A stretch of 64,000 nucleotides of DNA from Barthelona sp. PCE. Lineage: Eukaryota. Location of the stretch: contig JAUFOR010000005.1 of NCBI GenBank assembly GCA_040285745.1, positions 682,001 to 746,000 on the forward strand. Reading direction: 5' to 3'. The notes below the pieces were generated by a model. It was not told the DNA's origin. It saw only the letters and a program-made list of their open reading frames with translations, and made no database searches. Of this stretch, positions 1 to 64,000 are shown one piece after another (positions within the stretch are counted from its first letter, which is position 1; each line of letters starts with the position of its first letter). The position numbers and the translations under genes are program-made.

Positions 1-3000
1 CGTAAATTGCGTTTCTGATGCGGTCGATGTCCAGCATATCATCAACAATAAACTCGACGTGCATATTATACAGAGAAGATGCATCGATTAACTTACAGAC
101 GAGCCACAGACGCTGCTGTGCGAATGAGAGCTCGTAAGAAGCCTTGTTGTGCTTCTCGAACGATGAAACTGAAGCACGATTCATTACAGAAGTCAGCGAA
201 CTGATGGACTGACTGAGAGTCTCCGGTGTCGGGTTGACAAAAATGTGACTCACCTTGATCTTTTGATTGAGCTCCTGTGAAAGGCGGGCAATTACCTGTG
301 TGGCCACAAGCGAGTGACCACCCAGATCGAAGAAACTATCGCGTATACCGACAGTGTCAACACCTAGTACCTCCTCAAAGACGCGACAGATAAGCTTCTC
401 GATCTCTGTCGTTGGTTCAACATAATTCGACACAGAAACAGTCTGAGCAACAGAAGGCTTTGGCAAGGTCTTGCGGTTAACTTTACCTGATGTTGTCTTG
501 TTAAAGTGTGATACAACAATATAGCGAGCAGGAACCATGGTGAGTGGCAGCTTCGTAAGCATAAACTGACGTATGTTCTGAACGTACTCGGTGTTATGCA
601 GAACAACCAACTCATCTGATTCGGTCAAGTGAGAATACTCATGCTCGCGGGGAACAACATACGCACACAGATAGTTATCTCCCGACTTATCCTTAACAAC
701 AGTGATTAAACCAGTTGATACTTCAGGATGAAGAAGTAAAGCACTGGCTATCTCACCAAGCTCCATACGAAGACCATGAATCTTGACCATGAAGTCAGTT
801 CGGCCCTTATAGTGGATGAGACCCTCGTTGTCATATCGACCAAGATCGCCTGACATATACACATACTCATTTCGTTCTTCAGTGAGTGCAAATGTTCCGA
901 AACTTTTCTTAGTAAGATCAGGACGCTTCCAGTATCCGCTTGCAACGGCGGCACCACCGGTGTATATCTCACCGACAGCACCCTTTGGTGCGAGGTAGCC
1001 GTTCTGTACAATCCAGCAAGTGTAGTTATCAAAGCAATATCCGCATGGAACATAGGTCTCTCCCGGTTTTGTTTCGTAATATGTGGTCTCAAGACAGCAC
1101 TCCGTTGCACCGTATGTATTTACCAGCTTCGCGTTGGGGAACTTCTCGTAGAACAGGTCACGCACGTATGTAGTCAACGGTTCTCCACTGAGGAACACGT
1201 AACGCAGACCCTGGTACTTCTCCGCATCAATGGCATCAAGGAAGGCCTTAAGCATACTGGGCACAAAGTAACAAAGAGTGACATTGTGCTGTTCAAACTC
1301 TTCAAATATCTCAACCGGTTCACGGTGAGCATTGGGTTGTGTCATATGGAGAACAGCGCCACACAAGAGTGGCACGATATACTCCCATACACTCGGGTCA
1401 AACGTCAACGTTGTCTTTAGAGCAATGACGTCCGCAGCGGAAGCTTTTGTGTACTCCAACTGCCAAATCATACGGTTCATAACGGCATCGTTTGTTGTTG
1501 GGATACCTTTTGGCGTACCAGTCGAACCTGAAGTGAACACAATGTAACAGCGATCGTCGAACGAAACTGTCCAATCGAAGCTCACCTTCTGATCTAAATA
1601 ATCGCTTGTGGACACTAAATCCACGTCCAACACGTGGCAACCGGACTCGCCAATGATGTCGGGTAAACGATCCCTCAAGATATCGTCGTCCACAATCAGC
1701 ACCGACATGTCAACATCTTTAACTAAGAAATTGATACGGTCGGTTGGGAAAGACGGCTCCATGGGAACATAGAGAGCACCTAGCTTGAAACATGCCAGAA
1801 TAGCAAACATCATCTCTGGTCTACGCAGAATGCAAATACCCACTGCATCACCCTTTGTCACATTGTGCTCTAAAAGGTATGCACACATTGCGTCTGTCTC
1901 GGCAAACAGCTCGCGGTACGACCATGAACTTTCTCCGAACGTCAGTGCGCAATCATCGAGATGCTGGTTACCATAAGAGAAAATGTGCTCGAATATTGTT
2001 AGTTCAGGACGGGCAATTGGTTTTGGATTCAGACCGTAGCGCAACTCATCGAGCTCTGCAGGTGTGATACACTGGATCTGCTTCAGCTTGGTGTAAACAT
2101 CAGTTGAAATCAGTCTCTCAAGCATGTATGCGAAATTGTTCGCAAAACGTTTGATAGTATCAAGTGTGAACAACTCTGTTGCGTACTCAAACTCAAAGCG
2201 CAGGCCCTCGCTCTCCTTATAGGCTAGCAGGGACAAATCAAACTTTGACGAAGTTGTTTCGTATCGGAGCTGGTGTACCTCACACTCACTGAGTACAAGC
2301 GATCCTGTGTCCATTGTTATCATGTTGAAGAATGATTGGAACAAAGGGTTTCTGTTAGCTGATCTCTTTATCTGAAGAGTATCAACCAAAATATCAATGG
2401 GAAGGCTCTGGTGGTCAAATACCTTAACAAATCCATCACGCATAGCCTCAACGAATCCTAGGAATGATCCTTCAGCGTCATAAGAGGAAAGAACAGGAAC
2501 TGAGTTTACGAACAGACCAATAACTGACTCCAAATCGCTGAGCATACGGTTAGCAACTGGAACACCAACAATGACGTCCTTTTGGTTCGAGTAACGGTGA
2601 AGCATGTAAGAAAATGCTGAAAGAAGCAGAACAAACAAAGAGCAGTTGCATGACATTGCCATAGACTCCAGTTCTGCAGTGATGGTAGGATTTAGAACAA
2701 GAGAGTACTCGCTTCCAGTCCATTCCAGCACTTCTTTGCGGGGGTAGTCGGTTGAAAGATCAAGAACTGTGGTGCTTGCCTCTCCCAAGTAGTTTTTAAA
2801 GAACTCCAACGAGGATCTAAACTCAAACTCCTCGCGTTCCCATACAGCATACTGTGGGTAATCAATGGTCGTCTGCTTGACGGGTTTAGCGTTGTAAATT
2901 GCGCTGAGCTCCTCAAAAAATATTGACATTGACCAGCCATCACCAGCAATATGGTGAATACAGAGCCAAAAGTATGCGGCCTTCTCAGTTTTGATAAGTT

Positions 3001-6000
3001 GAGCACGAATAGGTAGCTCCTTAGCAAGATCAAAGCCTGTAGCAGTAAATGTAACCCATTCAGATGCTAGTTCTGACTCTGCCACAGTACGTTGGACGAA
3101 TATTTCAGCAGGGATATCAGAAACTGGTTTGATGTAGGCTATAAGCTCTTCGTTCACCAGCTTATAAACTGTACGGAGAGCGCTATGTCTTGAAACAACA
3201 CTTCGGATTGCGGCACTGAGCTTCTCAGCATTAAGAGCACCAGTGATACGGAATCCAAACGGCATAAGATAGAGCTCACTGGACTCGATCAAGCTGTCTA
3301 ATATCCAGAGACGCTTCTGGGCAGCAGAAGGATAGAATCGCTGGTTAACCGAAATCGCTGACAAATCGGGCATTGAAACAAGTGAACTACGACGGATAGA
3401 TCCGGCTATATGAGCCACGGTTGGCTTATCAAAAAGCGCAGACAGACTTAGTGCAGTCTGGAATTTGCGCTGGATCTCACTTCGCAATTGAACATATAGC
3501 AGCGAGTGACCGCCCAATTCGTCAAAACGATCGTGTATACCAATTGGATAAGTGTTAAGGATCTTACCAAAGATAGAACATAGCTCAGTCTCAAGATGAT
3601 CACGCGGTGGTACAACATCACGGTTCGTGACAACACATGATGGGGCCGGCAACTTCTTACGGTCAACCTTACCACCCGGTGCAAGCGGCATGCGTTCCAA
3701 ATCAATGAGCATTTGAGGCACCATAAATGCTGGTAAACGTTCCTCCATGAACTTTAGTACAGATGCCTGACTATATGCCTCTCCGTGAGCGGGAATAACG
3801 TATCCAATGATCAAACCATCAACAACCATGGCGCATGAAGTACTAACAGCGGGATGCAAGGTCAAAAGGTTCTCAATCTCACCCATTTCAATACGGTGAC
3901 CACGGATCTTTACCTGGTAATCACGTCTACCAATGAACTCCACAAATCCGTCTTCGGAAAAGCGAGCCATATCACCTGTACAGTACATCTTACCGTGTGG
4001 TGCGACTTCAACATTGGTCAGCGATGTGTACATATCACTGACAAATGTCTTTGCTGAAAGTTCGGGTCTCTTGTGATATTCGTGTGCGACACCAACACCT
4101 CCGACATACAGTATACCTGTAGCACCGGCGGGAAGAACACGTTTGTACTGATCAAGTACAAAACACGTACCGTTCGTGATTGGGCGTCCAATAGGAACGG
4201 TTCGTGTGTTAAAGTCCTGTGAAACGTCAAAGTATGTCGCATACGAAGTTGATTCGGTGGGACCATAAAGGTTAACAAGACGCTTGGGGCTATACTGACT
4301 TGAAAGTAGTGTAAGCGCAACGTTCCTGTTCATCGCTTCACCACCTGTTGACACACACTCCAAATCACTGAAGATATGTGGGTAATCACGTACGTATCTG
4401 TTGAAGAGCGCGGTTGTGAGGAAAAGATGAGTGACTTCGAACTTTTCGATACACATTGCAAACAGATCTCCGTCAAGGACCTCGTTCTTCGTGATGACAG
4501 CGCAAGTTCCTCCATTAATTAATGGAGCCCAGATCTCAAACACGTGTGCGTCGAATGAAATCGTTGAGCACTGCGCCTGGACCATACTGCTGAAGCATGG
4601 AACCTGAGCATTCTCACAAACCATACGGAGGACACCTGACTGTGGTAAGACGCAACCCTTGGCGCGACCTGTTGAACCGGATGTATATATCATGTAGCAC
4701 GGCAGCATTTTGTCAGCATTGCTGTTTACCACCGCGCAATAGTCAGACATCGCATCACATGAGGCAAAACCATCAATGCACATCAGAGGACAGTCTGTCC
4801 ATTCGAATACATCCAAATGTTGGTTCTCAACAAACAGCATCTGCGGTAGTGCATCATCAATCATGAAGCGCAAACGTGACTCTGGATACGTGGGGTCAAG
4901 CGGAAGATAACAGCAGCCTGCACGGAGAATACCCGTCAGAACACAAATGAGAAGAGGGCTTCGAGACATGGATACACCAATAACTGCACCTTGTTCAACA
5001 CCTGCGTCAACCAAAACACCCGCGATGCGGTTGGAGTAGTGCCACAGATCACCATATGTGAGCGTGTGTGTTGATGAGGTGATGGCAACTTTTGCCTTAT
5101 TATGCGAGTCGATAATGTCACAGATGTTAACACCAAAGTCGACCGGTGCGTGTGACTGGTTGAAAGAAAGCAGCTCATCGTAGAACTGTGGCGGTGTGAA
5201 AGAGACGTGACTCATGTTTGTGGCGGAAGATAGTGTCTCAAGCGACTGAGCAATCTGTTCAACAACCTGGAACGTTGAAGTTACAAGGCACTCATCCACC
5301 TTTGCTCTTAAGTAAGAAATATCAAATTGGATACCATCTTCGATGTCAACTGCAATTGTGAACGGGAACTGGGTAACACCCTGTGGCGACTCACACGTAA
5401 ACAACGATGAATCTCCGGCTGATGCGTTTTCAAAGACATACAAAACATCGAACATTGATGGGAAGGACGTGATTGCCTGCAGTTCTGCAAGAGATATCTG
5501 AGAGTGGGCGCCAGCCATCACACTTTTGTGCTGAACTGCATTAACAAAGTCACTGAAACTCTGCTTCAGATTGGTGTTAATACAGATGGGCACAGTTGTA
5601 ATGAAGAGGCCGAGCGCCGAATCCAGATATTCAACCTCCAGATCACGACCGGAATATGTAACACCAAAGCACACAGAATCGGTGTTAGAAAGATAGCCAA
5701 ATGCGAGCATACAGATAGACTGAACAACTGCGTTGACTGAAACACCAAATGAACGGGCAGTCTTCAATATACTGTTAACGCTGCTCTTTGGAAGCGCGTG
5801 TTTGGCAAAGCCAACCGTTTGATCAACTGATGAGGTGTACTTGAATGGAAGCTCCGAATACTCAAATCCAGACAGTTCTTCGCGCCAGTACTGCAGGTTA
5901 CCCTCCTTAACTGATTCAAGTTTTCTAAAGTAGCTTCCGAAGTCAAACAGCGTTGGCTGAAGCGTCTTCCTGTGAAGTAAAGTGGTGATGCTGGTGAGCA

Positions 6001-9000
6001 ACAGCTCAATACTCCATGCGTCCAACAGCACGTGGTGGTTCACAATAACCAAACGCGATACTGCACCACCTGGAACAACTGCGAATCTGATAGGATCAGT
6101 TGCCAAAACACTGAGTCCTTCGGAGAGCACAGCGAAAGCCTCACTCACAGATGTAAAGTGTGGAACACTGTCAATACCCGTAGATGTGGTTACGACAACA
6201 CACCCTTCCTCAGTCTCATTAACAAACGAGCGGAGGAGTGGGTGGTGCTGGACTATCTCGATGATGCACTGATCCAACATAGCAGGTGCAACATCAATGC
6301 TCCAAACGTTCTGCTCAACATACGCGTTTGTATCAGAGCTACGCTTAAAATGATAGTACATTCCTGTTTGCATGTCTGTTAATGGCATTATGTTCTCAAC
6401 GTGGTGTGCGACAGTGATAGCATCGAGATCAGCCTTGGTGACAATCTTACCAAAATCTTGGGGCACAAATAGACTCTCGTCCAGGGTGAAAGGGAGCTTG
6501 CACTGCTCGAACTCATCAACCATAGATGGGTCACAAGATATTACAAGCACGATATCACCATTCAAAACACCAGCTTCGACGACAACGGAACCCATCAGCT
6601 GGTTTGAAGCAGCAACAGCTCCGTCATCCTTCAGGTCATCAAGGGAATCAATGACACCAATGAAATTAAAGACGACAGAGTTTGTGATGGATAGCAGCTC
6701 CTCATCAGTCATACATGCAAGAGCATCATGCATCGGGGCTGAATGAATGATTTCCTTGACAGACCTGATGTCTGCGTCGCGGACAATAGCAGGACGGAGA
6801 GCCGTGAACCAACCAACCGTATCAGAACAGTCGATTGGAAGCAAAACTCGACCCATTGATTCGAGCAATATGGGGAACTCCTCACGTTTGAATGAATTTG
6901 CAAACATACACACAGCAAGCTGTTCATTTGAAACACGATGGCGGTCGAAAAACTCTCTCGCTTCACTACCGATCTTAAATACCATGTCAACTGTAACACT
7001 CCCTCCAGTAGTTGTTGTGGGAGCATCAAATATGTTACAGACGCTGATAAACTGCTCCATGGAGCGACGCACTGAAGGAGATACAAGCTGTGATGTGTGC
7101 TCACTGAACTGTGGAAATACATTTCCGGCAGCCATGAGCTCGTCACCAGCAAGAACTGTCTCCAAATCAGAAACAATGAGAGCCCAACTGACAATGTCAA
7201 CTGCCATATGGTGCACAGCAATCAACAGCTCTCGACCGATGCAGCGTACCGCAAGGACGGGACCATTGAGTGACACAGACTGACACACCTCCTCAACTGA
7301 AGCATCCGACTCAAAGAATGCAAAGTCGATGAGATCGGTAATACCGTAGCTTCCATTATTGTAAACCAAACGGAGCATATCATGCTTCTTGATTAATGCG
7401 GTGATAGCCTTCTTAACCAGACCTGCCGAGTAGTCCTTTGACAGCTCGACTGTTTGATATTGACAGAAATGGCTGGGCTTGTCTAGATTCAATACATTGA
7501 AATAACGCTGAACAGGAGAAAGCTCTACACGATCCCTGCTCTGTACATTAATGATCTTACTCTTCTGCTTGATTGGTGTCAAACGCTTTGCCATTGTGCA
7601 TAAAATGGGAGCTTCAAATACCTCAGGAACGCTAAGTGAGAAACCATTCTTTCGAATGAGACTGATGAGCTTAATACTAATAATGGAGTCACCACCAATC
7701 TTAAAGAAGTTGTCATTAATGGAGATATCACTTTGTGACACTGAAAGCACTTCACTCCACAGCTCAACCAATAACTGTTCTTCTTGAGAAGTTGGAAGTT
7801 CAACGAGTGACTTCTTCCTTTCAACAGTCGGCTTGGGCAGACGTTTGCGGTTCACCTTTCCGTTCGGTAAAAGAGGGAATTCGGGAACCTCAACGTAATG
7901 AGAAGGATGCATATAATATGGCAACCTTCCATCCAGAGTAACTGAAATCCGGACGCGGTTGAGCACACCAAGACAATAGGCGACTAACACGGTTTCTTTG
8001 CCGATTTTAACAGGCATAACGATACATCGCTCAATACCAACGTCGCTTTCAATGACACGCTCGACTTCACCGAGCTCGATACGGTTGCCGCGGATCTTGA
8101 CCTGGTGGTCGATGCGGCCGAGGTACTCGACGTTCCCGTCTGCGCGCCAGCGCACGAGGTCGCCCGTCTTGTACAGGCGGCCCGCGGCGAACGGGTTCGG
8201 CACGAAGCGTGCGCGCGTGAGGTCGGGAGCGTTGTAGTAGCCGCGAGCGAGCGCGATGCCACCGATGTGCAGCTCACCCGGAACGCCAATGGGGCACAGC
8301 TGCATCGCCTTGTTCAGCACGAGTAGCTGGTTGTTGGCAACTGGTATGCCGATCGGCGGGTTGCTGCGCATGCCAGGCGTGCACTCGTACCACGATGAGT
8401 CGATCGTTGTCTCGGTGGGACCATACAGGTTAAGCAAGCGGCAGTCATCGACCTTCTCGAAGAACTGGTCGCACATGACGAGCGGCAGCGCCTCACCGGA
8501 CTGAACGACGATGCGGAGGGTGGGCAGCTTGACGCTGAGCACATCGAGGAACGCGCCGAGCATGCTTGCGACGAAGTGCATGATGGTGACGCGCCTCTCG
8601 TTGACGAAGTCGGCGATCTCCCACGGGTTATTCTGCGCGCCCGGCTTGAGCAGGTGAAGCTCTGCGCCGAGGACGAATGGAACGAACAGCTCCCAGACGG
8701 AGACGTCGAACGAGTACGGCGTCTTCTGGATGAAGCGGTCGTCGGCGGTGTACGTGAGGTCGCGCATCCACAGCAGGCGGTTGACGGCGCTGCGGTGCTC
8801 GATCGCGACGCCCTTCGGCGTGCCCGTCGACCCCGACGTGTAGATGATGTACATGATATCGCTAGAATCAGGCTTCCACTGAGTCAACTCCATCACGTTG
8901 TTGTTCTTGAAAACACTGCTTTCCATATCAACAACATAAGCATTTGTCCACATTGTGAGCTGCTCCTTACCACAAAGTACAAGATCGCATCTTGCGTGAT

Positions 9001-12000
9001 CCACGCAGAATTTGAGTCGGTCAATGGGATAGGCTGGATCCAACGGCAGATAAGCGGATCCTAGCTTGAGAATCGCCCAAAGCGAGACCATAAGCTCCAA
9101 TGAGCGCTCAAAACAAACACCAATAACAGAACCTTTATCGACCTGATCCATTAGATGAGTGGCAAGAACACTAGAGGCGTTGTCAAGTTCGGTATACGAT
9201 AAAACTGCACCAGTATGATCAACCAGTGCTGTTTTTGAAGGGTTTCTCTTGACAGATGCTAACATCAGGTCCAAAACTGTACCGCCGATATCATGCTCAG
9301 GCATTGGCAGTTCGCCAACAGCTATCAAATCCGATGCCTCGTCATCACTCAACAAAGGGTGTGACATGACACCAACGTCCATATCAACAACAATACCGTC
9401 AATAAAGCGGGTAAACTGTTCAAGCAACGTGACTGCCTTAGCATCACTGAATAATTCGGTTGAGTACTCCCAAACCAATTCCATTTCATCAGAAAGATGA
9501 CGGACATGAAGTGTAAGATCAACCTTCGCAACATCCAATGCAACGTCCTCGTAAGAGACCTTCGCGTCTCCAAGTTCAAGCACTGACTCCTTTCCGGGGA
9601 GGTAGTTGAACAATACCTTAAAGATTGGATTGCCTTTCATAGAACGATCGACATCCAAAAAATCAACAATGCGTTCAAAACATGTGCTGTTCCTCAACAT
9701 CTTGTCAACATTTTCAACTGTTACTTTGCAGAAATTACGGAAACTTAAGTTCTCTGCCATACTGCTGAATAAAGGCAGGGTGTTAACATAGTATCCGATT
9801 GCCTCCAGGTGTTGTCCTGCACGGTTCAGATGTGTGACACCAACAACAGCATCTTCAGAAGCAGAAACTCGATGAACGAATGATGCAAATGATGCAAGCA
9901 AAATATCAGACTCAGATACCTTTAGAACTTGAGACATACGCTCAATAGCTGCACATGTCTCAGTTGAGAGTCTTGTGCGGATAGAACGACCATCGTATGT
10001 TGGTTTTTCAGGTCTGTTGAAGTCAAAATTCAAATCCAAATCCATATTCTCAAATCCGTCCAGGATGGTCCAATAGTCGGTGACTGGGTGGTCAAAAACA
10101 TTAGGGCGCGGGGGCACCTCAACGGGCACCGCTCCTCCTCTGTAAAGAGTGTTGAAAGCTTCAACGAAAAGGTCGCAGGCAAAACCATCAATTGCAATAT
10201 GATGGAATGAGAAGCATATCTTCTCATTTGGCACAACTGCACAGCGAAATACACATTTCTTGAGATCAAAGGGTTCATTCAGGAAATCTTTTTCAGAAAG
10301 ATTCGAGTCAATGCGGAAATCAAGCTGAAGAACTTCGCACTGTGTGATCTCTCCATCCTTCAAATAGTATCCTGTTCTGAGTGCTACGTATGTCCTAAAC
10401 AGCTCCTGCACGGTCGCTCTTACACGATCTGCGTCGAACCCGCCCTCAACATTAAACACAAGCGGTAAATTATATAGTGATGATGTAGGCTCCAGTGAAT
10501 GGAGGAAATATAGTGATTTTTGACCGTCAGAAACAGCTGTTGTATCTATTGAGGCAACGCTCATCTCCTGTTTATCAGTAATAAGACTAGCAAGACGGGT
10601 TACAGTGTTACACACCTTCATTTCCTGAATCGAAACGGTAGCTCGGCTGGAAATCTTGCTAATAACACGGATAAACTGCATGGAATTACCGCCCAAGAAT
10701 TCAAAAGCATCATCACGAGATATTTTAGTCGCATCGATATTGAGCACTGAGGCAAAGACTGAGGCAACAAAAACCTCCATCTCGTCAACTGGTGGAACAA
10801 TAGCGCGGGTGACCGTTTCATATTTCATAGAGTTCAACAACTTTCGATCAATCTTACCTGAATTAGATAGTGGAATCTCACTCAGCAATACATACTCATC
10901 TGGTATCATATAATACGGTAAGCTCTGCTTCAGAAGAGTGGAAAGCTCTGTCACAACGTCAGCAGCCGCATAAGATACAAAGAAGCAAACGAGCTTCTTA
11001 TCACGGACTACAACAGCGCAAGCCTTTGTGATACCAACGGCGTTAACTGCCGCCTCGACCTCGGTGAGCTCAATACGGTGTCCTCTGATCTTGATTTGAT
11101 TGTCGTTTCGTCCCAAGAACAACAACTCGCCCTTCACGATCGAGGCAACATCACCAGTTCGGTAATAGCGCACACCATCTATGTTGACAAAACGTTGAGC
11201 TGTGAGTTCTGGCTGGTTTATGTAACCAGAAGCCAATCCACGTCCCGCAATTACCAACTCACCTGCCGTGAACTCAGGTGCAAACACTCCGTCCTTAAGA
11301 ATACGAACCGATGTGCCCGGGAATGGTACACCGATGGGAACAGCCTCGCCGCAACCGATCAGCTTATTCGAGTGGAAGTATGTTGAATCAATTGTAGCTT
11401 CAGTCAGTCCATAAGTGTTGAACAGACGTGCTGATGGGAAAAATTCGGAAAATTCAATATACTCAACACATGACCAGAAGTCAGAACCGCACATTATGAC
11501 TTTAAGATCATTGTCAGGCATGTTAACCGTTGAAAGAGTACGAAGAACAGTTGGTACAAACTCACATATATTAATGTGCAAGTCACATAATGTGCGTGTC
11601 AATTCGGTGCTATCCAATAACACATCACGATCGCAGATATGAAGAACACCGCCTGAACACAATGCACGAACGAAGTCACCCATTGCGACATCAAACGAGA
11701 AACTTGCCATTTGAAGATGGTTCCATCCTTTTTCCAGTCCAAATACTGACTCCCATCCAGTGTACGCGTTTAAATATGCGCTATGTGGGATGGAAGCACC
11801 CTTGGGCTTACCTGTAGAGCCAGATGTGAAGATGACGTAGGCTATGTCGCTTGCTTGGACTGAAGGTAAAGTGTTATCAACTGTAGCAGAGAGAATTGCT
11901 TGAAAATTGATGCAACGTGCGCTACATTCAATTTCGGAGTCGGTTAACACAAATTCGCACTGTGCTGTCTTCAACATGTGCTCAATACGGTCTGTTGGCA

Positions 12001-15000
12001 ACGTCAGATCAATCGGGAGCACTGCGCTACCAGCCGCAAGGATTGCCAACCAGCTGACAATTGCGTTTGCCGAACGGCCCATGGCTATACCAACTACTGC
12101 CCTGTGTGGCAAAGCAGTAGCAATAGCCTCAGCCTTGGTCCACAACTGCGCATACGTTAGCGTGCTCTTTCCGTCGCTAACAGCGATTGTATCGTTTCTC
12201 GGAATGAGATCAAGCACAGTTTTTCCCTGTGTTACAACAGCAGGTGCACTAAGGTAAGCACAATCTGCATTTTCAAATACACTGTTGGTGAAATCTCCAC
12301 CAATGACTGAATTAACCTTCAGCTTAAATAAATCAACCAAGACATTTAAAAATTCTGCTGAATAGACGGAAGAATCAAAGGTAAATTTGAAATCGACGCA
12401 TCTATCTCGAACAAAACCTTCAACAACGAGACCAATAAAGGCTTCAGTTGGTGAGTGCTCAACGGGAATAATGCCTTCCAATATTGATACGTAACTCTCT
12501 GATGCAAAGTCAAACATAATTGATGGCAGTTCGTCAGAGAAAAGAGTTGAATACTCCACACCTGCGTTAAGTGCTGCAGAGCGGATGCTGTCATACACCT
12601 GCTTGGCCTGAATAACAAAATTGTCTGATTTTAAGACTGTAAGAGCAGAGGTATTAACAAAATTACCAAACATATCATCATAAGCTGTTGCTGGTGATAC
12701 CAATCTTGCATCCACGGGGATGGCAAAAGTTGCCGCACTGTTTGAGGAAACAAAACCGAGGACATCACCAAAACATGCAGCAAAGATGGAATACACGGAA
12801 AGCCCGTGGTCGTGACAAAGCTTGCGTGCTGAGTCAACAATAGGGCCAAAGGAGAAGCTAATTTCACGCGATGTACTCTCCTTATCGTAGGAAACAATGG
12901 ACTTACCGGGTACGAAGGAAGGCATCTCTACTGAATCAAACTGTGATACAAAATCGCCTTTCGGAACAGAAAGAGATTGTATGAAAGGTGCTGTGTCAAT
13001 AACTCGGACTGTACCACCTGTCAGAGCTTCCTCCAATGATCTGGAGAACAAGTCAATTGAATAGCCATCGAACACCAGATGGTGCGCAGCAAAAACGACA
13101 TCTGTCTGCAGAACAATACACTTGTAACAACATTCCGTTGTGTTAAACACATTATTTTGCAGTAAAGAAATGCATTCTTCTAACTCAATATCAGCAGGAT
13201 AGACAGCCGTGTCATCAAAAGATTGTCTGACCAACAGATTTCCATCATCATCCATGTCGAATACACTGGTCAAAACATGAGTGCAATGGACGACATGTCT
13301 GAAGGCGTTGACAAGCTCTTCCTGTGAGTAACCACGCCCTGCAAAGTCGTATGAAATAACAACATTATATCCTGTTGATGAGAATTTTGAGTTCTGATAC
13401 ATTTGTTTGAGGGCTATACTATCGACAGGAACCCACTGCACACCTGTAGCTGGGGCCTTTGTAGCGAATGCGCCAGTATCTACGGTTGGATCGCTGACGA
13501 TAAGATTAGCAATAGCGAGTGGTGTCTGGTGTTCAAACACATCAGCAACCGTAATGCTGCAATGCAAATCCCTGTTAAGCGCTGCGACGAACCGGGCTGC
13601 ATTCAATGAATGACCACCCACAAGTGTGAACCTGCTTGAAAACGAGCACGGGGCACCAACAATCTTCGACATGATCGTCTTAACGGTCATGGCAACGGCT
13701 GGATTGGAAACATCAGACAGATCCACGTCCTCCTCTACGATTACTGGGAGAGGAAGACTGTTGCGATCAACCTTGCCTGAACCGGGTAAAAGCGGAAACG
13801 CAGACACTATCTCAATGAGAGGTGGAACCATGTATGACGGGAGTTGCTTCTCCATGAACTCCGGGAGTGTGCCCGGGTCAACATCTCCAATTACGTAGCC
13901 GACCAAAACAGGCTCAGCAAAAACGTCACGGCGCAGAACGACGACTGCTTGTCTCACTGATGGATGGTCGAGCATAACAGCTTCAACCTCGTGAAGATGG
14001 ATACGGACACCGCGGACCTTCACTTGGAAGTCACGACGACCCTTATAAAAAATGGTATCATTCTTCAGCTCGCACAAATCACCAGTTTCATATGAATACC
14101 AGCCTGGCATCGCTGTGTATGGCATGAACCTTTGCTGCAGCTCATCGGATAAGTATGGTGAAGAAATGTACTGGGTGGACACACCTAGGCCGTTGGCGAT
14201 TAGTTCGCCCTCAGGTGTAATGGTGACGTCTGTGTTGTACAGAGGTAATCCAATAGGCATGAAGTCAAACACAGTGTCCTTGGGAACAGTGTAGTACGTG
14301 ACGTTGGCAGACACCTCAGATGCACCATACAAGTTGACCAGGGTCGTGTGACCCCACTTCGAGTAATACTTCTTGGTCAGCGCACCTGTTAGTGCCTCAC
14401 CGGACGTGTAAACCAGCCGCAGAGGAGGAACTTGATCAACCTTCAACAACTCGTTGAGCAGAGAAGGAACAGCGACAAGACGCGTGATTTTGTATTTGCA
14501 AATAATCTTGACAAACTCCATAGGGTTCGTCATCGTCTCTGCACTAATGATGACAAGAGGGTTTCCGTTAAGCAATGGGCAGAAAATCTCCCACCAATGA
14601 TCGCCAAACGACAACGCAGTCTTTGAGCAGCAGACTTCGTCACGGGCGAGCGGATACTCAACGTTCAAAAAATTTATCAGGTTCACAGCTCCCTTGTGAG
14701 AGCCAACTACACCCTTTGGGCGTGAGACTCCACTGGCACTTGACGTCGAACCACTTGTGTATACGACATACATACCCATATCCCCTGAGTATGCATTGTC
14801 GGGCACGTCAACCGGTCTCGGTGTGAAGTTTTTAATGCGTTCATAGAACCCTGTAATGGAAATTGATGGAGCTGACCATACTGACTTGTCAAGAGTAATA
14901 ACTACATCAGGACCTGCGTTCTCCACTATCCAGTTGAGCCTGGATGCTGGGAGGTTTGGCTCCAGCGGCAAGTAGGTCTTCCCCATCTTCATAACTGCTA

Positions 15001-15253
15001 ATAATAATGGGATTGCAAGTTGATGATCACGTTTAATATTGAGACCAACAATTCCCGACCCAAATTCAAGCCCGCTACTCATCATGTAGTGAACAAGACG
15101 ATTTGACATTTCTTCAACCTCCATGAAGGTTTGAAATGTCCCATCTGCTTGATAAATGGCAATATGTTCAGGGCATTGCGATGATATGGAGTACCACCAC
15201 GGAACTATATGTTCGTACGGTAGATCCACGCGAATGCCATTCAAAATATCCAT
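1..15253 (-). CDS. Multimodular nonribosomal peptide synthetase, 3'-partial (at least 5084 aa; A-T-C-A-T-C-A-T-E-C-A-T-C-A-T-C...)
   Basis: Manual translation from ATG 15253 (MDILNGIRVDLPYEHIVPWW...). All five carrier-protein Ser codons (13607-9, 10682-4, 7685-7, 3503-5, 311-3) and the terminal LSFAQQRLW...YN segment are in one frame. The ORF track lists no closed ORF in this frame, consistent with no stop before the window edge. Five A domains (TSGST..PKG, GxxE, [TS]GD, GRxD, GK motifs), four complete HHxxxD C domains plus the start of a fifth, one E domain. Confidence 0.97.
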   Translation of the reverse strand, partial: MDILNGIRVDLPYEHIVPWWYSISSQCPEHIAIYQADGTFQTFMEVEEMSNRLVHYMMSSGLEFGSGIVGLNIKRDHQLAIPLLLAVMKMGKTYLPLEPNLPASRLNWIVENAGPDVVITLDKSVWSAPSISITGFYERIKNFTPRPVDVPDNAYSGDMGMYVVYTSGSTSSASGVSRPKGVVGSHKGAVNLINFLNVEYPLARDEVCCSKTALSFGDHWWEIFCPLLNGNPLVIISAETMTNPMEFVKIICKYKITRLVAVPSLLNELLKVDQVPPLRLVYTSGEALTGALTKKYYSKWGHTTLVNLYGASEVSANVTYYTVPKDTVFDFMPIGLPLYNTDVTITPEGELIANGLGVSTQYISSPYLSDELQQRFMPYTAMPGWYSYETGDLCELKNDTIFYKGRRDFQVKVRGVRIHLHEVEAVMLDHPSVRQAVVVLRRDVFAEPVLVGYVIGDVDPGTLPEFMEKQLPSYMVPPLIEIVSAFPLLPGSGKVDRNSLPLPVIVEEDVDLSDVSNPAVAMTVKTIMSKIVGAPCSFSSRFTLVGGHSLNAARFVAALNRDLHCSITVADVFEHQTPLAIANLIVSDPTVDTGAFATKAPATGVQWVPVDSIALKQMYQNSKFSSTGYNVVISYDFAGRGYSQEELVNAFRHVVHCTHVLTSVFDMDDDGNLLVRQSFDDTAVYPADIELEECISLLQNNVFNTTECCYKCIVLQTDVVFAAHHLVFDGYSIDLFSRSLEEALTGGTVRVIDTAPFIQSLSVPKGDFVSQFDSVEMPSFVPGKSIVSYDKESTSREISFSFGPIVDSARKLCHDHGLSVYSIFAACFGDVLGFVSSNSAATFAIPVDARLVSPATAYDDMFGNFVNTSALTVLKSDNFVIQAKQVYDSIRSAALNAGVEYSTLFSDELPSIMFDFASESYVSILEGIIPVEHSPTEAFIGLVVEGFVRDRCVDFKFTFDSSVYSAEFLNVLVDLFKLKVNSVIGGDFTNSVFENADCAYLSAPAVVTQGKTVLDLIPRNDTIAVSDGKSTLTYAQLWTKAEAIATALPHRAVVGIAMGRSANAIVSWLAILAAGSAVLPIDLTLPTDRIEHMLKTAQCEFVLTDSEIECSARCINFQAILSATVDNTLPSVQASDIAYVIFTSGSTGKPKGASIPHSAYLNAYTGWESVFGLEKGWNHLQMASFSFDVAMGDFVRALCSGGVLHICDRDVLLDSTELTRTLCDLHINICEFVPTVLRTLSTVNMPDNDLKVIMCGSDFWSCVEYIEFSEFFPSARLFNTYGLTEATIDSTYFHSNKLIGCGEAVPIGVPFPGTSVRILKDGVFAPEFTAGELVIAGRGLASGYINQPELTAQRFVNIDGVRYYRTGDVASIVKGELLFLGRNDNQIKIRGHRIELTEVEAAVNAVGITKACAVVVRDKKLVCFFVSYAAADVVTELSTLLKQSLPYYMIPDEYVLLSEIPLSNSGKIDRKLLNSMKYETVTRAIVPPVDEMEVFVASVFASVLNIDATKISRDDAFEFLGGNSMQFIRVISKISSRATVSIQEMKVCNTVTRLASLITDKQEMSVASIDTTAVSDGQKSLYFLHSLEPTSSLYNLPLVFNVEGGFDADRVRATVQELFRTYVALRTGYYLKDGEITQCEVLQLDFRIDSNLSEKDFLNEPFDLKKCVFRCAVVPNEKICFSFHHIAIDGFACDLFVEAFNTLYRGGAVPVEVPPRPNVFDHPVTDYWTILDGFENMDLDLNFDFNRPEKPTYDGRSIRTRLSTETCAAIERMSQVLKVSESDILLASFASFVHRVSASEDAVVGVTHLNRAGQHLEAIGYYVNTLPLFSSMAENLSFRNFCKVTVENVDKMLRNSTCFERIVDFLDVDRSMKGNPIFKVLFNYLPGKESVLELGDAKVSYEDVALDVAKVDLTLHVRHLSDEMELVWEYSTELFSDAKAVTLLEQFTRFIDGIVVDMDVGVMSHPLLSDDEASDLIAVGELPMPEHDIGGTVLDLMLASVKRNPSKTALVDHTGAVLSYTELDNASSVLATHLMDQVDKGSVIGVCFERSLELMVSLWAILKLGSAYLPLDPAYPIDRLKFCVDHARCDLVLCGKEQLTMWTNAYVVDMESSVFKNNNVMELTQWKPDSSDIMYIIYTSGSTGTPKGVAIEHRSAVNRLLWMRDLTYTADDRFIQKTPYSFDVSVWELFVPFVLGAELHLLKPGAQNNPWEIADFVNERRVTIMHFVASMLGAFLDVLSVKLPTLRIVVQSGEALPLVMCDQFFEKVDDCRLLNLYGPTETTIDSSWYECTPGMRSNPPIGIPVANNQLLVLNKAMQLCPIGVPGELHIGGIALARGYYNAPDLTRARFVPNPFAAGRLYKTGDLVRWRADGNVEYLGRIDHQVKIRGNRIELGEVERVIESDVGIERCIVMPVKIGKETVLVAYCLGVLNRVRISVTLDGRLPYYMHPSHYVEVPEFPLLPNGKVNRKRLPKPTVERKKSLVELPTSQEEQLLVELWSEVLSVSQSDISINDNFFKIGGDSIISIKLISLIRKNGFSLSVPEVFEAPILCTMAKRLTPIKQKSKIINVQSRDRVELSPVQRYFNVLNLDKPSHFCQYQTVELSKDYSAGLVKKAITALIKKHDMLRLVYNNGSYGITDLIDFAFFESDASVEEVCQSVSLNGPVLAVRCIGRELLIAVHHMAVDIVSWALIVSDLETVLAGDELMAAGNVFPQFSEHTSQLVSPSVRRSMEQFISVCNIFDAPTTTTGGSVTVDMVFKIGSEAREFFDRHRVSNEQLAVCMFANSFKREEFPILLESMGRVLLPIDCSDTVGWFTALRPAIVRDADIRSVKEIIHSAPMHDALACMTDEELLSITNSVVFNFIGVIDSLDDLKDDGAVAASNQLMGSVVVEAGVLNGDIVLVISCDPSMVDEFEQCKLPFTLDESLFVPQDFGKIVTKADLDAITVAHHVENIMPLTDMQTGMYYHFKRSSDTNAYVEQNVWSIDVAPAMLDQCIIEIVQHHPLLRSFVNETEEGCVVVTTSTGIDSVPHFTSVSEAFAVLSEGLSVLATDPIRFAVVPGGAVSRLVIVNHHVLLDAWSIELLLTSITTLLHRKTLQPTLFDFGSYFRKLESVKEGNLQYWREELSGFEYSELPFKYTSSVDQTVGFAKHALPKSSVNSILKTARSFGVSVNAVVQSICMLAFGYLSNTDSVCFGVTYSGRDLEVEYLDSALGLFITTVPICINTNLKQSFSDFVNAVQHKSVMAGAHSQISLAELQAITSFPSMFDVLYVFENASAGDSSLFTCESPQGVTQFPFTIAVDIEDGIQFDISYLRAKVDECLVTSTFQVVEQIAQSLETLSSATNMSHVSFTPPQFYDELLSFNQSHAPVDFGVNICDIIDSHNKAKVAITSSTHTLTYGDLWHYSNRIAGVLVDAGVEQGAVIGVSMSRSPLLICVLTGILRAGCCYLPLDPTYPESRLRFMIDDALPQMLFVENQHLDVFEWTDCPLMCIDGFASCDAMSDYCAVVNSNADKMLPCYMIYTSGSTGRAKGCVLPQSGVLRMVCENAQVPCFSSMVQAQCSTISFDAHVFEIWAPLINGGTCAVITKNEVLDGDLFAMCIEKFEVTHLFLTTALFNRYVRDYPHIFSDLECVSTGGEAMNRNVALTLLSSQYSPKRLVNLYGPTESTSYATYFDVSQDFNTRTVPIGRPITNGTCFVLDQYKRVLPAGATGILYVGGVGVAHEYHKRPELSAKTFVSDMYTSLTNVEVAPHGKMYCTGDMARFSEDGFVEFIGRRDYQVKIRGHRIEMGEIENLLTLHPAVSTSCAMVVDGLIIGYVIPAHGEAYSQASVLKFMEERLPAFMVPQMLIDLERMPLAPGGKVDRKKLPAPSCVVTNRDVVPPRDHLETELCSIFGKILNTYPIGIHDRFDELGGHSLLYVQLRSEIQRKFQTALSLSALFDKPTVAHIAGSIRRSSLVSMPDLSAISVNQRFYPSAAQKRLWILDSLIESSELYLMPFGFRITGALNAEKLSAAIRSVVSRHSALRTVYKLVNEELIAYIKPVSDIPAEIFVQRTVAESELASEWVTFTATGFDLAKELPIRAQLIKTEKAAYFWLCIHHIAGDGWSMSIFFEELSAIYNAKPVKQTTIDYPQYAVWEREEFEFRSSLEFFKNYLGEASTTVLDLSTDYPRKEVLEWTGSEYSLVLNPTITAELESMAMSCNCSLFVLLLSAFSYMLHRYSNQKDVIVGVPVANRMLSDLESVIGLFVNSVPVLSSYDAEGSFLGFVEAMRDGFVKVFDHQSLPIDILVDTLQIKRSANRNPLFQSFFNMITMDTGSLVLSECEVHQLRYETTSSKFDLSLLAYKESEGLRFEFEYATELFTLDTIKRFANNFAYMLERLISTDVYTKLKQIQCITPAELDELRYGLNPKPIARPELTIFEHIFSYGNQHLDDCALTFGESSWSYRELFAETDAMCAYLLEHNVTKGDAVGICILRRPEMMFAILACFKLGALYVPMEPSFPTDRINFLVKDVDMSVLIVDDDILRDRLPDIIGESGCHVLDVDLVSTSDYLDQKVSFDWTVSFDDRCYIVFTSGSTGTPKGIPTTNDAVMNRMIWQLEYTKASAADVIALKTTLTFDPSVWEYIVPLLCGAVLHMTQPNAHREPVEIFEEFEQHNVTLCYFVPSMLKAFLDAIDAEKYQGLRYVFLSGEPLTTYVRDLFYEKFPNAKLVNTYGATECCLETTYYETKPGETYVPCGYCFDNYTCWIVQNGYLAPKGAVGEIYTGGAAVASGYWKRPDLTKKSFGTFALTEERNEYVYMSGDLGRYDNEGLIHYKGRTDFMVKIHGLRMELGEIASALLLHPEVSTGLITVVKDKSGDNYLCAYVVPREHEYSHLTESDELVVLHNTEYVQNIRQFMLTKLPLTMVPARYIVVSHFNKTTSGKVNRKTLPKPSVAQTVSVSNYVEPTTEIEKLICRVFEEVLGVDTVGIRDSFFDLGGHSLVATQVIARLSQELNQKIKVSHIFVNPTPETLSQSISSLTSVMNRASVSSFEKHNKASYELSFAQQRLWLVCKLIDASSLYNMHVEFIVDDMLDIDRIRNAIY
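200..3350 (-). other. NRPS module 5: LCL-type C-A5-T5
   Basis: C SAAQKRLW, HSALRT, HHIAGDGWS; A5 FTSGSTGTPKG, TFDPSVWE, CYFVPSML, FLSGEP, NTYGATECCLET; T5 FFDLGGHSL. A sixth module's C domain begins at ~135 (LSFAQQRLW). Confidence 0.9.
3400..6420 (-). other. NRPS module 4: DCL-type C-A4-T4 (aliphatic amino acid-like A domain)
   Basis: C PLTDMQTGMYYH, YVEQ, HHVLLDAWS, YSGR..GLFITTVP; A4 YTSGSTGRAKG, SFDAHVFEIWAPLING, LFLTTALFN, TGGEA, NLYGPTESTSYAT; T4 LGGHSL. Confidence 0.9.
6480..10545 (-). other. NRPS module 3: C-A3-T3-E (Ser-like A domain plus epimerization domain)
   Basis: C HHIAIDG (~10185-10205); A3 KTPYSFDVSVWE, MHFVAS, QSGEAL, NLYGPTETTIDS; T3 FFKIGGDSI; E LSPVQRYF, HDMLR, HHMAVDIVSW, LESMGR, TVGWFT, FNFIG. 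Confidence 0.9.
10570..13450 (-). other. NRPS module 2: C-A2-T2 (A2 Orn/Dab-like)
   Basis: C motif HHLVFDG (~13064-13084); A2 FTSGSTGKPKG, SFDVAMGDF, CEFVP, IMCGSD, NTYGLTEATIDS; T2 LGGNSM. Confidence 0.9.
13500..15253 (-). other. NRPS module 1: initiation A1-T1 (beta-amino-acid/Ebony-like A domain)
   Basis: YTSGSTSSASGVSRPKG, KTALSFGDHWWEIFCPLLNG, ITRLVAVPSLL, YTSGEAL, NLYGASEVSANVT, PGSGKVDR; T1 motif VGGHSL. No N-terminal C domain. Boundaries approximate. Confidence 0.9.
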
Positions 15254-15707
15254 ATCAATGCTGTGCAAATGGTTGTAAAAAAGGAGTAAAATTATAAACA
15301 ACTGACATAAGCGTTTGTTAGGTTTTTCTTGTGAATAGTGATTTAATAGATGTGCTAGTGTTAAATTTGCCAAACACAAATACTGAGTATGAGTGCAAGA
15401 TGATTCTATTAATGGGCAGGGTTAATTTGATCAATTCCACATATATGAGAAACTTTTCATTCGTTTGTAAGGATAGTGATATAATATTCATGTTCAAAAT
15501 GAGGTATAAATATTGCTAAACAGACTATATACATATTAATGATTATATCTTGTTCTTCACTTTAATATGGGTTTTAAAACCCGTGAGTTCGCTCAAACGA
15601 ATAACCATACTCACATAGACACCATAAATGTCGAATGATCTCCCATGCTACAGTGCTTTGAAAAGCTTTTTTTCACTTCTTGCAGTGTATTAGACTAATT
15701 TAGTATA

Positions 15708-16199
15708 ATGAGATGGGATCAATTACTTCGACGGTACTCGTGTTCGCGTTTTCAGGGCTTAAAACTGGCTGTTTTTGATCCAACTTCAGAGATCTTCAAT
15801 CGTTTGGACTTAAATAATGTAGAATCATCTTTAACGCACGAGAAGTACATAGACACTGGACTGGGGCTGCGTTGTAGGCATTTTATTGAAGTACCAGATG
15901 CTAATGCATTGATTGGTATTGATGGGCTTCTTTTTACTCTTTTGCATGATGATTATGAGGCTCAACGGATTAATTTACATAGAATGATGCATGAATGCGC
16001 ATTTGAAACGTGCGTTTCGATTCTTTACATTGATGATTCTGATGGAACGCTGTCTAGATGTGAAATTTTGAAATTATTAGATGCTACAGAGATCGTGAAC
16101 GACGGGACAGGAAAAGTGTTTTTTGTGTCTCCCAACCCAAGATCAACAGGAGGTCTTGATGATGCACTGATATGGTTGTCAGAAAACAAATTTAAATAA
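15708..16199 (+). CDS. Degenerate Arf-family-like small protein without recognisable GTPase motifs (163 aa)
   Basis: ATG-to-TAA ORF; Arf-like C-terminus (EILKLLD...VFFVS...GGLDDALIWLSE) and DGLLF strand, but no GxxxxGK(S/T), DxxG or NKxD. Confidence 0.55.
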   Translation: MRWDQLLRRYSCSRFQGLKLAVFDPTSEIFNRLDLNNVESSLTHEKYIDTGLGLRCRHFIEVPDANALIGIDGLLFTLLHDDYEAQRINLHRMMHECAFETCVSILYIDDSDGTLSRCEILKLLDATEIVNDGTGKVFFVSPNPRSTGGLDDALIWLSENKFK

Positions 16200-16213
16200 A
16201 AGACTAACTTTTT

Positions 16214-16774
16214 TTACTTGTTTCTTCTAACAGCGTCACTGAGCCAGTTGAATCCATCTTCAAGTCCGTATCCGTTCTCTGTTACGGAACAGAGCTGAAC
16301 ATGAATAGGACGCTCATGGATACGGCTGTTGAGATCAAGAGCAGTAACGATATCCGACACGTTGAGCTGGGGAGACATGTCAAACTTGTTGCCGAGGACA
16401 AGCACCGGCTTGTTTTGAAGTGCAGGGTGCTTAAGAACAGACTGAAGCTCTTGACGAGAAACATCATAACGATCAGTGTCAGCAACATCAATCATCCACA
16501 CCAAAGCATCACATGCAGGTAGAAAATCGGACCAGACCTCTCTGATGGATTCGTGACCACCTACATCATAAATAAGACAGCGTAAACCACCGCTCAATTC
16601 AACGTGCTCGGAACTTACTTGTGCAGTTGGGGGAAGCTCCCTCAGACGACCAGTTAACAGATAGTATAAGAGAGTGCTCTTTCCGGCGCAATCAAGACCT
16701 AAAAATAGGATATTGGAATTTCTAAGCCTTTTGAAAATGCGGAAAAGCCTTTTGAAGAATGACAAGAGACCCAT
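16214..16774 (-). CDS. ARF/SAR family small GTPase (Sar1-like G3 His, Gly2 N-terminus)
   Basis: GLDCAGKST, DVGGH, GNKFD, LCSV, GFNWLS; N-terminal MGLLSFFKRLF amphipathic helix. Confidence 0.93.
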   Translation of the reverse strand: MGLLSFFKRLFRIFKRLRNSNILFLGLDCAGKSTLLYYLLTGRLRELPPTAQVSSEHVELSGGLRCLIYDVGGHESIREVWSDFLPACDALVWMIDVADTDRYDVSRQELQSVLKHPALQNKPVLVLGNKFDMSPQLNVSDIVTALDLNSRIHERPIHVQLCSVTENGYGLEDGFNWLSDAVRRNK

Positions 16775-17203
16775 TTGCTTTATGCGATATCAGAATATCA
16801 AGAATGAGGTTTAACAAGCTAAAACAAGCAAAAACAATATCTTACAAATCTTTCGCTTATGTATCTTCCAAAACTCACGCAACAGTAGTTTTGATATGCG
16901 CTTTCACAACATTAAAGTGTAATATTCAAACTCTAACAACCTCAAAAGTGTTTTGCACATTGTTTAACTGAAAAAGTTTTTACAGTTCAGAAAATGAACT
17001 GCCGCTGATTGCTGAATGTGAAAATGTGATTGAAGGATATACCCTGCGCAAAAAGGCATAAACCTTTAAATGGTAAAAGCGGCACTCTAGTACAATAAGT
17101 AAGCTCGTACCGTGCAGAGAAAAAAAGATTAGAGCTTGTTAAAGTATTTCACCTGCTTGTTAAGAAGTACAAAATTATATCAAAACTTTTACTTACCAAT
17201 ATT

Positions 17204-20200
17204 TTACACTTGGTTTGATGCCATTGGCTGCATTTGAAGATTCTCACCGGGTGTGTCGGTAGAATAAACGCTGAAGCTAGGGTCCATTTCGGGCTTACTC
17301 TCATTCTTATCCAAATAAAATGCAATAAACACGAAAATAGAAACAAATATAACAATCAAAATAATACCCCCATAAGAGGAGTCCTTTTCAACGTCTGCTG
17401 GTGGCTCATACACACCTGTTTGGAGATTGCAAGGTTTATCTGAGTAACCACAGATATCAATGAGCTCGACCTCTGTTGTAATCGTGCTGCTCCCGTTCTT
17501 GATCAAAACAAACACCTTGTCATCAATGATCTTAGAAGTTCCAATCACATCACCCGCCTCGAATACATCATATGAAGTTGATGTGGGCAGCGTGACGACA
17601 TCATTGCTGATAGGGTCATAAGAAAACAGAACGTTCCTATTTAGCGTCGACTGAGTAATACCAATGAATCGAGAGCCAATCTGACGTAGAGAGCCACGCT
17701 TTGTCGTTGCCAGATTGACATCAGTGACAACTTCCTCAATAACGTAACCGGTCTCAATGTCAACGTGTCTTGCTGTTGTGCCTTTGAAAAGCAAAATCTC
17801 ATCATTGTACACAGCAGAAGATGATTCATGATCGATGGAGTCATTGAGCGCAACAACAGTAGGTTCAATAGTGTCACCATCAAAACCAAACAAATAAGTG
17901 GTCTCCTCGCTGTTTGCATCGGTGTGGTTACCAATAAGATATGCGTTCGTCTCGTTGCTTGCGATGACCACGTTCTTGATCTCGGTATGTGGGAAGAGAT
18001 CGACACCAACATCAACAAACGAAATAGACTCGGTGTTCCAATTGATATCAATGACTCGATACTCGAACTCGCAGTTCCTTACAAAATAAAATATACGAGT
18101 CTTATTAACACCATCGATGTAGTCGAAACGAGAAGCCATGCAAGGAAGCATCGCTTCAAGATCGGCATCTGAAGTGAGGGAAACACCAACAAAGTCCTGT
18201 GCCTCCTGAATATACTTCCTTACATATGGCTCAGTTTTAGCAAGTACAAAAGCCTCATCTCCATGGCTGAAAACAGTAATAGGCTCAGTGGACTCGACGG
18301 GTGGCTTCATGTTAAGGGCGTCCTCCTTCACGATCTCAGCATCGCGAACACTAACGGAAGCGCCCGCCATTACAATGTCAAGTGAACCATCTTCATTGAT
18401 CTCAATGAAACCACCGTCGACAGAAATGGACGGGTCACGGTTGTAAGATGAGTTAGCACATGTGAACGGGGACAAAGAGCATGAATGCTTGACCACCATA
18501 TCATCATCAGCTTCTCCCATGCACACAATGGTGACACCATCAGCTGTCAGTTTCAGTGAGAGGCCAATGCACGATTCGTCCAATATCTCTTCAGTGTACG
18601 TCTCCGTTTCTTTGTTGAAGAACCCCAACGTGGTGTTAACCGTATTGTTCTTTACGTGAGCAAATACGAATCTGTCGCCAAGCTCAGCGATAGCACATTC
18701 ATCACCGCATGCTAACACGTCAGTTGCTGCATATGAAACAACGTTACCATCTGTGACAAGTTTGACGATATTTGAAGATAGTTCTGCACCTATGTGACCT
18801 CCGATAGCGTATATTACTGGGGAGTCAGCGTTGTGAAGCACACCAATAGCGCCATCTGGCATTGAAGGGCCAGCACCACCGTTGGAGTTCACATTGAAAA
18901 CTGTCCATGTATTTGTTTCGGGATCGTACGCCATCAGAACATCTGAAATGGTATAAATAATCAGTTGATCCGGATTGGCGACAGGCAGTTGCACATCTGA
19001 AGATGATACATGAGTTGGCCTTTCTCCAAAGAAAGTGAATATGTTACCAGATGATGTTAAATACACACTATTTCCATCAATAGAAATTCTGGACACAGGT
19101 TTAGAAGGTAATTTGTTAATTTCAGTCACTTTAGCTGTTTTTTCAGCTTCCTTCTTCGTGCATTTACCTGCACTCATCTCATAGCCGCTGTCGCAGACGC
19201 AGCTGGTGGAACCAAGAACACAAGTCGAATGTGCTGGGCATTTGGGGCACATTTCCTTATCACATGCAGAACCAGACCAGCCTTCGTTACATTGACACAG
19301 TCCGGGACTTACACATGTTCCTTGAGAGTTACAATCGTTGCTACAAACAGGAGATTCGCAGTTGTCGCCGCTCCATCCATCGATGCATTGGTCACAGTTG
19401 TCACCACTGAATCTTCCGATACAACTCAGCATGTTTGGACCGACACAGCTCATACGCTGATCATCGTATGAAGTTCCACAGTCGAACTCACTACAGTCGG
19501 CACCTTTGTAACCATTTTTGCAAGCACACACTTCCTCGGTTGTGCAATTTTGTCTAGTGTTACAGAGTCCGCCACATGGTAAATAACAAGCTGTCTTGTT
19601 ATCATACCAACGCTCAAACCATTCACAGCTAACACAAGCATCACCGTTGGGAGACACCCAACCGTCATTGCACTCAGCTGGATTGATAGTGCCATTTCCG
19701 AGACACTCATGACCAGGTGTGCATGCTACACAAGCACTACCATCAGTGGAGTACCAGCCTTCTGAGCATTTAACAGGGTTAATAGTACCATTTCCGAGAC
19801 ACTCGTGACCTTGTGTACATGCTACACAAGCACTGCCATCAGTAGAGTACCAACCTTCTAAGCATTTAACAGGGTTAATAGTGCCATTTCCAAGACACTC
19901 ATGGCCAACTGTACATGCTACACAAGCACTACCATCAGTAGAGTACCAGCCTTCTGAGCATTTAACAGGGTTAATAGTGCCATTTCCGAGACACTCATGA
20001 CCAGGTGTGCATGCTACACAAGCACTACCATCAGTGGAGTACCAGCCTTCTGAGCATTTAACAGGGTTAATAGTACCATTTCCGAGACACTCGTGACCTT
20101 GTGTACATGCTACACAAGCACTGCCATCAGTAGAGTACCAACCTTCTGAGCATTTAACAGGGTTAATAGTTCCATTTCCGAGACACTCGTGACCTTGTGT

Positions 20201-23200
20201 ACATGCTTCACAAATACCTCCACCTTCGGAAAACCATCCTTCAGTGCATTCAGTTGGGTTAATAGTTCCGTTTCCGGGACAACCATGACCCTGTGTACAT
20301 GTTCTGCATGCGCTACCATCAGTAGAATACCATCCTTCAGCACACTCAGCTGGATCAATGGCTCCGTTTAAGCATTCGTGACCAGCAGGACATGCATCAC
20401 AAGACTCTTGCCCGGTTGCGTTGTTGTAAGTGTTATCAGGACACTCATGAGCAAAGGTCAACCCACTTTCATTTGCAAAATGTCCATAAGGTGCATCCAC
20501 ACAAAGTGGAGATCCCTCTGTTGCGTTGGCAACCTGAGGCTTTACGCATAGTTGAGGTGTGTTGACATTTTCAATACACTCATGTCCTGCATCACATGGT
20601 TGGCAACCGTACTGATCTGCAACTGAATAGTATCCTGCTGGACAACGCTCTCCTCCATCTATTGCGGTACAATTAAAGTGCTCATCGCAGTTAGTACATG
20701 ATAAAGACCCTGAATCATTTGCATAAGTTCTCACATCACACGCCTGAACATCATCAATAGTAGCACCCCACTTATCTGCATAAAAACCAGGTTCAACATC
20801 AATGCAATGAGTTGTGTTGCTGTAAGATCCAGGCTCACAAATACTACAATGCAAAGGAGATATAACACCATACCCAACATCACAAATAGAGTCACATGAT
20901 GTGGCGTTAACAACAAGGTTCATAGTACCATTAGGACACACATTACAACCACCGCTGCTCTCATTAAAGAAAGTACCAATACGACACTGCACAACATGCT
21001 CGCCACGTGTGTAATCAATAAAGTAATTCAGGGTATCAGGGACCAAAGCGTTTGGCATCATCGAAAATCGAATGAAGAAACCCTTAAAGAACTGTGTCAA
21101 CACATATATATCACCTTCATCCAGTGGAATATGAACTGTGACACCTGACATAAGATTGTCAATACTCTGTGAAATGTTGACTTGTTCCACGATAGTATCC
21201 AAAGCATCTGCCTCTTTACCGTTCATCTGAGAAATTGGTGGATTGCCTTTGCTCACCTGAACATGAGCGCTCATAAACTGTTCATCAATAGCGACACCCA
21301 AATCGTAAACACTAATGACCATTTCTTTTTCAGTGATTCCGTCAACTTGAAGTGAAGATAGAAAATCGCCATCAAGCTTGAGAACATGAGGGCGGAAGGA
21401 ATACTCTTCATCATGATAGTACCAACCACCTTCAGCTTCATCTTCTTGATCAATGTACCTGTTCTCGCACCATGTTCCGTACTCTTTACCATTGGAAGCA
21501 GAACAGTCACATGACTCACCAGTTAACGTACCTTCAAAACAAATGTCCTCGAAAGAAGTTGATTTGTTGTTGAGCTGGTAGGCTAATGCGCCACTTGGTT
21601 CAATTTTCCCAATTATTGTTTCAACATTATACTCGGGGAAGATGGCGTTCTTGAAATGATTAAATGTAAAATCATAACCATCTGCAAAATTAAAGGTGCG
21701 GTAAGTGATTTTACCACCAAGATTGATGAAAAATTCAAAATCGATGTCAATCTCGGCATAAAACTCAACTGGATACAACATAACATTGCTTATAGCACTG
21801 GGCAACATTCTAAACTCAGTGTTGGTGACCGTAAAGGAAACATCTGTTGCATCAGCGTACATGTCTGTTGCAAACAATGTGTCCAAATCAACTACTGTGA
21901 AAAAAACCGAAATGTCAATATCAGTGTACACCTTACATACAGTGTAATCACCAGATGGAACAAAGAACGTTGACTTTTCTTTCTCTAGCACATGATTTGA
22001 TTGTCTCAGTGAATCCCATGACCATACGCCTGGGTATACACCCACGGCTGAACTATACGAAAAGTTACCAAATTCAATCTTATATGAGTCATTCAGTCGG
22101 TATGCCTTGCATTCCAGGCCAGGAACCAATTCATCCGGTTGCAGCATATGAAAGTATGTCGGATCTGTTGGCGGGTTGTCTTCAAGCGTTGTATTGAAAA
22201 GAACGGGAAGTGGTTGCACATCCATACCAATGTCCTTACCAGCCGTTGAAAAGACTGAGAATATCGTAGATTTGGAATTGAAAGACAAAGAGAATACACG
22301 ATTCGCCGTGCCAGTGGCAGTGTCTGGGGTCATGTAAGCTGAAGTCTTGGAACTTGTATACCCAGTGGCAAGGTAATCCATGTCAGGGAAGTACGGATAA
22401 TGTTCAAAATTGTCCAAACTGAATACAAATCCGAAATGATTCGATAAGCTTGTTTGGAAAACTCCATACATTCGATCGACTGGATATACATCAAATGTTT
22501 CTGTTATATAATAACCATCACTATCATTCACGTTAATGGGGGTAACAAACTGCTTCTTAACAGACAATGCACCCAAATACTTGTAGTACATTCCAAACCA
22601 ACGTGAACCCTCCTCTCCGAACGCTGCTACTCCTCCATATCCAGAATATGAAATTGCACTTAGGCCTTCTTCATAACAAATCATACCCTCCTCACAATAA
22701 AAAGCGTTTGGTGCATTTGCATTGTGATAGTAAGGTACTGATTCATCTTCTTCACCTGTTTGATGGGCGACTCGATACTTTTTGTCATCATACAAATAAG
22801 AATAGACGAATATGTTAACCTTTTGCCGAACATCAGATGCAGCTGATTGGAATCTCATATTTATACAAAGAATATCCTCATAATTACCCTCAAAAAACAT
22901 TGGTAATACTTTAATATTAGTAAATGAACCACCAGCATAAACTGGTGTTGATGAAAAATCACAATTACCAAACATATCTGAATCGAAATTATTACTGTTC
23001 TTGTCTAGGTCCAACATATATGGAGATAAAGTTGCACTCCCACTGTCCAAAGCATATGTAATTGAGTCAGATGTCCAGAAGAAGTATGGGTTAACACCAA
23101 AATGCGGATACTCGTCCAATGAGCTTGAATTAGCAGTGTCTGATCTCATGAAACAATACATGTTAACTTCTTGGCTCTCGAACGATCCTTTGACATATCG

Positions 23201-24187
23201 AGACTTGATGCAGTGTTTGGTGTCGACCGCAAATGAAGTAATCACAAGCTCTTCCGATACCCCACCGTGTAAATAGTCGCTGTATAAAGTGTTCGGGACT
23301 GAATCGAAATAAAATGCGATTGGCATGTGATGCTTGACAACATCTGGAACCATTATCCCAGGCACTGAGGCGAGGACTCTTATTGAGCTCACACTAGTTG
23401 GAATAATTGTTGTTGTAAAAACGTTACTTGCCGGTAAAATGTACTGAGACGTGTAAATATCAGAAGTGCTCTCACATTCACGCCCATTGTAACCGGCTGG
23501 ACATATACAGACTTTCAACTGACTGTCCACTGTTCCACTATTCTGGCAAGATGGTGAAGAAATACCAGACACATCACAATTGTTTAAGCATTCGCGTGAT
23601 GTGTTTGAGAGCAAGCCAAATGTTCCATCATCAACAGTAACATTAGCGTAAGCAGGAAAGACAATGGCAATACTGTATTCATCCACTAAGAAGGTGGGTT
23701 CGGGAATTTCTGACAGATCTTCCCAAGCGCTATCGTTAAAGAACGTTGTGTTTGTCTCAATAAAAACCATTCTTGTATTACTTCTCCATTCAGCAATTCG
23801 AAAATATATCGTTTGGACATCAACACCTTCAATGTTACGATAACCGTTCTTTGATAACAAATCGAAAACGATAACTTCATCATCAATAGGTACACATACC
23901 ATATTAGCACAAGGGCTGGGATTGCTCCATGGTAGAAACAGCTTCACTTTTTGGTTCAAAAATGTTACATCATAGCTAGCTGACAATTTGTCATCAGCAA
24001 CTCTAATATACTCACCATTTGTATGCACATATGAATTTTTATATGGGCCCTTCGGAAAGTAATCCGTAATTAGAGTTGCTGGCTCACGCTCAACATGAGA
24101 TAAAACTGATTTAGAGCATACAAGCAAACATAACAGTGACAGTAACATTATGTGCAGGCTCCGGGTGCACGATTGTTTCCGTTCCAT
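17204..24187 (-). CDS. Large cysteine-rich type I membrane surface protein (EGF-like and CxxGxY/GCC2-GCC3-like repeats)
   Basis: First ATG at 24187 (MERKQ; alternative 24148 MLLSLL), hydrophobic signal sequence, EGF motifs (CICPAGYNGREC, CQCNEGWSGSAC), many CxxCxxG repeats, C-terminal TM GGIILIVIFVSIFVFIAFYL and short tail. Confidence 0.88.
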   Translation of the reverse strand: MERKQSCTRSLHIMLLSLLCLLVCSKSVLSHVEREPATLITDYFPKGPYKNSYVHTNGEYIRVADDKLSASYDVTFLNQKVKLFLPWSNPSPCANMVCVPIDDEVIVFDLLSKNGYRNIEGVDVQTIYFRIAEWRSNTRMVFIETNTTFFNDSAWEDLSEIPEPTFLVDEYSIAIVFPAYANVTVDDGTFGLLSNTSRECLNNCDVSGISSPSCQNSGTVDSQLKVCICPAGYNGRECESTSDIYTSQYILPASNVFTTTIIPTSVSSIRVLASVPGIMVPDVVKHHMPIAFYFDSVPNTLYSDYLHGGVSEELVITSFAVDTKHCIKSRYVKGSFESQEVNMYCFMRSDTANSSSLDEYPHFGVNPYFFWTSDSITYALDSGSATLSPYMLDLDKNSNNFDSDMFGNCDFSSTPVYAGGSFTNIKVLPMFFEGNYEDILCINMRFQSAASDVRQKVNIFVYSYLYDDKKYRVAHQTGEEDESVPYYHNANAPNAFYCEEGMICYEEGLSAISYSGYGGVAAFGEEGSRWFGMYYKYLGALSVKKQFVTPINVNDSDGYYITETFDVYPVDRMYGVFQTSLSNHFGFVFSLDNFEHYPYFPDMDYLATGYTSSKTSAYMTPDTATGTANRVFSLSFNSKSTIFSVFSTAGKDIGMDVQPLPVLFNTTLEDNPPTDPTYFHMLQPDELVPGLECKAYRLNDSYKIEFGNFSYSSAVGVYPGVWSWDSLRQSNHVLEKEKSTFFVPSGDYTVCKVYTDIDISVFFTVVDLDTLFATDMYADATDVSFTVTNTEFRMLPSAISNVMLYPVEFYAEIDIDFEFFINLGGKITYRTFNFADGYDFTFNHFKNAIFPEYNVETIIGKIEPSGALAYQLNNKSTSFEDICFEGTLTGESCDCSASNGKEYGTWCENRYIDQEDEAEGGWYYHDEEYSFRPHVLKLDGDFLSSLQVDGITEKEMVISVYDLGVAIDEQFMSAHVQVSKGNPPISQMNGKEADALDTIVEQVNISQSIDNLMSGVTVHIPLDEGDIYVLTQFFKGFFIRFSMMPNALVPDTLNYFIDYTRGEHVVQCRIGTFFNESSGGCNVCPNGTMNLVVNATSCDSICDVGYGVISPLHCSICEPGSYSNTTHCIDVEPGFYADKWGATIDDVQACDVRTYANDSGSLSCTNCDEHFNCTAIDGGERCPAGYYSVADQYGCQPCDAGHECIENVNTPQLCVKPQVANATEGSPLCVDAPYGHFANESGLTFAHECPDNTYNNATGQESCDACPAGHECLNGAIDPAECAEGWYSTDGSACRTCTQGHGCPGNGTINPTECTEGWFSEGGGICEACTQGHECLGNGTINPVKCSEGWYSTDGSACVACTQGHECLGNGTINPVKCSEGWYSTDGSACVACTPGHECLGNGTINPVKCSEGWYSTDGSACVACTVGHECLGNGTINPVKCLEGWYSTDGSACVACTQGHECLGNGTINPVKCSEGWYSTDGSACVACTPGHECLGNGTINPAECNDGWVSPNGDACVSCEWFERWYDNKTACYLPCGGLCNTRQNCTTEEVCACKNGYKGADCSEFDCGTSYDDQRMSCVGPNMLSCIGRFSGDNCDQCIDGWSGDNCESPVCSNDCNSQGTCVSPGLCQCNEGWSGSACDKEMCPKCPAHSTCVLGSTSCVCDSGYEMSAGKCTKKEAEKTAKVTEINKLPSKPVSRISIDGNSVYLTSSGNIFTFFGERPTHVSSSDVQLPVANPDQLIIYTISDVLMAYDPETNTWTVFNVNSNGGAGPSMPDGAIGVLHNADSPVIYAIGGHIGAELSSNIVKLVTDGNVVSYAATDVLACGDECAIAELGDRFVFAHVKNNTVNTTLGFFNKETETYTEEILDESCIGLSLKLTADGVTIVCMGEADDDMVVKHSCSLSPFTCANSSYNRDPSISVDGGFIEINEDGSLDIVMAGASVSVRDAEIVKEDALNMKPPVESTEPITVFSHGDEAFVLAKTEPYVRKYIQEAQDFVGVSLTSDADLEAMLPCMASRFDYIDGVNKTRIFYFVRNCEFEYRVIDINWNTESISFVDVGVDLFPHTEIKNVVIASNETNAYLIGNHTDANSEETTYLFGFDGDTIEPTVVALNDSIDHESSSAVYNDEILLFKGTTARHVDIETGYVIEEVVTDVNLATTKRGSLRQIGSRFIGITQSTLNRNVLFSYDPISNDVVTLPTSTSYDVFEAGDVIGTSKIIDDKVFVLIKNGSSTITTEVELIDICGYSDKPCNLQTGVYEPPADVEKDSSYGGIILIVIFVSIFVFIAFYLDKNESKPEMDPSFSVYSTDTPGENLQMQPMASNQV
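19674..20345 (-). repeat. Intragenic tandem repeat, 7 x 96 bp (32 aa, CSEGWYSTDGSACVACTxGHECLGNGTINPVK)
   Basis: catttaacagggttaatagt recurs at 19767, 19863, 19959, 20055, 20151 (period 96); more diverged units at the upper end. Confidence 0.95.
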
Positions 24188-24525
24188 CAGTGTAAAAACT
24201 GCTGAACAGTATTGAAAGAGGAAACTAAAAAAAAACAAATCACAACCTATATTTTTTCAAAGTTTACAGCTTTTATGAGTTTAATGAGCCACAAATAGTG
24301 CATTAGATCAAAAATGTAGTCTCTATCTTCTTTAGTACAAGAAATTTGAAAAGAATAATTGTACCATGCGCAACATCTTTATTTTGAGGCCCATATAATA
24401 AGTTGAGCTGATAAAATGCTATTAATGTTGAATAAAACAACAATGCAACGGACAAAATTTGCAAGCGTTTCAACAATTCTACCCCTTTTCATATCACACC
24501 CATACACTCACTACAAGGATTTAAA

Positions 24526-25548
24526 ATGGAATCACAAGGGCAAGAACGATTTGAAATTACAGAAGACGATATTAATGAAGTTATGACAGCAGAAGACCCT
24601 AATGGGTTAAATGAAACAATTCCTACAATCCCCGTTGAGAAGAAACCCACTGTTGTAATAACCATTGGTATGGCTGGAAGTGGTAAATCTACTTTTTCAC
24701 AGCGTATGCAAAAGTACACCTTTGACAATCAGATAAATTCATACTACATTAACTTAGACCCAGCAGTTGTTGACCTGGGCTTCGAACCAAACCTAGATAT
24801 CCGTGATACCTTGGATTACAAAAAGATCATGACCGAATACAAGTTAGGTCCCAACGGTGCCATCATGACTTGTCTTAATCTTTTCGCAACCCAGCTCGAG
24901 GAGGTACTCACGTTCATTGATAAGCGCGCAGAGGAACTGGAATACGTCTTCATTGATACTCCAGGACAGATTGAGATGTTCACGTGGAGCGCTAGTGGTC
25001 AAATTATCGCCGAGCTTTTCAGCGGTTCTTACCCCACTGTGGCTGCTTTCATCGTGGACTCTGTGAGGTGCAGGTCCCCAATCACATTTAGTTCATGCCT
25101 CTTTTACGCCTCATCTATTCTTTATCGCATGAATTTACCTCTTCTGTTAGCTTTCAACAAGAGTGATCTCCAAGATTCAAAAATGTTATTAGAGTGGATG
25201 CAGAACCCCTTTGCATTCTGGGAGGCTTTAGACAAGACAGACTCTTACATGGGCGTGTTTGCTCGATCACAGAGTTTATTATTAGAGGCATTCTATGAGA
25301 ATATCCCTACCGCAACAATGTCAAGTATCACTGGAGCTGGTGTAGATAGCGTTTTCCAAGCTTTTGATGCTCAGCGTGAGGTCTTTATTAAAGATTACCT
25401 GCCTGCAATCCAGGAGAAGCAGGATAAGATCAAGCAAGCTCGTGATCGAAAGGAAAAAACTAGAATCCAATTGGAAATTGAGAAAATCTCAAAGGATATG
25501 TCAACTATGGGTATCAAGGTTGAAGGTACACTGGAAGATATTGATTAG
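24526..25548 (+). CDS. GPN1: GPN-loop GTPase 1 (XAB1/Npa3)
   Basis: GMAGSGKST, NLDPA, LGPNGAIMTCLNLF, DTPGQIEMFTWSASG, NKSD. Confidence 0.95.
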   Translation: MESQGQERFEITEDDINEVMTAEDPNGLNETIPTIPVEKKPTVVITIGMAGSGKSTFSQRMQKYTFDNQINSYYINLDPAVVDLGFEPNLDIRDTLDYKKIMTEYKLGPNGAIMTCLNLFATQLEEVLTFIDKRAEELEYVFIDTPGQIEMFTWSASGQIIAELFSGSYPTVAAFIVDSVRCRSPITFSSCLFYASSILYRMNLPLLLAFNKSDLQDSKMLLEWMQNPFAFWEALDKTDSYMGVFARSQSLLLEAFYENIPTATMSSITGAGVDSVFQAFDAQREVFIKDYLPAIQEKQDKIKQARDRKEKTRIQLEIEKISKDMSTMGIKVEGTLEDID

Positions 25549-25624
25549 ATGAATATCTTAATAAACAATAAATAGTATCACACTTTTGTTTTTCATTCAT
25601 AACTCCTTTTCATCATTTTTTATC

Positions 25625-27526
25625 ATGGAGCGGGCGTTTAATAGTCAGGACCCGTATAATCCTGACTTCAACCTCACAAAACAAGTGTATTACGCAGAAC
25701 TTCTACACTTTTGTCTCGAAAACATGCTAATTTTTCCTTACCACCTTTGGGAGGATATGCTTGAGGTGCGCAAGATCACACCTACGATGTACTATTCGGA
25801 TATGATTGTGAACTTGGTTCTAACCGATTATAACTATGCTCATCTCCCTAACTTCACCGCAAATGATATTAAACGTGTGATAAATGTGAGTAGAAATGAG
25901 TTTATCGATCTTATCCAAGCAAGCAAATCAAGGTTTGGAATTTTTAAGAACAAAACAAAGGGGCTTAAGAACCTGATCCCTGAAACGCAACCGTTCGCCG
26001 CGTTTGACGACATGAGTGACCTCAAATACCTGAAGGTGTGCGGAATGCCACCCAGTATGGTCAGTTCATCAATCTTAAACAATGAAGAATCTGTGTTTTT
26101 TGATCTTTTAAAGGATAATGCGCCAACATCGATTCCAATTCGCGTGCTCAGTGCCATGTACATTAAGAATGTCATCCGTATTGACTATGTCGTCACAAAA
26201 AATGCACTTTTCATTACCGATTTCGACAGCTTCGTCATGAACACTTCATCTGAATCACTGCAAGAGAAACTTTTGTACAGAATACTCATGGTATTAGACG
26301 GGCGCACCAGCGTTCAGGAAGTTGCAATCATTTTGGATGAAAGTCCCGTGCTCATAAAACGCTATGTAAGTTTACTATGGAGGATGCGTTTGATAAGAAG
26401 AACAACTCCTGTAGAAATGGCAAAGCTCAACTGTTTGGTAGTCGATTCATCTCTCACCTCCCTCCTCATGGTAAATAATTTTGGCACTGACCTTATCCCA
26501 TTTGCTGTCCGTCTTTTTGAAGCCGGGAGGATTTTCTCTAACGACATTCGAAAAATATCTGATGCCCTACAGACGATTGAGGAGCCGCATAAGGAACTTC
26601 TCGAGACGGAATTGGGCGTGTGTTATAGGAAACTTGTTGTTTTGAGAGAATTTCTAAGAACTCCGTTTGCACAGGAGCTTGATATCATTAACCTGGAGTC
26701 TATTGACAACTTACAGGTACAAGAGCGTGCTGCCGTCCTTAGTATGCGCTATTCATCCGTTGTTCTTCTGGAGCAGGCCGTTACAGACTGCATTCCGCTT
26801 CCCATTGTCTTGGGTGGTGCGTTTCCACGATCTCTGCGCCTGTACACTGTCCTTGATCTGTACCGCCGGATGGGCCACGTGTCAAAGGGCGCCCTGATAC
26901 CGTGCGGTATTCAATTAGAACACATTCCGGATGTTGTCGAGCAGGATGATATTGTACTGTTAAGGACTAAGGATTCATTCAACGTGCATATCACGGACTG
27001 TTCAAACTTTTTAGTGGACGTCAACTCACGGCTGCTGACGAGTGCACTGTTACTGACCGTGCATCCTGCCAACACATACATCATTAACGTTGCTTTCCCA
27101 GTGCTTGATGATTTTGTGTATGAAGTAAGTGATATCGAGACTGTGGGCAGTTCAGCACACGATGTTGTTGATATACCTTTAAAGGACAGTACAATACTTG
27201 AGATTAAGGGTCTCATCAGCACCATCGAAGCCAAGGTGCCGATCACAACCAACCTCGGCTACATTCGCTTCACATACTCAATCACACAAAGCGGCTATAG
27301 TATCAAACCATTTGATATTATATTCGGTCTAGCTCTGTTCTCGCAGAAGTTTAGCGACCACGCTACCAAAGCGTTTGCCCAGTTGAACATGCTAGATAAA
27401 GATCATTTGGCAGAGAGTCATAAGCAGACGATGGTTTATGTAGATAAACTTAAGACTTTTGTTTCACAGCAAAAGTATGTCAATTCGACATTTGACTCCA
27501 CCACACTTGTGTCTTTTGGTCTTTAG
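25625..27526 (+). CDS. FAM91A1: FAM91A1-like protein
   Basis: FPYHL, ITPTMYY, LPNFTAND, RNEFIDL, EKLLYRI, DSSLTSLLM, LFEAGR match the recalled FAM91 family pattern; first ATG at 25625. Confidence 0.8.
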   Translation: MERAFNSQDPYNPDFNLTKQVYYAELLHFCLENMLIFPYHLWEDMLEVRKITPTMYYSDMIVNLVLTDYNYAHLPNFTANDIKRVINVSRNEFIDLIQASKSRFGIFKNKTKGLKNLIPETQPFAAFDDMSDLKYLKVCGMPPSMVSSSILNNEESVFFDLLKDNAPTSIPIRVLSAMYIKNVIRIDYVVTKNALFITDFDSFVMNTSSESLQEKLLYRILMVLDGRTSVQEVAIILDESPVLIKRYVSLLWRMRLIRRTTPVEMAKLNCLVVDSSLTSLLMVNNFGTDLIPFAVRLFEAGRIFSNDIRKISDALQTIEEPHKELLETELGVCYRKLVVLREFLRTPFAQELDIINLESIDNLQVQERAAVLSMRYSSVVLLEQAVTDCIPLPIVLGGAFPRSLRLYTVLDLYRRMGHVSKGALIPCGIQLEHIPDVVEQDDIVLLRTKDSFNVHITDCSNFLVDVNSRLLTSALLLTVHPANTYIINVAFPVLDDFVYEVSDIETVGSSAHDVVDIPLKDSTILEIKGLISTIEAKVPITTNLGYIRFTYSITQSGYSIKPFDIIFGLALFSQKFSDHATKAFAQLNMLDKDHLAESHKQTMVYVDKLKTFVSQQKYVNSTFDSTTLVSFGL

Positions 27527-27584
27527 ATGAAAATAAAACCTGTTATGTTTTTTTTACTTCATTTCATTCCTGAGTCTATTTTAA

Positions 27585-28136
27585 ATGGATAAAAGGGCGC
27601 TTGGTTGGAGTTCTGTGGTGTGTGAATTTTGTGAAATGGTGGTTCACGTTCTTTTGTATAAATGGAAATTGTATCCTGACAGCTTCTTTGAATCACGCGT
27701 TTATTTGGGCATAACCATCCCACATTGTAGACATCCGACCATAAAACAATATATTACTGATTCAGTTCAGATGGAGAATATGATAAGTCAACAGAAAGTC
27801 AAAGCCATACGTGTCACAGCATTTATTGAACGGGGATTTGTTCTTTCACATCGTACTATAGCGATACAGTACCCTGCTTCAGTTGGTAAAACTACTTATA
27901 TGGTTAAAACGAAACAAAATATCAGAAACGCGTTACTAGAAATCATAGAAGCAAACTTCAAGTACCTCAACGAGGAAGACAGTGGCAGGCAGCTGTTTCG
28001 CATAGAACGTGTTGTTGTTGACGAGGATTTGGTGAATTTAAATGAAGAAATGGAAATAATTGAACCCATTCCGATAAAAAATGTTGATATTCCTGCCAAA
28101 TGTAGAATAGGACGTGTCGATGTTACGTTTTTATGA
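27585..28136 (+). CDS. HORMA-domain protein, REV7/MAD2L2-like
   Basis: CEFCEMVVHVLLYKWKLYPDSFFESRVYLGITIPHCRHPTIKQYI resembles the REV7 N-terminal HORMA pattern. Confidence 0.8.
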   Translation: MDKRALGWSSVVCEFCEMVVHVLLYKWKLYPDSFFESRVYLGITIPHCRHPTIKQYITDSVQMENMISQQKVKAIRVTAFIERGFVLSHRTIAIQYPASVGKTTYMVKTKQNIRNALLEIIEANFKYLNEEDSGRQLFRIERVVVDEDLVNLNEEMEIIEPIPIKNVDIPAKCRIGRVDVTFL

Positions 28137-28673
28137 ACGTTCGGTCTTCATATCTACAAGAGGTCCCTGAAGAGCTGTGAAATCTGGTGAAATCGATAAT
28201 TTGCATTTGTTACACTGTTCTTTAAGCTCAAGATCCGCTTGAAATGCTAAATGACGGATTCCTATTGCGGTACAGCTGCGAATATTCCGTCTTAACCCAG
28301 CTTCAAATGCCATATTTGGAAGAAAAGTAAAAGGAGTATCGTTACTTGTGCAAATCAAAGCAAATACATCCATCAATCCTGGTGGAGACACGTCCTTTGC
28401 AATGAACACGTATGCAACTTTCCCTTGTTCAACAGCCCTTTGAACAGCCCGCAAACCGAAAAAAAATACCCCTTCTTGATTTAAACGATCAAGCAGTAGT
28501 TCTCGTAGATTTTCCAGCTCTTTTGTCTCAACTTTATCCACTGGAAAAGATAAGTTTGCATTTAAATAAGGCTTGTAGATCAGTCTCTTGTTTTTTTCTC
28601 GTCTACGTTCCTTTCGTACGTTAGCAGCAACCTCACGAGGAATTTTTAGTGGCTTTTTTGGGTTTCTTCTCAT
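28131..28673 (-). CDS. L7Ae/L30e-family RNA-binding protein, RPP38/POP3-like
   Basis: FGLRAVQRAVEQG, VFIAKDVSPPGLM, CTAIGIR; basic N-terminus; stop codon region overlaps that of the convergent gene by 6 bp. Confidence 0.75.
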   Translation of the reverse strand: MRRNPKKPLKIPREVAANVRKERRREKNKRLIYKPYLNANLSFPVDKVETKELENLRELLLDRLNQEGVFFFGLRAVQRAVEQGKVAYVFIAKDVSPPGLMDVFALICTSNDTPFTFLPNMAFEAGLRRNIRSCTAIGIRHLAFQADLELKEQCNKCKLSISPDFTALQGPLVDMKTERS

Positions 28674-28959
28674 GAGTGACTGTGATATGAGAGTGAAACA
28701 AGATACAAATGAGCTAAAAGTACATGGTTCTCATTATGGTTAATCTGTGGCTAAATAAACTAATTAATATGTTTTTTGGAAATAATATTTTAATAAATGT
28801 ATTGTAAGTTTGAGACAATTTTCTTTAGTCGTGTATGATGCGAAATATATATTTTCATCCCTTAAAACATACTATAAAGATATAATACGTCACTATTAAG
28901 TACCACACAATGATATCATTCAAGTTTTGAAAAGACTTCAATTATTTTGATCAAACAAA

Positions 28960-29130
28960 TGATTTTCAGTCTCATCCATGTTAACGGGTAAGGGAGAGTA
29001 AACAGATTCTTTACAGAGATCTAAGTTCGGATATGTTGCCGCACGGGGCTACCTTCTTCAAGTCCATACATCTGAAAGTTTATAGTATTTCAATATTGAG
29101 AGTACAAAAAATAAATAGGAAACCATAAAA
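28960..29130 (-). repeat. Copy 1 (frameshifted) of a ~170-bp triplicated micro-ORF element
   Basis: Shares tctcatccatgttaacgggtaa, cagattctttacagagatctaagttcggatat, agtccatacatctgaaa and aaataaataggaaacc with 31890-32085; 1-bp deletion relative to copy 2. Confidence 0.85.
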
Positions 29131-29449
29131 GAATAAAATTTGGGTTGTAGTTCATCTGCAAAACACTCAAATATATTATCTGCAATCGTACCACAACGCA
29201 GCAAAAAAGTGCCCCACAATCAAAACAATGCCCACACGCGTCCAAAATCTTACGTGTCACGGGTTACAAGCCCTGCGAACCACATCAATAAATCTGTGAT
29301 GGGATAGAAATGCGAATGCAGTTCTGTTTCACATTCTCGCTTTCTGTTTACGCATCACGTGTATTATATCATCTATATATGCCACGTACAAGCACTAATA
29401 TTTAATATATACATGCTATCTCAATATTCACCTACTTCATTACAGCTAT

Positions 29450-31543
29450 ATGCCCAGGGTTCGTAAATTCGAGGAAGACCTTGTCATCAAGGCGTATCCT
29501 GAGGGGCAGATGATATTTGAGGGAGAGGGCGTAGTATTGCTTAAGTCAAGAGGAAACATCAGCCTCATTGAAAGCGCTATTGAAGGCAAGGGCTTTGTTG
29601 GGTATGTGGAGGATACGCGTAAGCCTCTTAAGTACACATCCAAATTAAAAGCTGGAGAATCTTACATGATAATTGATGAGCTTTTTGATGATAATGGTAT
29701 TGTAACCCATCTTGATATCTTATTATTTGATCATATCATGAGTGATGAACATACAAGAAGAAGAATACCCTTCCCATTGGAGTTGAACAAACTTAGGAGG
29801 CTATACAGGAAAATAATTCCGATGGATGAAAACCACCTACTATTCACCTTTATAAATGACAGTCAAGTGCTTCTGTGCTACATATTAAATGTGCTAACCG
29901 AGGAATATAGATATCTTGGAGCTTATGACTTAATTGAATCAAACATCAATTCAAACTACATTTTGTTAAGGAAATATCAAGATAATTCCATATGGCATTA
30001 CAATTTTTCTGTTGATGACATGGACGAGTCACATGAACCTGATATTGAGCAGTTACATGGAATCTATTCAGGATGCATCAGGTGGTGTTTAAACTCAGAT
30101 TGCACTTGTTTTGTTAGCTTTGGCATATATGAAGTAGTTAATGAACTAATAATATGTGACAGTCAAAGGAACCAAGTTAACTTGACAGGAAGGTTTCCGC
30201 AGCTTAAAGGATTGAATATTAGTAGAAACTCGAATTTTACATTATTTGAGCTCACTCAAGATGTTTTGTCAATGGCATTCATTGGATCAAGTTTCACGGT
30301 GGTGGTTCATATCGAAAACGGTGAATTGAAGATGTCAGAGGGTAAACTGAATCTTGATAATGTACTCTGCAATGACTTGAAGCATATAGACTTGAACGAT
30401 AATTCCTTTCGTGATGAAGATTGTGTTTTTTATGGTGTTGATAAAATAACAGGACGTTATGGCCCAATCAAATTCAGAGCATTTGATAATGAGGTGTTTC
30501 GTTTGAACAGTCTTCACCCAAAACGAATTTTTTTTGATGGAATAGCGGAAGTGTATGATGACTCTTTGATAAGATATTACTTTTTTTTCAAAGAAAGGAA
30601 GCTTATTGTGCTGCGTGGGTATAGGAGACCGTTAATTCGTCTGGGCCGCGAGATCCGACCAGTTCATCCAAATGAAGGAGATGATTTTATTGTATTAACA
30701 GAGGTAAATGGTTGTGCATATGGCAAATTATGCTGGACCGGCTCAAAATTTAAGCCAATCACAACCATTTTGCCTCATTGCGGTTCTATAAACTATGGTT
30801 TTATTCAAGGGTTGCCCTTAAATGTTGAATATAGTGAAGATGATACATGCTTGGTTTATTTAGGTAGTAAGGTGATTTTGGAGCTTCCACCGAATATTTA
30901 TGTTCGACGTGTTCATGGTTCACATTTTGATAATTCAGCATGCATTCTGTGTAGAGATACATTCCATTTTTTTCGGTTCAATGTCAACGGTTATGATGTG
31001 GAGGTTCAAAAGCACATTGTTTTTGAACCTGGATATGTGGAGGATGTTTACTTCAACCCTCGTCCATTGGCTGAAACACCTGATCATCAGCTGTTTGTTG
31101 TACATGAAGATGATGAAGGTTTTGAAACGCAACATTTACACTGTCTTGATTGGTCAACAGGAAGCTTCTTAGAGCCTGTTCACCTTTATCAGAATAATAA
31201 GAATGAAAAAATTGAGGAAGGTCACAGTTTCCGTAATTTCGTGGGAGATTCATACATACACGTGAGGGGTGGTATCATTAAAGTATACGTTGAAGATGGT
31301 GCAATTAAGACGCGTTTTTTCACAAACAACAGTTTACCATATGAATTGAACATAAGCCACGATCCAAATCTGCCTAACAACGTTATTCAAGACATGTCAT
31401 ACGAAGAGGAGACCAAGACAGTGGTGTTAAAAACATATAACGTTGAGGAAGATCCGGAATCGATCAATCCCACAGTGGAAACGTTCCACCTTCCATCGTT
31501 CCTGGCTGAGGCGTCCATCGTTGAGTATTACATGCCAGATTAA
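29450..31543 (+). CDS. Hypothetical protein (697 aa), beta-rich, probable lineage-specific family
   Basis: Long clean ORF; no recognised domain; MPR start and C-terminal FHLPSFLAEA resemble ORF 37241..39001. Confidence 0.8.
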   Translation: MPRVRKFEEDLVIKAYPEGQMIFEGEGVVLLKSRGNISLIESAIEGKGFVGYVEDTRKPLKYTSKLKAGESYMIIDELFDDNGIVTHLDILLFDHIMSDEHTRRRIPFPLELNKLRRLYRKIIPMDENHLLFTFINDSQVLLCYILNVLTEEYRYLGAYDLIESNINSNYILLRKYQDNSIWHYNFSVDDMDESHEPDIEQLHGIYSGCIRWCLNSDCTCFVSFGIYEVVNELIICDSQRNQVNLTGRFPQLKGLNISRNSNFTLFELTQDVLSMAFIGSSFTVVVHIENGELKMSEGKLNLDNVLCNDLKHIDLNDNSFRDEDCVFYGVDKITGRYGPIKFRAFDNEVFRLNSLHPKRIFFDGIAEVYDDSLIRYYFFFKERKLIVLRGYRRPLIRLGREIRPVHPNEGDDFIVLTEVNGCAYGKLCWTGSKFKPITTILPHCGSINYGFIQGLPLNVEYSEDDTCLVYLGSKVILELPPNIYVRRVHGSHFDNSACILCRDTFHFFRFNVNGYDVEVQKHIVFEPGYVEDVYFNPRPLAETPDHQLFVVHEDDEGFETQHLHCLDWSTGSFLEPVHLYQNNKNEKIEEGHSFRNFVGDSYIHVRGGIIKVYVEDGAIKTRFFTNNSLPYELNISHDPNLPNNVIQDMSYEEETKTVVLKTYNVEEDPESINPTVETFHLPSFLAEASIVEYYMPD

Positions 31544-31553
31544 CATGAACACA

Positions 31554-31595
31554 ACGAATAATTCCATGGTCAACAGATGCATGGAAATTATTCGT
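31554..31595. repeat. Inverted repeat/hairpin just after the stop codon of 29450..31543
   Basis: acgaataattccatg - 11-nt loop - catggaaattattcgt (15-bp stem, one bulge). Confidence 0.7.
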
Positions 31596-31857
31596 GAATT
31601 CCATTAGTTGAGAAGAAGTTCTTTTCTAAAGAATGTCAAATTTCATATTTACACGGTTGGAATGTAGGTGAAACTGTCCAACTCACTAACCTGATTTGGT
31701 TCATCACATTCATTTTGAGCTGAATGTTCCAAATCCACCTTCACAACAGAGGTATGTTTACTTTCGGTCCTTAATCAATAAATAAATGCTCAAAAATTTC
31801 CTTTATCAGAGCTCCAAAGCACAGGGCAGCAATCGTGATGTACAAATTTTCATAACC

Positions 31858-32022
31858 TCATTCAGGGATGGCGAACACGAATTTATATGCATGATTTTCT
31901 TCCAGAGTCTCATCCATGTTAACGGGTAATAAAGGAAAGTAATCAGATTCTTTACAGAGATCTAAGTTCGGATATGGTGCCGCATACGGGCTACCTTCTT
32001 CAGAGTTTGGAAGTCCATACAT
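31858..32022 (-). pseudogene. Copy 2: 54-aa micro-ORF or gene remnant (MYGLPNSEEGSPYAAPYPNLDLCKESDYFPLLPVNM...)
   Basis: ATG 32022 to TGA 31858; peptide similarity to copy 3 (APYPNLDLCK identical). Confidence 0.5.
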
Positions 32023-32159
32023 CTGAAAAATAGTAGTATTTCAATTACTAAATAATACAATAAAATAAATAGGAAACCTTAAAATGGTGAGAAATTGAAA
32101 TACACCCGCATACGTTCTATTCCATTCTCTGTTCAAAATCAATTACAGGATCGTCCTGA

Positions 32160-32400
32160 TCATGATTCACCATAGTTCCTTCCCTTATATGCAGCGGTAG
32201 TAAAGCCTGAAACTTTGATGATTTACAGAGATCTAAGTTTGGGTATGGTGCCACGAAGGGGTCACCGAGGTCGGTGTGCGGAAGTCCACAAATCCGACTC
32301 TCGATACTAATAAATAGGTATAAAATATACAAAAGAAAATAGGAAACCTTGATATAAGTGAACTAAGCAAATTCAACCCTGCTTCGTGTTCCATTCTCTA
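32160..32400 (-). repeat. Copy 3 of the element, tandem with copy 2 (~270-bp offset)
   Basis: tttacagagatctaagtttgggtatggtgcc, ggaagtcca, aaataggaaacctt, ttccattctct shared with copy 2; translates CGLPHTDLGDPFVAPYPNLDLCKSSKFQALLP. Confidence 0.75.
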
Positions 32401-32694
32401 ATTGTTCATCAATCTGGGATCTTGAGGATCGGTTGCAGGGCCATTATGAAAATGGACTCTTAATTTGTATCAGATTTTGAAGCAATAGATCGAAACCTCA
32501 TCAAATCTTCACTAAAAAAAATTGTTCAAGATCATTAACTTCGAATACTCATAGTTAAATGATAAAACATCAATGACATTTCGCACCTATCAGTCATGTG
32601 TTTCACTCGCGTTGCAATTCTTCTTTCAAAGATAATGCATAACATAGTTATTTTAATTCTTTTACTTTTTCCGGGAATTTATAATTAATCTGAC

Positions 32695-35600
32695 ATGGTT
32701 AGAGCATTTAAAACCGAAGACGGACATGCTTATGTGAAGTGGGTTGATGAAAAACAGATCGTAGATGTGGTATTATCTGATGAACCTTACACCGGTGTAT
32801 CTTGGACATCTAAGGATGAGCGAGTTTTGGCCACGGTGCACACTGGTCACATCAGCGTGTTCAGTATTCCGTCATTGGAGGAAATTTACGCCGTACCTAC
32901 CAATTCAAAGGTTATGTATGGTTGTTTGAGTTTTGACGGACAAGTTCTGGCATTCAGGGTCGGTGATGACTACCATGTACATTGCATAAGCTCGCAAAGT
33001 TTAATCTCGAATGTTACTTTTACAAAAGGAAGCAATTGCTGGGTCAATTCTGAGGCTATCTTTGTTCAAGAGAGTGTTAACCATGTGCACAAGTTTATTC
33101 ATGGTTCAAGCGAGGCAGCCATGAAGTTTGATGGTCTTTTTGCTGTTGAGCAGAGTGATGGAGAAATGTTTTTTTTGGAAAGTTATTTCACTGGAGAAGC
33201 AAAGAAATACAAGTTCAGATTCAGAGATTGTGGAAATAATGTTTTATTTGAGAGAAATCATAACAGACATGTAGTTCTAATTTCAGCAGACATTTCATCG
33301 AATTATCTGATGTTTAGTGAGTCAGGTAGGACAATGGTGTATAACCGATCAACATTAGCTACGGTGTGGGCAAAAAACATAAAAAAAATTGAAGCAGTGT
33401 ACATTTCACCAGATGAAGAGCACTTCACAGTTGTTAGAAGTTCTGGAATTGGGTATATTTATAATGTTCAAAACGAATTAGTTGCCTCCGTTCCATCGCA
33501 TTGCACAGGACCAACTGTTTCGTATGATATTGTTGAAGATTATTTAATTAAGGCTAACACTCCACTTGGCTCGTTCTTTTGTTGTGGATCATTCAGTATT
33601 TGTGAAGAAAACTACTTTGTCAAAAAGGTTAAAAATGGCTGTCTTTGTTTTTTTTCATCGAGAATTGCTTACATATCTGAGGTGAACTACATTACTAAGA
33701 AACATGACCCTCACAACGGAATTATTGTCAATGTCACAAAAGATGCTGACTCAGTGTTCCATGTTGAATTGGATGATGGCACGTTTATGCTTGTTGAGTG
33801 GACCAAAGATGATGGGTTTGGCCGTATTTTGAAGTGCAACAGTGATAGAAACAACTATGGTAACGCTATAGATATTGAGATTAGTGAATTGTACTCCAGA
33901 ATCATTGAACAGAAGTTGGAATCAAAGTTTGAAAGGCAGAAGTCAGAGATGGAAGTTAAGTTGCAGAAGCAGAAAAAGGATATGGACACGAAGTTCCAGG
34001 TAACTTTTGATATACTGAGTCAGCTGGTACCCAATTCGGGTAACAGTGAGTACAGTGCGCTGACGGAGCATGTTAACGACTGTGCTGCCGCCGTTCGTCA
34101 GCTTGAGATGCCACCCAACTCATTTTTTGATTTATTATCTTCTAACCCTAGTGTGAATACGTTGGAACAGCATATGAATGAACTAGAGCAGGCTATTAAC
34201 TTCATTAATTCACTGAAAAACATCATTTTAGATTTTGAGTTAGAAGATACCTTATCCATCACTTTCAGCTCCAAGTTTTCGGATTTGGTAGCACAGTTTC
34301 GCATTGCTAAGTTGCTGAACGAGTATTCCTACGCTGCTAAACTTACAGAACTGCAGAGTTTGGATGTTTACTTCAAGGTTTTCGATAAGTATGACAAGCT
34401 TCACTTGGCTGAGGTGCACTCAGCGCTCATACATTTCAGCGACAAGAGTAAGGCTTTGGATGACATCGTTGAACAGATCAAACACATCACACAGCGCGTT
34501 AAGGAGTTCAAGGAAGCACAAAACGCGCAGGATGAAGTAGATGTCACCATCGATTTCGATCAACTGTATTCGCTTCAAGACCAGCTGGATCGTCATCATT
34601 CGGATATCAACGGGTATACACGTGCTCATTTCGTGGATACCAAGGCTCATCTGCTTGATGTAATTGAGTCAAACGCTATACAATTGAAAGATACAATTTG
34701 TGAGTTTTCTCTCGCCGTCAACCTCAACAGCACACTGGTGGAGCTGCAACTGTCTTCAATCAGGTTTCCCTCTGTTCCAAAGATCATCAGTTACGATAAC
34801 TATCTAAACGGCGATCTGGAGGAAATTGGATTGCATAACGACACGTTGGTAAGGGATGATCTGTTCATCAAGTGTATATGTGTCTCCGAAAGGTTTAGGG
34901 GCGACAGAGACATGAATCTTAAAGCACTGCGAAGGGAGCTACGTGTTCTGACAAAGCTTCACCCATGTGTCGTATCACTCAAGAATGTCGTACTTGTGCC
35001 TGAAATGAAAAGGGGCTCCACAACTGTCAAATTCGTATGTTTAGAGCTTGAACGCGCACCCTACGATCTTGAGCAGTTTTTGAGCGCATTCCCCGATCTT
35101 GATATTTCGACGAGGAACAGTTTGGCTCACCAGCTAGTAATGTCTGTGTTCATGATGCACGCCAGCGGTATTATTTTGAGGGATCTCAAACCGCAGAACG
35201 TTCTTGTTTTCTGCAACGAGGATGGATCCAATCCCAAACTCAAATTGTGCGACTTTGGTGTCAGTGTCTCCATCAACCAAACTATGGGTGGCCAAACTAT
35301 GGTTGGAACATTTGGTTACATGGCCCCTGAAGTGTTTAATGGACAACCCCACACCTTCCTGAGTGAAATCTTCTCGCTTGGAAAAACTGTTGCATTTATT
35401 TTTGCGCAGGACAGAAGCAACATTGCCAATTTGGGTTTGCCGAATAACTGCACACACTCTGAAATTATCCAGCGCTGCCAAGCTCAGGATCCTCAGCTGA
35501 GACCGTCCATTTACGAGCTCAGCTGCTATGAGTGGCGCGCAAACGCACCGGTAGCGCAGGACCGCATCACACTCATCCGACGCCAGATCAACCAGTTCAT

Positions 35601-36873
35601 CTTTGCTAAGCAGGCGCTGCTGCGCGACAACGGGCGTGATGGATGCACAATGGAGTTCGAGCAAACCACTGAGTCCTTCGATGAACTATTCGTTAAGGTG
35701 TTCACCAATACCAGAACGTTCATGAGCGGCGCTGAGCATTTCGGCGCTTCGATTAAGATGCACGGAATGGAGCAGCTCTCGCTTGTTCAGTTCGTGGACT
35801 ACATTTTCGAGTATCGCTCCTTCATCCACTTCGATACCACGGCTTCTGAAGACCTCATCGAGGCCGTGTGCGGCTTCCTGTACTGCTGTTTCGTGTTCCA
35901 GACACCGGTTGACGACGTGCAGGTTGGCCAGTTCTTGCTGAATGCGCTCAGTGAAGATTATGACAAGCTTTCTGAGGCAATTGTCTTCGACAGGGTGTTC
36001 CAGACCGAGTCGGCGTACATCATCAACATGCTGAAGCACGACGGCCTGAACTTCAACTTCTTAGGCGGTGAGGACAGGTTGGTTACAGCTGACAATATTG
36101 ATGAATTCCTGCAGTTCGCCCGTGAATCCGCATCCGAACCATGGGTGGAGCTGTCGAAGAAAGTTAACGCAACATTTAACTCGCATGAGCTCACTGCGCA
36201 ATTAGGTGTCACACTGACTTTCGCTGAAGTCAAGGCGATGATGTGCGGCCCACCCCGGTTTTCCGCCGAGCAGGTGCTTTCCGCTTTCGACTACGAGCAG
36301 GAGGTGCCATCTGAAGTACGTAACGCCCTGTCTGAGGTGTTGCACAGTTTCAACTCGCTTGATTTGCTGCAGTTCGTGTACTGGCTCAACGGCTCGCCCG
36401 AACTGAACTTGTTCACTGTAATTCTGCAGCCAGTCGACACCATGCTGCCGTCTGTCGCCCTTTGCGACCACACGTTGAGGCTCCCGAACAGCGTTTTACG
36501 CGTGCGCGAAGGAATCCCTCTCGCCATCCGCGGCATCCTCCCAAACGAGTTCAAGCTCTTTATCACGCAGCGCCTCTCGCAATGGACGCAGGACGACGTA
36601 GACAAGCTCAACAACCGCTTGCATAACGCAACCTTGATTACTATTGAGTTTAACAACATTCCAGGTGTGCCGTCTGTGCGCGTATGTCCGAATTGCCTGA
36701 CACCCATAGAGCACGGTGGAGCGTGTAAGAACATGAAGTGCTTCACGTGCGCTCGCGATTTCTGCTTCTCGTGTCTCTCATCTAACTGCGGACACTACGG
36801 TCAGTGTAACGTTGCCCCGGTACAAAATGTCACCCTCGAGCAGGTGAAGGAACGCATGCAGCAGTTCCAATAG
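32695..36873 (+). CDS. Multidomain protein: beta-propeller-like N-terminus, coiled coil, Ser/Thr kinase, HECT-like domain, RBR RING2/IBR-like Zn finger
   Basis: Kinase LRDLKPQN, LCDFG, GTFGYMAPE; HECT-like VTADNIDEF, TFAEVKAMMCG, QFVYWLNGS, LPSVALCDHTLRLP; C-terminal CPNCLTPIEHGGACKNMKCFTCARDFCFSC. Confidence 0.85.
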   Translation: MVRAFKTEDGHAYVKWVDEKQIVDVVLSDEPYTGVSWTSKDERVLATVHTGHISVFSIPSLEEIYAVPTNSKVMYGCLSFDGQVLAFRVGDDYHVHCISSQSLISNVTFTKGSNCWVNSEAIFVQESVNHVHKFIHGSSEAAMKFDGLFAVEQSDGEMFFLESYFTGEAKKYKFRFRDCGNNVLFERNHNRHVVLISADISSNYLMFSESGRTMVYNRSTLATVWAKNIKKIEAVYISPDEEHFTVVRSSGIGYIYNVQNELVASVPSHCTGPTVSYDIVEDYLIKANTPLGSFFCCGSFSICEENYFVKKVKNGCLCFFSSRIAYISEVNYITKKHDPHNGIIVNVTKDADSVFHVELDDGTFMLVEWTKDDGFGRILKCNSDRNNYGNAIDIEISELYSRIIEQKLESKFERQKSEMEVKLQKQKKDMDTKFQVTFDILSQLVPNSGNSEYSALTEHVNDCAAAVRQLEMPPNSFFDLLSSNPSVNTLEQHMNELEQAINFINSLKNIILDFELEDTLSITFSSKFSDLVAQFRIAKLLNEYSYAAKLTELQSLDVYFKVFDKYDKLHLAEVHSALIHFSDKSKALDDIVEQIKHITQRVKEFKEAQNAQDEVDVTIDFDQLYSLQDQLDRHHSDINGYTRAHFVDTKAHLLDVIESNAIQLKDTICEFSLAVNLNSTLVELQLSSIRFPSVPKIISYDNYLNGDLEEIGLHNDTLVRDDLFIKCICVSERFRGDRDMNLKALRRELRVLTKLHPCVVSLKNVVLVPEMKRGSTTVKFVCLELERAPYDLEQFLSAFPDLDISTRNSLAHQLVMSVFMMHASGIILRDLKPQNVLVFCNEDGSNPKLKLCDFGVSVSINQTMGGQTMVGTFGYMAPEVFNGQPHTFLSEIFSLGKTVAFIFAQDRSNIANLGLPNNCTHSEIIQRCQAQDPQLRPSIYELSCYEWRANAPVAQDRITLIRRQINQFIFAKQALLRDNGRDGCTMEFEQTTESFDELFVKVFTNTRTFMSGAEHFGASIKMHGMEQLSLVQFVDYIFEYRSFIHFDTTASEDLIEAVCGFLYCCFVFQTPVDDVQVGQFLLNALSEDYDKLSEAIVFDRVFQTESAYIINMLKHDGLNFNFLGGEDRLVTADNIDEFLQFARESASEPWVELSKKVNATFNSHELTAQLGVTLTFAEVKAMMCGPPRFSAEQVLSAFDYEQEVPSEVRNALSEVLHSFNSLDLLQFVYWLNGSPELNLFTVILQPVDTMLPSVALCDHTLRLPNSVLRVREGIPLAIRGILPNEFKLFITQRLSQWTQDDVDKLNNRLHNATLITIEFNNIPGVPSVRVCPNCLTPIEHGGACKNMKCFTCARDFCFSCLSSNCGHYGQCNVAPVQNVTLEQVKERMQQFQ

Positions 36874-37240
36874 ACTGATGGTAGATTTTGTAGCTGTTAA
36901 ATTATGTGTAAATGTAAATATATTGTCCACATTGGGCGTGAAATAATGTGTAACATTAACATTATTACTAAAATTACAATCGAAGCATGTACTTCATTGG
37001 TAATACCCACGAGCATTTCTGAGAGAGTGTATGCCATCTGTCGATTTTGTTTTTATATTCGTTGTTAGATAGGGGTGATTAAAGTAATTCCATTTTTTTA
37101 AAAATCTATACCAAAATTTTTAAATCTTGTAAATTGAATGTTGGACATAGGTGTTTACTAATACATATGGTCTCTTGCGCACAACTAGATTTCCACTAAT
37201 TACGATAAAGGTCCAATCATGTAAGTTCGGATCCCTACTA

Positions 37241-39001
37241 TCAAGTGCCATGGGTGAAGGAAACAAACCGTGCAGTTTCGTAAAACTCCCTCAAATCAAT
37301 ACATTCGTTCGCAGTATCAAAAGATGTGAACATATCGTTGAATACAATCTTAATCACATCCACGCAATAATCATTTACCTTCTTACTCGCTGCTAGGACC
37401 ACGTAAGGGTCTAGAGAGTGCAACAAAACAGTGGAATCTTTGGAAAACGGAAACTCATTTGAAATAACATTACCCGTATTTGGAACGTAAAAAACTCTGT
37501 TAGAAATCAGCGCACTTACTCCAATAAACAGAGATTCTGACAAAGGAGAGCCATCAAGCTGCACCGACTCAATTTGGCCTTCCTTTTCATTGTAACGCAG
37601 GAAATACAAACTTTCTTCTTCTGCAAAATCAAAATGCAATCCCACAACTACTTCATCAATGCAATACGGATTAACCTCAACGATGCAATCAATATCCATA
37701 TTGAGGGTAACTGTTTTTTGAACTACTCCGCTGTGATGCAGAATATGCAACACAATTCCACTCCTTTCAACCACCCACAGTCTATTTCCGTTAAGCATAC
37801 ACCTCTCGCGGACTGTTTCAGAGATCCCAGGATTCAATTTTAACACTAAATCGAGAAACCCCTTTGCTCTTCTCTGATAACGTATGGAGCCTTGAAATAC
37901 ATCATTACTTGGCTGAATATTGCTGCTCAGCAGCGACCATCCACTGTCCTCAATGTAAATTCGCTCGAAAAATCTGGGGTCTTCCATCACAACTTGATGA
38001 TTGAAAAAGTCGTGAATGACTTTATGGTGCGACAAGCTGAATAGACCTGTTTTTCCCACTTCTGCAATTGTTGCACTGCTTTGAATGCTGAATGCACATG
38101 ATTGCAGTGTAATCATATCACTTAAAAGGTGATAAACCTCGTCCTGGAGGAAAAACAATTTACCATTGAAACAAGCAAAATGCAACAGAGGATATCTGTT
38201 CAACACGTCATAAGAAGATCCATCCCTTGTATCATAACACGAAACAACATTATGCCTCCTCACAAAGAACAGATAGTGACCGATCCTTACATACTGAACA
38301 GATGGAAGTATTTCGGGCATCTCATAAGGTAATGGGGCGTATGCCTTCGAGTCACACGATTGGAAAGAGTAATACTTGCCATCTCGCTTACAAATGATTT
38401 TTTGTGATCCTTGTGTCATTTCAGCACAGCAGAACTCTTCATTCATTAAGGCATGACCCATCAAACATGGCATTCCGTCTATGTATCCGATCTTATGCCT
38501 GATTGTGTTTTCTAAGAAATCCAGTGCAATGAATACACCATCGATAATTACACCATGGAAAAGCCACGCATTTTCTATTTCATCCCCATCCTGTGACGTA
38601 ACAACACACTCCTCGGCTGTATCAACATTGTGATAAAGGATACAACGCTGGTCGTAACTGATGTAATTCTTCTCATCAAGCATGACATATCCTTGCTTAT
38701 GAGTTTCGTATTCCTTCAATACAGAAAGCGCACCACGGCCCCCATGGTCTTCTTTATAAGAAATTGAATGAACAGTTCTCGACATAAAAGTTTTGTTTCG
38801 TGATAGAAAAATGTCAGGATCAGTTACCGATACAATAAGATAATCATCATGGATCGGATTGACCAATGACGAGCTGGCATCAAATACAAGTGATGCAACT
38901 TGCTTATTCAAGGTAGGATAGTTGTTAACGCTCACACACATGTGATTACTATTTAATATGTAAGTAAAGCACTGCCCGAAATTTTCCTTTGCCCTTGGCA
39001 T
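37241..39001 (-). CDS. Hypothetical protein (586 aa), probable remote paralog of 29450..31543
   Basis: Long clean ORF, MPR start, VNPY motif and C-terminal IDLREFYETA. Confidence 0.78.
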   Translation of the reverse strand: MPRAKENFGQCFTYILNSNHMCVSVNNYPTLNKQVASLVFDASSSLVNPIHDDYLIVSVTDPDIFLSRNKTFMSRTVHSISYKEDHGGRGALSVLKEYETHKQGYVMLDEKNYISYDQRCILYHNVDTAEECVVTSQDGDEIENAWLFHGVIIDGVFIALDFLENTIRHKIGYIDGMPCLMGHALMNEEFCCAEMTQGSQKIICKRDGKYYSFQSCDSKAYAPLPYEMPEILPSVQYVRIGHYLFFVRRHNVVSCYDTRDGSSYDVLNRYPLLHFACFNGKLFFLQDEVYHLLSDMITLQSCAFSIQSSATIAEVGKTGLFSLSHHKVIHDFFNHQVVMEDPRFFERIYIEDSGWSLLSSNIQPSNDVFQGSIRYQRRAKGFLDLVLKLNPGISETVRERCMLNGNRLWVVERSGIVLHILHHSGVVQKTVTLNMDIDCIVEVNPYCIDEVVVGLHFDFAEEESLYFLRYNEKEGQIESVQLDGSPLSESLFIGVSALISNRVFYVPNTGNVISNEFPFSKDSTVLLHSLDPYVVLAASKKVNDYCVDVIKIVFNDMFTSFDTANECIDLREFYETARFVSFTHGT

Positions 39002-39297
39002 CGTAAATAAAATATAAACAAACGGTGCTCCTCAGAAAAGAAAGAGAAATACAAAAACAGTTTTAGTTTTCATCATTGTCTGTTCTTGTACTACTATGAA
39101 GTTAATTAGAGAATTTTCCACAATAAATAGTGATATAACGAGAAATCGTGAACCTGATGAATCAATCATGCTATATTGCCTTGAACAACACAAGAAATGT
39201 CTTTTCACGTACACTCACAATGAAATTTAACACTAATCTCAACACAAAAAAAGAAACTACGCTAGTGCAAAAAATACCCTTTTTCTTTTATTCTTTC

Positions 39298-40065
39298 ATG
39301 AATTCGATCATATCATGGGCATGGGCAACAATTTTACTACTGTTTGTAGTAAGTAACGCACAATTTGTTAGGCCAACAAATAAGAGCTACATAGTTGGAG
39401 ACTCAATTCCTCTCATTTTTTTTGCACACCCTGATGGTCCCAATACAGAGTGTCAGTGTGAAATCAATCATCGTAACAAACATTCAATATACTCATCACA
39501 AAGCAGTTTGTGTATGACTACAATTTTTTTCGAGGATAGTGGACAGTATGTCTTTAATTGTAAGGGTCATGAGCGCATCCTTCATGTTTATAATCGAGAA
39601 AGCCCCATAATTGATGTTAATTTCGCTGGGTATGATGCTGGAATGAGGCAGCTCATTTTTCACTTATATTCAAATATTTACCTCAGTAATGCCACTATTG
39701 AGCTTTATGACGTATCTTCACTTCAATCAATATCGGTAAAGGATCTTTCAAGCGCATTCATTGAGAACAGCACCCCTGTCAACATACAAAATTCAATAAT
39801 GGTGACAATTTCTTCACAAAACGAAACAAACCTGTTTAGGTTTGCTCTAAAGGGGAATGCTTTCGATAAACAGGTACAGTACACATCACACCTTTTCAGA
39901 CTGCGGCATTTACCCAGAAAACCAACTCCAAACAATGTACCAATTTTTGAAATATTTTTTGGTGTATTTATTACATTCATTGTTCTTTTTATCACCGTTT
40001 ATATTAAGCAAAAACTCAACATGCGCAAAGTGAATCGTTATGCAACGATATCTAGTCCTAAGTAA
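39298..40065 (+). CDS. Small type I membrane protein
   Basis: Likely start MNSIISWAWATILLLFVVSNA (signal peptide), C-terminal TM IFFGVFITFIVLFITVYI, cytosolic YATI (YxxPhi-type) motif. Confidence 0.7.
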   Translation: MNSIISWAWATILLLFVVSNAQFVRPTNKSYIVGDSIPLIFFAHPDGPNTECQCEINHRNKHSIYSSQSSLCMTTIFFEDSGQYVFNCKGHERILHVYNRESPIIDVNFAGYDAGMRQLIFHLYSNIYLSNATIELYDVSSLQSISVKDLSSAFIENSTPVNIQNSIMVTISSQNETNLFRFALKGNAFDKQVQYTSHLFRLRHLPRKPTPNNVPIFEIFFGVFITFIVLFITVYIKQKLNMRKVNRYATISSPK

Positions 40066-40411
40066 ATAGCTCATATTTGTTCTTCTGTAAAAACAATGAT
40101 TCTCCTCAATATTACATTTTCTCTCATGTTTTAGAGTGTTTTGTGGCTAATGTTGGGCTAAACAAAGAAGGATCCAATGGGCGTAAAAAGAAATCTTGCA
40201 TATCTTTTTGATTCTCCACTTTACACTTCAAAAATTTTAATAAAACTACAATTACCGTGTGCCAAAATGATACTTATACCACATGATGTTCTCCAATAAT
40301 CTGAAAATATTGTAAGCATGATTTGCAAAATCTAACCTCATTCGACAGCTTTTTAGCTTTTTTTTAGTTGGTTCAATTCGTTAATTATATAAATATACAC
40401 CTTTAAACATT

Positions 40412-42478
40412 ATGAAATCATCATTAGCATCAGCAGAGAAGAATTTCGTAAAGCAATTCGGACGAATGACATTTACATACAATGACATCAAGAACAGTGT
40501 CAGTGGCTCGGTGTTTCGCGAGTATGCACGTGCATTTCAGGCAGGTGAACCAAATTTGTCCGATGATGCTCTTGAAGCAATCACAAATGCCGTTTTAGAA
40601 TGGAGCCTGAAAAAGGGAGTCACACACTTTGCCCACTATTTCCACCCCCTTAACTCCACAACAGCAGAGAAACATGATTCTTTCTGGTCTGTTCACAATG
40701 GTAAGCTTATCCGAGAATTTAGCGCAAACGAGATCATCCGTGGTGAGCCTGACGCCAGCTCCCTTCCCTCTGGCGGCCTCCGGTCCACCTTTGAGGCCCG
40801 TGGCTATACCTCTTGGGATATCACGTGCCCTTTCTTCATCAAGAGATCGGGTAATACTAACACACTTTTCATCCCGTCCACCTTCGTCAGTGTCAACGGT
40901 GAGAGTCTTGATTTTAAGACTCCACTGGTACGCAGTGCACGTGCCATTGATACATCTGCAATGAACTTCTTAAGCCATTTTTCCGGATTTGGAGATGTTG
41001 AACGTGTGTTTTCGACATGCGGTGCTGAGCAAGAGTACTTTTTACTCGATAAAAGTGAAGTCGATAAAAGAATCGACCTGAAGCTCCTCAATAGAGCCCT
41101 CTTTGGCAAGAAAACTGAGCGCGGACAGATTTTTGAGGACCACTACTTCAGCAAACTTAGCGATGGCATTTCAAATTTCATGAGCGATATGAACAGGGAG
41201 CTATGGGAATTAGGTATTCCCTCCAAGACTCAACACGCTGAAGTCGCTGTTTGTCAGTTCGAGATGGCACCACACTTTGTCGAGACCACCCTAGCATGTG
41301 AACAGAATCAGCTCATTAAAGAGACGATGTGCAAGGTAGCACTACGCCACAATTACTTCTGTTCACTCCATGAGAAGCCCTTCTTGTCGCTGAACGGTTC
41401 CGCCGCACACATCAACTATTCCCTCTGTACGGACACCGGTGTCAACTTCCTGTCAAAGAAGAACATGCCTCTTTTCCTGGCAACTGTCGCATGTTTCCTT
41501 CGTACGGTCCACGAATACGCTGGCATGCTCCGTGCAACTGTCTCTTCACCTTCAAACGATCTGAGACTGGGCGCCAACGAGGCACCCCCCGCCATCATCT
41601 CCGTCTTCTTGGGTGAACCTCTCACTAGTATGCTTGAGATGCTTGACAGTGACTGTCCCAGCAAGGAGCTCGAGCGCCCCATCCCTGAGCAGATCAGTGA
41701 TCGAAACAGAACTTCCCCATTTGCCTTCACTGGGGCCAAATTTGAATTTCGAATGTGCGGATCAGAGACACCTATTGCAAACCCATGCTCTGTTCTGAAC
41801 ACAGCAATGGCCGAGGCATTTGATGCATTCAGTGAGGAGTTGAACGTTGTCAAGGCTGCTAACCGTCGTGCTAAGGATACTGATTTAATTTTGAAATTAA
41901 CCAACACCTGGTTCAAACGCTACGAATCCATTGTATTCAACGGAGACAACTACACTGAAGAGTGGCATGCTGAAGCCGAACAGAGAGGATTACCAAATCT
42001 TCGCACAACTGTGGATGCGTACGAGCGATACATGGATGAAAAGAACGTCCAGTTAATGAGCAAATATGACGTTCTTTCAAAAGCTGAAATGGAGAGCCGT
42101 CGTGAAATCGCCCTTGACCACTACAAAAAAATTGTCCTGCTTGAGAAATCAGTCATGGAGTCTACATTGAACCAATCTATCATCCCTTCCGCTATTCGTG
42201 CCCAGTCTTTCTTTGCTAATTCAATTCACAGTCTTGAAGAAATCGGCATCACTGCTGAGCTACAAAAAGAGAATCTCAAGGTATTTGTTGGACACGTCAA
42301 CAAGCTCATCGAATACAAGGGTGAACTCGAGGATATGGACACAAACGTTGATTCCTTCATTTGCATGGAGAAGATTCGTCCTTTTATTGGTGAAATTGGC
42401 GAACTTGTTTCAGTTATTGAGGGTCTTGCTCCATCTCATTGCTGGGAACTTCCCACTCACACCGATATCCTTTACTAG
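40412..42478 (+). CDS. glnA: Glutamine synthetase type III
   Basis: THFAHYFHPL, TAEKHDSF, GEPDASSLPSGGLRSTFEARGYTSWD, GAEQEYFL, HEKPF, RLGANEAPPAIISVFLG, DRNRTSPFAFTGAKFEFR. Confidence 0.97.
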   Translation: MKSSLASAEKNFVKQFGRMTFTYNDIKNSVSGSVFREYARAFQAGEPNLSDDALEAITNAVLEWSLKKGVTHFAHYFHPLNSTTAEKHDSFWSVHNGKLIREFSANEIIRGEPDASSLPSGGLRSTFEARGYTSWDITCPFFIKRSGNTNTLFIPSTFVSVNGESLDFKTPLVRSARAIDTSAMNFLSHFSGFGDVERVFSTCGAEQEYFLLDKSEVDKRIDLKLLNRALFGKKTERGQIFEDHYFSKLSDGISNFMSDMNRELWELGIPSKTQHAEVAVCQFEMAPHFVETTLACEQNQLIKETMCKVALRHNYFCSLHEKPFLSLNGSAAHINYSLCTDTGVNFLSKKNMPLFLATVACFLRTVHEYAGMLRATVSSPSNDLRLGANEAPPAIISVFLGEPLTSMLEMLDSDCPSKELERPIPEQISDRNRTSPFAFTGAKFEFRMCGSETPIANPCSVLNTAMAEAFDAFSEELNVVKAANRRAKDTDLILKLTNTWFKRYESIVFNGDNYTEEWHAEAEQRGLPNLRTTVDAYERYMDEKNVQLMSKYDVLSKAEMESRREIALDHYKKIVLLEKSVMESTLNQSIIPSAIRAQSFFANSIHSLEEIGITAELQKENLKVFVGHVNKLIEYKGELEDMDTNVDSFICMEKIRPFIGEIGELVSVIEGLAPSHCWELPTHTDILY

Positions 42479-42667
42479 CACATTCATACTGACTGTAAAT
42501 ACATGATGTTTGAAAAATTTTTTTGAATTTGTATCTTAAATGACACAACGCTATCTTTCGTTCATTCATGTACGCATTGGTCTTTTAATTGGCTTTATGA
42601 GTTTAACTCAGCGCTATTACTAATTTCATTTGTATTTCAAAAATTCAAGCTTATCACACAAATTTGT

Positions 42668-44092
42668 ATGGGTTCCTTTTGTTCAAGGACGCAGGAGCCC
42701 GAAGTTTTCACTCAAGAAATGTCAATTTCTCAATATTTAGAGCAAATGGCGGATAGTTGTTCGAAAGAGCTCTTCACCGAAGCATACTCCTATCTCACTG
42801 TATTTTTCTCGACTGAAATGGACAGCGAACGATATAAGGGTGTTGAAGTTTTAAAAAAAGTTGTTTATGGTCAAATTGATGGATCTAAACTAATTTTAGA
42901 TCAACCACTACCTCAAAATGGGCTTCTTGCTGCTGTTTATGTGGCACTTCTTGCTGAGAATATAAAAACCCTGGTGATAATCGATCAGAGCCTTCCAAAA
43001 ACGGAAACTGAAATGATATTCCAAGCCTTAAAAAAGTATAACAATCTTGAAGGTTTAGTTTTTGATGATTGTGACATCTTCGACGATGTTATTGCAAGCT
43101 CTCTCATTGAGTTTATTGATCATGTTAATCGTGTTGTTTCCTTTGCTGAACGGCAAAAATTTGTTGAATCATACTCAACGTCTACACCACCTTCTAACAG
43201 CCAAATTGTGGAGCAGAATCCAATGTTGAGCACGTGGTCTTCATCTGTGACATTAACACCAGATGAACCACAAGAAAAAAAAATAGTGTGTAGTCTTAAA
43301 GAGCTTCAAATTCTAAGCCACTGTATGAGTAATCGTGCGATGACAGGCCTATATTATGCTGTGTCGGAGATGCCTGTTGAGGTCCTACATATCCAAGACA
43401 ATCTGAAGTTGAACAGTCCCGAGTACTTAAACGAAAAAGAACACTATTGTGATTCGAACCTGGGTTCCTCACTGTATACTGCTAATGTGACACTTCTTAA
43501 CAGTTGGATTCGGTTCATTACCAACCAAGGAAGTGTGATTCGAGAGATCACTTTCCCAGAAGTGCTTACTGAACAGATGTGGGAGACACTGAGGATTACC
43601 TTCAACAATATCCTTTCTAAATCGTACGTCCTGAACCGGCTGGTAATGTGCATAGCAACTGAGGCCAGTCACCTCTGTTATCATCTTGTGCAGTACTTCA
43701 AATCACACCTAAATATATCAGTGCACATTGCAACCTACGATCTCTCATATATTGGATTTGAGACACATAGGAGCGTATATACAAACTTTAGTGATTCATT
43801 AACCGATTCATCCGCGATTGACAGTGATTTTACCACAAATTCACGTATCGGCAGTGATTCAATTCAGATGGCTCTTAATACCGTCGAAGAATTTCCAGAT
43901 GAAATAATGGAGTTACCAGTATCAGAGACAACAAACACAAGCGTAAATAACTCGCGATCGACAACACCACACATTGTTGGTAATCGGACTCCACAAAGAA
44001 TCTTGTTAGATAATCTTAAGGTTCATGTAGATGAATATACAACACCCCCACATAGCCCACTGGTAGATCACCCACCACCATCATTAATGTAA
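42668..44092 (+). CDS. Hypothetical protein with predicted N-terminal acylation (MGSFCS), possible RNI-like leucine-rich repeats
   Basis: Gly2/Cys5; spaced LxxLxL-type segments (IKTLVI, LEGLVF, LKELQI, VEVLHI); Ser/Thr/Pro-rich tail. Confidence 0.6.
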   Translation: MGSFCSRTQEPEVFTQEMSISQYLEQMADSCSKELFTEAYSYLTVFFSTEMDSERYKGVEVLKKVVYGQIDGSKLILDQPLPQNGLLAAVYVALLAENIKTLVIIDQSLPKTETEMIFQALKKYNNLEGLVFDDCDIFDDVIASSLIEFIDHVNRVVSFAERQKFVESYSTSTPPSNSQIVEQNPMLSTWSSSVTLTPDEPQEKKIVCSLKELQILSHCMSNRAMTGLYYAVSEMPVEVLHIQDNLKLNSPEYLNEKEHYCDSNLGSSLYTANVTLLNSWIRFITNQGSVIREITFPEVLTEQMWETLRITFNNILSKSYVLNRLVMCIATEASHLCYHLVQYFKSHLNISVHIATYDLSYIGFETHRSVYTNFSDSLTDSSAIDSDFTTNSRIGSDSIQMALNTVEEFPDEIMELPVSETTNTSVNNSRSTTPHIVGNRTPQRILLDNLKVHVDEYTTPPHSPLVDHPPPSLM

Positions 44093-44170
44093 TTGCTTTT
44101 TTTATATAACTAAAAAGATGTAAAAGTATTTCATTATTCAACCTTCTTGTATTTGGGGCCAAAATGTTTG

Positions 44171-45052
44171 ATGGATAATAAGGAAGAATTGCTTGCGCGT
44201 CTGGAAAGAGTACGCAATTCCTGGTTTGACGAAGCAAAAAAAGATTTCCAAGGGGATCCTTCTGTTTTGGATAGTTTGATACCTGAAACCAGGATTACGC
44301 GTGAGGAGTTGGAGGGTATTGCTGATCGATATGATTCACAGCGCGATTCTCAAGTAAGGATTGAGAAGAATGTGCAGGACACAGTAGTTTCCCCATTAGT
44401 ACTTAGTGAAAGCAAGCCAAGTACTGCTAAACGCACCGAAGAGTCGTTTTTCTGCCCTGTATGTCGTTCAAATTATGAAGAAGTGAAGCCACATGTTCCT
44501 GTTGTTTTGTTTCCGTGTGGACACACAATCTGTGAATTTTGTGCTAATCAGGATGGACTGCGATCCCGATGCCCCATGTGTCGTGCTAAATTTAAGAATT
44601 TTGCACAAAACTACAGTTTACTTGCTTCCTTACGTATCCTCAATTCCAATTCTCAATTGAACAGCTTTGAGGCATCAAAACTGACTGAGTTTGAGAATAT
44701 ACGTGTCAGACTGCACGCACTGTTGGATGAACAGAAATATTTAGAGGATTCAAAATTTAATTTGAGAAGAAAGCTCACAAATGCGAACATGAAGAAGCAG
44801 GAATACTTGACTCAAAAATATGAATATCAACGGGAAATTGCTAGGTTACAAGGCCTGATGCACACAATAGACAACGAAGTTGACCATTTAGAAGGTACAG
44901 AGCAAACTTTAGAAAAGGAACTTGTTAAGGTTAACTCAAACGTACGCAGAATCACTCTTTCTTTGGACACTTTAAAAAGGGATAGAAAACGAGTAAGGAC
45001 ATTGTTAACAGAACTAATCCCTCATATAGAGAGTGATGAGGAGTATTTGTAA
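44171..45052 (+). CDS. RING-HC zinc finger plus coiled-coil protein (probable E3 ligase)
   Basis: CPVC...PCGHTICEFC...CPMCR; long heptad C-terminus; first ATG at 44171. Confidence 0.88.
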   Translation: MDNKEELLARLERVRNSWFDEAKKDFQGDPSVLDSLIPETRITREELEGIADRYDSQRDSQVRIEKNVQDTVVSPLVLSESKPSTAKRTEESFFCPVCRSNYEEVKPHVPVVLFPCGHTICEFCANQDGLRSRCPMCRAKFKNFAQNYSLLASLRILNSNSQLNSFEASKLTEFENIRVRLHALLDEQKYLEDSKFNLRRKLTNANMKKQEYLTQKYEYQREIARLQGLMHTIDNEVDHLEGTEQTLEKELVKVNSNVRRITLSLDTLKRDRKRVRTLLTELIPHIESDEEYL

Positions 45053-45205
45053 ATAGTAATTGCGTGCAATCACATCATTTATTAACTTTCTGAACAGAAC
45101 AGAAATACTTTATGTGATGAACAGCACATTAAGACAGTAGAACAATAATATATAAGTGTATTTCCTTTTTCTCCGCATCTCATTAGATCTGTATTTTCAC
45201 TTAAA

Positions 45206-45469
45206 ATGCCACCCCGTAAGAATAAGCCTAAGATTCCCGTCAGATGGAACCAACTTTCAGATGCTGATGTCGAATTGTACTTAAATACATTTAATTTGGA
45301 TTATGCAAAGGGGCTTTCGACAACATCTCACTTAAGAGTTGATGCGATTGAATCTCATTTTGAGCAGCAGATTGTCCAAGAACCAGAAATTGCAGTTCTT
45401 GAATTTATTACAAAAATTCAGCCCTCTCAAGTCAAGATGGAACATGTTCCTGACATCACACATAGTTAG
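45206..45469 (+). CDS. SAP30-like Sin3-binding domain protein (87 aa)
   Basis: VRWNQLSDADVELYLNTFNL...GLS...AIESHFEQQIVQEPEIAVLEFITKI parallels the recalled SAP30 C-terminal domain (VDLFQL...RYKRHFKL..PGL...V..HF...V.EKE.L..FI). Confidence 0.65.
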   Translation: MPPRKNKPKIPVRWNQLSDADVELYLNTFNLDYAKGLSTTSHLRVDAIESHFEQQIVQEPEIAVLEFITKIQPSQVKMEHVPDITHS

Positions 45470-45564
45470 CGCTCTGTTCAAATCGCCGTATTAGCTTCAC
45501 ATGCGATACATTAAATCTCATTTTTTCTATGGAGAGAGGTTTTTAATTTTGTTGATAATCACTC

Positions 45565-45920
45565 GTTCTAGTATAGCCCGGCAGATTTTGCCACTTTAAA
45601 AGACTGCAAATGAATTTCCGTAATCGTAGGAGGTTGTAAATTTACTTCGGAGTTAGACACTTGTACGGGAGTTGCGAGCTCCCTCGAGTGCTGTGCTTGC
45701 ACTGAGAATTGTTCTAGAGCCCTTTTTTTTAAAATAAAAAGGGGAGAAAGAAATGATGTAAGTACTCACAGAGTACAAGAGGGAAGACCGCGTGTCTACT
45801 CCTCAGTAGATTTACTCCTACGAAATAGCGTGTTATTCACAAGCGTGCCGTAAAAATGTACCTGCATTAACGGCAATCAGTTTTACGCTCAAACATCAGT
45901 TAAATGGCTAGCAAGTAGAT
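45565..45920 (+). ncRNA. Putative structured non-coding RNA (~350 nt), family unassigned
   Basis: Nested complementary helices: 45625-45660 with 45792-45822; 45660-66 with 45773-79; 45686-92 with 45761-67; hairpins 45667-83, 45720-44, 45846-75; outer tagcc/ggcta. G-U pairs favour the + strand; no ORF. Confidence 0.6.
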
Positions 45921-45995
45921 AGCACTTTCTTAAAAACTTAGTGCCTTTAGTATTCAAGAAAATATCGCTTGCTTATCATATAAAAAACCTTCTCA

Positions 45996-48149
45996 ATGCA
46001 GCTGCATTGGCTGCTGTATATCACTCTTCTGGCATTTGTTCCTTTTGCATGGTGTAACTCTTTAGATTTTGTTGACTGCAGAATGAGCACAAACAACTTT
46101 GAAAAGTTTAGTTTAAAAACGTACAGAGATTATGGAAAGCACATTGACTGGTTCAAACTCGGGTTTTTTGCCTTCACAGTTAATGAAAATTGCACATCAC
46201 ATTCTCTGTGCTTGGTTGATGCAGAGCTAAATATAATTTCACACGTTTACGAAAACAGGACCCTCAGAGCGTATCACACGATGAATATCGGTCTCCATGC
46301 GGATGGCCAAGCAACTGTATATCCAATTTTGAGGCTGTATTCAAAAAATGGATGCGAATTTTTATTACTGGAACCTTATCACTATTACAATGGTTGGCCT
46401 TTCTTTTTACTTCGCATTCTTTTCTTTAGTTTTCTTTCATTCATTATTGTATGGTTTAGTCGATCAAAAATGAAGAAGGCAATTGCGTTTTCCAAAACAA
46501 TTAAGCGTATAATGACATTCATCTCTCGTTTCATATATCAGCTTTTAGACCACTTCCTCTTGCTTAGTCTGTTACAAGTTTTAGTAATGAATTTTGCGAG
46601 AATATTTGTTGATCACACTGGAATACTTCCCATCACCATAGTTATTTCCAAGTTCTTTGATAACCTCCCATTCTTCCCACGTGCAATACTACGAATCTTT
46701 TCTATCGCTTCATATTGGATTTTTACTGCTTTTTTGCGAATTGAAGAGGGGACGCGTCTCACGGCTGGATTGTGTTGGGAGTCTTTTTTGGGCTTCTACG
46801 GCACCTTGCTCATATCGTTGCTGATTGCTCCGTTCATAATATATGCGCTCTATGCCTATATGATGCGTTTTGTCCTTCCGTTCGTCGATCGAGGTTTCTT
46901 CAATATTATACATCTGTTTGTCTGTCGCTCATTGTGCCTTGCACATGTAGGTTTCATAATGGGTATTATAGCACTGGCTTCAAGTATGACACAAACAATT
47001 TTTGGTGTGATAATTTCCATATTAAGCGCTCTCTTATCATTTGTTTGGATACGGAGCGCAACCCTTCATTTAAAAAACACCAAGCCTATTTCAGCGCTGG
47101 ATCGCGAGTTTTTTGTTCGATTTTACATGGATTACACAAAGGGAAATGGAAGTGGTGAAGATATTATTTCACGTTATGAGAATATTGTCTCAATTCTATT
47201 CATGATGAGCGACATCCCCAATGAAGACTTTGTCAGTATGTTGATGAAGGACAGGGTGTACGACCGTATGAAAATGAGCGAAGGCTTTGGACGATTTGTT
47301 CTCAACCACCTGGGAATTTGGACCGAGCCCCAAGACAATTTGATCGTCTACCTTATATCACTGCGCACCAAGGGGATCAACAAGGTCTTCAACGGTATTG
47401 TGATGCGTGCTTTCTTCGAGCAACAAGTGATGTTCATGTCTGTTCTGTACCTGTTATTCCCGTTTTCTCCAATAATGTTAATGCATATCCTTGCATGCCG
47501 ACTGAATGCTGCCCCTATATATTTCAATCTTAACTTCGGTGGTCATTTGTCGCAGAAATACAATAAGGTATTCAATGCAAACCCAAGAAGATATGTTTTA
47601 TCAGTGCTGAAGTTTCTTTTTGAATTCTTTTTGATGGGGCATGCAGCCTTGGACCACTTTTCTCATTGGATAGGTCTCTATATAGTCATCATCATCATCG
47701 AGACAATTTTTGATATTGCTCGCTCTACAACCGATCGAACCTCCCTTAAATTGTTCGAAGAGCAACCTAAAGCCATTGAAAAACAAGCGTTCAGTAGAGA
47801 AACTTCTTCTGATAGCGGACTTGTTAGTGCAAACAGTGATTATTGTGGTATCGATGGTGGCAGTCTACAAGGTTCTCCGATCGGCCCAGAACTCAACTTT
47901 TTGGAAACTGAATCCGTCCACACGTTTGATTTTGATGAGAGTGAGGAAGAGGACAGACCATTTTCTTTCGAAATCGTCCATTCCAATTTTCTATCCAATA
48001 GAATAAGTAATGATTTGAATGATGGAACGAATGAGCAGTGGATACATGAAGAACCAGTCTGTGCAATTAATAACGCCAAGAATGGAACTGTAATCTCTTT
48101 TGATGCTTTCGAACTGGATGAAAATGATTACAGTGACAGCTATGGTTGA
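45996..48149 (+). CDS. Multi-pass membrane protein of unknown function
   Basis: Signal peptide, many hydrophobic segments, acidic cytosolic tail. Confidence 0.8.
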   Translation: MQLHWLLYITLLAFVPFAWCNSLDFVDCRMSTNNFEKFSLKTYRDYGKHIDWFKLGFFAFTVNENCTSHSLCLVDAELNIISHVYENRTLRAYHTMNIGLHADGQATVYPILRLYSKNGCEFLLLEPYHYYNGWPFFLLRILFFSFLSFIIVWFSRSKMKKAIAFSKTIKRIMTFISRFIYQLLDHFLLLSLLQVLVMNFARIFVDHTGILPITIVISKFFDNLPFFPRAILRIFSIASYWIFTAFLRIEEGTRLTAGLCWESFLGFYGTLLISLLIAPFIIYALYAYMMRFVLPFVDRGFFNIIHLFVCRSLCLAHVGFIMGIIALASSMTQTIFGVIISILSALLSFVWIRSATLHLKNTKPISALDREFFVRFYMDYTKGNGSGEDIISRYENIVSILFMMSDIPNEDFVSMLMKDRVYDRMKMSEGFGRFVLNHLGIWTEPQDNLIVYLISLRTKGINKVFNGIVMRAFFEQQVMFMSVLYLLFPFSPIMLMHILACRLNAAPIYFNLNFGGHLSQKYNKVFNANPRRYVLSVLKFLFEFFLMGHAALDHFSHWIGLYIVIIIIETIFDIARSTTDRTSLKLFEEQPKAIEKQAFSRETSSDSGLVSANSDYCGIDGGSLQGSPIGPELNFLETESVHTFDFDESEEEDRPFSFEIVHSNFLSNRISNDLNDGTNEQWIHEEPVCAINNAKNGTVISFDAFELDENDYSDSYG

Positions 48150-48170
48150 TCCCAACTATTTTGATGTTTA

Positions 48171-49409
48171 TTATCGGTGATTCGTAAAGTTATACCCCTT
48201 GTGACGAAGTCTGGGGGGTACATGAACATTCTGAGGGTCGCCGCATCTATTCCTGGTCCACAACCTCAACTTCCTGTCTGTGCTACCTGTGCCCACAATA
48301 CACCCACTGGGGTGGAACGCAATATCGGTTACCTTTGCATTGTGGACATATGGTAGATACGCCATTGGTTTTGTGTCATCGTCGAGTGACCACCAGTAAA
48401 GACTTCCCTCCTGATCACCTGACACCATGACGTTCCTTGCATGTGGGTGGATACCGAACGTGGTGACACCCTGCTTGTGCTGGTATGTCTTAACACAAGT
48501 CTTGAGATTTCGAACATCCCATAGCTTCATCGAGTAATCCTGACATGAAGTGATCAACCGCTTATCGTCGGTGGGGTGGAAGCGCACCCTCGATATGTAC
48601 CGGGGATGGGCGGAGAACGACCTCAAAAGGGCAGGAGTCCTTGTATCCCACAAAGATACATTCCCATCATCACAAGCACTCGCCAACAGTGACAGTGAGC
48701 CGTGCCAATCGCATGAATTGGCGCTGAAACCGTTGGATCCAATCACCTCAGGCATAAAATCGCCCCTGTTGTAGGTCCATAGCACAAGCTGGCGATCGCA
48801 AATGCTGACGAATCGATCATCGCCTGGAGGCACTGCGAAGTCTGAAACCATGCCCGAGTAGGAGCGCAGGTAGTTTTTGTTGGTCCAGAATGTCTCCAAC
48901 GTGGCATGGTGCATGGAAATACTACCCTTATCATCACCACTGAGAAGAATGTGCTTAGAGCGGAACCACCGCTGGCTCAGAACGTTACTGTTTGGTTCTT
49001 GAGGACTGCCGTGCTTTTGGCCGACCCATTCATACTTGCCTGTTGTCGAACTCCACAAAACAAGACGTCCATTGCCTAAACCCGTGATAAAGTAAAGACC
49101 TGATGGTGTACATGTCAGAGACTGTATTGTGCCCCTCTTTTCGATGCTTTTATCTGGGTTCTTAAACTGACAACCGTGCCAAAATCGTGTACATAGTGCC
49201 ATTGCTGGTCTTCTCTTAAATGCCCTGGGAGGCATGAGGAAACGCGAATAGTCGCTTGATGGACGATAATCGTTAAACTTTTGCCCAAATGGTGCAACTT
49301 GGAGAGCAGTACTCTCAAGAAAACATGAAAATGAGGGATCAACGACTCTTCGATCAATGTTCTCCTGATGTTCAGTACCTCTCTTGCCATGAACAAGGGT
49401 TTCGCTCAT
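48171..49409 (-). CDS. WDR33: WD40 protein, polyadenylation factor WDR33/Pfs2-like
   Basis: Several WD repeats, LCTRFWH, TPSGLYFITG, and C-terminal LWTRNRCGD matching the recalled WDR33/Pfs2 FWTRNRPGD. Confidence 0.8.
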   Translation of the reverse strand: MSETLVHGKRGTEHQENIDRRVVDPSFSCFLESTALQVAPFGQKFNDYRPSSDYSRFLMPPRAFKRRPAMALCTRFWHGCQFKNPDKSIEKRGTIQSLTCTPSGLYFITGLGNGRLVLWSSTTGKYEWVGQKHGSPQEPNSNVLSQRWFRSKHILLSGDDKGSISMHHATLETFWTNKNYLRSYSGMVSDFAVPPGDDRFVSICDRQLVLWTYNRGDFMPEVIGSNGFSANSCDWHGSLSLLASACDDGNVSLWDTRTPALLRSFSAHPRYISRVRFHPTDDKRLITSCQDYSMKLWDVRNLKTCVKTYQHKQGVTTFGIHPHARNVMVSGDQEGSLYWWSLDDDTKPMAYLPYVHNAKVTDIAFHPSGCIVGTGSTDRKLRLWTRNRCGDPQNVHVPPRLRHKGYNFTNHR

Positions 49410-49565
49410 GATTTACTTAGGAAAGAGTGAAGATAACGAAAACACTCGTTTCGTTATTTCTACATGCATACAGAACCCATCACACTGCTCATGTGCCGTT
49501 TTGATTGTGTTTGTCAATCTAAAACAAGCCAACAACCAATAACACGTTTTCTAAACCTTATCAGC

Positions 49566-52500
49566 ATGGCAGAATTACTTGAGCTATTTGAGGGGTTCAC
49601 GGACCAAGACAAGGTCGACCTTGTTCGTGTCGAGCTTGACAAACAAGCAAACGAAGCTGGGTTTTTACAAACTGTTGTAGAAATCATTGCTTCAGAGGAA
49701 GTCGAAGAAGACTGCAAGCTTCCTGCAGCAATCACGCTGTTCAATTCTGTTAAAAAACACTGGAAAGTGGACGAATTGAAAGCCGAAGAAATTGCGCAAA
49801 CCTCTGACGAAGAGAAGGAGTTTGTTCGTTCAGCCCTCGTTCAATTATACACCGAAGTGAGCAGACCAGTAAGATCACACCTGAATCGGGCCATCAGTTA
49901 CATTGGGAAAATTGACTTCCCACATAACTATGGGGATTTGCTGGAGTTTTTACAAGCATTTGGTGAGGCTGCTGTCGAAGATGGAGAGATCAGCGTTGAT
50001 GTTGACCTCGTACAAATAATTCTAGGACTCTTTAGCAGTGTCATGGATAAGTATGTGAATATTGTTGCGTTTTCTGGAGAGCATATGGATGAGATTGCTA
50101 AGGAGATCGAGATGATCGTAAACAGTCTCTTCAAGCCCATCTATTCAATGTTGAACATATTTATCGCACAGATTGTTGCTAACTATGACCGCAAAACAGA
50201 TCTCATGATTTGCAGTATAGTATCTATTATAAACAAGATGACCCAGCAGGATATGAGCGAGCTCATCTCGTCCAAGTCCGAGGAGCTCATCGGAACAATG
50301 ATAGGTCTGACTGAAGTGACCCAGGAGCTAAAAACAAAAATGGCAATCTTTGAATTACTCACCACATACATTACAAAACACTCAGAGGAGCTGTCTACAG
50401 ACCTTGTTATGAGCACCCTTGGTGCTGGATGGACTACTTTTGAGGGTCTTGAGAGCGATAACCTTAACGCAGACGACGTTAGTATCCGTATCATTGAGAC
50501 GTTCAGAGCGATCTCGAAGAGCAAGTTCAAAGACAAGCTGCTTGACTTGGAGGTGCTGCCTTCCATCGTTGAGGGAATCATTGTTCCTTCGTTTCTCCCC
50601 CGTGAGATCGACGTCGACCAGTACAGCGAAGATCCGTACGGTTTCCTACAAGTTGAGCTGGAGGGTCTGTCAGAGGGCACAAAGAAGAGCGCCTCGATTG
50701 AATTTCTGGGTGAACTCATCAAGGCACTCGATGAAGATTCAGTCAAAGTCTTGTTCAACCCTTATGTCGAAAACTGGCGTGACAATAGTGAGACCCGTAT
50801 TTCTTTCATGTACATCCTCACATCTATCCTCACAAAGAAGCGTTTTAGCGTTGGAATCCTGGAAGCTACGGATTTTATTGATATCGATGACTTTGTAAGA
50901 GATGTCCTGTTCACCGACCTTCAATCTATTCTGAGTGATGGCCTGAGCAATGAGAACATGATGGAGCAGTTCTATGTTTCCGCTGTGATCCGATTCATTA
51001 CTTCTTTCTCGCTCCTCATTGACCCTAACATTATTAACGAGTTCTATGTTACGTTTAACAGTGTCATGCTGGAGACTACAAGTCTGGTCATCGGCCACCT
51101 TATGGTATTCTGGTCAACCATCTTGACCCCTTTCCACTTCTCTGTTTTGGACGTCAGCAACCTTGATAGGGTGCAGATGGCAATTACACTGCTCAACAGC
51201 ACTCCTGAGGACTTTGTTCATATGACAACCCGCACGCTCAACATGCTCACTGAGTGTATCACGGAAGAGGGTGAGTACCCACCGCATCTGTGCGAGTTTA
51301 TCCTCGTGTGTTTCAGCAACATGCACTATCTGACACTTACGCATACCGGTGATATTAGTGTCTGTGAGGGTCTGATCGAGCTCATGGTTCCCCTTGTGAA
51401 CCTTGCACTAACCACACCTACTCCTCCCCATTTCATCGAGAACATCCTGAACGCCTTCCTTGCTCTGCTCAACATCATCAAATTTGGCTGCGTCGGTGAT
51501 TTGAAGCGGGTAGTCGATATCAACGGTCATTGTGAGGAGAAAATCGAGAACGAAGAGCCGGATTACGCCACTCGTGTCGGTCTTGTTTCCACTGCAATGG
51601 AAGACCTGAATGATGTTTTCCTCGAGCTCTTGAAGGACGATGAAAGGGAGTACATCCACGCGTATGTGATCCAGCTTCTGGCAGGTTACATCGAGGTATA
51701 TCAGCACAATCTCACTCTAAACGAAAATCTTGAAAATTACCATTACATCAATGTCCTGTCGGATCTATTCGGTCTCGATCTGCAGTTCACCACTCCCGAG
51801 CTCCCCACACCAGTCGAGCTCCCAGAATTCTTTTCTTCACTCTTCGACTTCTTCCTCACCAAAAAACTCTGGGCCACAATCAACAACCATGCAAGTCTTG
51901 TTCTGTTCATCGAGCGCTATCTTTACTGCTCATCTCAGTTGCTGGGAGAGCGCGAGTTCAGCAAAAGGATCTTAGGTCTTGTTCAGTTCTTACTGAGCAA
52001 ACGTCGCTTCGATAGATACAATACTAATATTATCCGAGTTCTTTTCTCGAAGTTCACGTATCTCTCTGATCTGTTCAAGAAGTTAGTCAGGCTACTGATT
52101 AAACGGTACATGGCCGACCGCGACAGCGAAGGACAAAGCTCTGCATTCATCCTTAACTTCGGACTAACATCTTGCTTCTTCATTCTCAGGTTTGGAACCG
52201 AGAAGCTCAAGGAGGTGTTTGATACATTAAAGGATGGACTATTCGAGGTCTTCTTGGAGAAAATATTCGTTGGCACTCTTAAACTGATGGCCAAAGTACC
52301 TCAGCACCGACAGATGCTTGTCGTCACAACTTTCTTGTTGGCTGCCGAGCTTGATGACGCACGTGTAGGTAGTACCCTGGTAGAAACCCTCATTGAATGT
52401 GTGTATAAGGACACCACAGCTACAACCTTACAAGTTGCCAGTGCTAAGTCCAGTATGCGTAACGAAAGCGATGTTGTCTTCAAGAAGATGGCAAAAATTG

Positions 52501-52709
52501 AGAAGACCAGCCTTAATTTACTCAAACTCAATTATAGACACGATATATCGTTTTTCAAATCACTGAATTCCGAATCCATGAGCATTAGTGAGTTTATTGT
52601 TACATTTTATCAATCGTGTCAGAGTATGGATGCTTTTAGTAATCTGAGCTTTGATGATAAGGAAGTTGAAGAGTGGTTTGTCACTCAAATTGAGAAAACT
52701 AGTGAATAA
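49566..52709 (+). CDS. CSE1: Importin-beta family karyopherin, Cse1/exportin-2-like
   Basis: IBN_N-type AAITLFNSVKKHW, IGKIDFP, EDPYGFLQVELEG..TKKSASIEFL; helical repeats; likely start at ATG 49566. Confidence 0.75.
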   Translation: MAELLELFEGFTDQDKVDLVRVELDKQANEAGFLQTVVEIIASEEVEEDCKLPAAITLFNSVKKHWKVDELKAEEIAQTSDEEKEFVRSALVQLYTEVSRPVRSHLNRAISYIGKIDFPHNYGDLLEFLQAFGEAAVEDGEISVDVDLVQIILGLFSSVMDKYVNIVAFSGEHMDEIAKEIEMIVNSLFKPIYSMLNIFIAQIVANYDRKTDLMICSIVSIINKMTQQDMSELISSKSEELIGTMIGLTEVTQELKTKMAIFELLTTYITKHSEELSTDLVMSTLGAGWTTFEGLESDNLNADDVSIRIIETFRAISKSKFKDKLLDLEVLPSIVEGIIVPSFLPREIDVDQYSEDPYGFLQVELEGLSEGTKKSASIEFLGELIKALDEDSVKVLFNPYVENWRDNSETRISFMYILTSILTKKRFSVGILEATDFIDIDDFVRDVLFTDLQSILSDGLSNENMMEQFYVSAVIRFITSFSLLIDPNIINEFYVTFNSVMLETTSLVIGHLMVFWSTILTPFHFSVLDVSNLDRVQMAITLLNSTPEDFVHMTTRTLNMLTECITEEGEYPPHLCEFILVCFSNMHYLTLTHTGDISVCEGLIELMVPLVNLALTTPTPPHFIENILNAFLALLNIIKFGCVGDLKRVVDINGHCEEKIENEEPDYATRVGLVSTAMEDLNDVFLELLKDDEREYIHAYVIQLLAGYIEVYQHNLTLNENLENYHYINVLSDLFGLDLQFTTPELPTPVELPEFFSSLFDFFLTKKLWATINNHASLVLFIERYLYCSSQLLGEREFSKRILGLVQFLLSKRRFDRYNTNIIRVLFSKFTYLSDLFKKLVRLLIKRYMADRDSEGQSSAFILNFGLTSCFFILRFGTEKLKEVFDTLKDGLFEVFLEKIFVGTLKLMAKVPQHRQMLVVTTFLLAAELDDARVGSTLVETLIECVYKDTTATTLQVASAKSSMRNESDVVFKKMAKIEKTSLNLLKLNYRHDISFFKSLNSESMSISEFIVTFYQSCQSMDAFSNLSFDDKEVEEWFVTQIEKTSE

Positions 52710-52743
52710 TAAAAACTTTTTTACAATACTGTTAGCTAAGCAA

Positions 52744-53484
52744 TCAATAAAACACGCAACTGAAAAACTCTGAAGAGAAATTTTCTTGGAACGCATCCAT
52801 AGCAGATCGATCTACTGAAAGATCGTAAGACTGAGATAGAAAAATTACCGCTGATGTGATACAGCTTCTTTTAATCTTCGAAAGTGAAGCAATGATGTTC
52901 ACGACAGTGTTGTATCGCTCAGATTCTAAGTCATCGAGGAGATATATGATGAAGAGTCCTGTAAGAAGCAGTAGGAGCTCTGATTTGGAAAGAATTACAG
53001 AAGAAAGAATCCGTTGTATCGATACATAGACCCGAAGATACACTTGTGGTTGGATTACAAATCTTTGTTGAAAAGCTTTCAAATATTCTATGAAATCTGT
53101 TGAAGTTTTGGCCTTGGAAGACTGTGCCATGTCAAAAGGGAAAATTTTGGAGTTTGTTGAAACTATTTCGTCATCAAAAAATTCAGTTATGTTAACAAAA
53201 AATTCTTCAACTCCAAGCTCCGCAATGAATAAATCCCCTGATTCGAGTGGAGATGGTGCTCCTGAATGCATTGGTGAAGCTACAGATACTTGAAGAAAAT
53301 TCTCTGTACTACAGCTGAAATCATCCGAAAAAGTACTTGGCGTGTTTATCCATGTGGAAAACGATCCGTTTGCGGAGAAGGGACGATACATCCCGTCAGT
53401 AAGACAGGATAAAAAGGTGATATTCTGTAATACATGTTTTGAACAGTGTTTACACAATGGCACTTCAGTCTGACACCCACACAC
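52744..53484 (-). CDS. Divergent cyclin-fold protein (PHO80/cyclin P-U-like), start uncertain
   Basis: YLKAFQQRF..YLRVYVSIQRI..LLLLLTGLFI..DD..YN..YDLSVD pattern; track start is GTG, first in-frame ATG ~53391. Confidence 0.5.
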   Translation of the reverse strand: MCGCQTEVPLCKHCSKHVLQNITFLSCLTDGMYRPFSANGSFSTWINTPSTFSDDFSCSTENFLQVSVASPMHSGAPSPLESGDLFIAELGVEEFFVNITEFFDDEIVSTNSKIFPFDMAQSSKAKTSTDFIEYLKAFQQRFVIQPQVYLRVYVSIQRILSSVILSKSELLLLLTGLFIIYLLDDLESERYNTVVNIIASLSKIKRSCITSAVIFLSQSYDLSVDRSAMDAFQENFSSEFFSCVFY

Positions 53485-53740
53485 GATCGAATTCAGGTAG
53501 CAGAATTAAGAGAAAGCTACTTAAGGTCAATATCCAGATTCGATCTCAGAATTTGAATTGAAACTTCCCATAACTTTCAAAGGCTTTTCTGTAGAAATAA
53601 GTACCGTCAAAATGGTAGAAAAAAACTAGAAAGCTGTTATTAATTGAAAACTCATTATTTTTCCTTTTATGGAGGAGAATCTTTTTGGTATGTCATTTTC
53701 TGCCATTTAACAATCAGAAAGCCAAAGAGTCTCTTGAATT

Positions 53741-54802
53741 ATGCAATTAGGTGTTTTAAAAAATATGACTCATATAAAATATTTAACGCTCACTTTTGTG
53801 TGCGTAATAGGTTTATCACACGCAATAAGCGATTTTAGCTTTTTAGAAAAGGGCATAAAGCTTGAGGATTTCGATAAATGTCATTTTAACGAGTATGTTG
53901 ATGTTCCTGTCAATAATACACATCGTTTTGACATGATTCTGGGATACGTAACACCTTGGAACGGTCGTGGCTATGATGTTGCAAAGAATCATGCTAAACG
54001 TTTCACACATATTTCTCCATGCTGGTTTACTTTAAACTCAAAGTATGTTTTGGAGGGTATCAAAGATGTTGATCGTGGGTGGTTACGTGATCTAAAGAAG
54101 GAGAATAATGATCTAAAAGTGTTTCCTCGTATTCGACTCAATGTTCAAGATGTGAATAAGGCCTTGAGAAATTCGAAATGGCAGAATAAGTTCAGAAATG
54201 TCCTGAAGAAGTTTGATGGTTTCGTTCTCGACGTTGGAGGTCATGACGTTTCCACCAACGTTCTTTCTCAGTTCCTAAACTCGATACATCAACCTGTTAT
54301 TATTGCAGGTAGCTACAGGGCGCTTCAACCTCAAAAAGTGCGTGAATTTCAGAGTATGGAATTTATTGTCAAGTTTCAGGTGTATATGTACGACTACGCA
54401 CCTCCCATCAACGCACCTATCAAGTGGATAGAAGAGATGCTACACATGTACCGCGACCAAGGTGTTGCGGGCAAAGTCCTTGCTGGGATGAATTGGTACG
54501 GGTACAGGAAATCCGTTGGAGATACACAGGCCATAATAGGCACATCACTGCTGGAGAGTATAGCCGAAGACAAGGGTCATATGAGTGTCAAGTGGGCAAA
54601 GACGGTTGCTGAGCACAGAATCGACCAGAAATTCAGAGATCCCTTCACACACAAAAGGAAAATAACCAGTTATCATTACCCCACTCCTTTTTCGATCCTC
54701 GCACGTCTTGAGGTCATCAAAAGGTATGGGAGCGGTGTTGCAATATGGGAACTTGGACAAGGACTGGGTTGCTTCCCCAACCTCTATTTTGTTGACAAGT
54801 GA
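53741..54802 (+). CDS. CHID1: Chitinase domain-containing protein 1-like (GH18, probably non-catalytic)
   Basis: LGYVTPWNGRGYDVAK, FTHISPCW, FDGFVLD, MYDY, NAPIKW, GMNWYG, YPT..SI..RL, IWELGQGL; lacks the DxxDxDxE motif. Confidence 0.9.
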   Translation: MQLGVLKNMTHIKYLTLTFVCVIGLSHAISDFSFLEKGIKLEDFDKCHFNEYVDVPVNNTHRFDMILGYVTPWNGRGYDVAKNHAKRFTHISPCWFTLNSKYVLEGIKDVDRGWLRDLKKENNDLKVFPRIRLNVQDVNKALRNSKWQNKFRNVLKKFDGFVLDVGGHDVSTNVLSQFLNSIHQPVIIAGSYRALQPQKVREFQSMEFIVKFQVYMYDYAPPINAPIKWIEEMLHMYRDQGVAGKVLAGMNWYGYRKSVGDTQAIIGTSLLESIAEDKGHMSVKWAKTVAEHRIDQKFRDPFTHKRKITSYHYPTPFSILARLEVIKRYGSGVAIWELGQGLGCFPNLYFVDK

Positions 54803-54964
54803 AGTTGATTCATGAAATGTTATGATTACGTTACAGCACCACTTCACCAGGGAAAGAACGCTGTGCCCTGTATTTTTGTATGGTAGGATGATCATCAAAG
54901 TAAAGAAGAACCGACACAACATAGAATCTTGTTTTTTTATTTCACACCTTTTTTAATCCTCACC

Positions 54965-57900
54965 ATGAACTTGCTACGACGCACGTTCAACCAGGTGAGA
55001 AATGCATTTACGGACAATACAGTACCGGAAATCGCACCAGATGCAGAGAGCCATCTGAATTCCAACCATTCTGATCCTCAGCTCACAGCTATCATTGAAA
55101 CTTACAATAATGCGTTTCAGGGAGACAAAAGAAGCTATGCAGAACTATTACTTCAACATTTCGATGTGAGTTTCCATATTTATGAAAACCTAAACACGTT
55201 GGAGGTAAATAATCTACTGTTACAGTACTTTAATCACGGGGAGATGACTGAACTTTTGGGTTTTTTCAGAGATATCGTAACAGAAGACCCTCTTTCATTT
55301 CTACATTGCATTATTCTCTTTATTGACGTCATTCCTAATTTTTTTGTGGTTCCTGAGTTGTGTTTCCAGGCATTGCGTAACTTAGATGAATATAAACTAT
55401 TCTTTAAGAGCTGTGAATACACAAGGTTCTTCTCAATTGGAGATATTGTGGATTTATATCCTAGTGCGATGTTTCCCCATGTGTTGCAATGCTGCGATGA
55501 GCGTTTGCAATCAGAGATGGACGAATCTGAATTCCTGCAGATGTTCGTCGAATCAAAGGATATAGACTGGTTTCTAACAATCTTAAGAGCATCCATTTTC
55601 CCGTTAAAGGAGGATTACTCGTTCTTTGGCGGGTTTGATGATGGTGAAAAGCGATTATGGGTTGATAACTCTGTGTACGGAAGAATTGTATCAGATATCC
55701 GTGGTCTTTTGGGTTTTTTCGATAATGACACCGCAATGCAGTTCAAACTTTTGAGTGGAATCGTCTTTATTGGTTACAAACCGTTTGATATTGACTCTGC
55801 AATGTTCCATTGTAAGCAATCGGTTTTGAAAACTGAAAAGCGCATCATGTGTGAGCCTGCCCACAACGAGATAATGAGCAACTTGACTGAGGAGGACCCC
55901 GACCGTATCACGCTCGCGCTAAAGACAATACATGAGATGGTCATTACGAACCCTGTCAACATTGACGCCATTATGAATCTTTTGGAAATCGAAACTTTTC
56001 TTGGTATGTCTCTATTTCACCAACGCATGTTGCTCAGAACAGTCGACTTTGCGGTGACTTCTGCAATGTACATACCTGTTTTCCTCGATGGAATTTTAGA
56101 TCACTGCTTCAGAGCTCTTGAAAGCAATGATCTCCGGTGTATCGAGTTGTATACTGAGCTCATGCAGTTCCTGAAAAAGCTCATCAGCTTCATCGGTCCT
56201 GACGCATCGTTTGCACAGTGTTTATTGAGTTTCGAATGCTTCAAACATATTTTTTCAAATTTCAAGGAGTATGTCACATTCGAGGATGCGTATGATACGT
56301 CCATAGCGGCCACGGCGTGCGATGTATGCGACTTAGTCATCCAAATTGGCGAAAACAACTGCAGTCTCGTGAACAATCAGGAAGTCTTGTTTCCGTTGCT
56401 CATATACGTTTCTCTTAAAAACGATCCAGCCATCACACATAGAATCACACACATTTTGAAGCGCTCTTTAAAACAGAACTGTACGAATCTTATCGCACTG
56501 TTTATAGTCTTCTTCTCAACAATTGCCCATCATTATAGCGACACAAGACTTGATTATTACAAGCAAGTGGGCATCGACACGCTTGTGTTGCTGACGTCTC
56601 TCGTCACTCCAGGCTCAAGGTTGCATAAGCAATTTGGGAAGGAAAGTGGATTTTTCCACTCTTTGAGCGAAATGTTTTCTGCGGGAATCATCAGCTGTTC
56701 AGCACTTAAGTGCTTCCTCCAGCTGTCCTTCTTCCACAGTGGTGAGTTTACATTTGACTGTTCCTGCTTTTGCTCGTTGTTTGATACGGGTATTGATATC
56801 AAGCAACAGGCAGCCAACATCATTCTACAGTTCATCTTCTCTCTGTGGGTGGACGTCAACCCTTTTGTGCTCTTCCATGCGTTTCGCGACGATATCGTTG
56901 GGTATGAGGAGAGTCTCAAGGACTTCTTTGCCATTCATGAGAGAACAGTCACGATTGATCCCATCGACGCCATCATCGGTTATGGCGTTTGGATGAGACA
57001 GGGAGGAACCCGCATTCAGAAGCCGTACCTCGCCCAGTTTTTCCTTCCATTGTTCTTAGGTAGAGACGATCTGTCAGTACCTTACCTTACGTGTCTTGCA
57101 ATTTCTAGCGAGGCAACACCCCACTTGTGCACCGACTGGACTATGTGTCTTCTGGATGTCCTTGAGGAGACGCTGCTGCCGTGTGTACGAATGATTTGGG
57201 AAACAGATGTTTCCCATGACTCGGCTGTTAGTGACGAGCAGAGAGAGAAATTCGCATATTTGGGACTCACTGAGGATTTTCTTATTAATATTCACGACGC
57301 AAAAGCCATGGTAACGCGAGCATTTGACTCAAAATTAAGCATATTGATGGATGAAATCTCAAACGTCGAAATTTTGCTTTTGCGTATTCTCACAAGCGTG
57401 TTCCGTGTCCGCATTGAGTCAGAAGCTCTGCTCCGCTTCTACAAAGACGTTATTTTTTTGGGTTACCTGAGCACATACGCATCTGACAAGCAGGACCCAA
57501 TAGCTAACCAACTTACAACTGTTTTTCATGCTGCGCTGAAGACATTTATGGACATGTTCCACTCACCAACGATATCTAGCTTTTTTGAAACTGACAGCCG
57601 TGTGTTCTTGTCTACACTTAAGTTGCCACGTTCTGGGTATTTCTCCTTCTCTTTCTGGCTGTACGTTGGTTACATTCCGCAACAGAGGCATTCTGTGCTC
57701 AGTTTCGTTCAGAACTACAATCCTCAGATGAAAATAGTTGAGCCTGACATCACAGTAACAATTAACACTGGTGGCGTCATGTTCTTGACGTATTCCAATC
57801 TGAGAGTAGCCGTGTGTCATGAGTTTCCTGTTGCTGAATGGGTGCATATAACTGTTGGTGCTTCTAAAACCTCGCTGATAACTTCTATCAACGGGAAGAC

Positions 57901-60900
57901 AAAACAGCACAATATCAGACGTGTTAATAAGCTTAGAAATACAAAATACAGTATTCTACAAGGCAACGTTTTCGATTCATCTCGTTATATGGTTTCTATT
58001 GGACACTTGTACATATTCAACGAGAGTCTTTCGAAAGATGAATGCTCCATCCTGGCTTCATTGAGGGATTATTATGGCCGCTTCCAAGTACCAATATCTA
58101 CAATCTCCAACTCAAACCTTAACCTGAAGAGTGACCTCTCCCAGAAGTATTACTATAAGCTTAATCACTCTAAAATTTCTTCAGATAACATAACAGTCAC
58201 CCATACTGTGAGCAGAGTTATTCAAAGTATCGATGGTTCTCTACTTCTGTTTATTCCTTTTGATTTGGTCAATAAGCACGATATAGACATCATTAACGGG
58301 CTCTTTCGCATGCTAAGTCATTATTTGAACGAATTTAGTATTGTTCGCAGTTTTGAGATTAACAATTATGTTGATTATCTTCTGTATTTCATCGATAAGA
58401 CCATTGACGTGTGGACACGTGACACAATTGATGCGGTGTTTAGTATGCTCGGTGGCAACGCCTTCATATTTACACCAGAAAAGCTGAGCGCTTTGCTTAG
58501 CTACATGCTGCATCAGCTTGTTCATTTTGAAAGATATGACCTGCTCACGTGCTTCTTTGTGAAACTTGAGGATAGTTTATCACCCACAAACATCGAAGTT
58601 TTGCTTACAATTGATATCTTTCAGATTCTTTCAGATCTTTTCCTCAATGTAGAAACCGGTATTAATGACATAGTCACAGCGAGTATTTCATCCTTCCTCA
58701 AGCGATATCTCGCTGAGTTCGACACTCTTGAGCAGATGTCTGCGTCTATCGATAACATTCTTGTGTGCGCTATTGGACTGAGTAACCTCGGTGAGACTCG
58801 AGTCGATACCAACTGTCTTATGGAGTTTGTCTACAATATGCTCGATACAGTGGTGTTCAAGAACCGTACGTACGTCAACAACAGTCTCTTATTCCATCTT
58901 GTAAGCAACGTTAATGTTCACAAGTTGCTTCCAATCATGCTGAGGCTTGACGAGATGCAGCCCGACCCCCACTTTCCCGAGAAGCTGCTCAATATAACGC
59001 TGTGGAACATGTTATCAAAACCTGAAGCGTGTTTTAGTTGTTTCTTTACATATATCCAAAAGCAACCGAAACCCCACCCGAAGCTCGTTGATATTCTCAT
59101 TCGTTTGCTTAGAAGTGAAAATCTAGATCATATGGATGCAGTAACACGATGGATTGCGGAGTCAAAAGCTGTTGGTCCTGCGCTGGAAAGGAGTCGCATT
59201 ATTTTCTGCTTGTTGAGTTTACTCCCCAGCAATCTGCGACCGCTTGCATTCATTCACGACGAACATGCGCTCATGAACCTTAACTTAGGCGATGAGGATG
59301 ATGAGCGAGAACAGTATCACAACCGCGAGTATGAAGCTGCAGTTTTCCAACTTGTTTTAACTTTAACTGAAAGAAGTGAGGGAATTCTCGACCGTTTCCT
59401 TAGTTTCGACTGGGATCTCGACACTTTGCAACATTTCTTGCACTATATGGCTTCTAAACTATTCAAACAGCAGCAGAAGCTGATCAGCGCTCTAGTTTGC
59501 CGTATGGTTCTGCTGGGCTTTAGTAGCACTGATATTGGTGTCTCAATGAGTCCGGGTTTCCACTCTGACATTGAGAGGGAGTTGCCTGCTTTCCGCGAGC
59601 GCATGAACACGCATTTTTTGTACTTCAAGAACAAGGAGAGCGTATGGATAGACCAACGAGATGCTCTGTTGACCAAGTTTGCAGCAGAACTGGATGATGT
59701 TTTCTCAGATTTCCAGGTTTACTATCGGAAGCGAACATTTGTATTCTTGAGACTCAGTCAAAAAGTGAAGAGTATTGATGCAAGATGGAGCATGATTCAG
59801 GAAGAGCTGTTTGCTAAACTGGATATCAATGTTTTCGGAAACATTGATATCCCACGTGCATTTTTCAAGGATTTCGGCGAACAAAGACCTGAATTGAGCT
59901 ATTTTGTACCTTTCCGTCTTACTAATGACTTCTGTAAGTATGGATATAGATGTCTTTTTGAACCTTTTGTTGATTTCTATGATCACTTTCCCTATCTGCC
60001 AAAAATCATTAGAAAACAAGGTTTTGCTTCTTCCGATCACTCGCTTCCACTCTTCCTCAACCATCTTCTTAAAGCCATCCTCTCACCTGCCACATCAGTG
60101 CAACATGAAATCACACAACCTACTGGTGAATTGCACAAGGGTGGAATCTCTGAGGCTCTCACAGCTTCTAGCATTGCTAATGTGCAACAGTTCTTCGAGC
60201 CGCTTGTGCTCTATGTGAACACATACCCAATCAATGCTGTCGATGCTCTCAACGTACAGCTCATCAATAACGGTTTGGATCCAGTATGCGGTGTACTTGT
60301 GTTGTTGACTGATAGACTCCTTTTCTTAAAGAACTATCGTTTGTATAAACGTGATGGTGTGTCTTCCATGCCGAATGAGGATAACCCGCTATCAGCGTTC
60401 AGTCTGTGCGAAGTTTCAACACAGTTACTGCGGGACTCTGCTCAGAACAACGTTGCTGTATTTCTTAGTGATTACATAGGTACATACTTCGATAGTCAGT
60501 TCACAAAGGATCACATCGAGATTCCGTTCGAGCTGCTTAACGGCATACACCCACAACAGCATCTACTCAGTAACACTGCAATCGAGATTGACACTGTATA
60601 TGGAGAGCGTGTTTGTGTTCTATTTGGATCTGATCGTATCAGAGATGTTGTTCTGTCCAATTTCAAGGCTTTCAACCTGATTGATGCTGAAGACAACATC
60701 GAAACACAGACGAAACGTGTTCAGCAGCAGTGGGTCGAGCGTAAGATTAGTAATTTTACTTATTTATTGGAGCTGAATGCTTTAAGTCACAGAAGTTTCC
60801 TCAATCTGGCACAGTATCCCGTTTTCCCGTGGGTTTTGAGTGATTACACGTCTGAGTTTATCAATTTATCATCTGAGGAAGCTTATCGCACTCTTTCAAA

Positions 60901-62683
60901 GACAATGGGAGCGCAGGATCCGGAAAGAGCGCTTATATTCAGAAGCCGTTTTGAAGATTCTAAACAACTGGGTATTCCACCGTTTCATTATGGTACATGC
61001 ATGAGCTCACCGGGTTCAACTCTGTTTTTCCTTGTGAGACTGCCCAATTTCGCACCAGAACTGATTACACTGCAAAGTGGTGTGTTTGAGCTTCCCGATC
61101 GTTTATTTTTTTCTCTCAAAGACGCTTACGAATCAAGCGCACTTCGTGGAACGACTTCCGTCATGGAGCTTGTCCCTGAGCTTTTCTTCTTGCCAGAAGT
61201 ATATGTTAACACCGCAAACATCTTCTTTGGGCAACAACAGAGTGGAGTCACAGTCAATGATGTTGTTCTGCCTCAGTGGGCTGGATCTCCCCATTTGGCG
61301 ACGTGGTACATGCGTAAGGCGCTCGAGCTCCCCATTGCGACACGTCAGCTTCCGAGTTGGATTGATCTTGTGTTTGGTAAGAACCGCAGTGGTTCTGGAG
61401 CTGAAGAGAACCTAAACATGTTTATGGAGCAGTTCTACCCAGAGCTCTGCATCGAAAAGATCGCCGAACTGGAAAGAAAGGGCCGCGATTCATCTCACGT
61501 CGTGGAATATATCAAGAATTTCGGCTCTGTCCCTGATAAATTGTTCCATTCCGACCATCAACAGCAGAACGAGGTTCTCCCGTACCCGTTCGGTGTGCAT
61601 TCTCATCCCAACTGTCTCAGAGAGCGTCACGTACTGAAGGTAGATTATCCAGCTGGTGCCGTCACTATGCATGCTTTACGTGGTCTGAGAGTGGCCCCAG
61701 AGAGCGGTGTGTGGCTCAACACTACAACGTTTGTTTCTTGTCGGGAGAATGGACTCATGCTCGGTGAATATGCATTGGACGACTGTGTATACGAGAGTTC
61801 CATTGAGGAGACGTTCACAGGACTTACATACGACTCAGAACGCATTATTATAGGCACGTCCAGTGGTATGATGCATGTTGTTTCGTCATCATTTGCACTT
61901 CTACGCATAGTTGACGGACATTTGCATCCAGTGGCACATATTGCAAGTGTGCCATCGTTTGACGTGCTCATCAGCATTGATGTTGCTGGAAACGTCGTTG
62001 TACGTCGTCTGAAGGATTTCTCAATCGTCCGTAAGATTAAGACTGGTCTGAAACCAACGTGCCTCACTGCAAATTTCCGCAACGGAGATTTCATCGTCTG
62101 TAGCCACTATGAGATGCATAGATACAGCATTAACGGCGAAATTCTTGCGGAGCACCGATTCACATCGCACAGGAAGCACATAATTGCGATCTCTGTCACG
62201 CCTCTGCCGAGCCATTTGTTCTCGACTGTATATGTTGTTGGATTCAATGACGGATCGGTGATTCTCATGTCTTGCAATATCGATGGGGCCTTTGGACCAC
62301 CTGAAATCAAAGAAACTCCTTTTCCATTTATTGAACGGAACTCTTTCTGTCCCTCACGTTGCAAGATCACAGGACTCACGTTACAACCCGATCTCAAGGC
62401 TATATACATCGGTTATGAAGATGGTAACGTGTACGTAATAGAGTTCAATGATGAGACAACAACACAACACTGGACCAAGGATACAAACGCTCCAAACTGC
62501 CACTCCTGCACCAAGGAATTCACTTCATTTAACAGGAGACATCACTGTCGCAACTGCGGTAACGTTTTCTGTGGGGGATGCTCGAAAAAGAGGTGTTGTT
62601 TGCCAAAACTAGGGTTTATTCATGAAAAGGAGCGTGTTTGTGATGCTTGCTTCGCGCTGGAAGAACAACTCCGCACTATGTGA
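54965..62683 (+). CDS. BEACH-domain protein (ConA-like, PH-BEACH, WD40, C-terminal FYVE; ALFY/WDFY3-like architecture)
   Basis: WVERKISNFTYLLELN..RSFLNLAQYPVFPWVLSDY, FHYGT, ELVPELF, DVVLPQWA, WIDLVFG; FYVE WTKD..CHSC..F..RRHHCRNCGNVFCGGCS..RVCDAC; first ATG 54965. Confidence 0.95.
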   Translation: MNLLRRTFNQVRNAFTDNTVPEIAPDAESHLNSNHSDPQLTAIIETYNNAFQGDKRSYAELLLQHFDVSFHIYENLNTLEVNNLLLQYFNHGEMTELLGFFRDIVTEDPLSFLHCIILFIDVIPNFFVVPELCFQALRNLDEYKLFFKSCEYTRFFSIGDIVDLYPSAMFPHVLQCCDERLQSEMDESEFLQMFVESKDIDWFLTILRASIFPLKEDYSFFGGFDDGEKRLWVDNSVYGRIVSDIRGLLGFFDNDTAMQFKLLSGIVFIGYKPFDIDSAMFHCKQSVLKTEKRIMCEPAHNEIMSNLTEEDPDRITLALKTIHEMVITNPVNIDAIMNLLEIETFLGMSLFHQRMLLRTVDFAVTSAMYIPVFLDGILDHCFRALESNDLRCIELYTELMQFLKKLISFIGPDASFAQCLLSFECFKHIFSNFKEYVTFEDAYDTSIAATACDVCDLVIQIGENNCSLVNNQEVLFPLLIYVSLKNDPAITHRITHILKRSLKQNCTNLIALFIVFFSTIAHHYSDTRLDYYKQVGIDTLVLLTSLVTPGSRLHKQFGKESGFFHSLSEMFSAGIISCSALKCFLQLSFFHSGEFTFDCSCFCSLFDTGIDIKQQAANIILQFIFSLWVDVNPFVLFHAFRDDIVGYEESLKDFFAIHERTVTIDPIDAIIGYGVWMRQGGTRIQKPYLAQFFLPLFLGRDDLSVPYLTCLAISSEATPHLCTDWTMCLLDVLEETLLPCVRMIWETDVSHDSAVSDEQREKFAYLGLTEDFLINIHDAKAMVTRAFDSKLSILMDEISNVEILLLRILTSVFRVRIESEALLRFYKDVIFLGYLSTYASDKQDPIANQLTTVFHAALKTFMDMFHSPTISSFFETDSRVFLSTLKLPRSGYFSFSFWLYVGYIPQQRHSVLSFVQNYNPQMKIVEPDITVTINTGGVMFLTYSNLRVAVCHEFPVAEWVHITVGASKTSLITSINGKTKQHNIRRVNKLRNTKYSILQGNVFDSSRYMVSIGHLYIFNESLSKDECSILASLRDYYGRFQVPISTISNSNLNLKSDLSQKYYYKLNHSKISSDNITVTHTVSRVIQSIDGSLLLFIPFDLVNKHDIDIINGLFRMLSHYLNEFSIVRSFEINNYVDYLLYFIDKTIDVWTRDTIDAVFSMLGGNAFIFTPEKLSALLSYMLHQLVHFERYDLLTCFFVKLEDSLSPTNIEVLLTIDIFQILSDLFLNVETGINDIVTASISSFLKRYLAEFDTLEQMSASIDNILVCAIGLSNLGETRVDTNCLMEFVYNMLDTVVFKNRTYVNNSLLFHLVSNVNVHKLLPIMLRLDEMQPDPHFPEKLLNITLWNMLSKPEACFSCFFTYIQKQPKPHPKLVDILIRLLRSENLDHMDAVTRWIAESKAVGPALERSRIIFCLLSLLPSNLRPLAFIHDEHALMNLNLGDEDDEREQYHNREYEAAVFQLVLTLTERSEGILDRFLSFDWDLDTLQHFLHYMASKLFKQQQKLISALVCRMVLLGFSSTDIGVSMSPGFHSDIERELPAFRERMNTHFLYFKNKESVWIDQRDALLTKFAAELDDVFSDFQVYYRKRTFVFLRLSQKVKSIDARWSMIQEELFAKLDINVFGNIDIPRAFFKDFGEQRPELSYFVPFRLTNDFCKYGYRCLFEPFVDFYDHFPYLPKIIRKQGFASSDHSLPLFLNHLLKAILSPATSVQHEITQPTGELHKGGISEALTASSIANVQQFFEPLVLYVNTYPINAVDALNVQLINNGLDPVCGVLVLLTDRLLFLKNYRLYKRDGVSSMPNEDNPLSAFSLCEVSTQLLRDSAQNNVAVFLSDYIGTYFDSQFTKDHIEIPFELLNGIHPQQHLLSNTAIEIDTVYGERVCVLFGSDRIRDVVLSNFKAFNLIDAEDNIETQTKRVQQQWVERKISNFTYLLELNALSHRSFLNLAQYPVFPWVLSDYTSEFINLSSEEAYRTLSKTMGAQDPERALIFRSRFEDSKQLGIPPFHYGTCMSSPGSTLFFLVRLPNFAPELITLQSGVFELPDRLFFSLKDAYESSALRGTTSVMELVPELFFLPEVYVNTANIFFGQQQSGVTVNDVVLPQWAGSPHLATWYMRKALELPIATRQLPSWIDLVFGKNRSGSGAEENLNMFMEQFYPELCIEKIAELERKGRDSSHVVEYIKNFGSVPDKLFHSDHQQQNEVLPYPFGVHSHPNCLRERHVLKVDYPAGAVTMHALRGLRVAPESGVWLNTTTFVSCRENGLMLGEYALDDCVYESSIEETFTGLTYDSERIIIGTSSGMMHVVSSSFALLRIVDGHLHPVAHIASVPSFDVLISIDVAGNVVVRRLKDFSIVRKIKTGLKPTCLTANFRNGDFIVCSHYEMHRYSINGEILAEHRFTSHRKHIIAISVTPLPSHLFSTVYVVGFNDGSVILMSCNIDGAFGPPEIKETPFPFIERNSFCPSRCKITGLTLQPDLKAIYIGYEDGNVYVIEFNDETTTQHWTKDTNAPNCHSCTKEFTSFNRRHHCRNCGNVFCGGCSKKRCCLPKLGFIHEKERVCDACFALEEQLRTM

Positions 62684-62706
62684 TTCCATTTCAATGTAAA
62701 TAGTTA

Positions 62707-64000
62707 TTATGTTTGCTCAAACTCGGCCGTATCGAAGTTAAAACGCCTGTCGGCCATGAACTTCTGGAATTCTGTTTCGAGCGCTGTGTTGATGAATCCT
62801 TTGCTCTCCTCGTCCATCAGCTCAAATACTTCTGTTGTACGTTCAGCAGGACTGCTTTGGACTGAAACTTCCTGAGCTGGAAGCAAATTCACCCGAGGAG
62901 GAGACACTGGAACATGAACAGTCGTGTGTTTTTCTGGTGAATGAACCTGTAAAACGCGTCCTTTGGGCTTAGAATGTTGCTTACCAGTATTTTTTCGCTT
63001 CTTTCGCTTCCTTGGTGATCTCTGTATTAGATCGGACATAGAAATTTTCTTTTTCTTCCCATCTGGAGACGCACGACGCATGTGCTCACTGACTCGGCTT
63101 CTTTGCACACGTTTCATTGGTGATGACATCAACTGAGGCTCAAACGTACAATTCGCATCAATTTCCTGTGCTGATCGTGCTTGTCCTCGCTTTTCCAGTT
63201 TCTCCTTGCCCATACTGTACAATCGTGTGGCGTTCTCCTGGATAGTCTTCTCAGCAACCTTTTTAACGGGCGGACTCTTCTCCAAATTAGACAGCACTTT
63301 TCTGTATGTCTTGTTTATCTTTTGTCGTTCCATATCATCTTCCATACGTTTCATAAAAGGTTTTTTAGGGGTATATTTCTTTGTTTCTTTGATAACTGGA
63401 GAAAATGAGCAATCTTTTAACTGCTCCCTTTCTATCCTTTTCTTTAGCTCCTTTATGTGCTTTTTCCTCTGTAGTGCGTGGTTTTGCAGCCTTTCAAAGA
63501 CGCTTTCCTCGCCAAGATAGATATCGTCGTGAACTTCATTTGTTTTTGGTTTGAAACTATACCGCTTCAACTCTTTCTTCTTTGATTCTTTCAATTTCTT
63601 CAAATTTTCACGTTTACGCTCCAAAAACTCTTCTTCACGTTTAAGAAAGCTTGTCCTTCCTCTCTTCTCAACCAATTGAACAGAGGATTTGTTGACAGAA
63701 GGCGCAAAAGAAAAAGCTCGAAGCTCGTCTTCCTTCGCCTTCAATCTCTGGTCAATGATCCTCTTCTTACGGCCCTCCTCCTTAGAGTACAACCGCTGCA
63801 CAACCTTATCAAACTGTCGACTGGAAAGTTGGGTGGGTTGTTGGATTTCAGTAGAATCCTGCTTTGAAATGGGTGACCGCTTCTTCGGAGGTGCAATTAC
63901 GGATGATGGTGAAGCGTCAAAGTCACTAATAGCAAAAGAAACACGTGGGGGATCATCCACAATATGTTCAACTTCCTTAAATATTTGTGCTACCTTGGAC
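62707..64000 (-). CDS. Basic coiled-coil protein with repeated xSFxP/CTFxP motifs, 5'-partial
   Basis: FSFAPSVN, YSFKPKTN, CSFSPVI, CTFEPQL repeats preceded by RLY/ERL helices; frame remains open to the window edge. Confidence 0.7.
   Translation of the reverse strand, partial: SKVAQIFKEVEHIVDDPPRVSFAISDFDASPSSVIAPPKKRSPISKQDSTEIQQPTQLSSRQFDKVVQRLYSKEEGRKKRIIDQRLKAKEDELRAFSFAPSVNKSSVQLVEKRGRTSFLKREEEFLERKRENLKKLKESKKKELKRYSFKPKTNEVHDDIYLGEESVFERLQNHALQRKKHIKELKKRIEREQLKDCSFSPVIKETKKYTPKKPFMKRMEDDMERQKINKTYRKVLSNLEKSPPVKKVAEKTIQENATRLYSMGKEKLEKRGQARSAQEIDANCTFEPQLMSSPMKRVQRSRVSEHMRRASPDGKKKKISMSDLIQRSPRKRKKRKNTGKQHSKPKGRVLQVHSPEKHTTVHVPVSPPRVNLLPAQEVSVQSSPAERTTEVFELMDEESKGFINTALETEFQKFMADRRFNFDTAEFEQT

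Follow-up and report, generated by a model that had tools for sequence, protein, structure and literature searches.

The left end of a 64,000-nucleotide stretch of Barthelona sp. PCE DNA (contig JAUFOR010000005.1, positions 682,001–746,000, forward strand; hereafter the window) carries a large nonribosomal peptide synthetase (NRPS) gene. We read this gene as host-encoded and of old bacterial origin, with the substrate-binding core of its third module probably replaced at a later time by recombination. A more specific version, which we consider plausible though not quite probable, is that an NRPS of at least eight modules with an epimerase was reprogrammed after its domestication by a foreign 840-bp serine-pocket cassette reaching from motif A3 to motif A8.

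Architecture of the NRPS gene

The gene lies in a minus-strand frame of at least 5084 codons that opens with an ATG and is free of stop codons and of N until the left end of the window cuts its 3' part. Pfam searches with five pieces spanning the ORF return AMP-binding and PP-binding stretches five times each and Condensation-family stretches six times, the sixth being partial. Together with a motif scan, these give the domain order A-T-C-A-T-C-A-T-E-C-A-T-C-A-T-C(partial), with the repeated C-A-T modules in one polypeptide that define a multimodular, colinear NRPS. The features are as follows.

2..15253, minus: NRPS ORF, at least 5084 aa, 3' end beyond the window (ORF, Pfam, motif scan)
13754..15178, minus: A1, initiating adenylation domain, code GDWVYSLANK, VD-code clade (boundaries approximate)
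13499..13684, minus: T1, GGHSL (Pfam, motif scan)
12224..13456, minus: C1, strongly diverged, LCL side, HHLVFDG intact (boundaries approximate)
10829..12196, minus: A2, code DVGEMGTIDK, Orn-code clade (boundaries approximate)
10580..10768, minus: T2, GGNSM (Pfam, motif scan)
9326..10546, minus: C2, LCL (Pfam, class HMMs, tree)
7829..9271, minus: A3, code DVWHVSLIDK, presumably Ser, mosaic domain (boundaries approximate)
8072..8911, minus: GC3-rich patch, aa 2115–2394, candidate A-core swap (GC3 step)
7607..7774, minus: T3, GGDSI (Pfam, motif scan)
6419..7546, minus: epimerization domain (class assignment, tree; boundaries approximate)
5252..6397, minus: C3, DCL (Pfam, class HMMs, tree)
3644..5101, minus: A4, code DAFFSGLSYK, Val/Ile/Leu-type clade (boundaries approximate)
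3401..3586, minus: T4, GGHSL (Pfam, motif scan)
2045..3337, minus: C4, LCL (Pfam, class HMMs, tree)
458..1981, minus: A5, code DPWYFSTLEK, derived from Ser group (boundaries approximate)
209..394, minus: T5, GGHSL (Pfam, motif scan)
2..142, minus: start of C5, cut by the window end (Pfam)
15254..15707, no strand: AT-rich intergenic region of 454 bp, head-to-head with an Arf-fold eukaryotic gene

The gene retains the catalytic motifs of a colinear NRPS (A3, A8, A10 lysine, carrier serine, and HHxxxD). The motif scan finds five A3 motifs, five A10 lysines, the A7 motif in all five A domains, the carrier serines of T1–T5, and five HHxxxD motifs, the sixth condensation-family domain being cut ahead of its own. 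The initial annotation had described an uninterrupted, intronless frame, five complete modules plus the start of a sixth in this order, and intact carrier serines, A10 lysines, and HHxxxD motifs, all of which is borne out.

The condensation-family domains were subtyped against 1606 domains from 261 long NRPSs, which had been labeled according to their neighboring domains. T3 is followed by an epimerization (E) domain: 17 of its 20 best matches are labeled E and the remaining three are C-terminal, it is placed in the E clade of a 63-row C/E tree (SH-aLRT 99), and it retains the catalytic His motif as well as the Glu that aligns with PvdL EGHGRE. The C domain that follows is of the DCL class (class HMMs, 195 vs 128 bits), C2 and C4 are LCL, and the strongly diverged C1 falls weakly on the LCL side, with the 63-row tree agreeing in each case. 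T3 carries GGDSI, the carrier type paired with E and DCL domains; the available text of PMC10212144 reports this motif beside DCL domains.

Modules 1 and 2 are short, at 971 and 996 aa vs a median of 1056 aa over 1010 bacterial modules. The 261 long NRPS matches are all at most 7994 aa, although lengths up to 8897 aa were allowed, and this NRPS is absent among them; the full protein is therefore estimated to exceed 8000 aa. We think it fairly likely that the collection of matches stops near 8000 aa and that the full NRPS is longer.

A probable host-encoded gene of old bacterial origin

The eukaryotic housekeeping neighbors that the initial annotation had named (Arf, GPN1, FAM91A1, Cse1, BEACH) are confirmed by a Pfam scan of 20 of the 24 other ORFs of at least 150 aa in the window. 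The scanned ORFs include Arf-family, GPN-type ATP_bind_1, FAM91, L7Ae, kinase, glutamine synthetase III, RING, WD40, Cse1, and BEACH-FYVE proteins, and no phosphopantetheinyl transferase, thioesterase, tailoring, or transporter families appear among these 20 ORFs. By a hand sum, ORFs fill some 90% of the window, which marks this part of the genome as compact and poor in introns. Of eight neighbor proteins looked up, seven could be placed, each on a 766,953-bp contig. The leader of the NRPS gene is T-rich, like those of host genes, and no Shine-Dalgarno sequence is seen in it by eye. It is most likely that the NRPS is real and host-encoded, a conclusion in which we place high confidence.

Matches to the NRPS are 25–30% identical to it among the 120 long matches listed, and those with a species name are all bacterial. 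No close relative was found, the best among the matches listed having 30% identity across the gene and 56% across the best-matching core, and near-identity to a characterized bacterial NRPS, which the initial annotation had named as evidence against its own reading, is not seen among them. In an 81-row A-core tree, A1 belongs to a clade of VD-code domains (SH-aLRT 99), A2 to one of Orn-code domains (98), and A4 to one of Val/Ile/Leu domains (96), while A3 and A5 fall among Ser domains (82). The C and E domains sit on long branches (1.0–2.55 in the 63-row tree). The A, C, and E domains nest within bacterial subtype clades, the pattern expected of lateral transfer, and the combination of C and E subtypes follows the bacterial scheme. 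This shows a bacterial ancestry; the A and C/E trees were built with no NRPS known to be fungal or otherwise eukaryotic, and they speak to ancestry and not to the immediate donor.

Outside the patch described below, codon use of the NRPS is within the host range (median distance 0.091 for 16 chunks vs 0.099 for 38 host chunks), which is weak evidence because four of seven bacterial controls also lie within that range. An old, ameliorated bacterial acquisition, in line with the old horizontal acquisition that the initial annotation had proposed, fits best, since the domains lie in bacterial clades on long branches, close relatives are lacking among the matches listed, and codons outside the patch are host-like. 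Of two scans of IMG/VR for a giant-virus or phage source, which find close relatives only, one gave a 30-residue match at 43% and the other gave none. On the reading that we favor, a colinear bacterial NRPS long ago passed into a eukaryote with a compact, intron-poor genome and has since drifted and partly shrunk.

A GC3-rich patch in the module 3 adenylation core

The earlier statement that most of the gene looks compositionally like its neighbors holds outside positions 8072–8911, a GC3-rich exception that it did not mention. Across hundred-codon bins of the NRPS, GC3 is 30–59% in 48 of 51 and 81–88% in three adjacent ones. The maximum-likelihood block covers aa 2115–2394 (8911–8072, 840 bp), with a GC3 of 0.87 vs 0.43 outside (2ΔlnL 211), and at both edges GC3 passes from 0.43 to 0.92 within 60 codons. 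The edges, at aa 2114–2136 and 2389–2399, take in or abut motifs A3 (2135) and A8 (2379–2389), and the right edge lies a few residues past what we take to be the A8 hinge. The patch holds nine of the ten pocket residues of the A3 domain, and both breakpoints lie inside Acore with the C-A linker and the Asub-T interface kept, as in an Acore swap.

Host genes likewise carry GC3-rich stretches, and the best block is weaker in all 11 tested (GC3 at most 0.69, 2ΔlnL at most 85). The patch has a codon-use distance of 0.27, where none of 38 host chunks exceeds 0.14. Such foreign codon use would also be expected of an assembly error in which the patch, or the whole NRPS, derived from a collapsed paralog or a co-cultured bacterium, was wrongly joined to the eukaryotic contig. 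We consider such an artefact very unlikely. Frame and domain order continue across both patch edges with no gain or loss, and the mosaic A3 domain yields an AlphaFold model with a pLDDT of 91 whose best fold matches are Txo2 and EntF. The remainder of the gene sits on long branches and resembles none of the bacterial NRPSs listed, and it has a host-like leader, host-range codon use, and a 454-bp spacer in common with the Arf-fold gene.

The patch falls on the stretch of the domain where conservation is highest, as would be the case if codon selection at a function-critical core had raised GC3 with no recombination. This explanation is largely refuted, and we give it next to no weight: GC3 is lower at conserved than at variable sites of the other four cores (115/298 vs 355/716, p = 0.0015), whereas in A3 conserved and variable sites both stand at 0.88–0.89 and conserved sites just outside the patch at 0.40. 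We also rejected an identification of the patch as GRINS; its skews are weak (GC −0.09, TA −0.01) against a threshold that is reportedly about 0.15, and no repeat of it occurs in window positions 1–16000.

At the protein level, divergence within the NRPS is lowest in the patch. With replicate references drawn from the long-match set rather than chosen by A3, the A3 core lies 1.0–1.36 from the nearest bacterial domain vs 1.71–2.69 for the other four cores in all five replicates, and the flanks of the A3 domain, at 2.36–3.06 from bacteria, resemble other flanks. The protein signal shrinks when references are matched for substrate class: the A3 core then has a ratio of 0.95, its two flanks have ratios of 0.75 and 0.72, and the other cores lie at 0.70–0.89.

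The search for a donor returned none: the best identity is 56% among a further 120 matches listed and 55% among 41 GTDB loci, the viral scans gave nothing close, a metagenome scan gave 11 loci at 34–43% over the domain and a 40-residue piece at 83%, and the best ten places listed in a plasmid blastn of the patch are about 65% identical. P0386, the top match among those 120, is an ordinary two-A-domain fragment. In make-up (GC2 0.41, FYMINK 0.247) the patch is unlike all 18 bacterial cores with a GC3 of at least 0.80, from the 27 of 41 loci examined. The spacing of A3 to A4 is 36 in the patch vs 37 in 290 of 292 bacterial Ser domains, and its one-residue deletion is absent from all 292 measured; core length does not separate it from bacteria, as 17 of the 292 are as short. 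Codon choice at G/C-ending codons did not single out a donor type.

These properties bear on a further alternative, repeated gene conversion with a serine core in the unseen 3' part or in a paralog, by which GC3 would have been raised in place with no import. GC-biased conversion can raise GC3 in paralogs, the composition of the patch is eukaryote-like, and in its choice of G/C-ending codons it is about as close to the GC-rich stretches of the host (lnL −94.3) as to the best-fitting bacterial loci (−91.3 to −92.0). The A3 and A5 cores also group weakly (SH-aLRT 88), a grouping that has no resolution under a mixture model. Conversion should not, however, halve the distance to bacteria, and positions 1–16000 hold no second, near-identical copy, the A cores being only 27–40% identical to each other. 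We regard conversion without import as rather unlikely, though the most serious of the alternatives.

Taken as a whole, the evidence makes it very probable that recombination, whether by import or by conversion, produced the patch, and possible sources are a GC3-rich protist, an unsampled bacterium, or conversion with an unseen paralog. Under the import reading that we favor, the conserved A3 and A8 motifs would have served as sites of homologous recombination, through which module 3 exchanged its substrate-binding core for the serine core of a GC3-rich donor. Native sequence would remain in the C-A linker, in the A-T-E interface, and in most of Asub.

Predicted monomers and product

Pocket codes were extracted from all five A domains (listed above), and the same procedure applied to P0125 yields the tyrocidine codes; a literature search found no match to the code strings. 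The beta-Ala, Orn, Ser, and Val labels are substrates that we assume for these codes, and the VD-code clade that holds A1 is presumably beta-Ala-like. The code of A2 clades with the tyrocidine-type Orn code, pointing to Orn or Dab. The predicted order is a beta-Ala-like residue, Orn/Dab, D-Ser, an aliphatic residue, and an unassigned one; the monomers guessed in the initial annotation thus agree with the extracted codes and the A-core tree, under the same assumed labels. In A1 the Asp is shifted from position 235 to 236, and a beta-amino acid substrate fits because Asp235, described in the available text of PMC11355689 as the alpha-amino anchor in adenylation domains, is absent.

In operation, T1 would be loaded with the beta-Ala-like starter and Orn or Dab added. 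Ser would be turned to D-Ser by the E domain and accepted by the DCL domain, followed by the aliphatic residue, a small residue of unassigned kind (A5), and further monomers. A phosphopantetheinyl transferase encoded elsewhere would be needed. A secreted defence or microbe-shaping peptide is the most likely product, though in our estimate an even call; a siderophore is less likely, and some other function equally so. As separate observations, A1 has a six-residue insertion in its A3 phosphate-binding loop (window ~14740–14760, minus strand; NRPS aa 168–178) and a ten-residue deletion before A6.

Comparison with known systems

The enzyme resembles bacterial colinear (type A) NRPSs (tyrocidine synthetase-type, Txo2, EntF, PvdL) in its A-T initiation, its C-A-T modules, its T(GGDSI)-E-DCL arrangement, and its recognizable pocket codes. 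It differs from them in lying among eukaryotic genes with no cluster partners seen, in its identity of at most 30% among the matches listed, and in its short modules 1 and 2. According to the available text of Baunach et al. 2021 (PMC8097286), recombination in bacterial NRPSs mainly replaces part of Acore and keeps the C-A linker and Asub, the same partial replacement, with the linker and the Asub-T interface kept, that we propose here. Unlike those swaps, the proposed one is set in a eukaryotic nuclear context and is read from a step in composition, no parental or donor sequence being available. In the literature searched, where coverage of subscription papers was thin, we found no natural A-core swap in a eukaryote, no description of this NRPS gene, and, judging from listings, no compositional A-core patch in a protist NRPS.

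NRPSs in protist genomes have a precedent: Anaeramoeba genomes hold several laterally acquired NRPSs, proposed to shape colonizing bacteria, to which the main text (bioRxiv 10.1101/2023.03.03.530753) gives one sentence and of which Table S9 may describe a similar enzyme. The available part of a second Anaeramoeba paper assigns NRPSs to a bacterial symbiont. Bacteria-like NRPSs occur in other non-fungal eukaryotes as well, namely algae, rotifers, and other animals (PMC10794256, PMC11258130, PMC10531068; available portions). Most of the algal candidates have LCL domains only or are incomplete, and the 12 long clustered ones are without exception NRPS-PKS hybrids (PMC10794256); the one recent rotifer acquisition is GC-rich across the whole gene (PMC11258130), where here only the patch is. 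GRINS (PMC8256042, in part) are likewise compositionally recoded stretches inside assembly-line genes, from which the patch differs by its weak skews and by having no repeat copy in positions 1–16000; the accessible parts of PMC13322982 and PMC13126170 add nothing on protists. Laterally acquired NRPSs are already reported from an anaerobic protist; the patch is the most unusual feature here.

If our reading is correct, a streamlined protist would join the organisms whose peptide assembly lines make D-amino acids, its product would be a peptide not yet described, and NRPS diversification by Acore swapping would operate in eukaryotes too, even where the sequences involved are very distant from each other. 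The cassette would then be a case of sub-gene lateral transfer acting as natural assembly-line engineering in a eukaryotic nucleus and, if it came from another protist, would imply unseen protist NRPS families. For NRPS engineering, the patch may offer a natural, apparently tolerated exchange unit.

Other genes in the window

The nearest gene to the NRPS, 454 bp upstream and head-to-head with it, is a 163-aa ORF (15708–16199, plus strand) with no Pfam match and an Arf/Sar fold (TM up to 0.77). It lies tail-to-tail with an Arf-family gene at 16214–16774 (minus) and by eye lacks a P-loop, so it is perhaps a pseudo-GTPase. Eight ORFs have no Pfam family at E 0.001 (27585–28136, 29450–31543, 37241–39001, 39157–40065, 42668–44092, 45996–48149, 53741–54802, and 62707–63999). 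The type III glutamine synthetase gene (40412–42478, plus) may be a second old bacterial acquisition; the other 119 matches listed are 40–44% identical, and the named ones are bacterial. In a beta-propeller and kinase gene (32695–36873, plus) the last 475 codons have a GC3 of 0.69 vs 0.43, a milder step than that of the NRPS patch. Two further genes are long single frames: an intronless 2327-aa protein with EGF-like repeats, probably a surface protein (17204–24187, minus), and a 2572-aa protein combining Laminin G-like, BEACH, and FYVE domains (54965–62683, plus).

Follow-up and report, generated by a model that had tools for sequence, protein, structure and literature searches.

Exchange of the core subdomain (Acore) of an adenylation (A) domain is thought to be the main route by which bacteria change single residues of non-ribosomal peptides, and such exchanges are usually recognized by comparison of related clusters. 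Natural recombination in bacterial non-ribosomal peptide synthetases (NRPSs) involves partial or near-full substitution of Acore; the C-A linker and Asub remain native, and the breakpoints lie at the core motifs, among which A8 forms the Acore/Asub hinge. These natural swaps are reported to preserve interfaces (Baunach et al. 2021, Mol Biol Evol, PMC8097286). In NRPSs of Pseudomonas, Bacillus, and Streptomyces, one breakpoint hotspot lies upstream, between A2 and A4, and a second one downstream, beginning near A5 (Calcott et al. 2020, Nat Commun, PMC7486941). According to the Methods of PMC7486941, engineered A-subdomain swaps (Crusemann 2013; Kries 2015) had K205-A322 and T221-I352 (GrsA numbering) as their boundaries.

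Here we describe a compositionally marked patch within the third A domain (A3) of an NRPS encoded in a window of 64,000 nucleotides from Barthelona sp. PCE. Like the bacterial Acore swaps in PMC8097286, it would be an exchange inside the A domain that takes in most of Acore, including the binding pocket, with breakpoints at motifs. The patch lies within Acore (GrsA 186-442), and the native C-A linker, Asub, and Asub-T interface are retained; its breakpoints fall at or next to core motifs, the 5' junction (8846-8866) abutting motif A3 and the 3' junction (8060-8090) lying inside A8, as described for the natural swaps in PMC8097286. Unlike those swaps, the host is a eukaryotic nuclear genome, and the GC3 of donor and recipient would differ by 0.44. 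The 5' junction just before motif A3 agrees with the upstream hotspot given in PMC7486941, but the 3' junction at A8 differs from the downstream hotspot near A5, making the unit larger. As in the engineered swaps quoted there, the specificity pocket would have been replaced and the remainder of the module kept; unlike the engineered units, the natural unit of about GrsA 186-442 encloses both of them and adds the P-loop and motifs A6-A8. In our literature searches, no description of a eukaryotic NRPS with an A-core swap marked by its composition came up. Since no related donor or unswapped orthologue is known, we infer the swap from composition and divergence, not from comparison of congeners.

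Results

The window is eukaryotic, not bacterial, and holds BEACH-FYVE, Cse1/importin, FAM91, GPN1, RING, and WD40 genes; a first-pass annotation, which had proposed a search against bacteria, did not remark on the host. Pfam searches on tiles gave the NRPS module order A-T-C-A-T-C-A-T-C-C-A-T-C-A-T..., and the reading frame runs without stop or frameshift, the patch keeping the frame and the motifs being canonical (Table 1). Outside the patch, the NRPS has a GC3 of 0.452, compared with 0.448 in 12 neighboring eukaryote-type ORFs, with similar per-codon fractions; the T domain of module 3 likewise has host codon usage. The codon table shows that the host prefers GGT, CGT/AGA, and NCA/NCT, and avoids CGG (CGC 47 / CGG 3 in the rest of the NRPS; 78 / 26 in other genes). 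The resident gene is best read as an old NRPS of bacterial type whose codons have adapted, residing in the nuclear genome of a eukaryote. The third A domain is an NRPS adenylation domain (ANL superfamily, AMP-binding; PF00501, 254.9 bits against a cut-off of 29.9, ORF residues 2042-2382), in which the motifs TSGSTGTPKG, NLYGPTE, YKTGD, KIRGNRI, and PLLPNGKV are present in order (A3, A5, A7, A8, and A10).

Table 1. Coordinates of the NRPS gene, the third module, the patch with its junctions, and the second GC3-rich tract in the window
Feature	Position	Strand	Details
NRPS gene, at least 5 modules	2..15253	-	ORF 2..15379, 5126 codons; open at the left end of the window
Condensation domain, module 3	9326..10546	-	ORF residues 1612-2018; Pfam PF00668 on tiles
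A domain 3, native N-terminal part (following the C-A linker; A1-A2 region)	8858..9262	-	Host codon usage; protein strongly diverged
5' junction interval	8846..8866	-	2-unit likelihood support; abuts the A3 motif run ...IMYIIYTSGSTG on its upstream side
A3 core motif TSGSTGTPKG (P-loop)	8810..8839	-	Patch-type codons; motif search
GC3-rich patch in Acore of A domain 3	8072..8857	-	786 bp, 262 codons, ORF codons 2174-2436; codon-usage scan
A8 motif KIRGNRIELGEVE	8060..8098	-	Contains the 3' junction (2-unit support 8060-8090), at the Acore/Asub hinge
A domain 3, native C-terminal part (Asub; A9-A10, with PLLPNGKV)	7790..8071	-	Host codon usage; protein strongly diverged
Carrier (PP-binding) domain, module 3	7607..7774	-	ORF residues 2536-2591; Pfam PF00550
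GC3-rich tract, eukaryote-type kinase ORF	35503-36060 and 36424-36618		GC3 0.75 and 0.82; LLR 25.9 and 21.7

The patch has a GC content of 0.636 and a GC3 of 0.89, compared with a GC3 of 0.45 in the rest of the same ORF; for windows of 786 nt elsewhere in the 64,000 nucleotides, the mean GC was 0.422 (sd 0.043) and the maximum 0.545. In 200-nt windows, GC was 0.59-0.70 across 8001 to 8900 and 0.38-0.48 immediately beyond, and in 30-codon windows GC3 was 0.77-1.00 within the patch and 0.30-0.60 outside. A fit of GC3 with two change points placed the segment at 8072-8911 (0.879 vs 0.426), and a log-likelihood scan comparing its codon usage against that of the neighboring genes placed it at 8072-8857 with 153 nats, the runner-up segment in the 5126-codon ORF reaching 9.3. 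The first-pass annotation had described a sharp GC-rich patch at 8055-8855 (GC 0.637), with edges at conserved motifs and spanning A3-A8 of the third A domain; both position and placement were borne out, the coordinates being right within about 15 bases, its four hand counts of GC (44/60, 44/60, 23/60, and 21/60) exact, and the discrete step that it looked for in sliding-window GC3 along the ORF present.

Both edges are sharp to ~10 codons, the 5' edge lying just before motif A3 (YIIYTSGSTG) and the 3' edge within A8 (KIRGNRIEL), and in the PDB alignment the patch aligns to residues 186-442 of GrsA (1amu_A). It opens at its 5' edge with 58 consecutive G/C-ending codons, and 29 of its 262 codons end in A/T; these were spread as 17/90 codons at 8258-8527 and 12/172 elsewhere in the patch, a heterogeneity that was not significant by the scan statistic (p=0.07). 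Of the NCN codons in the patch, 54% are NCG, compared with 3-22% in the 18 other ORFs or ORF parts listed; this excess, together with the host-like remainder of the NRPS, indicates that the usage of the patch is not the host's own bias. GTC (14) likewise outnumbers GTG (4-5), and both this and the NCG/NCN ratio of 0.54 depart from the C-against-G choice of the host among G/C-ending codons. No flanking repeats or mobile-element marks were found around the patch, where two chance direct repeats and no inverted repeat occur, and the window contains no N bases. By the usual motif positions, nine of the ten specificity-code positions lie in the patch, in line with the earlier statement that it contains the specificity-pocket residues.

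A second GC3-rich tract occurs in a kinase gene in the same window (Table 1), and elsewhere in the window the LLR of the codon scan did not exceed 10.7. GC1 and GC2 are unchanged in this tract, and its codon choices resemble those of the patch (CGC 10 / CGG 0, CTC > CTG, CCG 5 / CCC 0). It is patchy and diffuse, with a GC3 of 0.6-0.78 and gradual edges. Its presence suggests that the genome may itself make GC3-rich DNA, and raises the question of whether this little-sampled lineage has a GC-enriching process of its own.

The compositional step is accompanied by a step in protein divergence. Compared with 719 bacterial A domains, the A3 core had an observed minus expected identity of -1.2 points, which is as close as a typical bacterial domain, whereas its flanks were at -10.2 (8858..9262) and -18.9 (7790..8071) points, and the other four A cores of the NRPS at -6.8 to -11.4 points. 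The 20 domains nearest to the A3 core (mean 56.9%) were just 33.9% and 32.3% identical to its flanks, compared with flank identities of 43.6 +/- 6.8 and 50.3 +/- 7.3 in 1734 bacterial pairs whose cores are 53-57% identical. When A3 was set against the other four domains, the core-by-flank interaction was +6.5 points (95% CI 0.9-12.1; 1.2% of 10,000 bootstraps <=0), which is only moderately significant (p about 0.012), and the control interactions for A1, A2, A4, and A5 were -4.9, 0.4, -0.1, and -1.8. The core-sized window maximizing the A3 advantage begins at column 84, the true start being 81. A change-point fit to the protein agreed with the patch at the C-terminal boundary (399 vs 397) and mismatched at the N-terminal boundary, which it placed at domain residue 48, not 137. 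Against eight single-A-domain PDB chains selected independently of the patch (Txo2, Txo1, FscH, EntF, GrsA, 5u89, TycA, and McyB), the A3 core scored 196-257 bits and the other four cores 95-177 bits where listed.

Trees were built with 70 of the 953 panel domains, namely the 15 nearest to the A3 core and 55 random ones. In the core tree, the terminal branch of A3 was 0.52, compared with 1.12-1.65 for the other four domains and a panel median of 0.34 (95th percentile 0.87); in the flank tree it was 1.38, the others having 1.05-1.48. In quick trees, the core of A3 grouped with three bacterial domains (SH-aLRT 98) and its flanks with A1, A4, and A5 (SH-aLRT 92). The AU test did not reject the clade A1+A3+A4+A5 with the core alignment (p-AU 0.543), nor, with the flank alignment, a grouping of A3 and the three bacterial domains that are closest in the core (p-AU 0.567); the constrained tree outscored the quick free one in each case. 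As the core and flank data each fail to reject the other's grouping, we do not claim topological incongruence, and the tree comparison suggested in the first-pass annotation separated no topologies; the discordance of A3 is in the level of divergence (core -1.2 vs flanks -10 and -19; branch 0.52 vs 1.38).

No close donor was found in the collections searched, the best matches being 54-60% identical in protein and about 65% in DNA, and the high-identity bacterial match that the first-pass annotation would have taken as support for recent transfer was not among them. In a word-indexed search with the patch, covering proteins of 491-2000 aa only, 7999 of the 8000 candidates that were scored reached E <= 1e-20, with identities of 45-55% among the 120 listed; with module 3 and proteins of 2796-8897 aa, all candidates (1184/1184) had E <= 1e-30, and the 120 matches listed were 27-35% identical and did not include the NRPS protein itself. 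An exhaustive search of representative proteins gave 148,148 matches, the top 150 all being NRPSs, 4.5-7.9 thousand residues long and carrying 4-8 A domains, with 36-49% identity over all stretches; the best single A domain in 144 further NRPSs from this top 150 was 53.9% identical, and as the search ranks by score summed over many A domains, a close single domain could be missed. Scanning 185,579 bacterial and archaeal species genomes with six 8-residue patterns, by which a donor of less than about 80% identity could escape, returned 80 matched stretches, 41 of them relatives (top 54%). With blastn against 72,556 plasmid records, 618 matched, 14 of them over 80% or more of the query; identity was 64-66% in the 12 that were listed. 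Within the window, blastn gave the patch itself and motif-sized matches of <=48 nt with no near-identical copy, and identity between the cores of its five A domains reaches only 28-43%, so that the window lends no support to the suggestion in the first-pass annotation of conversion among near-identical Ser modules.

The composition of the patch was compared with that of bacterial A domains. Its GC1 of 0.61, GC2 of 0.41, GARP of 0.28, and FYMINK of 0.25 compare with 0.69, 0.50, 0.355, and 0.156, respectively, predicted at GC3 0.88 from 39 bacterial A cores, placing its amino-acid make-up, GC1, and GC2 about 2.5-3 sd off bacterial cores of equal GC3. CGG accounts for 0 of the 16 CGC+CGG codons in the patch and for 22-70% in the 18 loci listed. 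This amino-acid make-up and the absence of CGG suit a typical high-GC bacterium poorly. In full synonymous usage, loci of Thermoanaerobaculia/Acidobacteriota and Rhodococcus fit the patch best, and when G/C-ending codons were compared for their choice of C against G, the best fit came from two Acidobacteriota loci, the host kinase tract ranking third of 45 models. The dinucleotide signature of the patch is 75-112 from several bacterial loci and 163-189 from the host, and with noise of 88 +/- 39 the distance to several bacterial loci is within noise.

Discussion

The third A domain of this NRPS contains a discrete in-frame A3-A8 unit that differs from its flanks in codons and in protein divergence, which fits an A-core swap. 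We consider it probable that a single recombination event replaced the A3-to-A8 stretch with the homologous stretch of a GC3-rich NRPS gene. A double crossover or a gene-conversion-like copy would have overwritten the segment from just before motif A3 to motif A8, so that the exchanged unit would take in almost all of Acore, the P-loop, binding pocket, and catalytic motifs A3-A7 included. The incoming piece would have a more recent bacterial ancestry than the resident NRPS, and its synonymous sites would hardly have drifted toward host usage. Homology at the junctions is confined to the motifs, and a homology-guided double crossover with a partner of about 40% identity is mechanistically awkward. 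The best single-domain PDB matches of the patch are Txo2, Txo1, FscH, and EntF, of which EntF activates serine. At the usual code positions, the A3 pocket presumably reads D-V-W-H-V-S-L-I-D, with K from the native A10, and the module is predicted from sequence most likely to now activate a serine-like substrate.

The first-pass annotation had also raised GC-biased conversion, and tracts of GC-biased gene conversion do occur at eukaryotic recombination hotspots. An in-situ conversion or local AT-to-GC drive at a hotspot about 0.8 kb wide, with the A3 core never replaced, seems unlikely to us. Like such tracts, the patch is a kilobase-scale synonymous GC rise in an otherwise AT-richer gene, and 786 bp is the size of a conversion tract in general; GC1, GC2, and the amino-acid make-up are barely shifted, the host itself avoids CGG (47 CGC / 3 CGG in the rest of the NRPS), and the kinase tract in the same window shows an ordinary eukaryote-type gene that is GC3-rich with similar codon choices. 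Unlike such tracts, however, the patch has codon-sharp edges on domain motifs where the protein divergence steps at the same place, so that it shares their enrichment and neither their graded edges nor their unchanged protein relationships; the edges are sharp to about 10 codons on A3 and A8, whereas those of the kinase tract are gradual, and the NCG/NCN ratio of 0.54 and the GTC count of 14 against 4-5 GTG are unlike the C-against-G choice of the host. In-situ conversion also does not account for the step at the protein level, leaving unexplained why the patch protein is nearer to bacterial A domains than are its flanks and the four sister cores; under GC-biased conversion, protein divergence should rise, not fall.

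An assembly or polishing chimera, in which a GC-rich bacterial NRPS from a contaminant or symbiont was spliced into the eukaryotic contig, is very unlikely. The conserved motifs at both edges are possible template-switch points for an assembler, and the content of the patch is bacterial-like; however, a chimera needs two switches back into the same gene, in frame and at homologous positions 786 bp apart. The flanks have only about 33% protein identity to the bacterial domains nearest to the core, so bacterial reads would not map or overlap beyond the motifs. The window is free of N, the NRPS has a neighboring gene on a contig of 766,953 bases, and none of 41 bacterial loci fits the CGG-free usage and amino-acid make-up well. 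Least probable of all is that nothing was replaced, the A3 core simply being the most conserved part of the gene with a codon bias from translation or mRNA selection: the gap in Pfam scores among the A domains (A3 254.9, A5 238.9, A4 220.1) is smaller than the core comparison suggests, but the patch codons CGC, GGC, and NCG are not host-preferred, and the four other A cores carry the same motifs, yet no other ORF segment exceeds 10 nats.

Under Acore replacement, the donor is the less certain part. The suggestion in the first-pass annotation of an A-core swap from a high-GC donor stands with respect to the discrete in-frame unit and its step in codons and protein divergence, and is not supported with respect to the donor, for which there is no high-identity match in the collections searched and a composition that fits a high-GC bacterium poorly. 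As tested, recent horizontal transfer from a high-GC bacterium was not supported, neither a close bacterial relative nor a matching composition having been found; with no high-identity donor, the case for such a transfer is one from composition only. Given the amino-acid make-up, the absence of CGG, and the GC3-rich kinase tract, a source in some GC3-rich region of this genome is no less possible than one in a high-GC bacterium. Direct uptake of a fragment of bacterial DNA is a fair possibility; slightly less probable, in our view, is that an NRPS paralogue or other region of the genome, itself GC3-rich, served as an intermediate. In a fuller version of the bacterial scenario, which we put forward as somewhat doubtful, a fragment of less than 1 kb from a bacterial prey or associate would have directly overwritten the substrate-selecting core of a long-domesticated eukaryotic NRPS and would still precede codon amelioration, serving as a cassette that diversifies the peptide product.

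Acore exchange is already known in bacteria, and in our best reading the recipient here is a eukaryotic nuclear gene, which would mean that NRPSs evolve by Acore swapping in eukaryotes too. Codon usage that has not ameliorated places both breakpoints within about 10 codons, between partners only about 35-45% identical, and would thereby point to two natural fusion sites that are presumably tolerated, one immediately ahead of the A3 P-loop and the other within the A8 hinge. With a bacterial donor, the locus would document the transfer of a gene fragment, not of a whole gene, into a eukaryote, and if a direct bacterial overwrite is true, it would represent horizontal transfer below the level of the gene.

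A sharply bounded compositional mosaic in an NRPS gene

An NRPS ORF of 5126 codons (2..15379, minus strand, open at the left end) carries a GC-rich patch inside the third of its five adenylation (A) domains, here denoted A1–A5 (A3: PF00501, ORF residues 2042–2382). The first-pass annotation had placed this patch at 8055–8855; its four hand counts of GC were exact on recount, and the GC content of the stretch was 0.637, compared with a mean of 0.422 (sd 0.043, maximum 0.545) in the remaining 786-nt windows of the 64-kb window. The sliding GC3 profile suggested there as a check revealed a discrete step, with values of 0.77–1.00 in the patch versus 0.30–0.60 beside it, and little shift in GC1 and GC2 (30-codon windows). 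A Bernoulli two-change-point fit to GC3 gave 8072–8911 (0.879 versus 0.426). A sharper scan, in which each codon was scored for patch usage versus that of 12 neighbouring ORFs, identified 8072–8857 (262 codons) as the best segment of the ORF with 153 nats, the runner-up segment reaching 9.3. The 20 upstream codons included by the simple GC3 fit (FKNNNVMELTQWKPDSSD) comprise host-like TTG, ACT, CCT, GAT, TCT, and GAT. The patch opens with 58 consecutive codons ending in G or C, and A or T occupies the third position in 29 of the 262. The compositional mosaic is real and sharply bounded.

GC3 of the NRPS gene outside the patch was 0.452, versus 0.448 in the 12 neighbouring ORFs, and individual codon fractions were similar; the gene is at home in host codon usage, and the patch is the exception. 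Its codons include CGC for Arg (16/18), GGC for Gly (14/20), GAG for Glu (13/13), AAG for Lys (10/10), ATC for Ile (15/17), CTC (14) and CTG (11) for Leu, GTC (14) and GTG (5) for Val, ACG (9) and ACC (4) for Thr, and CCG (10) and CCC (4) for Pro, and differ from the host-preferred GGT, CGT/AGA, NCA, and NCT. Of the NCN codons, 54% were NCG in the patch versus 3–22% elsewhere.

The domain order, from Pfam searches of ORF tiles, is A-T-C-A-T-C-A-T-C-C-A-T-C-A-T. In a PDB search, residues 186–442 of GrsA (1amu_A) aligned with patch residues 2–261, and the patch therefore approximates the entire Acore subdomain, from the P-loop onward. The C and T domains also fall outside it. Elsewhere in the gene, A1, with an altered P-loop, is the most diverged A domain (PF00501 148.7 bits, core branch 1.65) and may not activate amino acids in the normal way. 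The two condensation-like regions following the module 3 carrier domain could represent a degenerate domain together with a C domain, or alternatively a domain of the epimerisation type. The PF00668 match of the module 2 condensation domain is much weaker than those of its counterparts in modules 3 and 5.

Features of the NRPS gene and neighbouring ORFs (window coordinates)
Feature	Position	Strand	Description
Patch 5' edge	8846–8866 (2-unit support interval, codon scan)	minus	Directly upstream of IMYIIYTSGSTGTPKG (motif A3); motif search and sequence
Patch 3' edge	8060–8090 (2-unit support interval, codon scan)	minus	Within KIRGNRIELGEVE (motif A8); motif search and sequence
A1–A2 (motif) part of A domain 3	8858–9262	minus	Outside patch
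Asub part with motif A10, A domain 3	7790–8071	minus	Outside patch
P-loop of A domain 1	~14720–14773		Insertion, TSGSTSSASGVSRPKG instead of TSGSTGxPKG
Module 2 condensation domain	12536–12868		PF00668 profile positions 226–336 only, ~45 bits
Two condensation-like regions	5252–7534		First: weak N-terminal match, residues 2616–2674, HHMAVD at 2723; second: fuller match, residues 2995–3376, HHVLLD at 3115
Core of A domain 5	758–1549		
Kinase tract, piece 1	35503–36060	plus	GC3 0.75, LLR 25.9
Kinase tract, piece 2	36424–36618	plus	GC3 0.82, LLR 21.7
ORFs without Pfam family	29450–31543, 37241–39001, 39148–40065, 42668–44092, 45996–48149, 52744–53484, 53741–54802, 62707–63960		

A matching step in protein divergence

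The five A domains were aligned with a panel of 953 A domains from 240 bacterial NRPS proteins (best listed matches) and 41 bacterial loci, and each was divided into a core equivalent to the patch and two flanks. Mean identity of A3 to the panel was 33.6% in the N flank, 45.0% in the core, and 32.9% in the C flank; the other four domains gave 26.8–32.7%, 33.4–39.6%, and 36.3–41.3%, respectively. Bacterial pairs with 40–45% core identity had flank identities of 41.3% and 49.9%. For conservation-corrected identity (observed minus expected), the panel was narrowed to the 719 domains from the module 3 search only, because selection bias was thereby lessened; the A3 core deviated by −1.2 points and its flanks by −10.2 and −18.9, and the other four cores by −6.8 to −11.4. 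Over the 196 core and 145 flank columns common to A1–A5, the advantage of A3 over the mean of the other domains was 7.9 points for the core and 1.4 for the flanks, an interaction of 6.5 points (bootstrap 95% CI 0.9–12.1; ≤0 in 1.2% of 10,000 resamples); the same statistic was −4.9, 0.4, −0.1, and −1.8 for A1, A2, A4, and A5. The core-sized window with the largest A3 advantage started at column 84, versus a true start of 81. An independent PDB panel, chosen without the patch, agreed in placing the A3 core above the other four: 257 versus 116–175 bits for Txo2, 239 versus 96–163 for EntF, 202 versus 95–138 for GrsA, and 199 versus 102–143 for TycA.

In maximum-likelihood trees of 75 rows (70 panel domains and A1–A5), terminal branches measured 0.52 for the A3 core and 1.12–1.65 for the other four cores (panel median 0.34, 95th percentile 0.87); in the flank tree A3 had 1.38, similar to the other four (1.05–1.48). 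The comparison of patch and flank trees proposed in the first-pass annotation thus yielded a step in branch length and no significant conflict in branching order: an A1+A3+A4+A5 clade was accepted on the core alignment (p-AU 0.543), and the flank alignment likewise accepted a grouping of A3 with the three bacterial domains to which its core is closest (p-AU 0.567), the constrained tree being better than the quick free tree in both tests. A change-point fit to the protein recovered the C-terminal boundary (residue 399 versus 397) and missed the N-terminal one (48 versus 137). Given the null topology tests and the missed boundary, we therefore read the protein evidence as a moderately significant step in the amount of divergence, co-located with the codon step, and not as an established difference in branching order.

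Host genome and alternative origins of the patch

The host of the NRPS gene is eukaryotic. Neighbouring ORFs encode BEACH with FYVE and ConA-like lectin, Cse1/CAS/importin-beta, FAM91, GPN-loop GTPase, type III glutamine synthetase (GSIII), RING, WD40, protein kinase, and teneurin-type EGF repeats. Intergenic GC is 0.28–0.39, and the window contains zero N. The GPN-loop GTPase maps to a contig of 766,953 bases; its best non-self relatives, from plants, a sponge, and protists, are 42–52% identical, and the lineage is therefore deep and poorly sampled; the choice between host genome and bacteria framed in the first-pass annotation is to be read accordingly. These neighbours (17204–63960) are densely packed on both strands with long uninterrupted ORFs, and eight of the 14 scanned lacked a Pfam family at E ≤ 1e-4.

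The tail of a eukaryote-type WD40-kinase-IBR ORF (32695..36873, plus strand) contains another GC3-rich tract; LLR maxima of other ORFs were ≤10.7. The codons of this tract resemble those of the patch (CGC 10, CGG 0; CTC > CTG; CCG 5, CCC 0), and its GC1 and GC2 are unchanged. However, the tract is milder and patchy with graded edges, whereas the patch edges are sharp. The tract may be a sign of a GC-rich region in the host genome, or of a process enriching it in GC. Its presence in the same window, together with the mild GC1/GC2 shift of the patch, favours GC-biased conversion in situ, which we nevertheless consider unlikely given that the patch edges are sharp and placed at motifs and its protein is less diverged. 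An assembly chimera is improbable, requiring two in-frame template switches between sequences with little in common beyond the motifs. Codon selection without replacement is the least credible, since it is at odds with host codon preferences.

Candidate donors

No close relative of the patch was found among the protein collections, bacterial and archaeal genomes, and plasmids searched, the best of the matches listed reaching 54–60% protein and 64–66% DNA identity. The best-match taxa were scattered (Rhodococcus, Streptomyces, Thermoanaerobaculia, a Roseivirga MAG, and Paenibacillus). Patch composition (GC1 0.61, GC2 0.41, GARP 0.28, FYMINK 0.25) is odd for a high-GC bacterium; 39 bacterial A cores predict 0.69, 0.50, 0.355, and 0.156, respectively, at GC3 0.88 (residual sd ~0.03). 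CGG accounted for 0/16 of CGC+CGG codons in the patch versus 22–70% among the 18 bacterial loci listed, and the host avoids CGG (CGC 47 versus CGG 3 in the rest of the NRPS gene, 78 versus 26 in other genes). Neither codon likelihoods nor dinucleotide signatures discriminate between bacterial and in-genome sources, and both are therefore kept as candidates: the donor may have been a bacterial fragment taken up directly, or a more recently acquired NRPS gene in, or shaped by, a GC3-rich part of the host genome, which would subsequently have passed on its core.

Predicted substrate and proposed natural Acore exchange

At what we take to be the code positions, the A3 pocket reads D-V-W-H-V-S-L-I-D, with a tenth residue, K, from the native motif A10. 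The best single-domain PDB matches of the patch were Txo2, Txo1, FscH, and EntF. Since EntF activates serine, the predicted specificity of module 3 is likely serine-like. The A5 core, which among the other cores of this gene is closest to the patch (43% identity), has the same best matches (FscH, Txo2, Txo1, and EntF, 163–177 bits), and the two modules may therefore take related substrates.

The most economical account is one copy-and-replace event whose junctions fall in motifs A3 and A8, after which the chimeric A domain would have been retained because, as we propose, it works; its reading frame is intact and its motifs are all canonical. Natural recombination of NRPS genes in bacteria is described by Baunach et al. 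2021 (PMC8097286) as retaining the C-A linker, Asub, and the Asub-T interface, with core motifs A1–A10 as possible recombination points, A8 as the hinge, and frequent near-full Acore substitutions; Calcott et al. 2020 (PMC7486941) place a breakpoint hotspot between motifs A2 and A4. The patch unit is consistent with both accounts. We regard a natural Acore swap, of a type known in bacteria and here in a eukaryotic NRPS gene, as the best interpretation of the patch.
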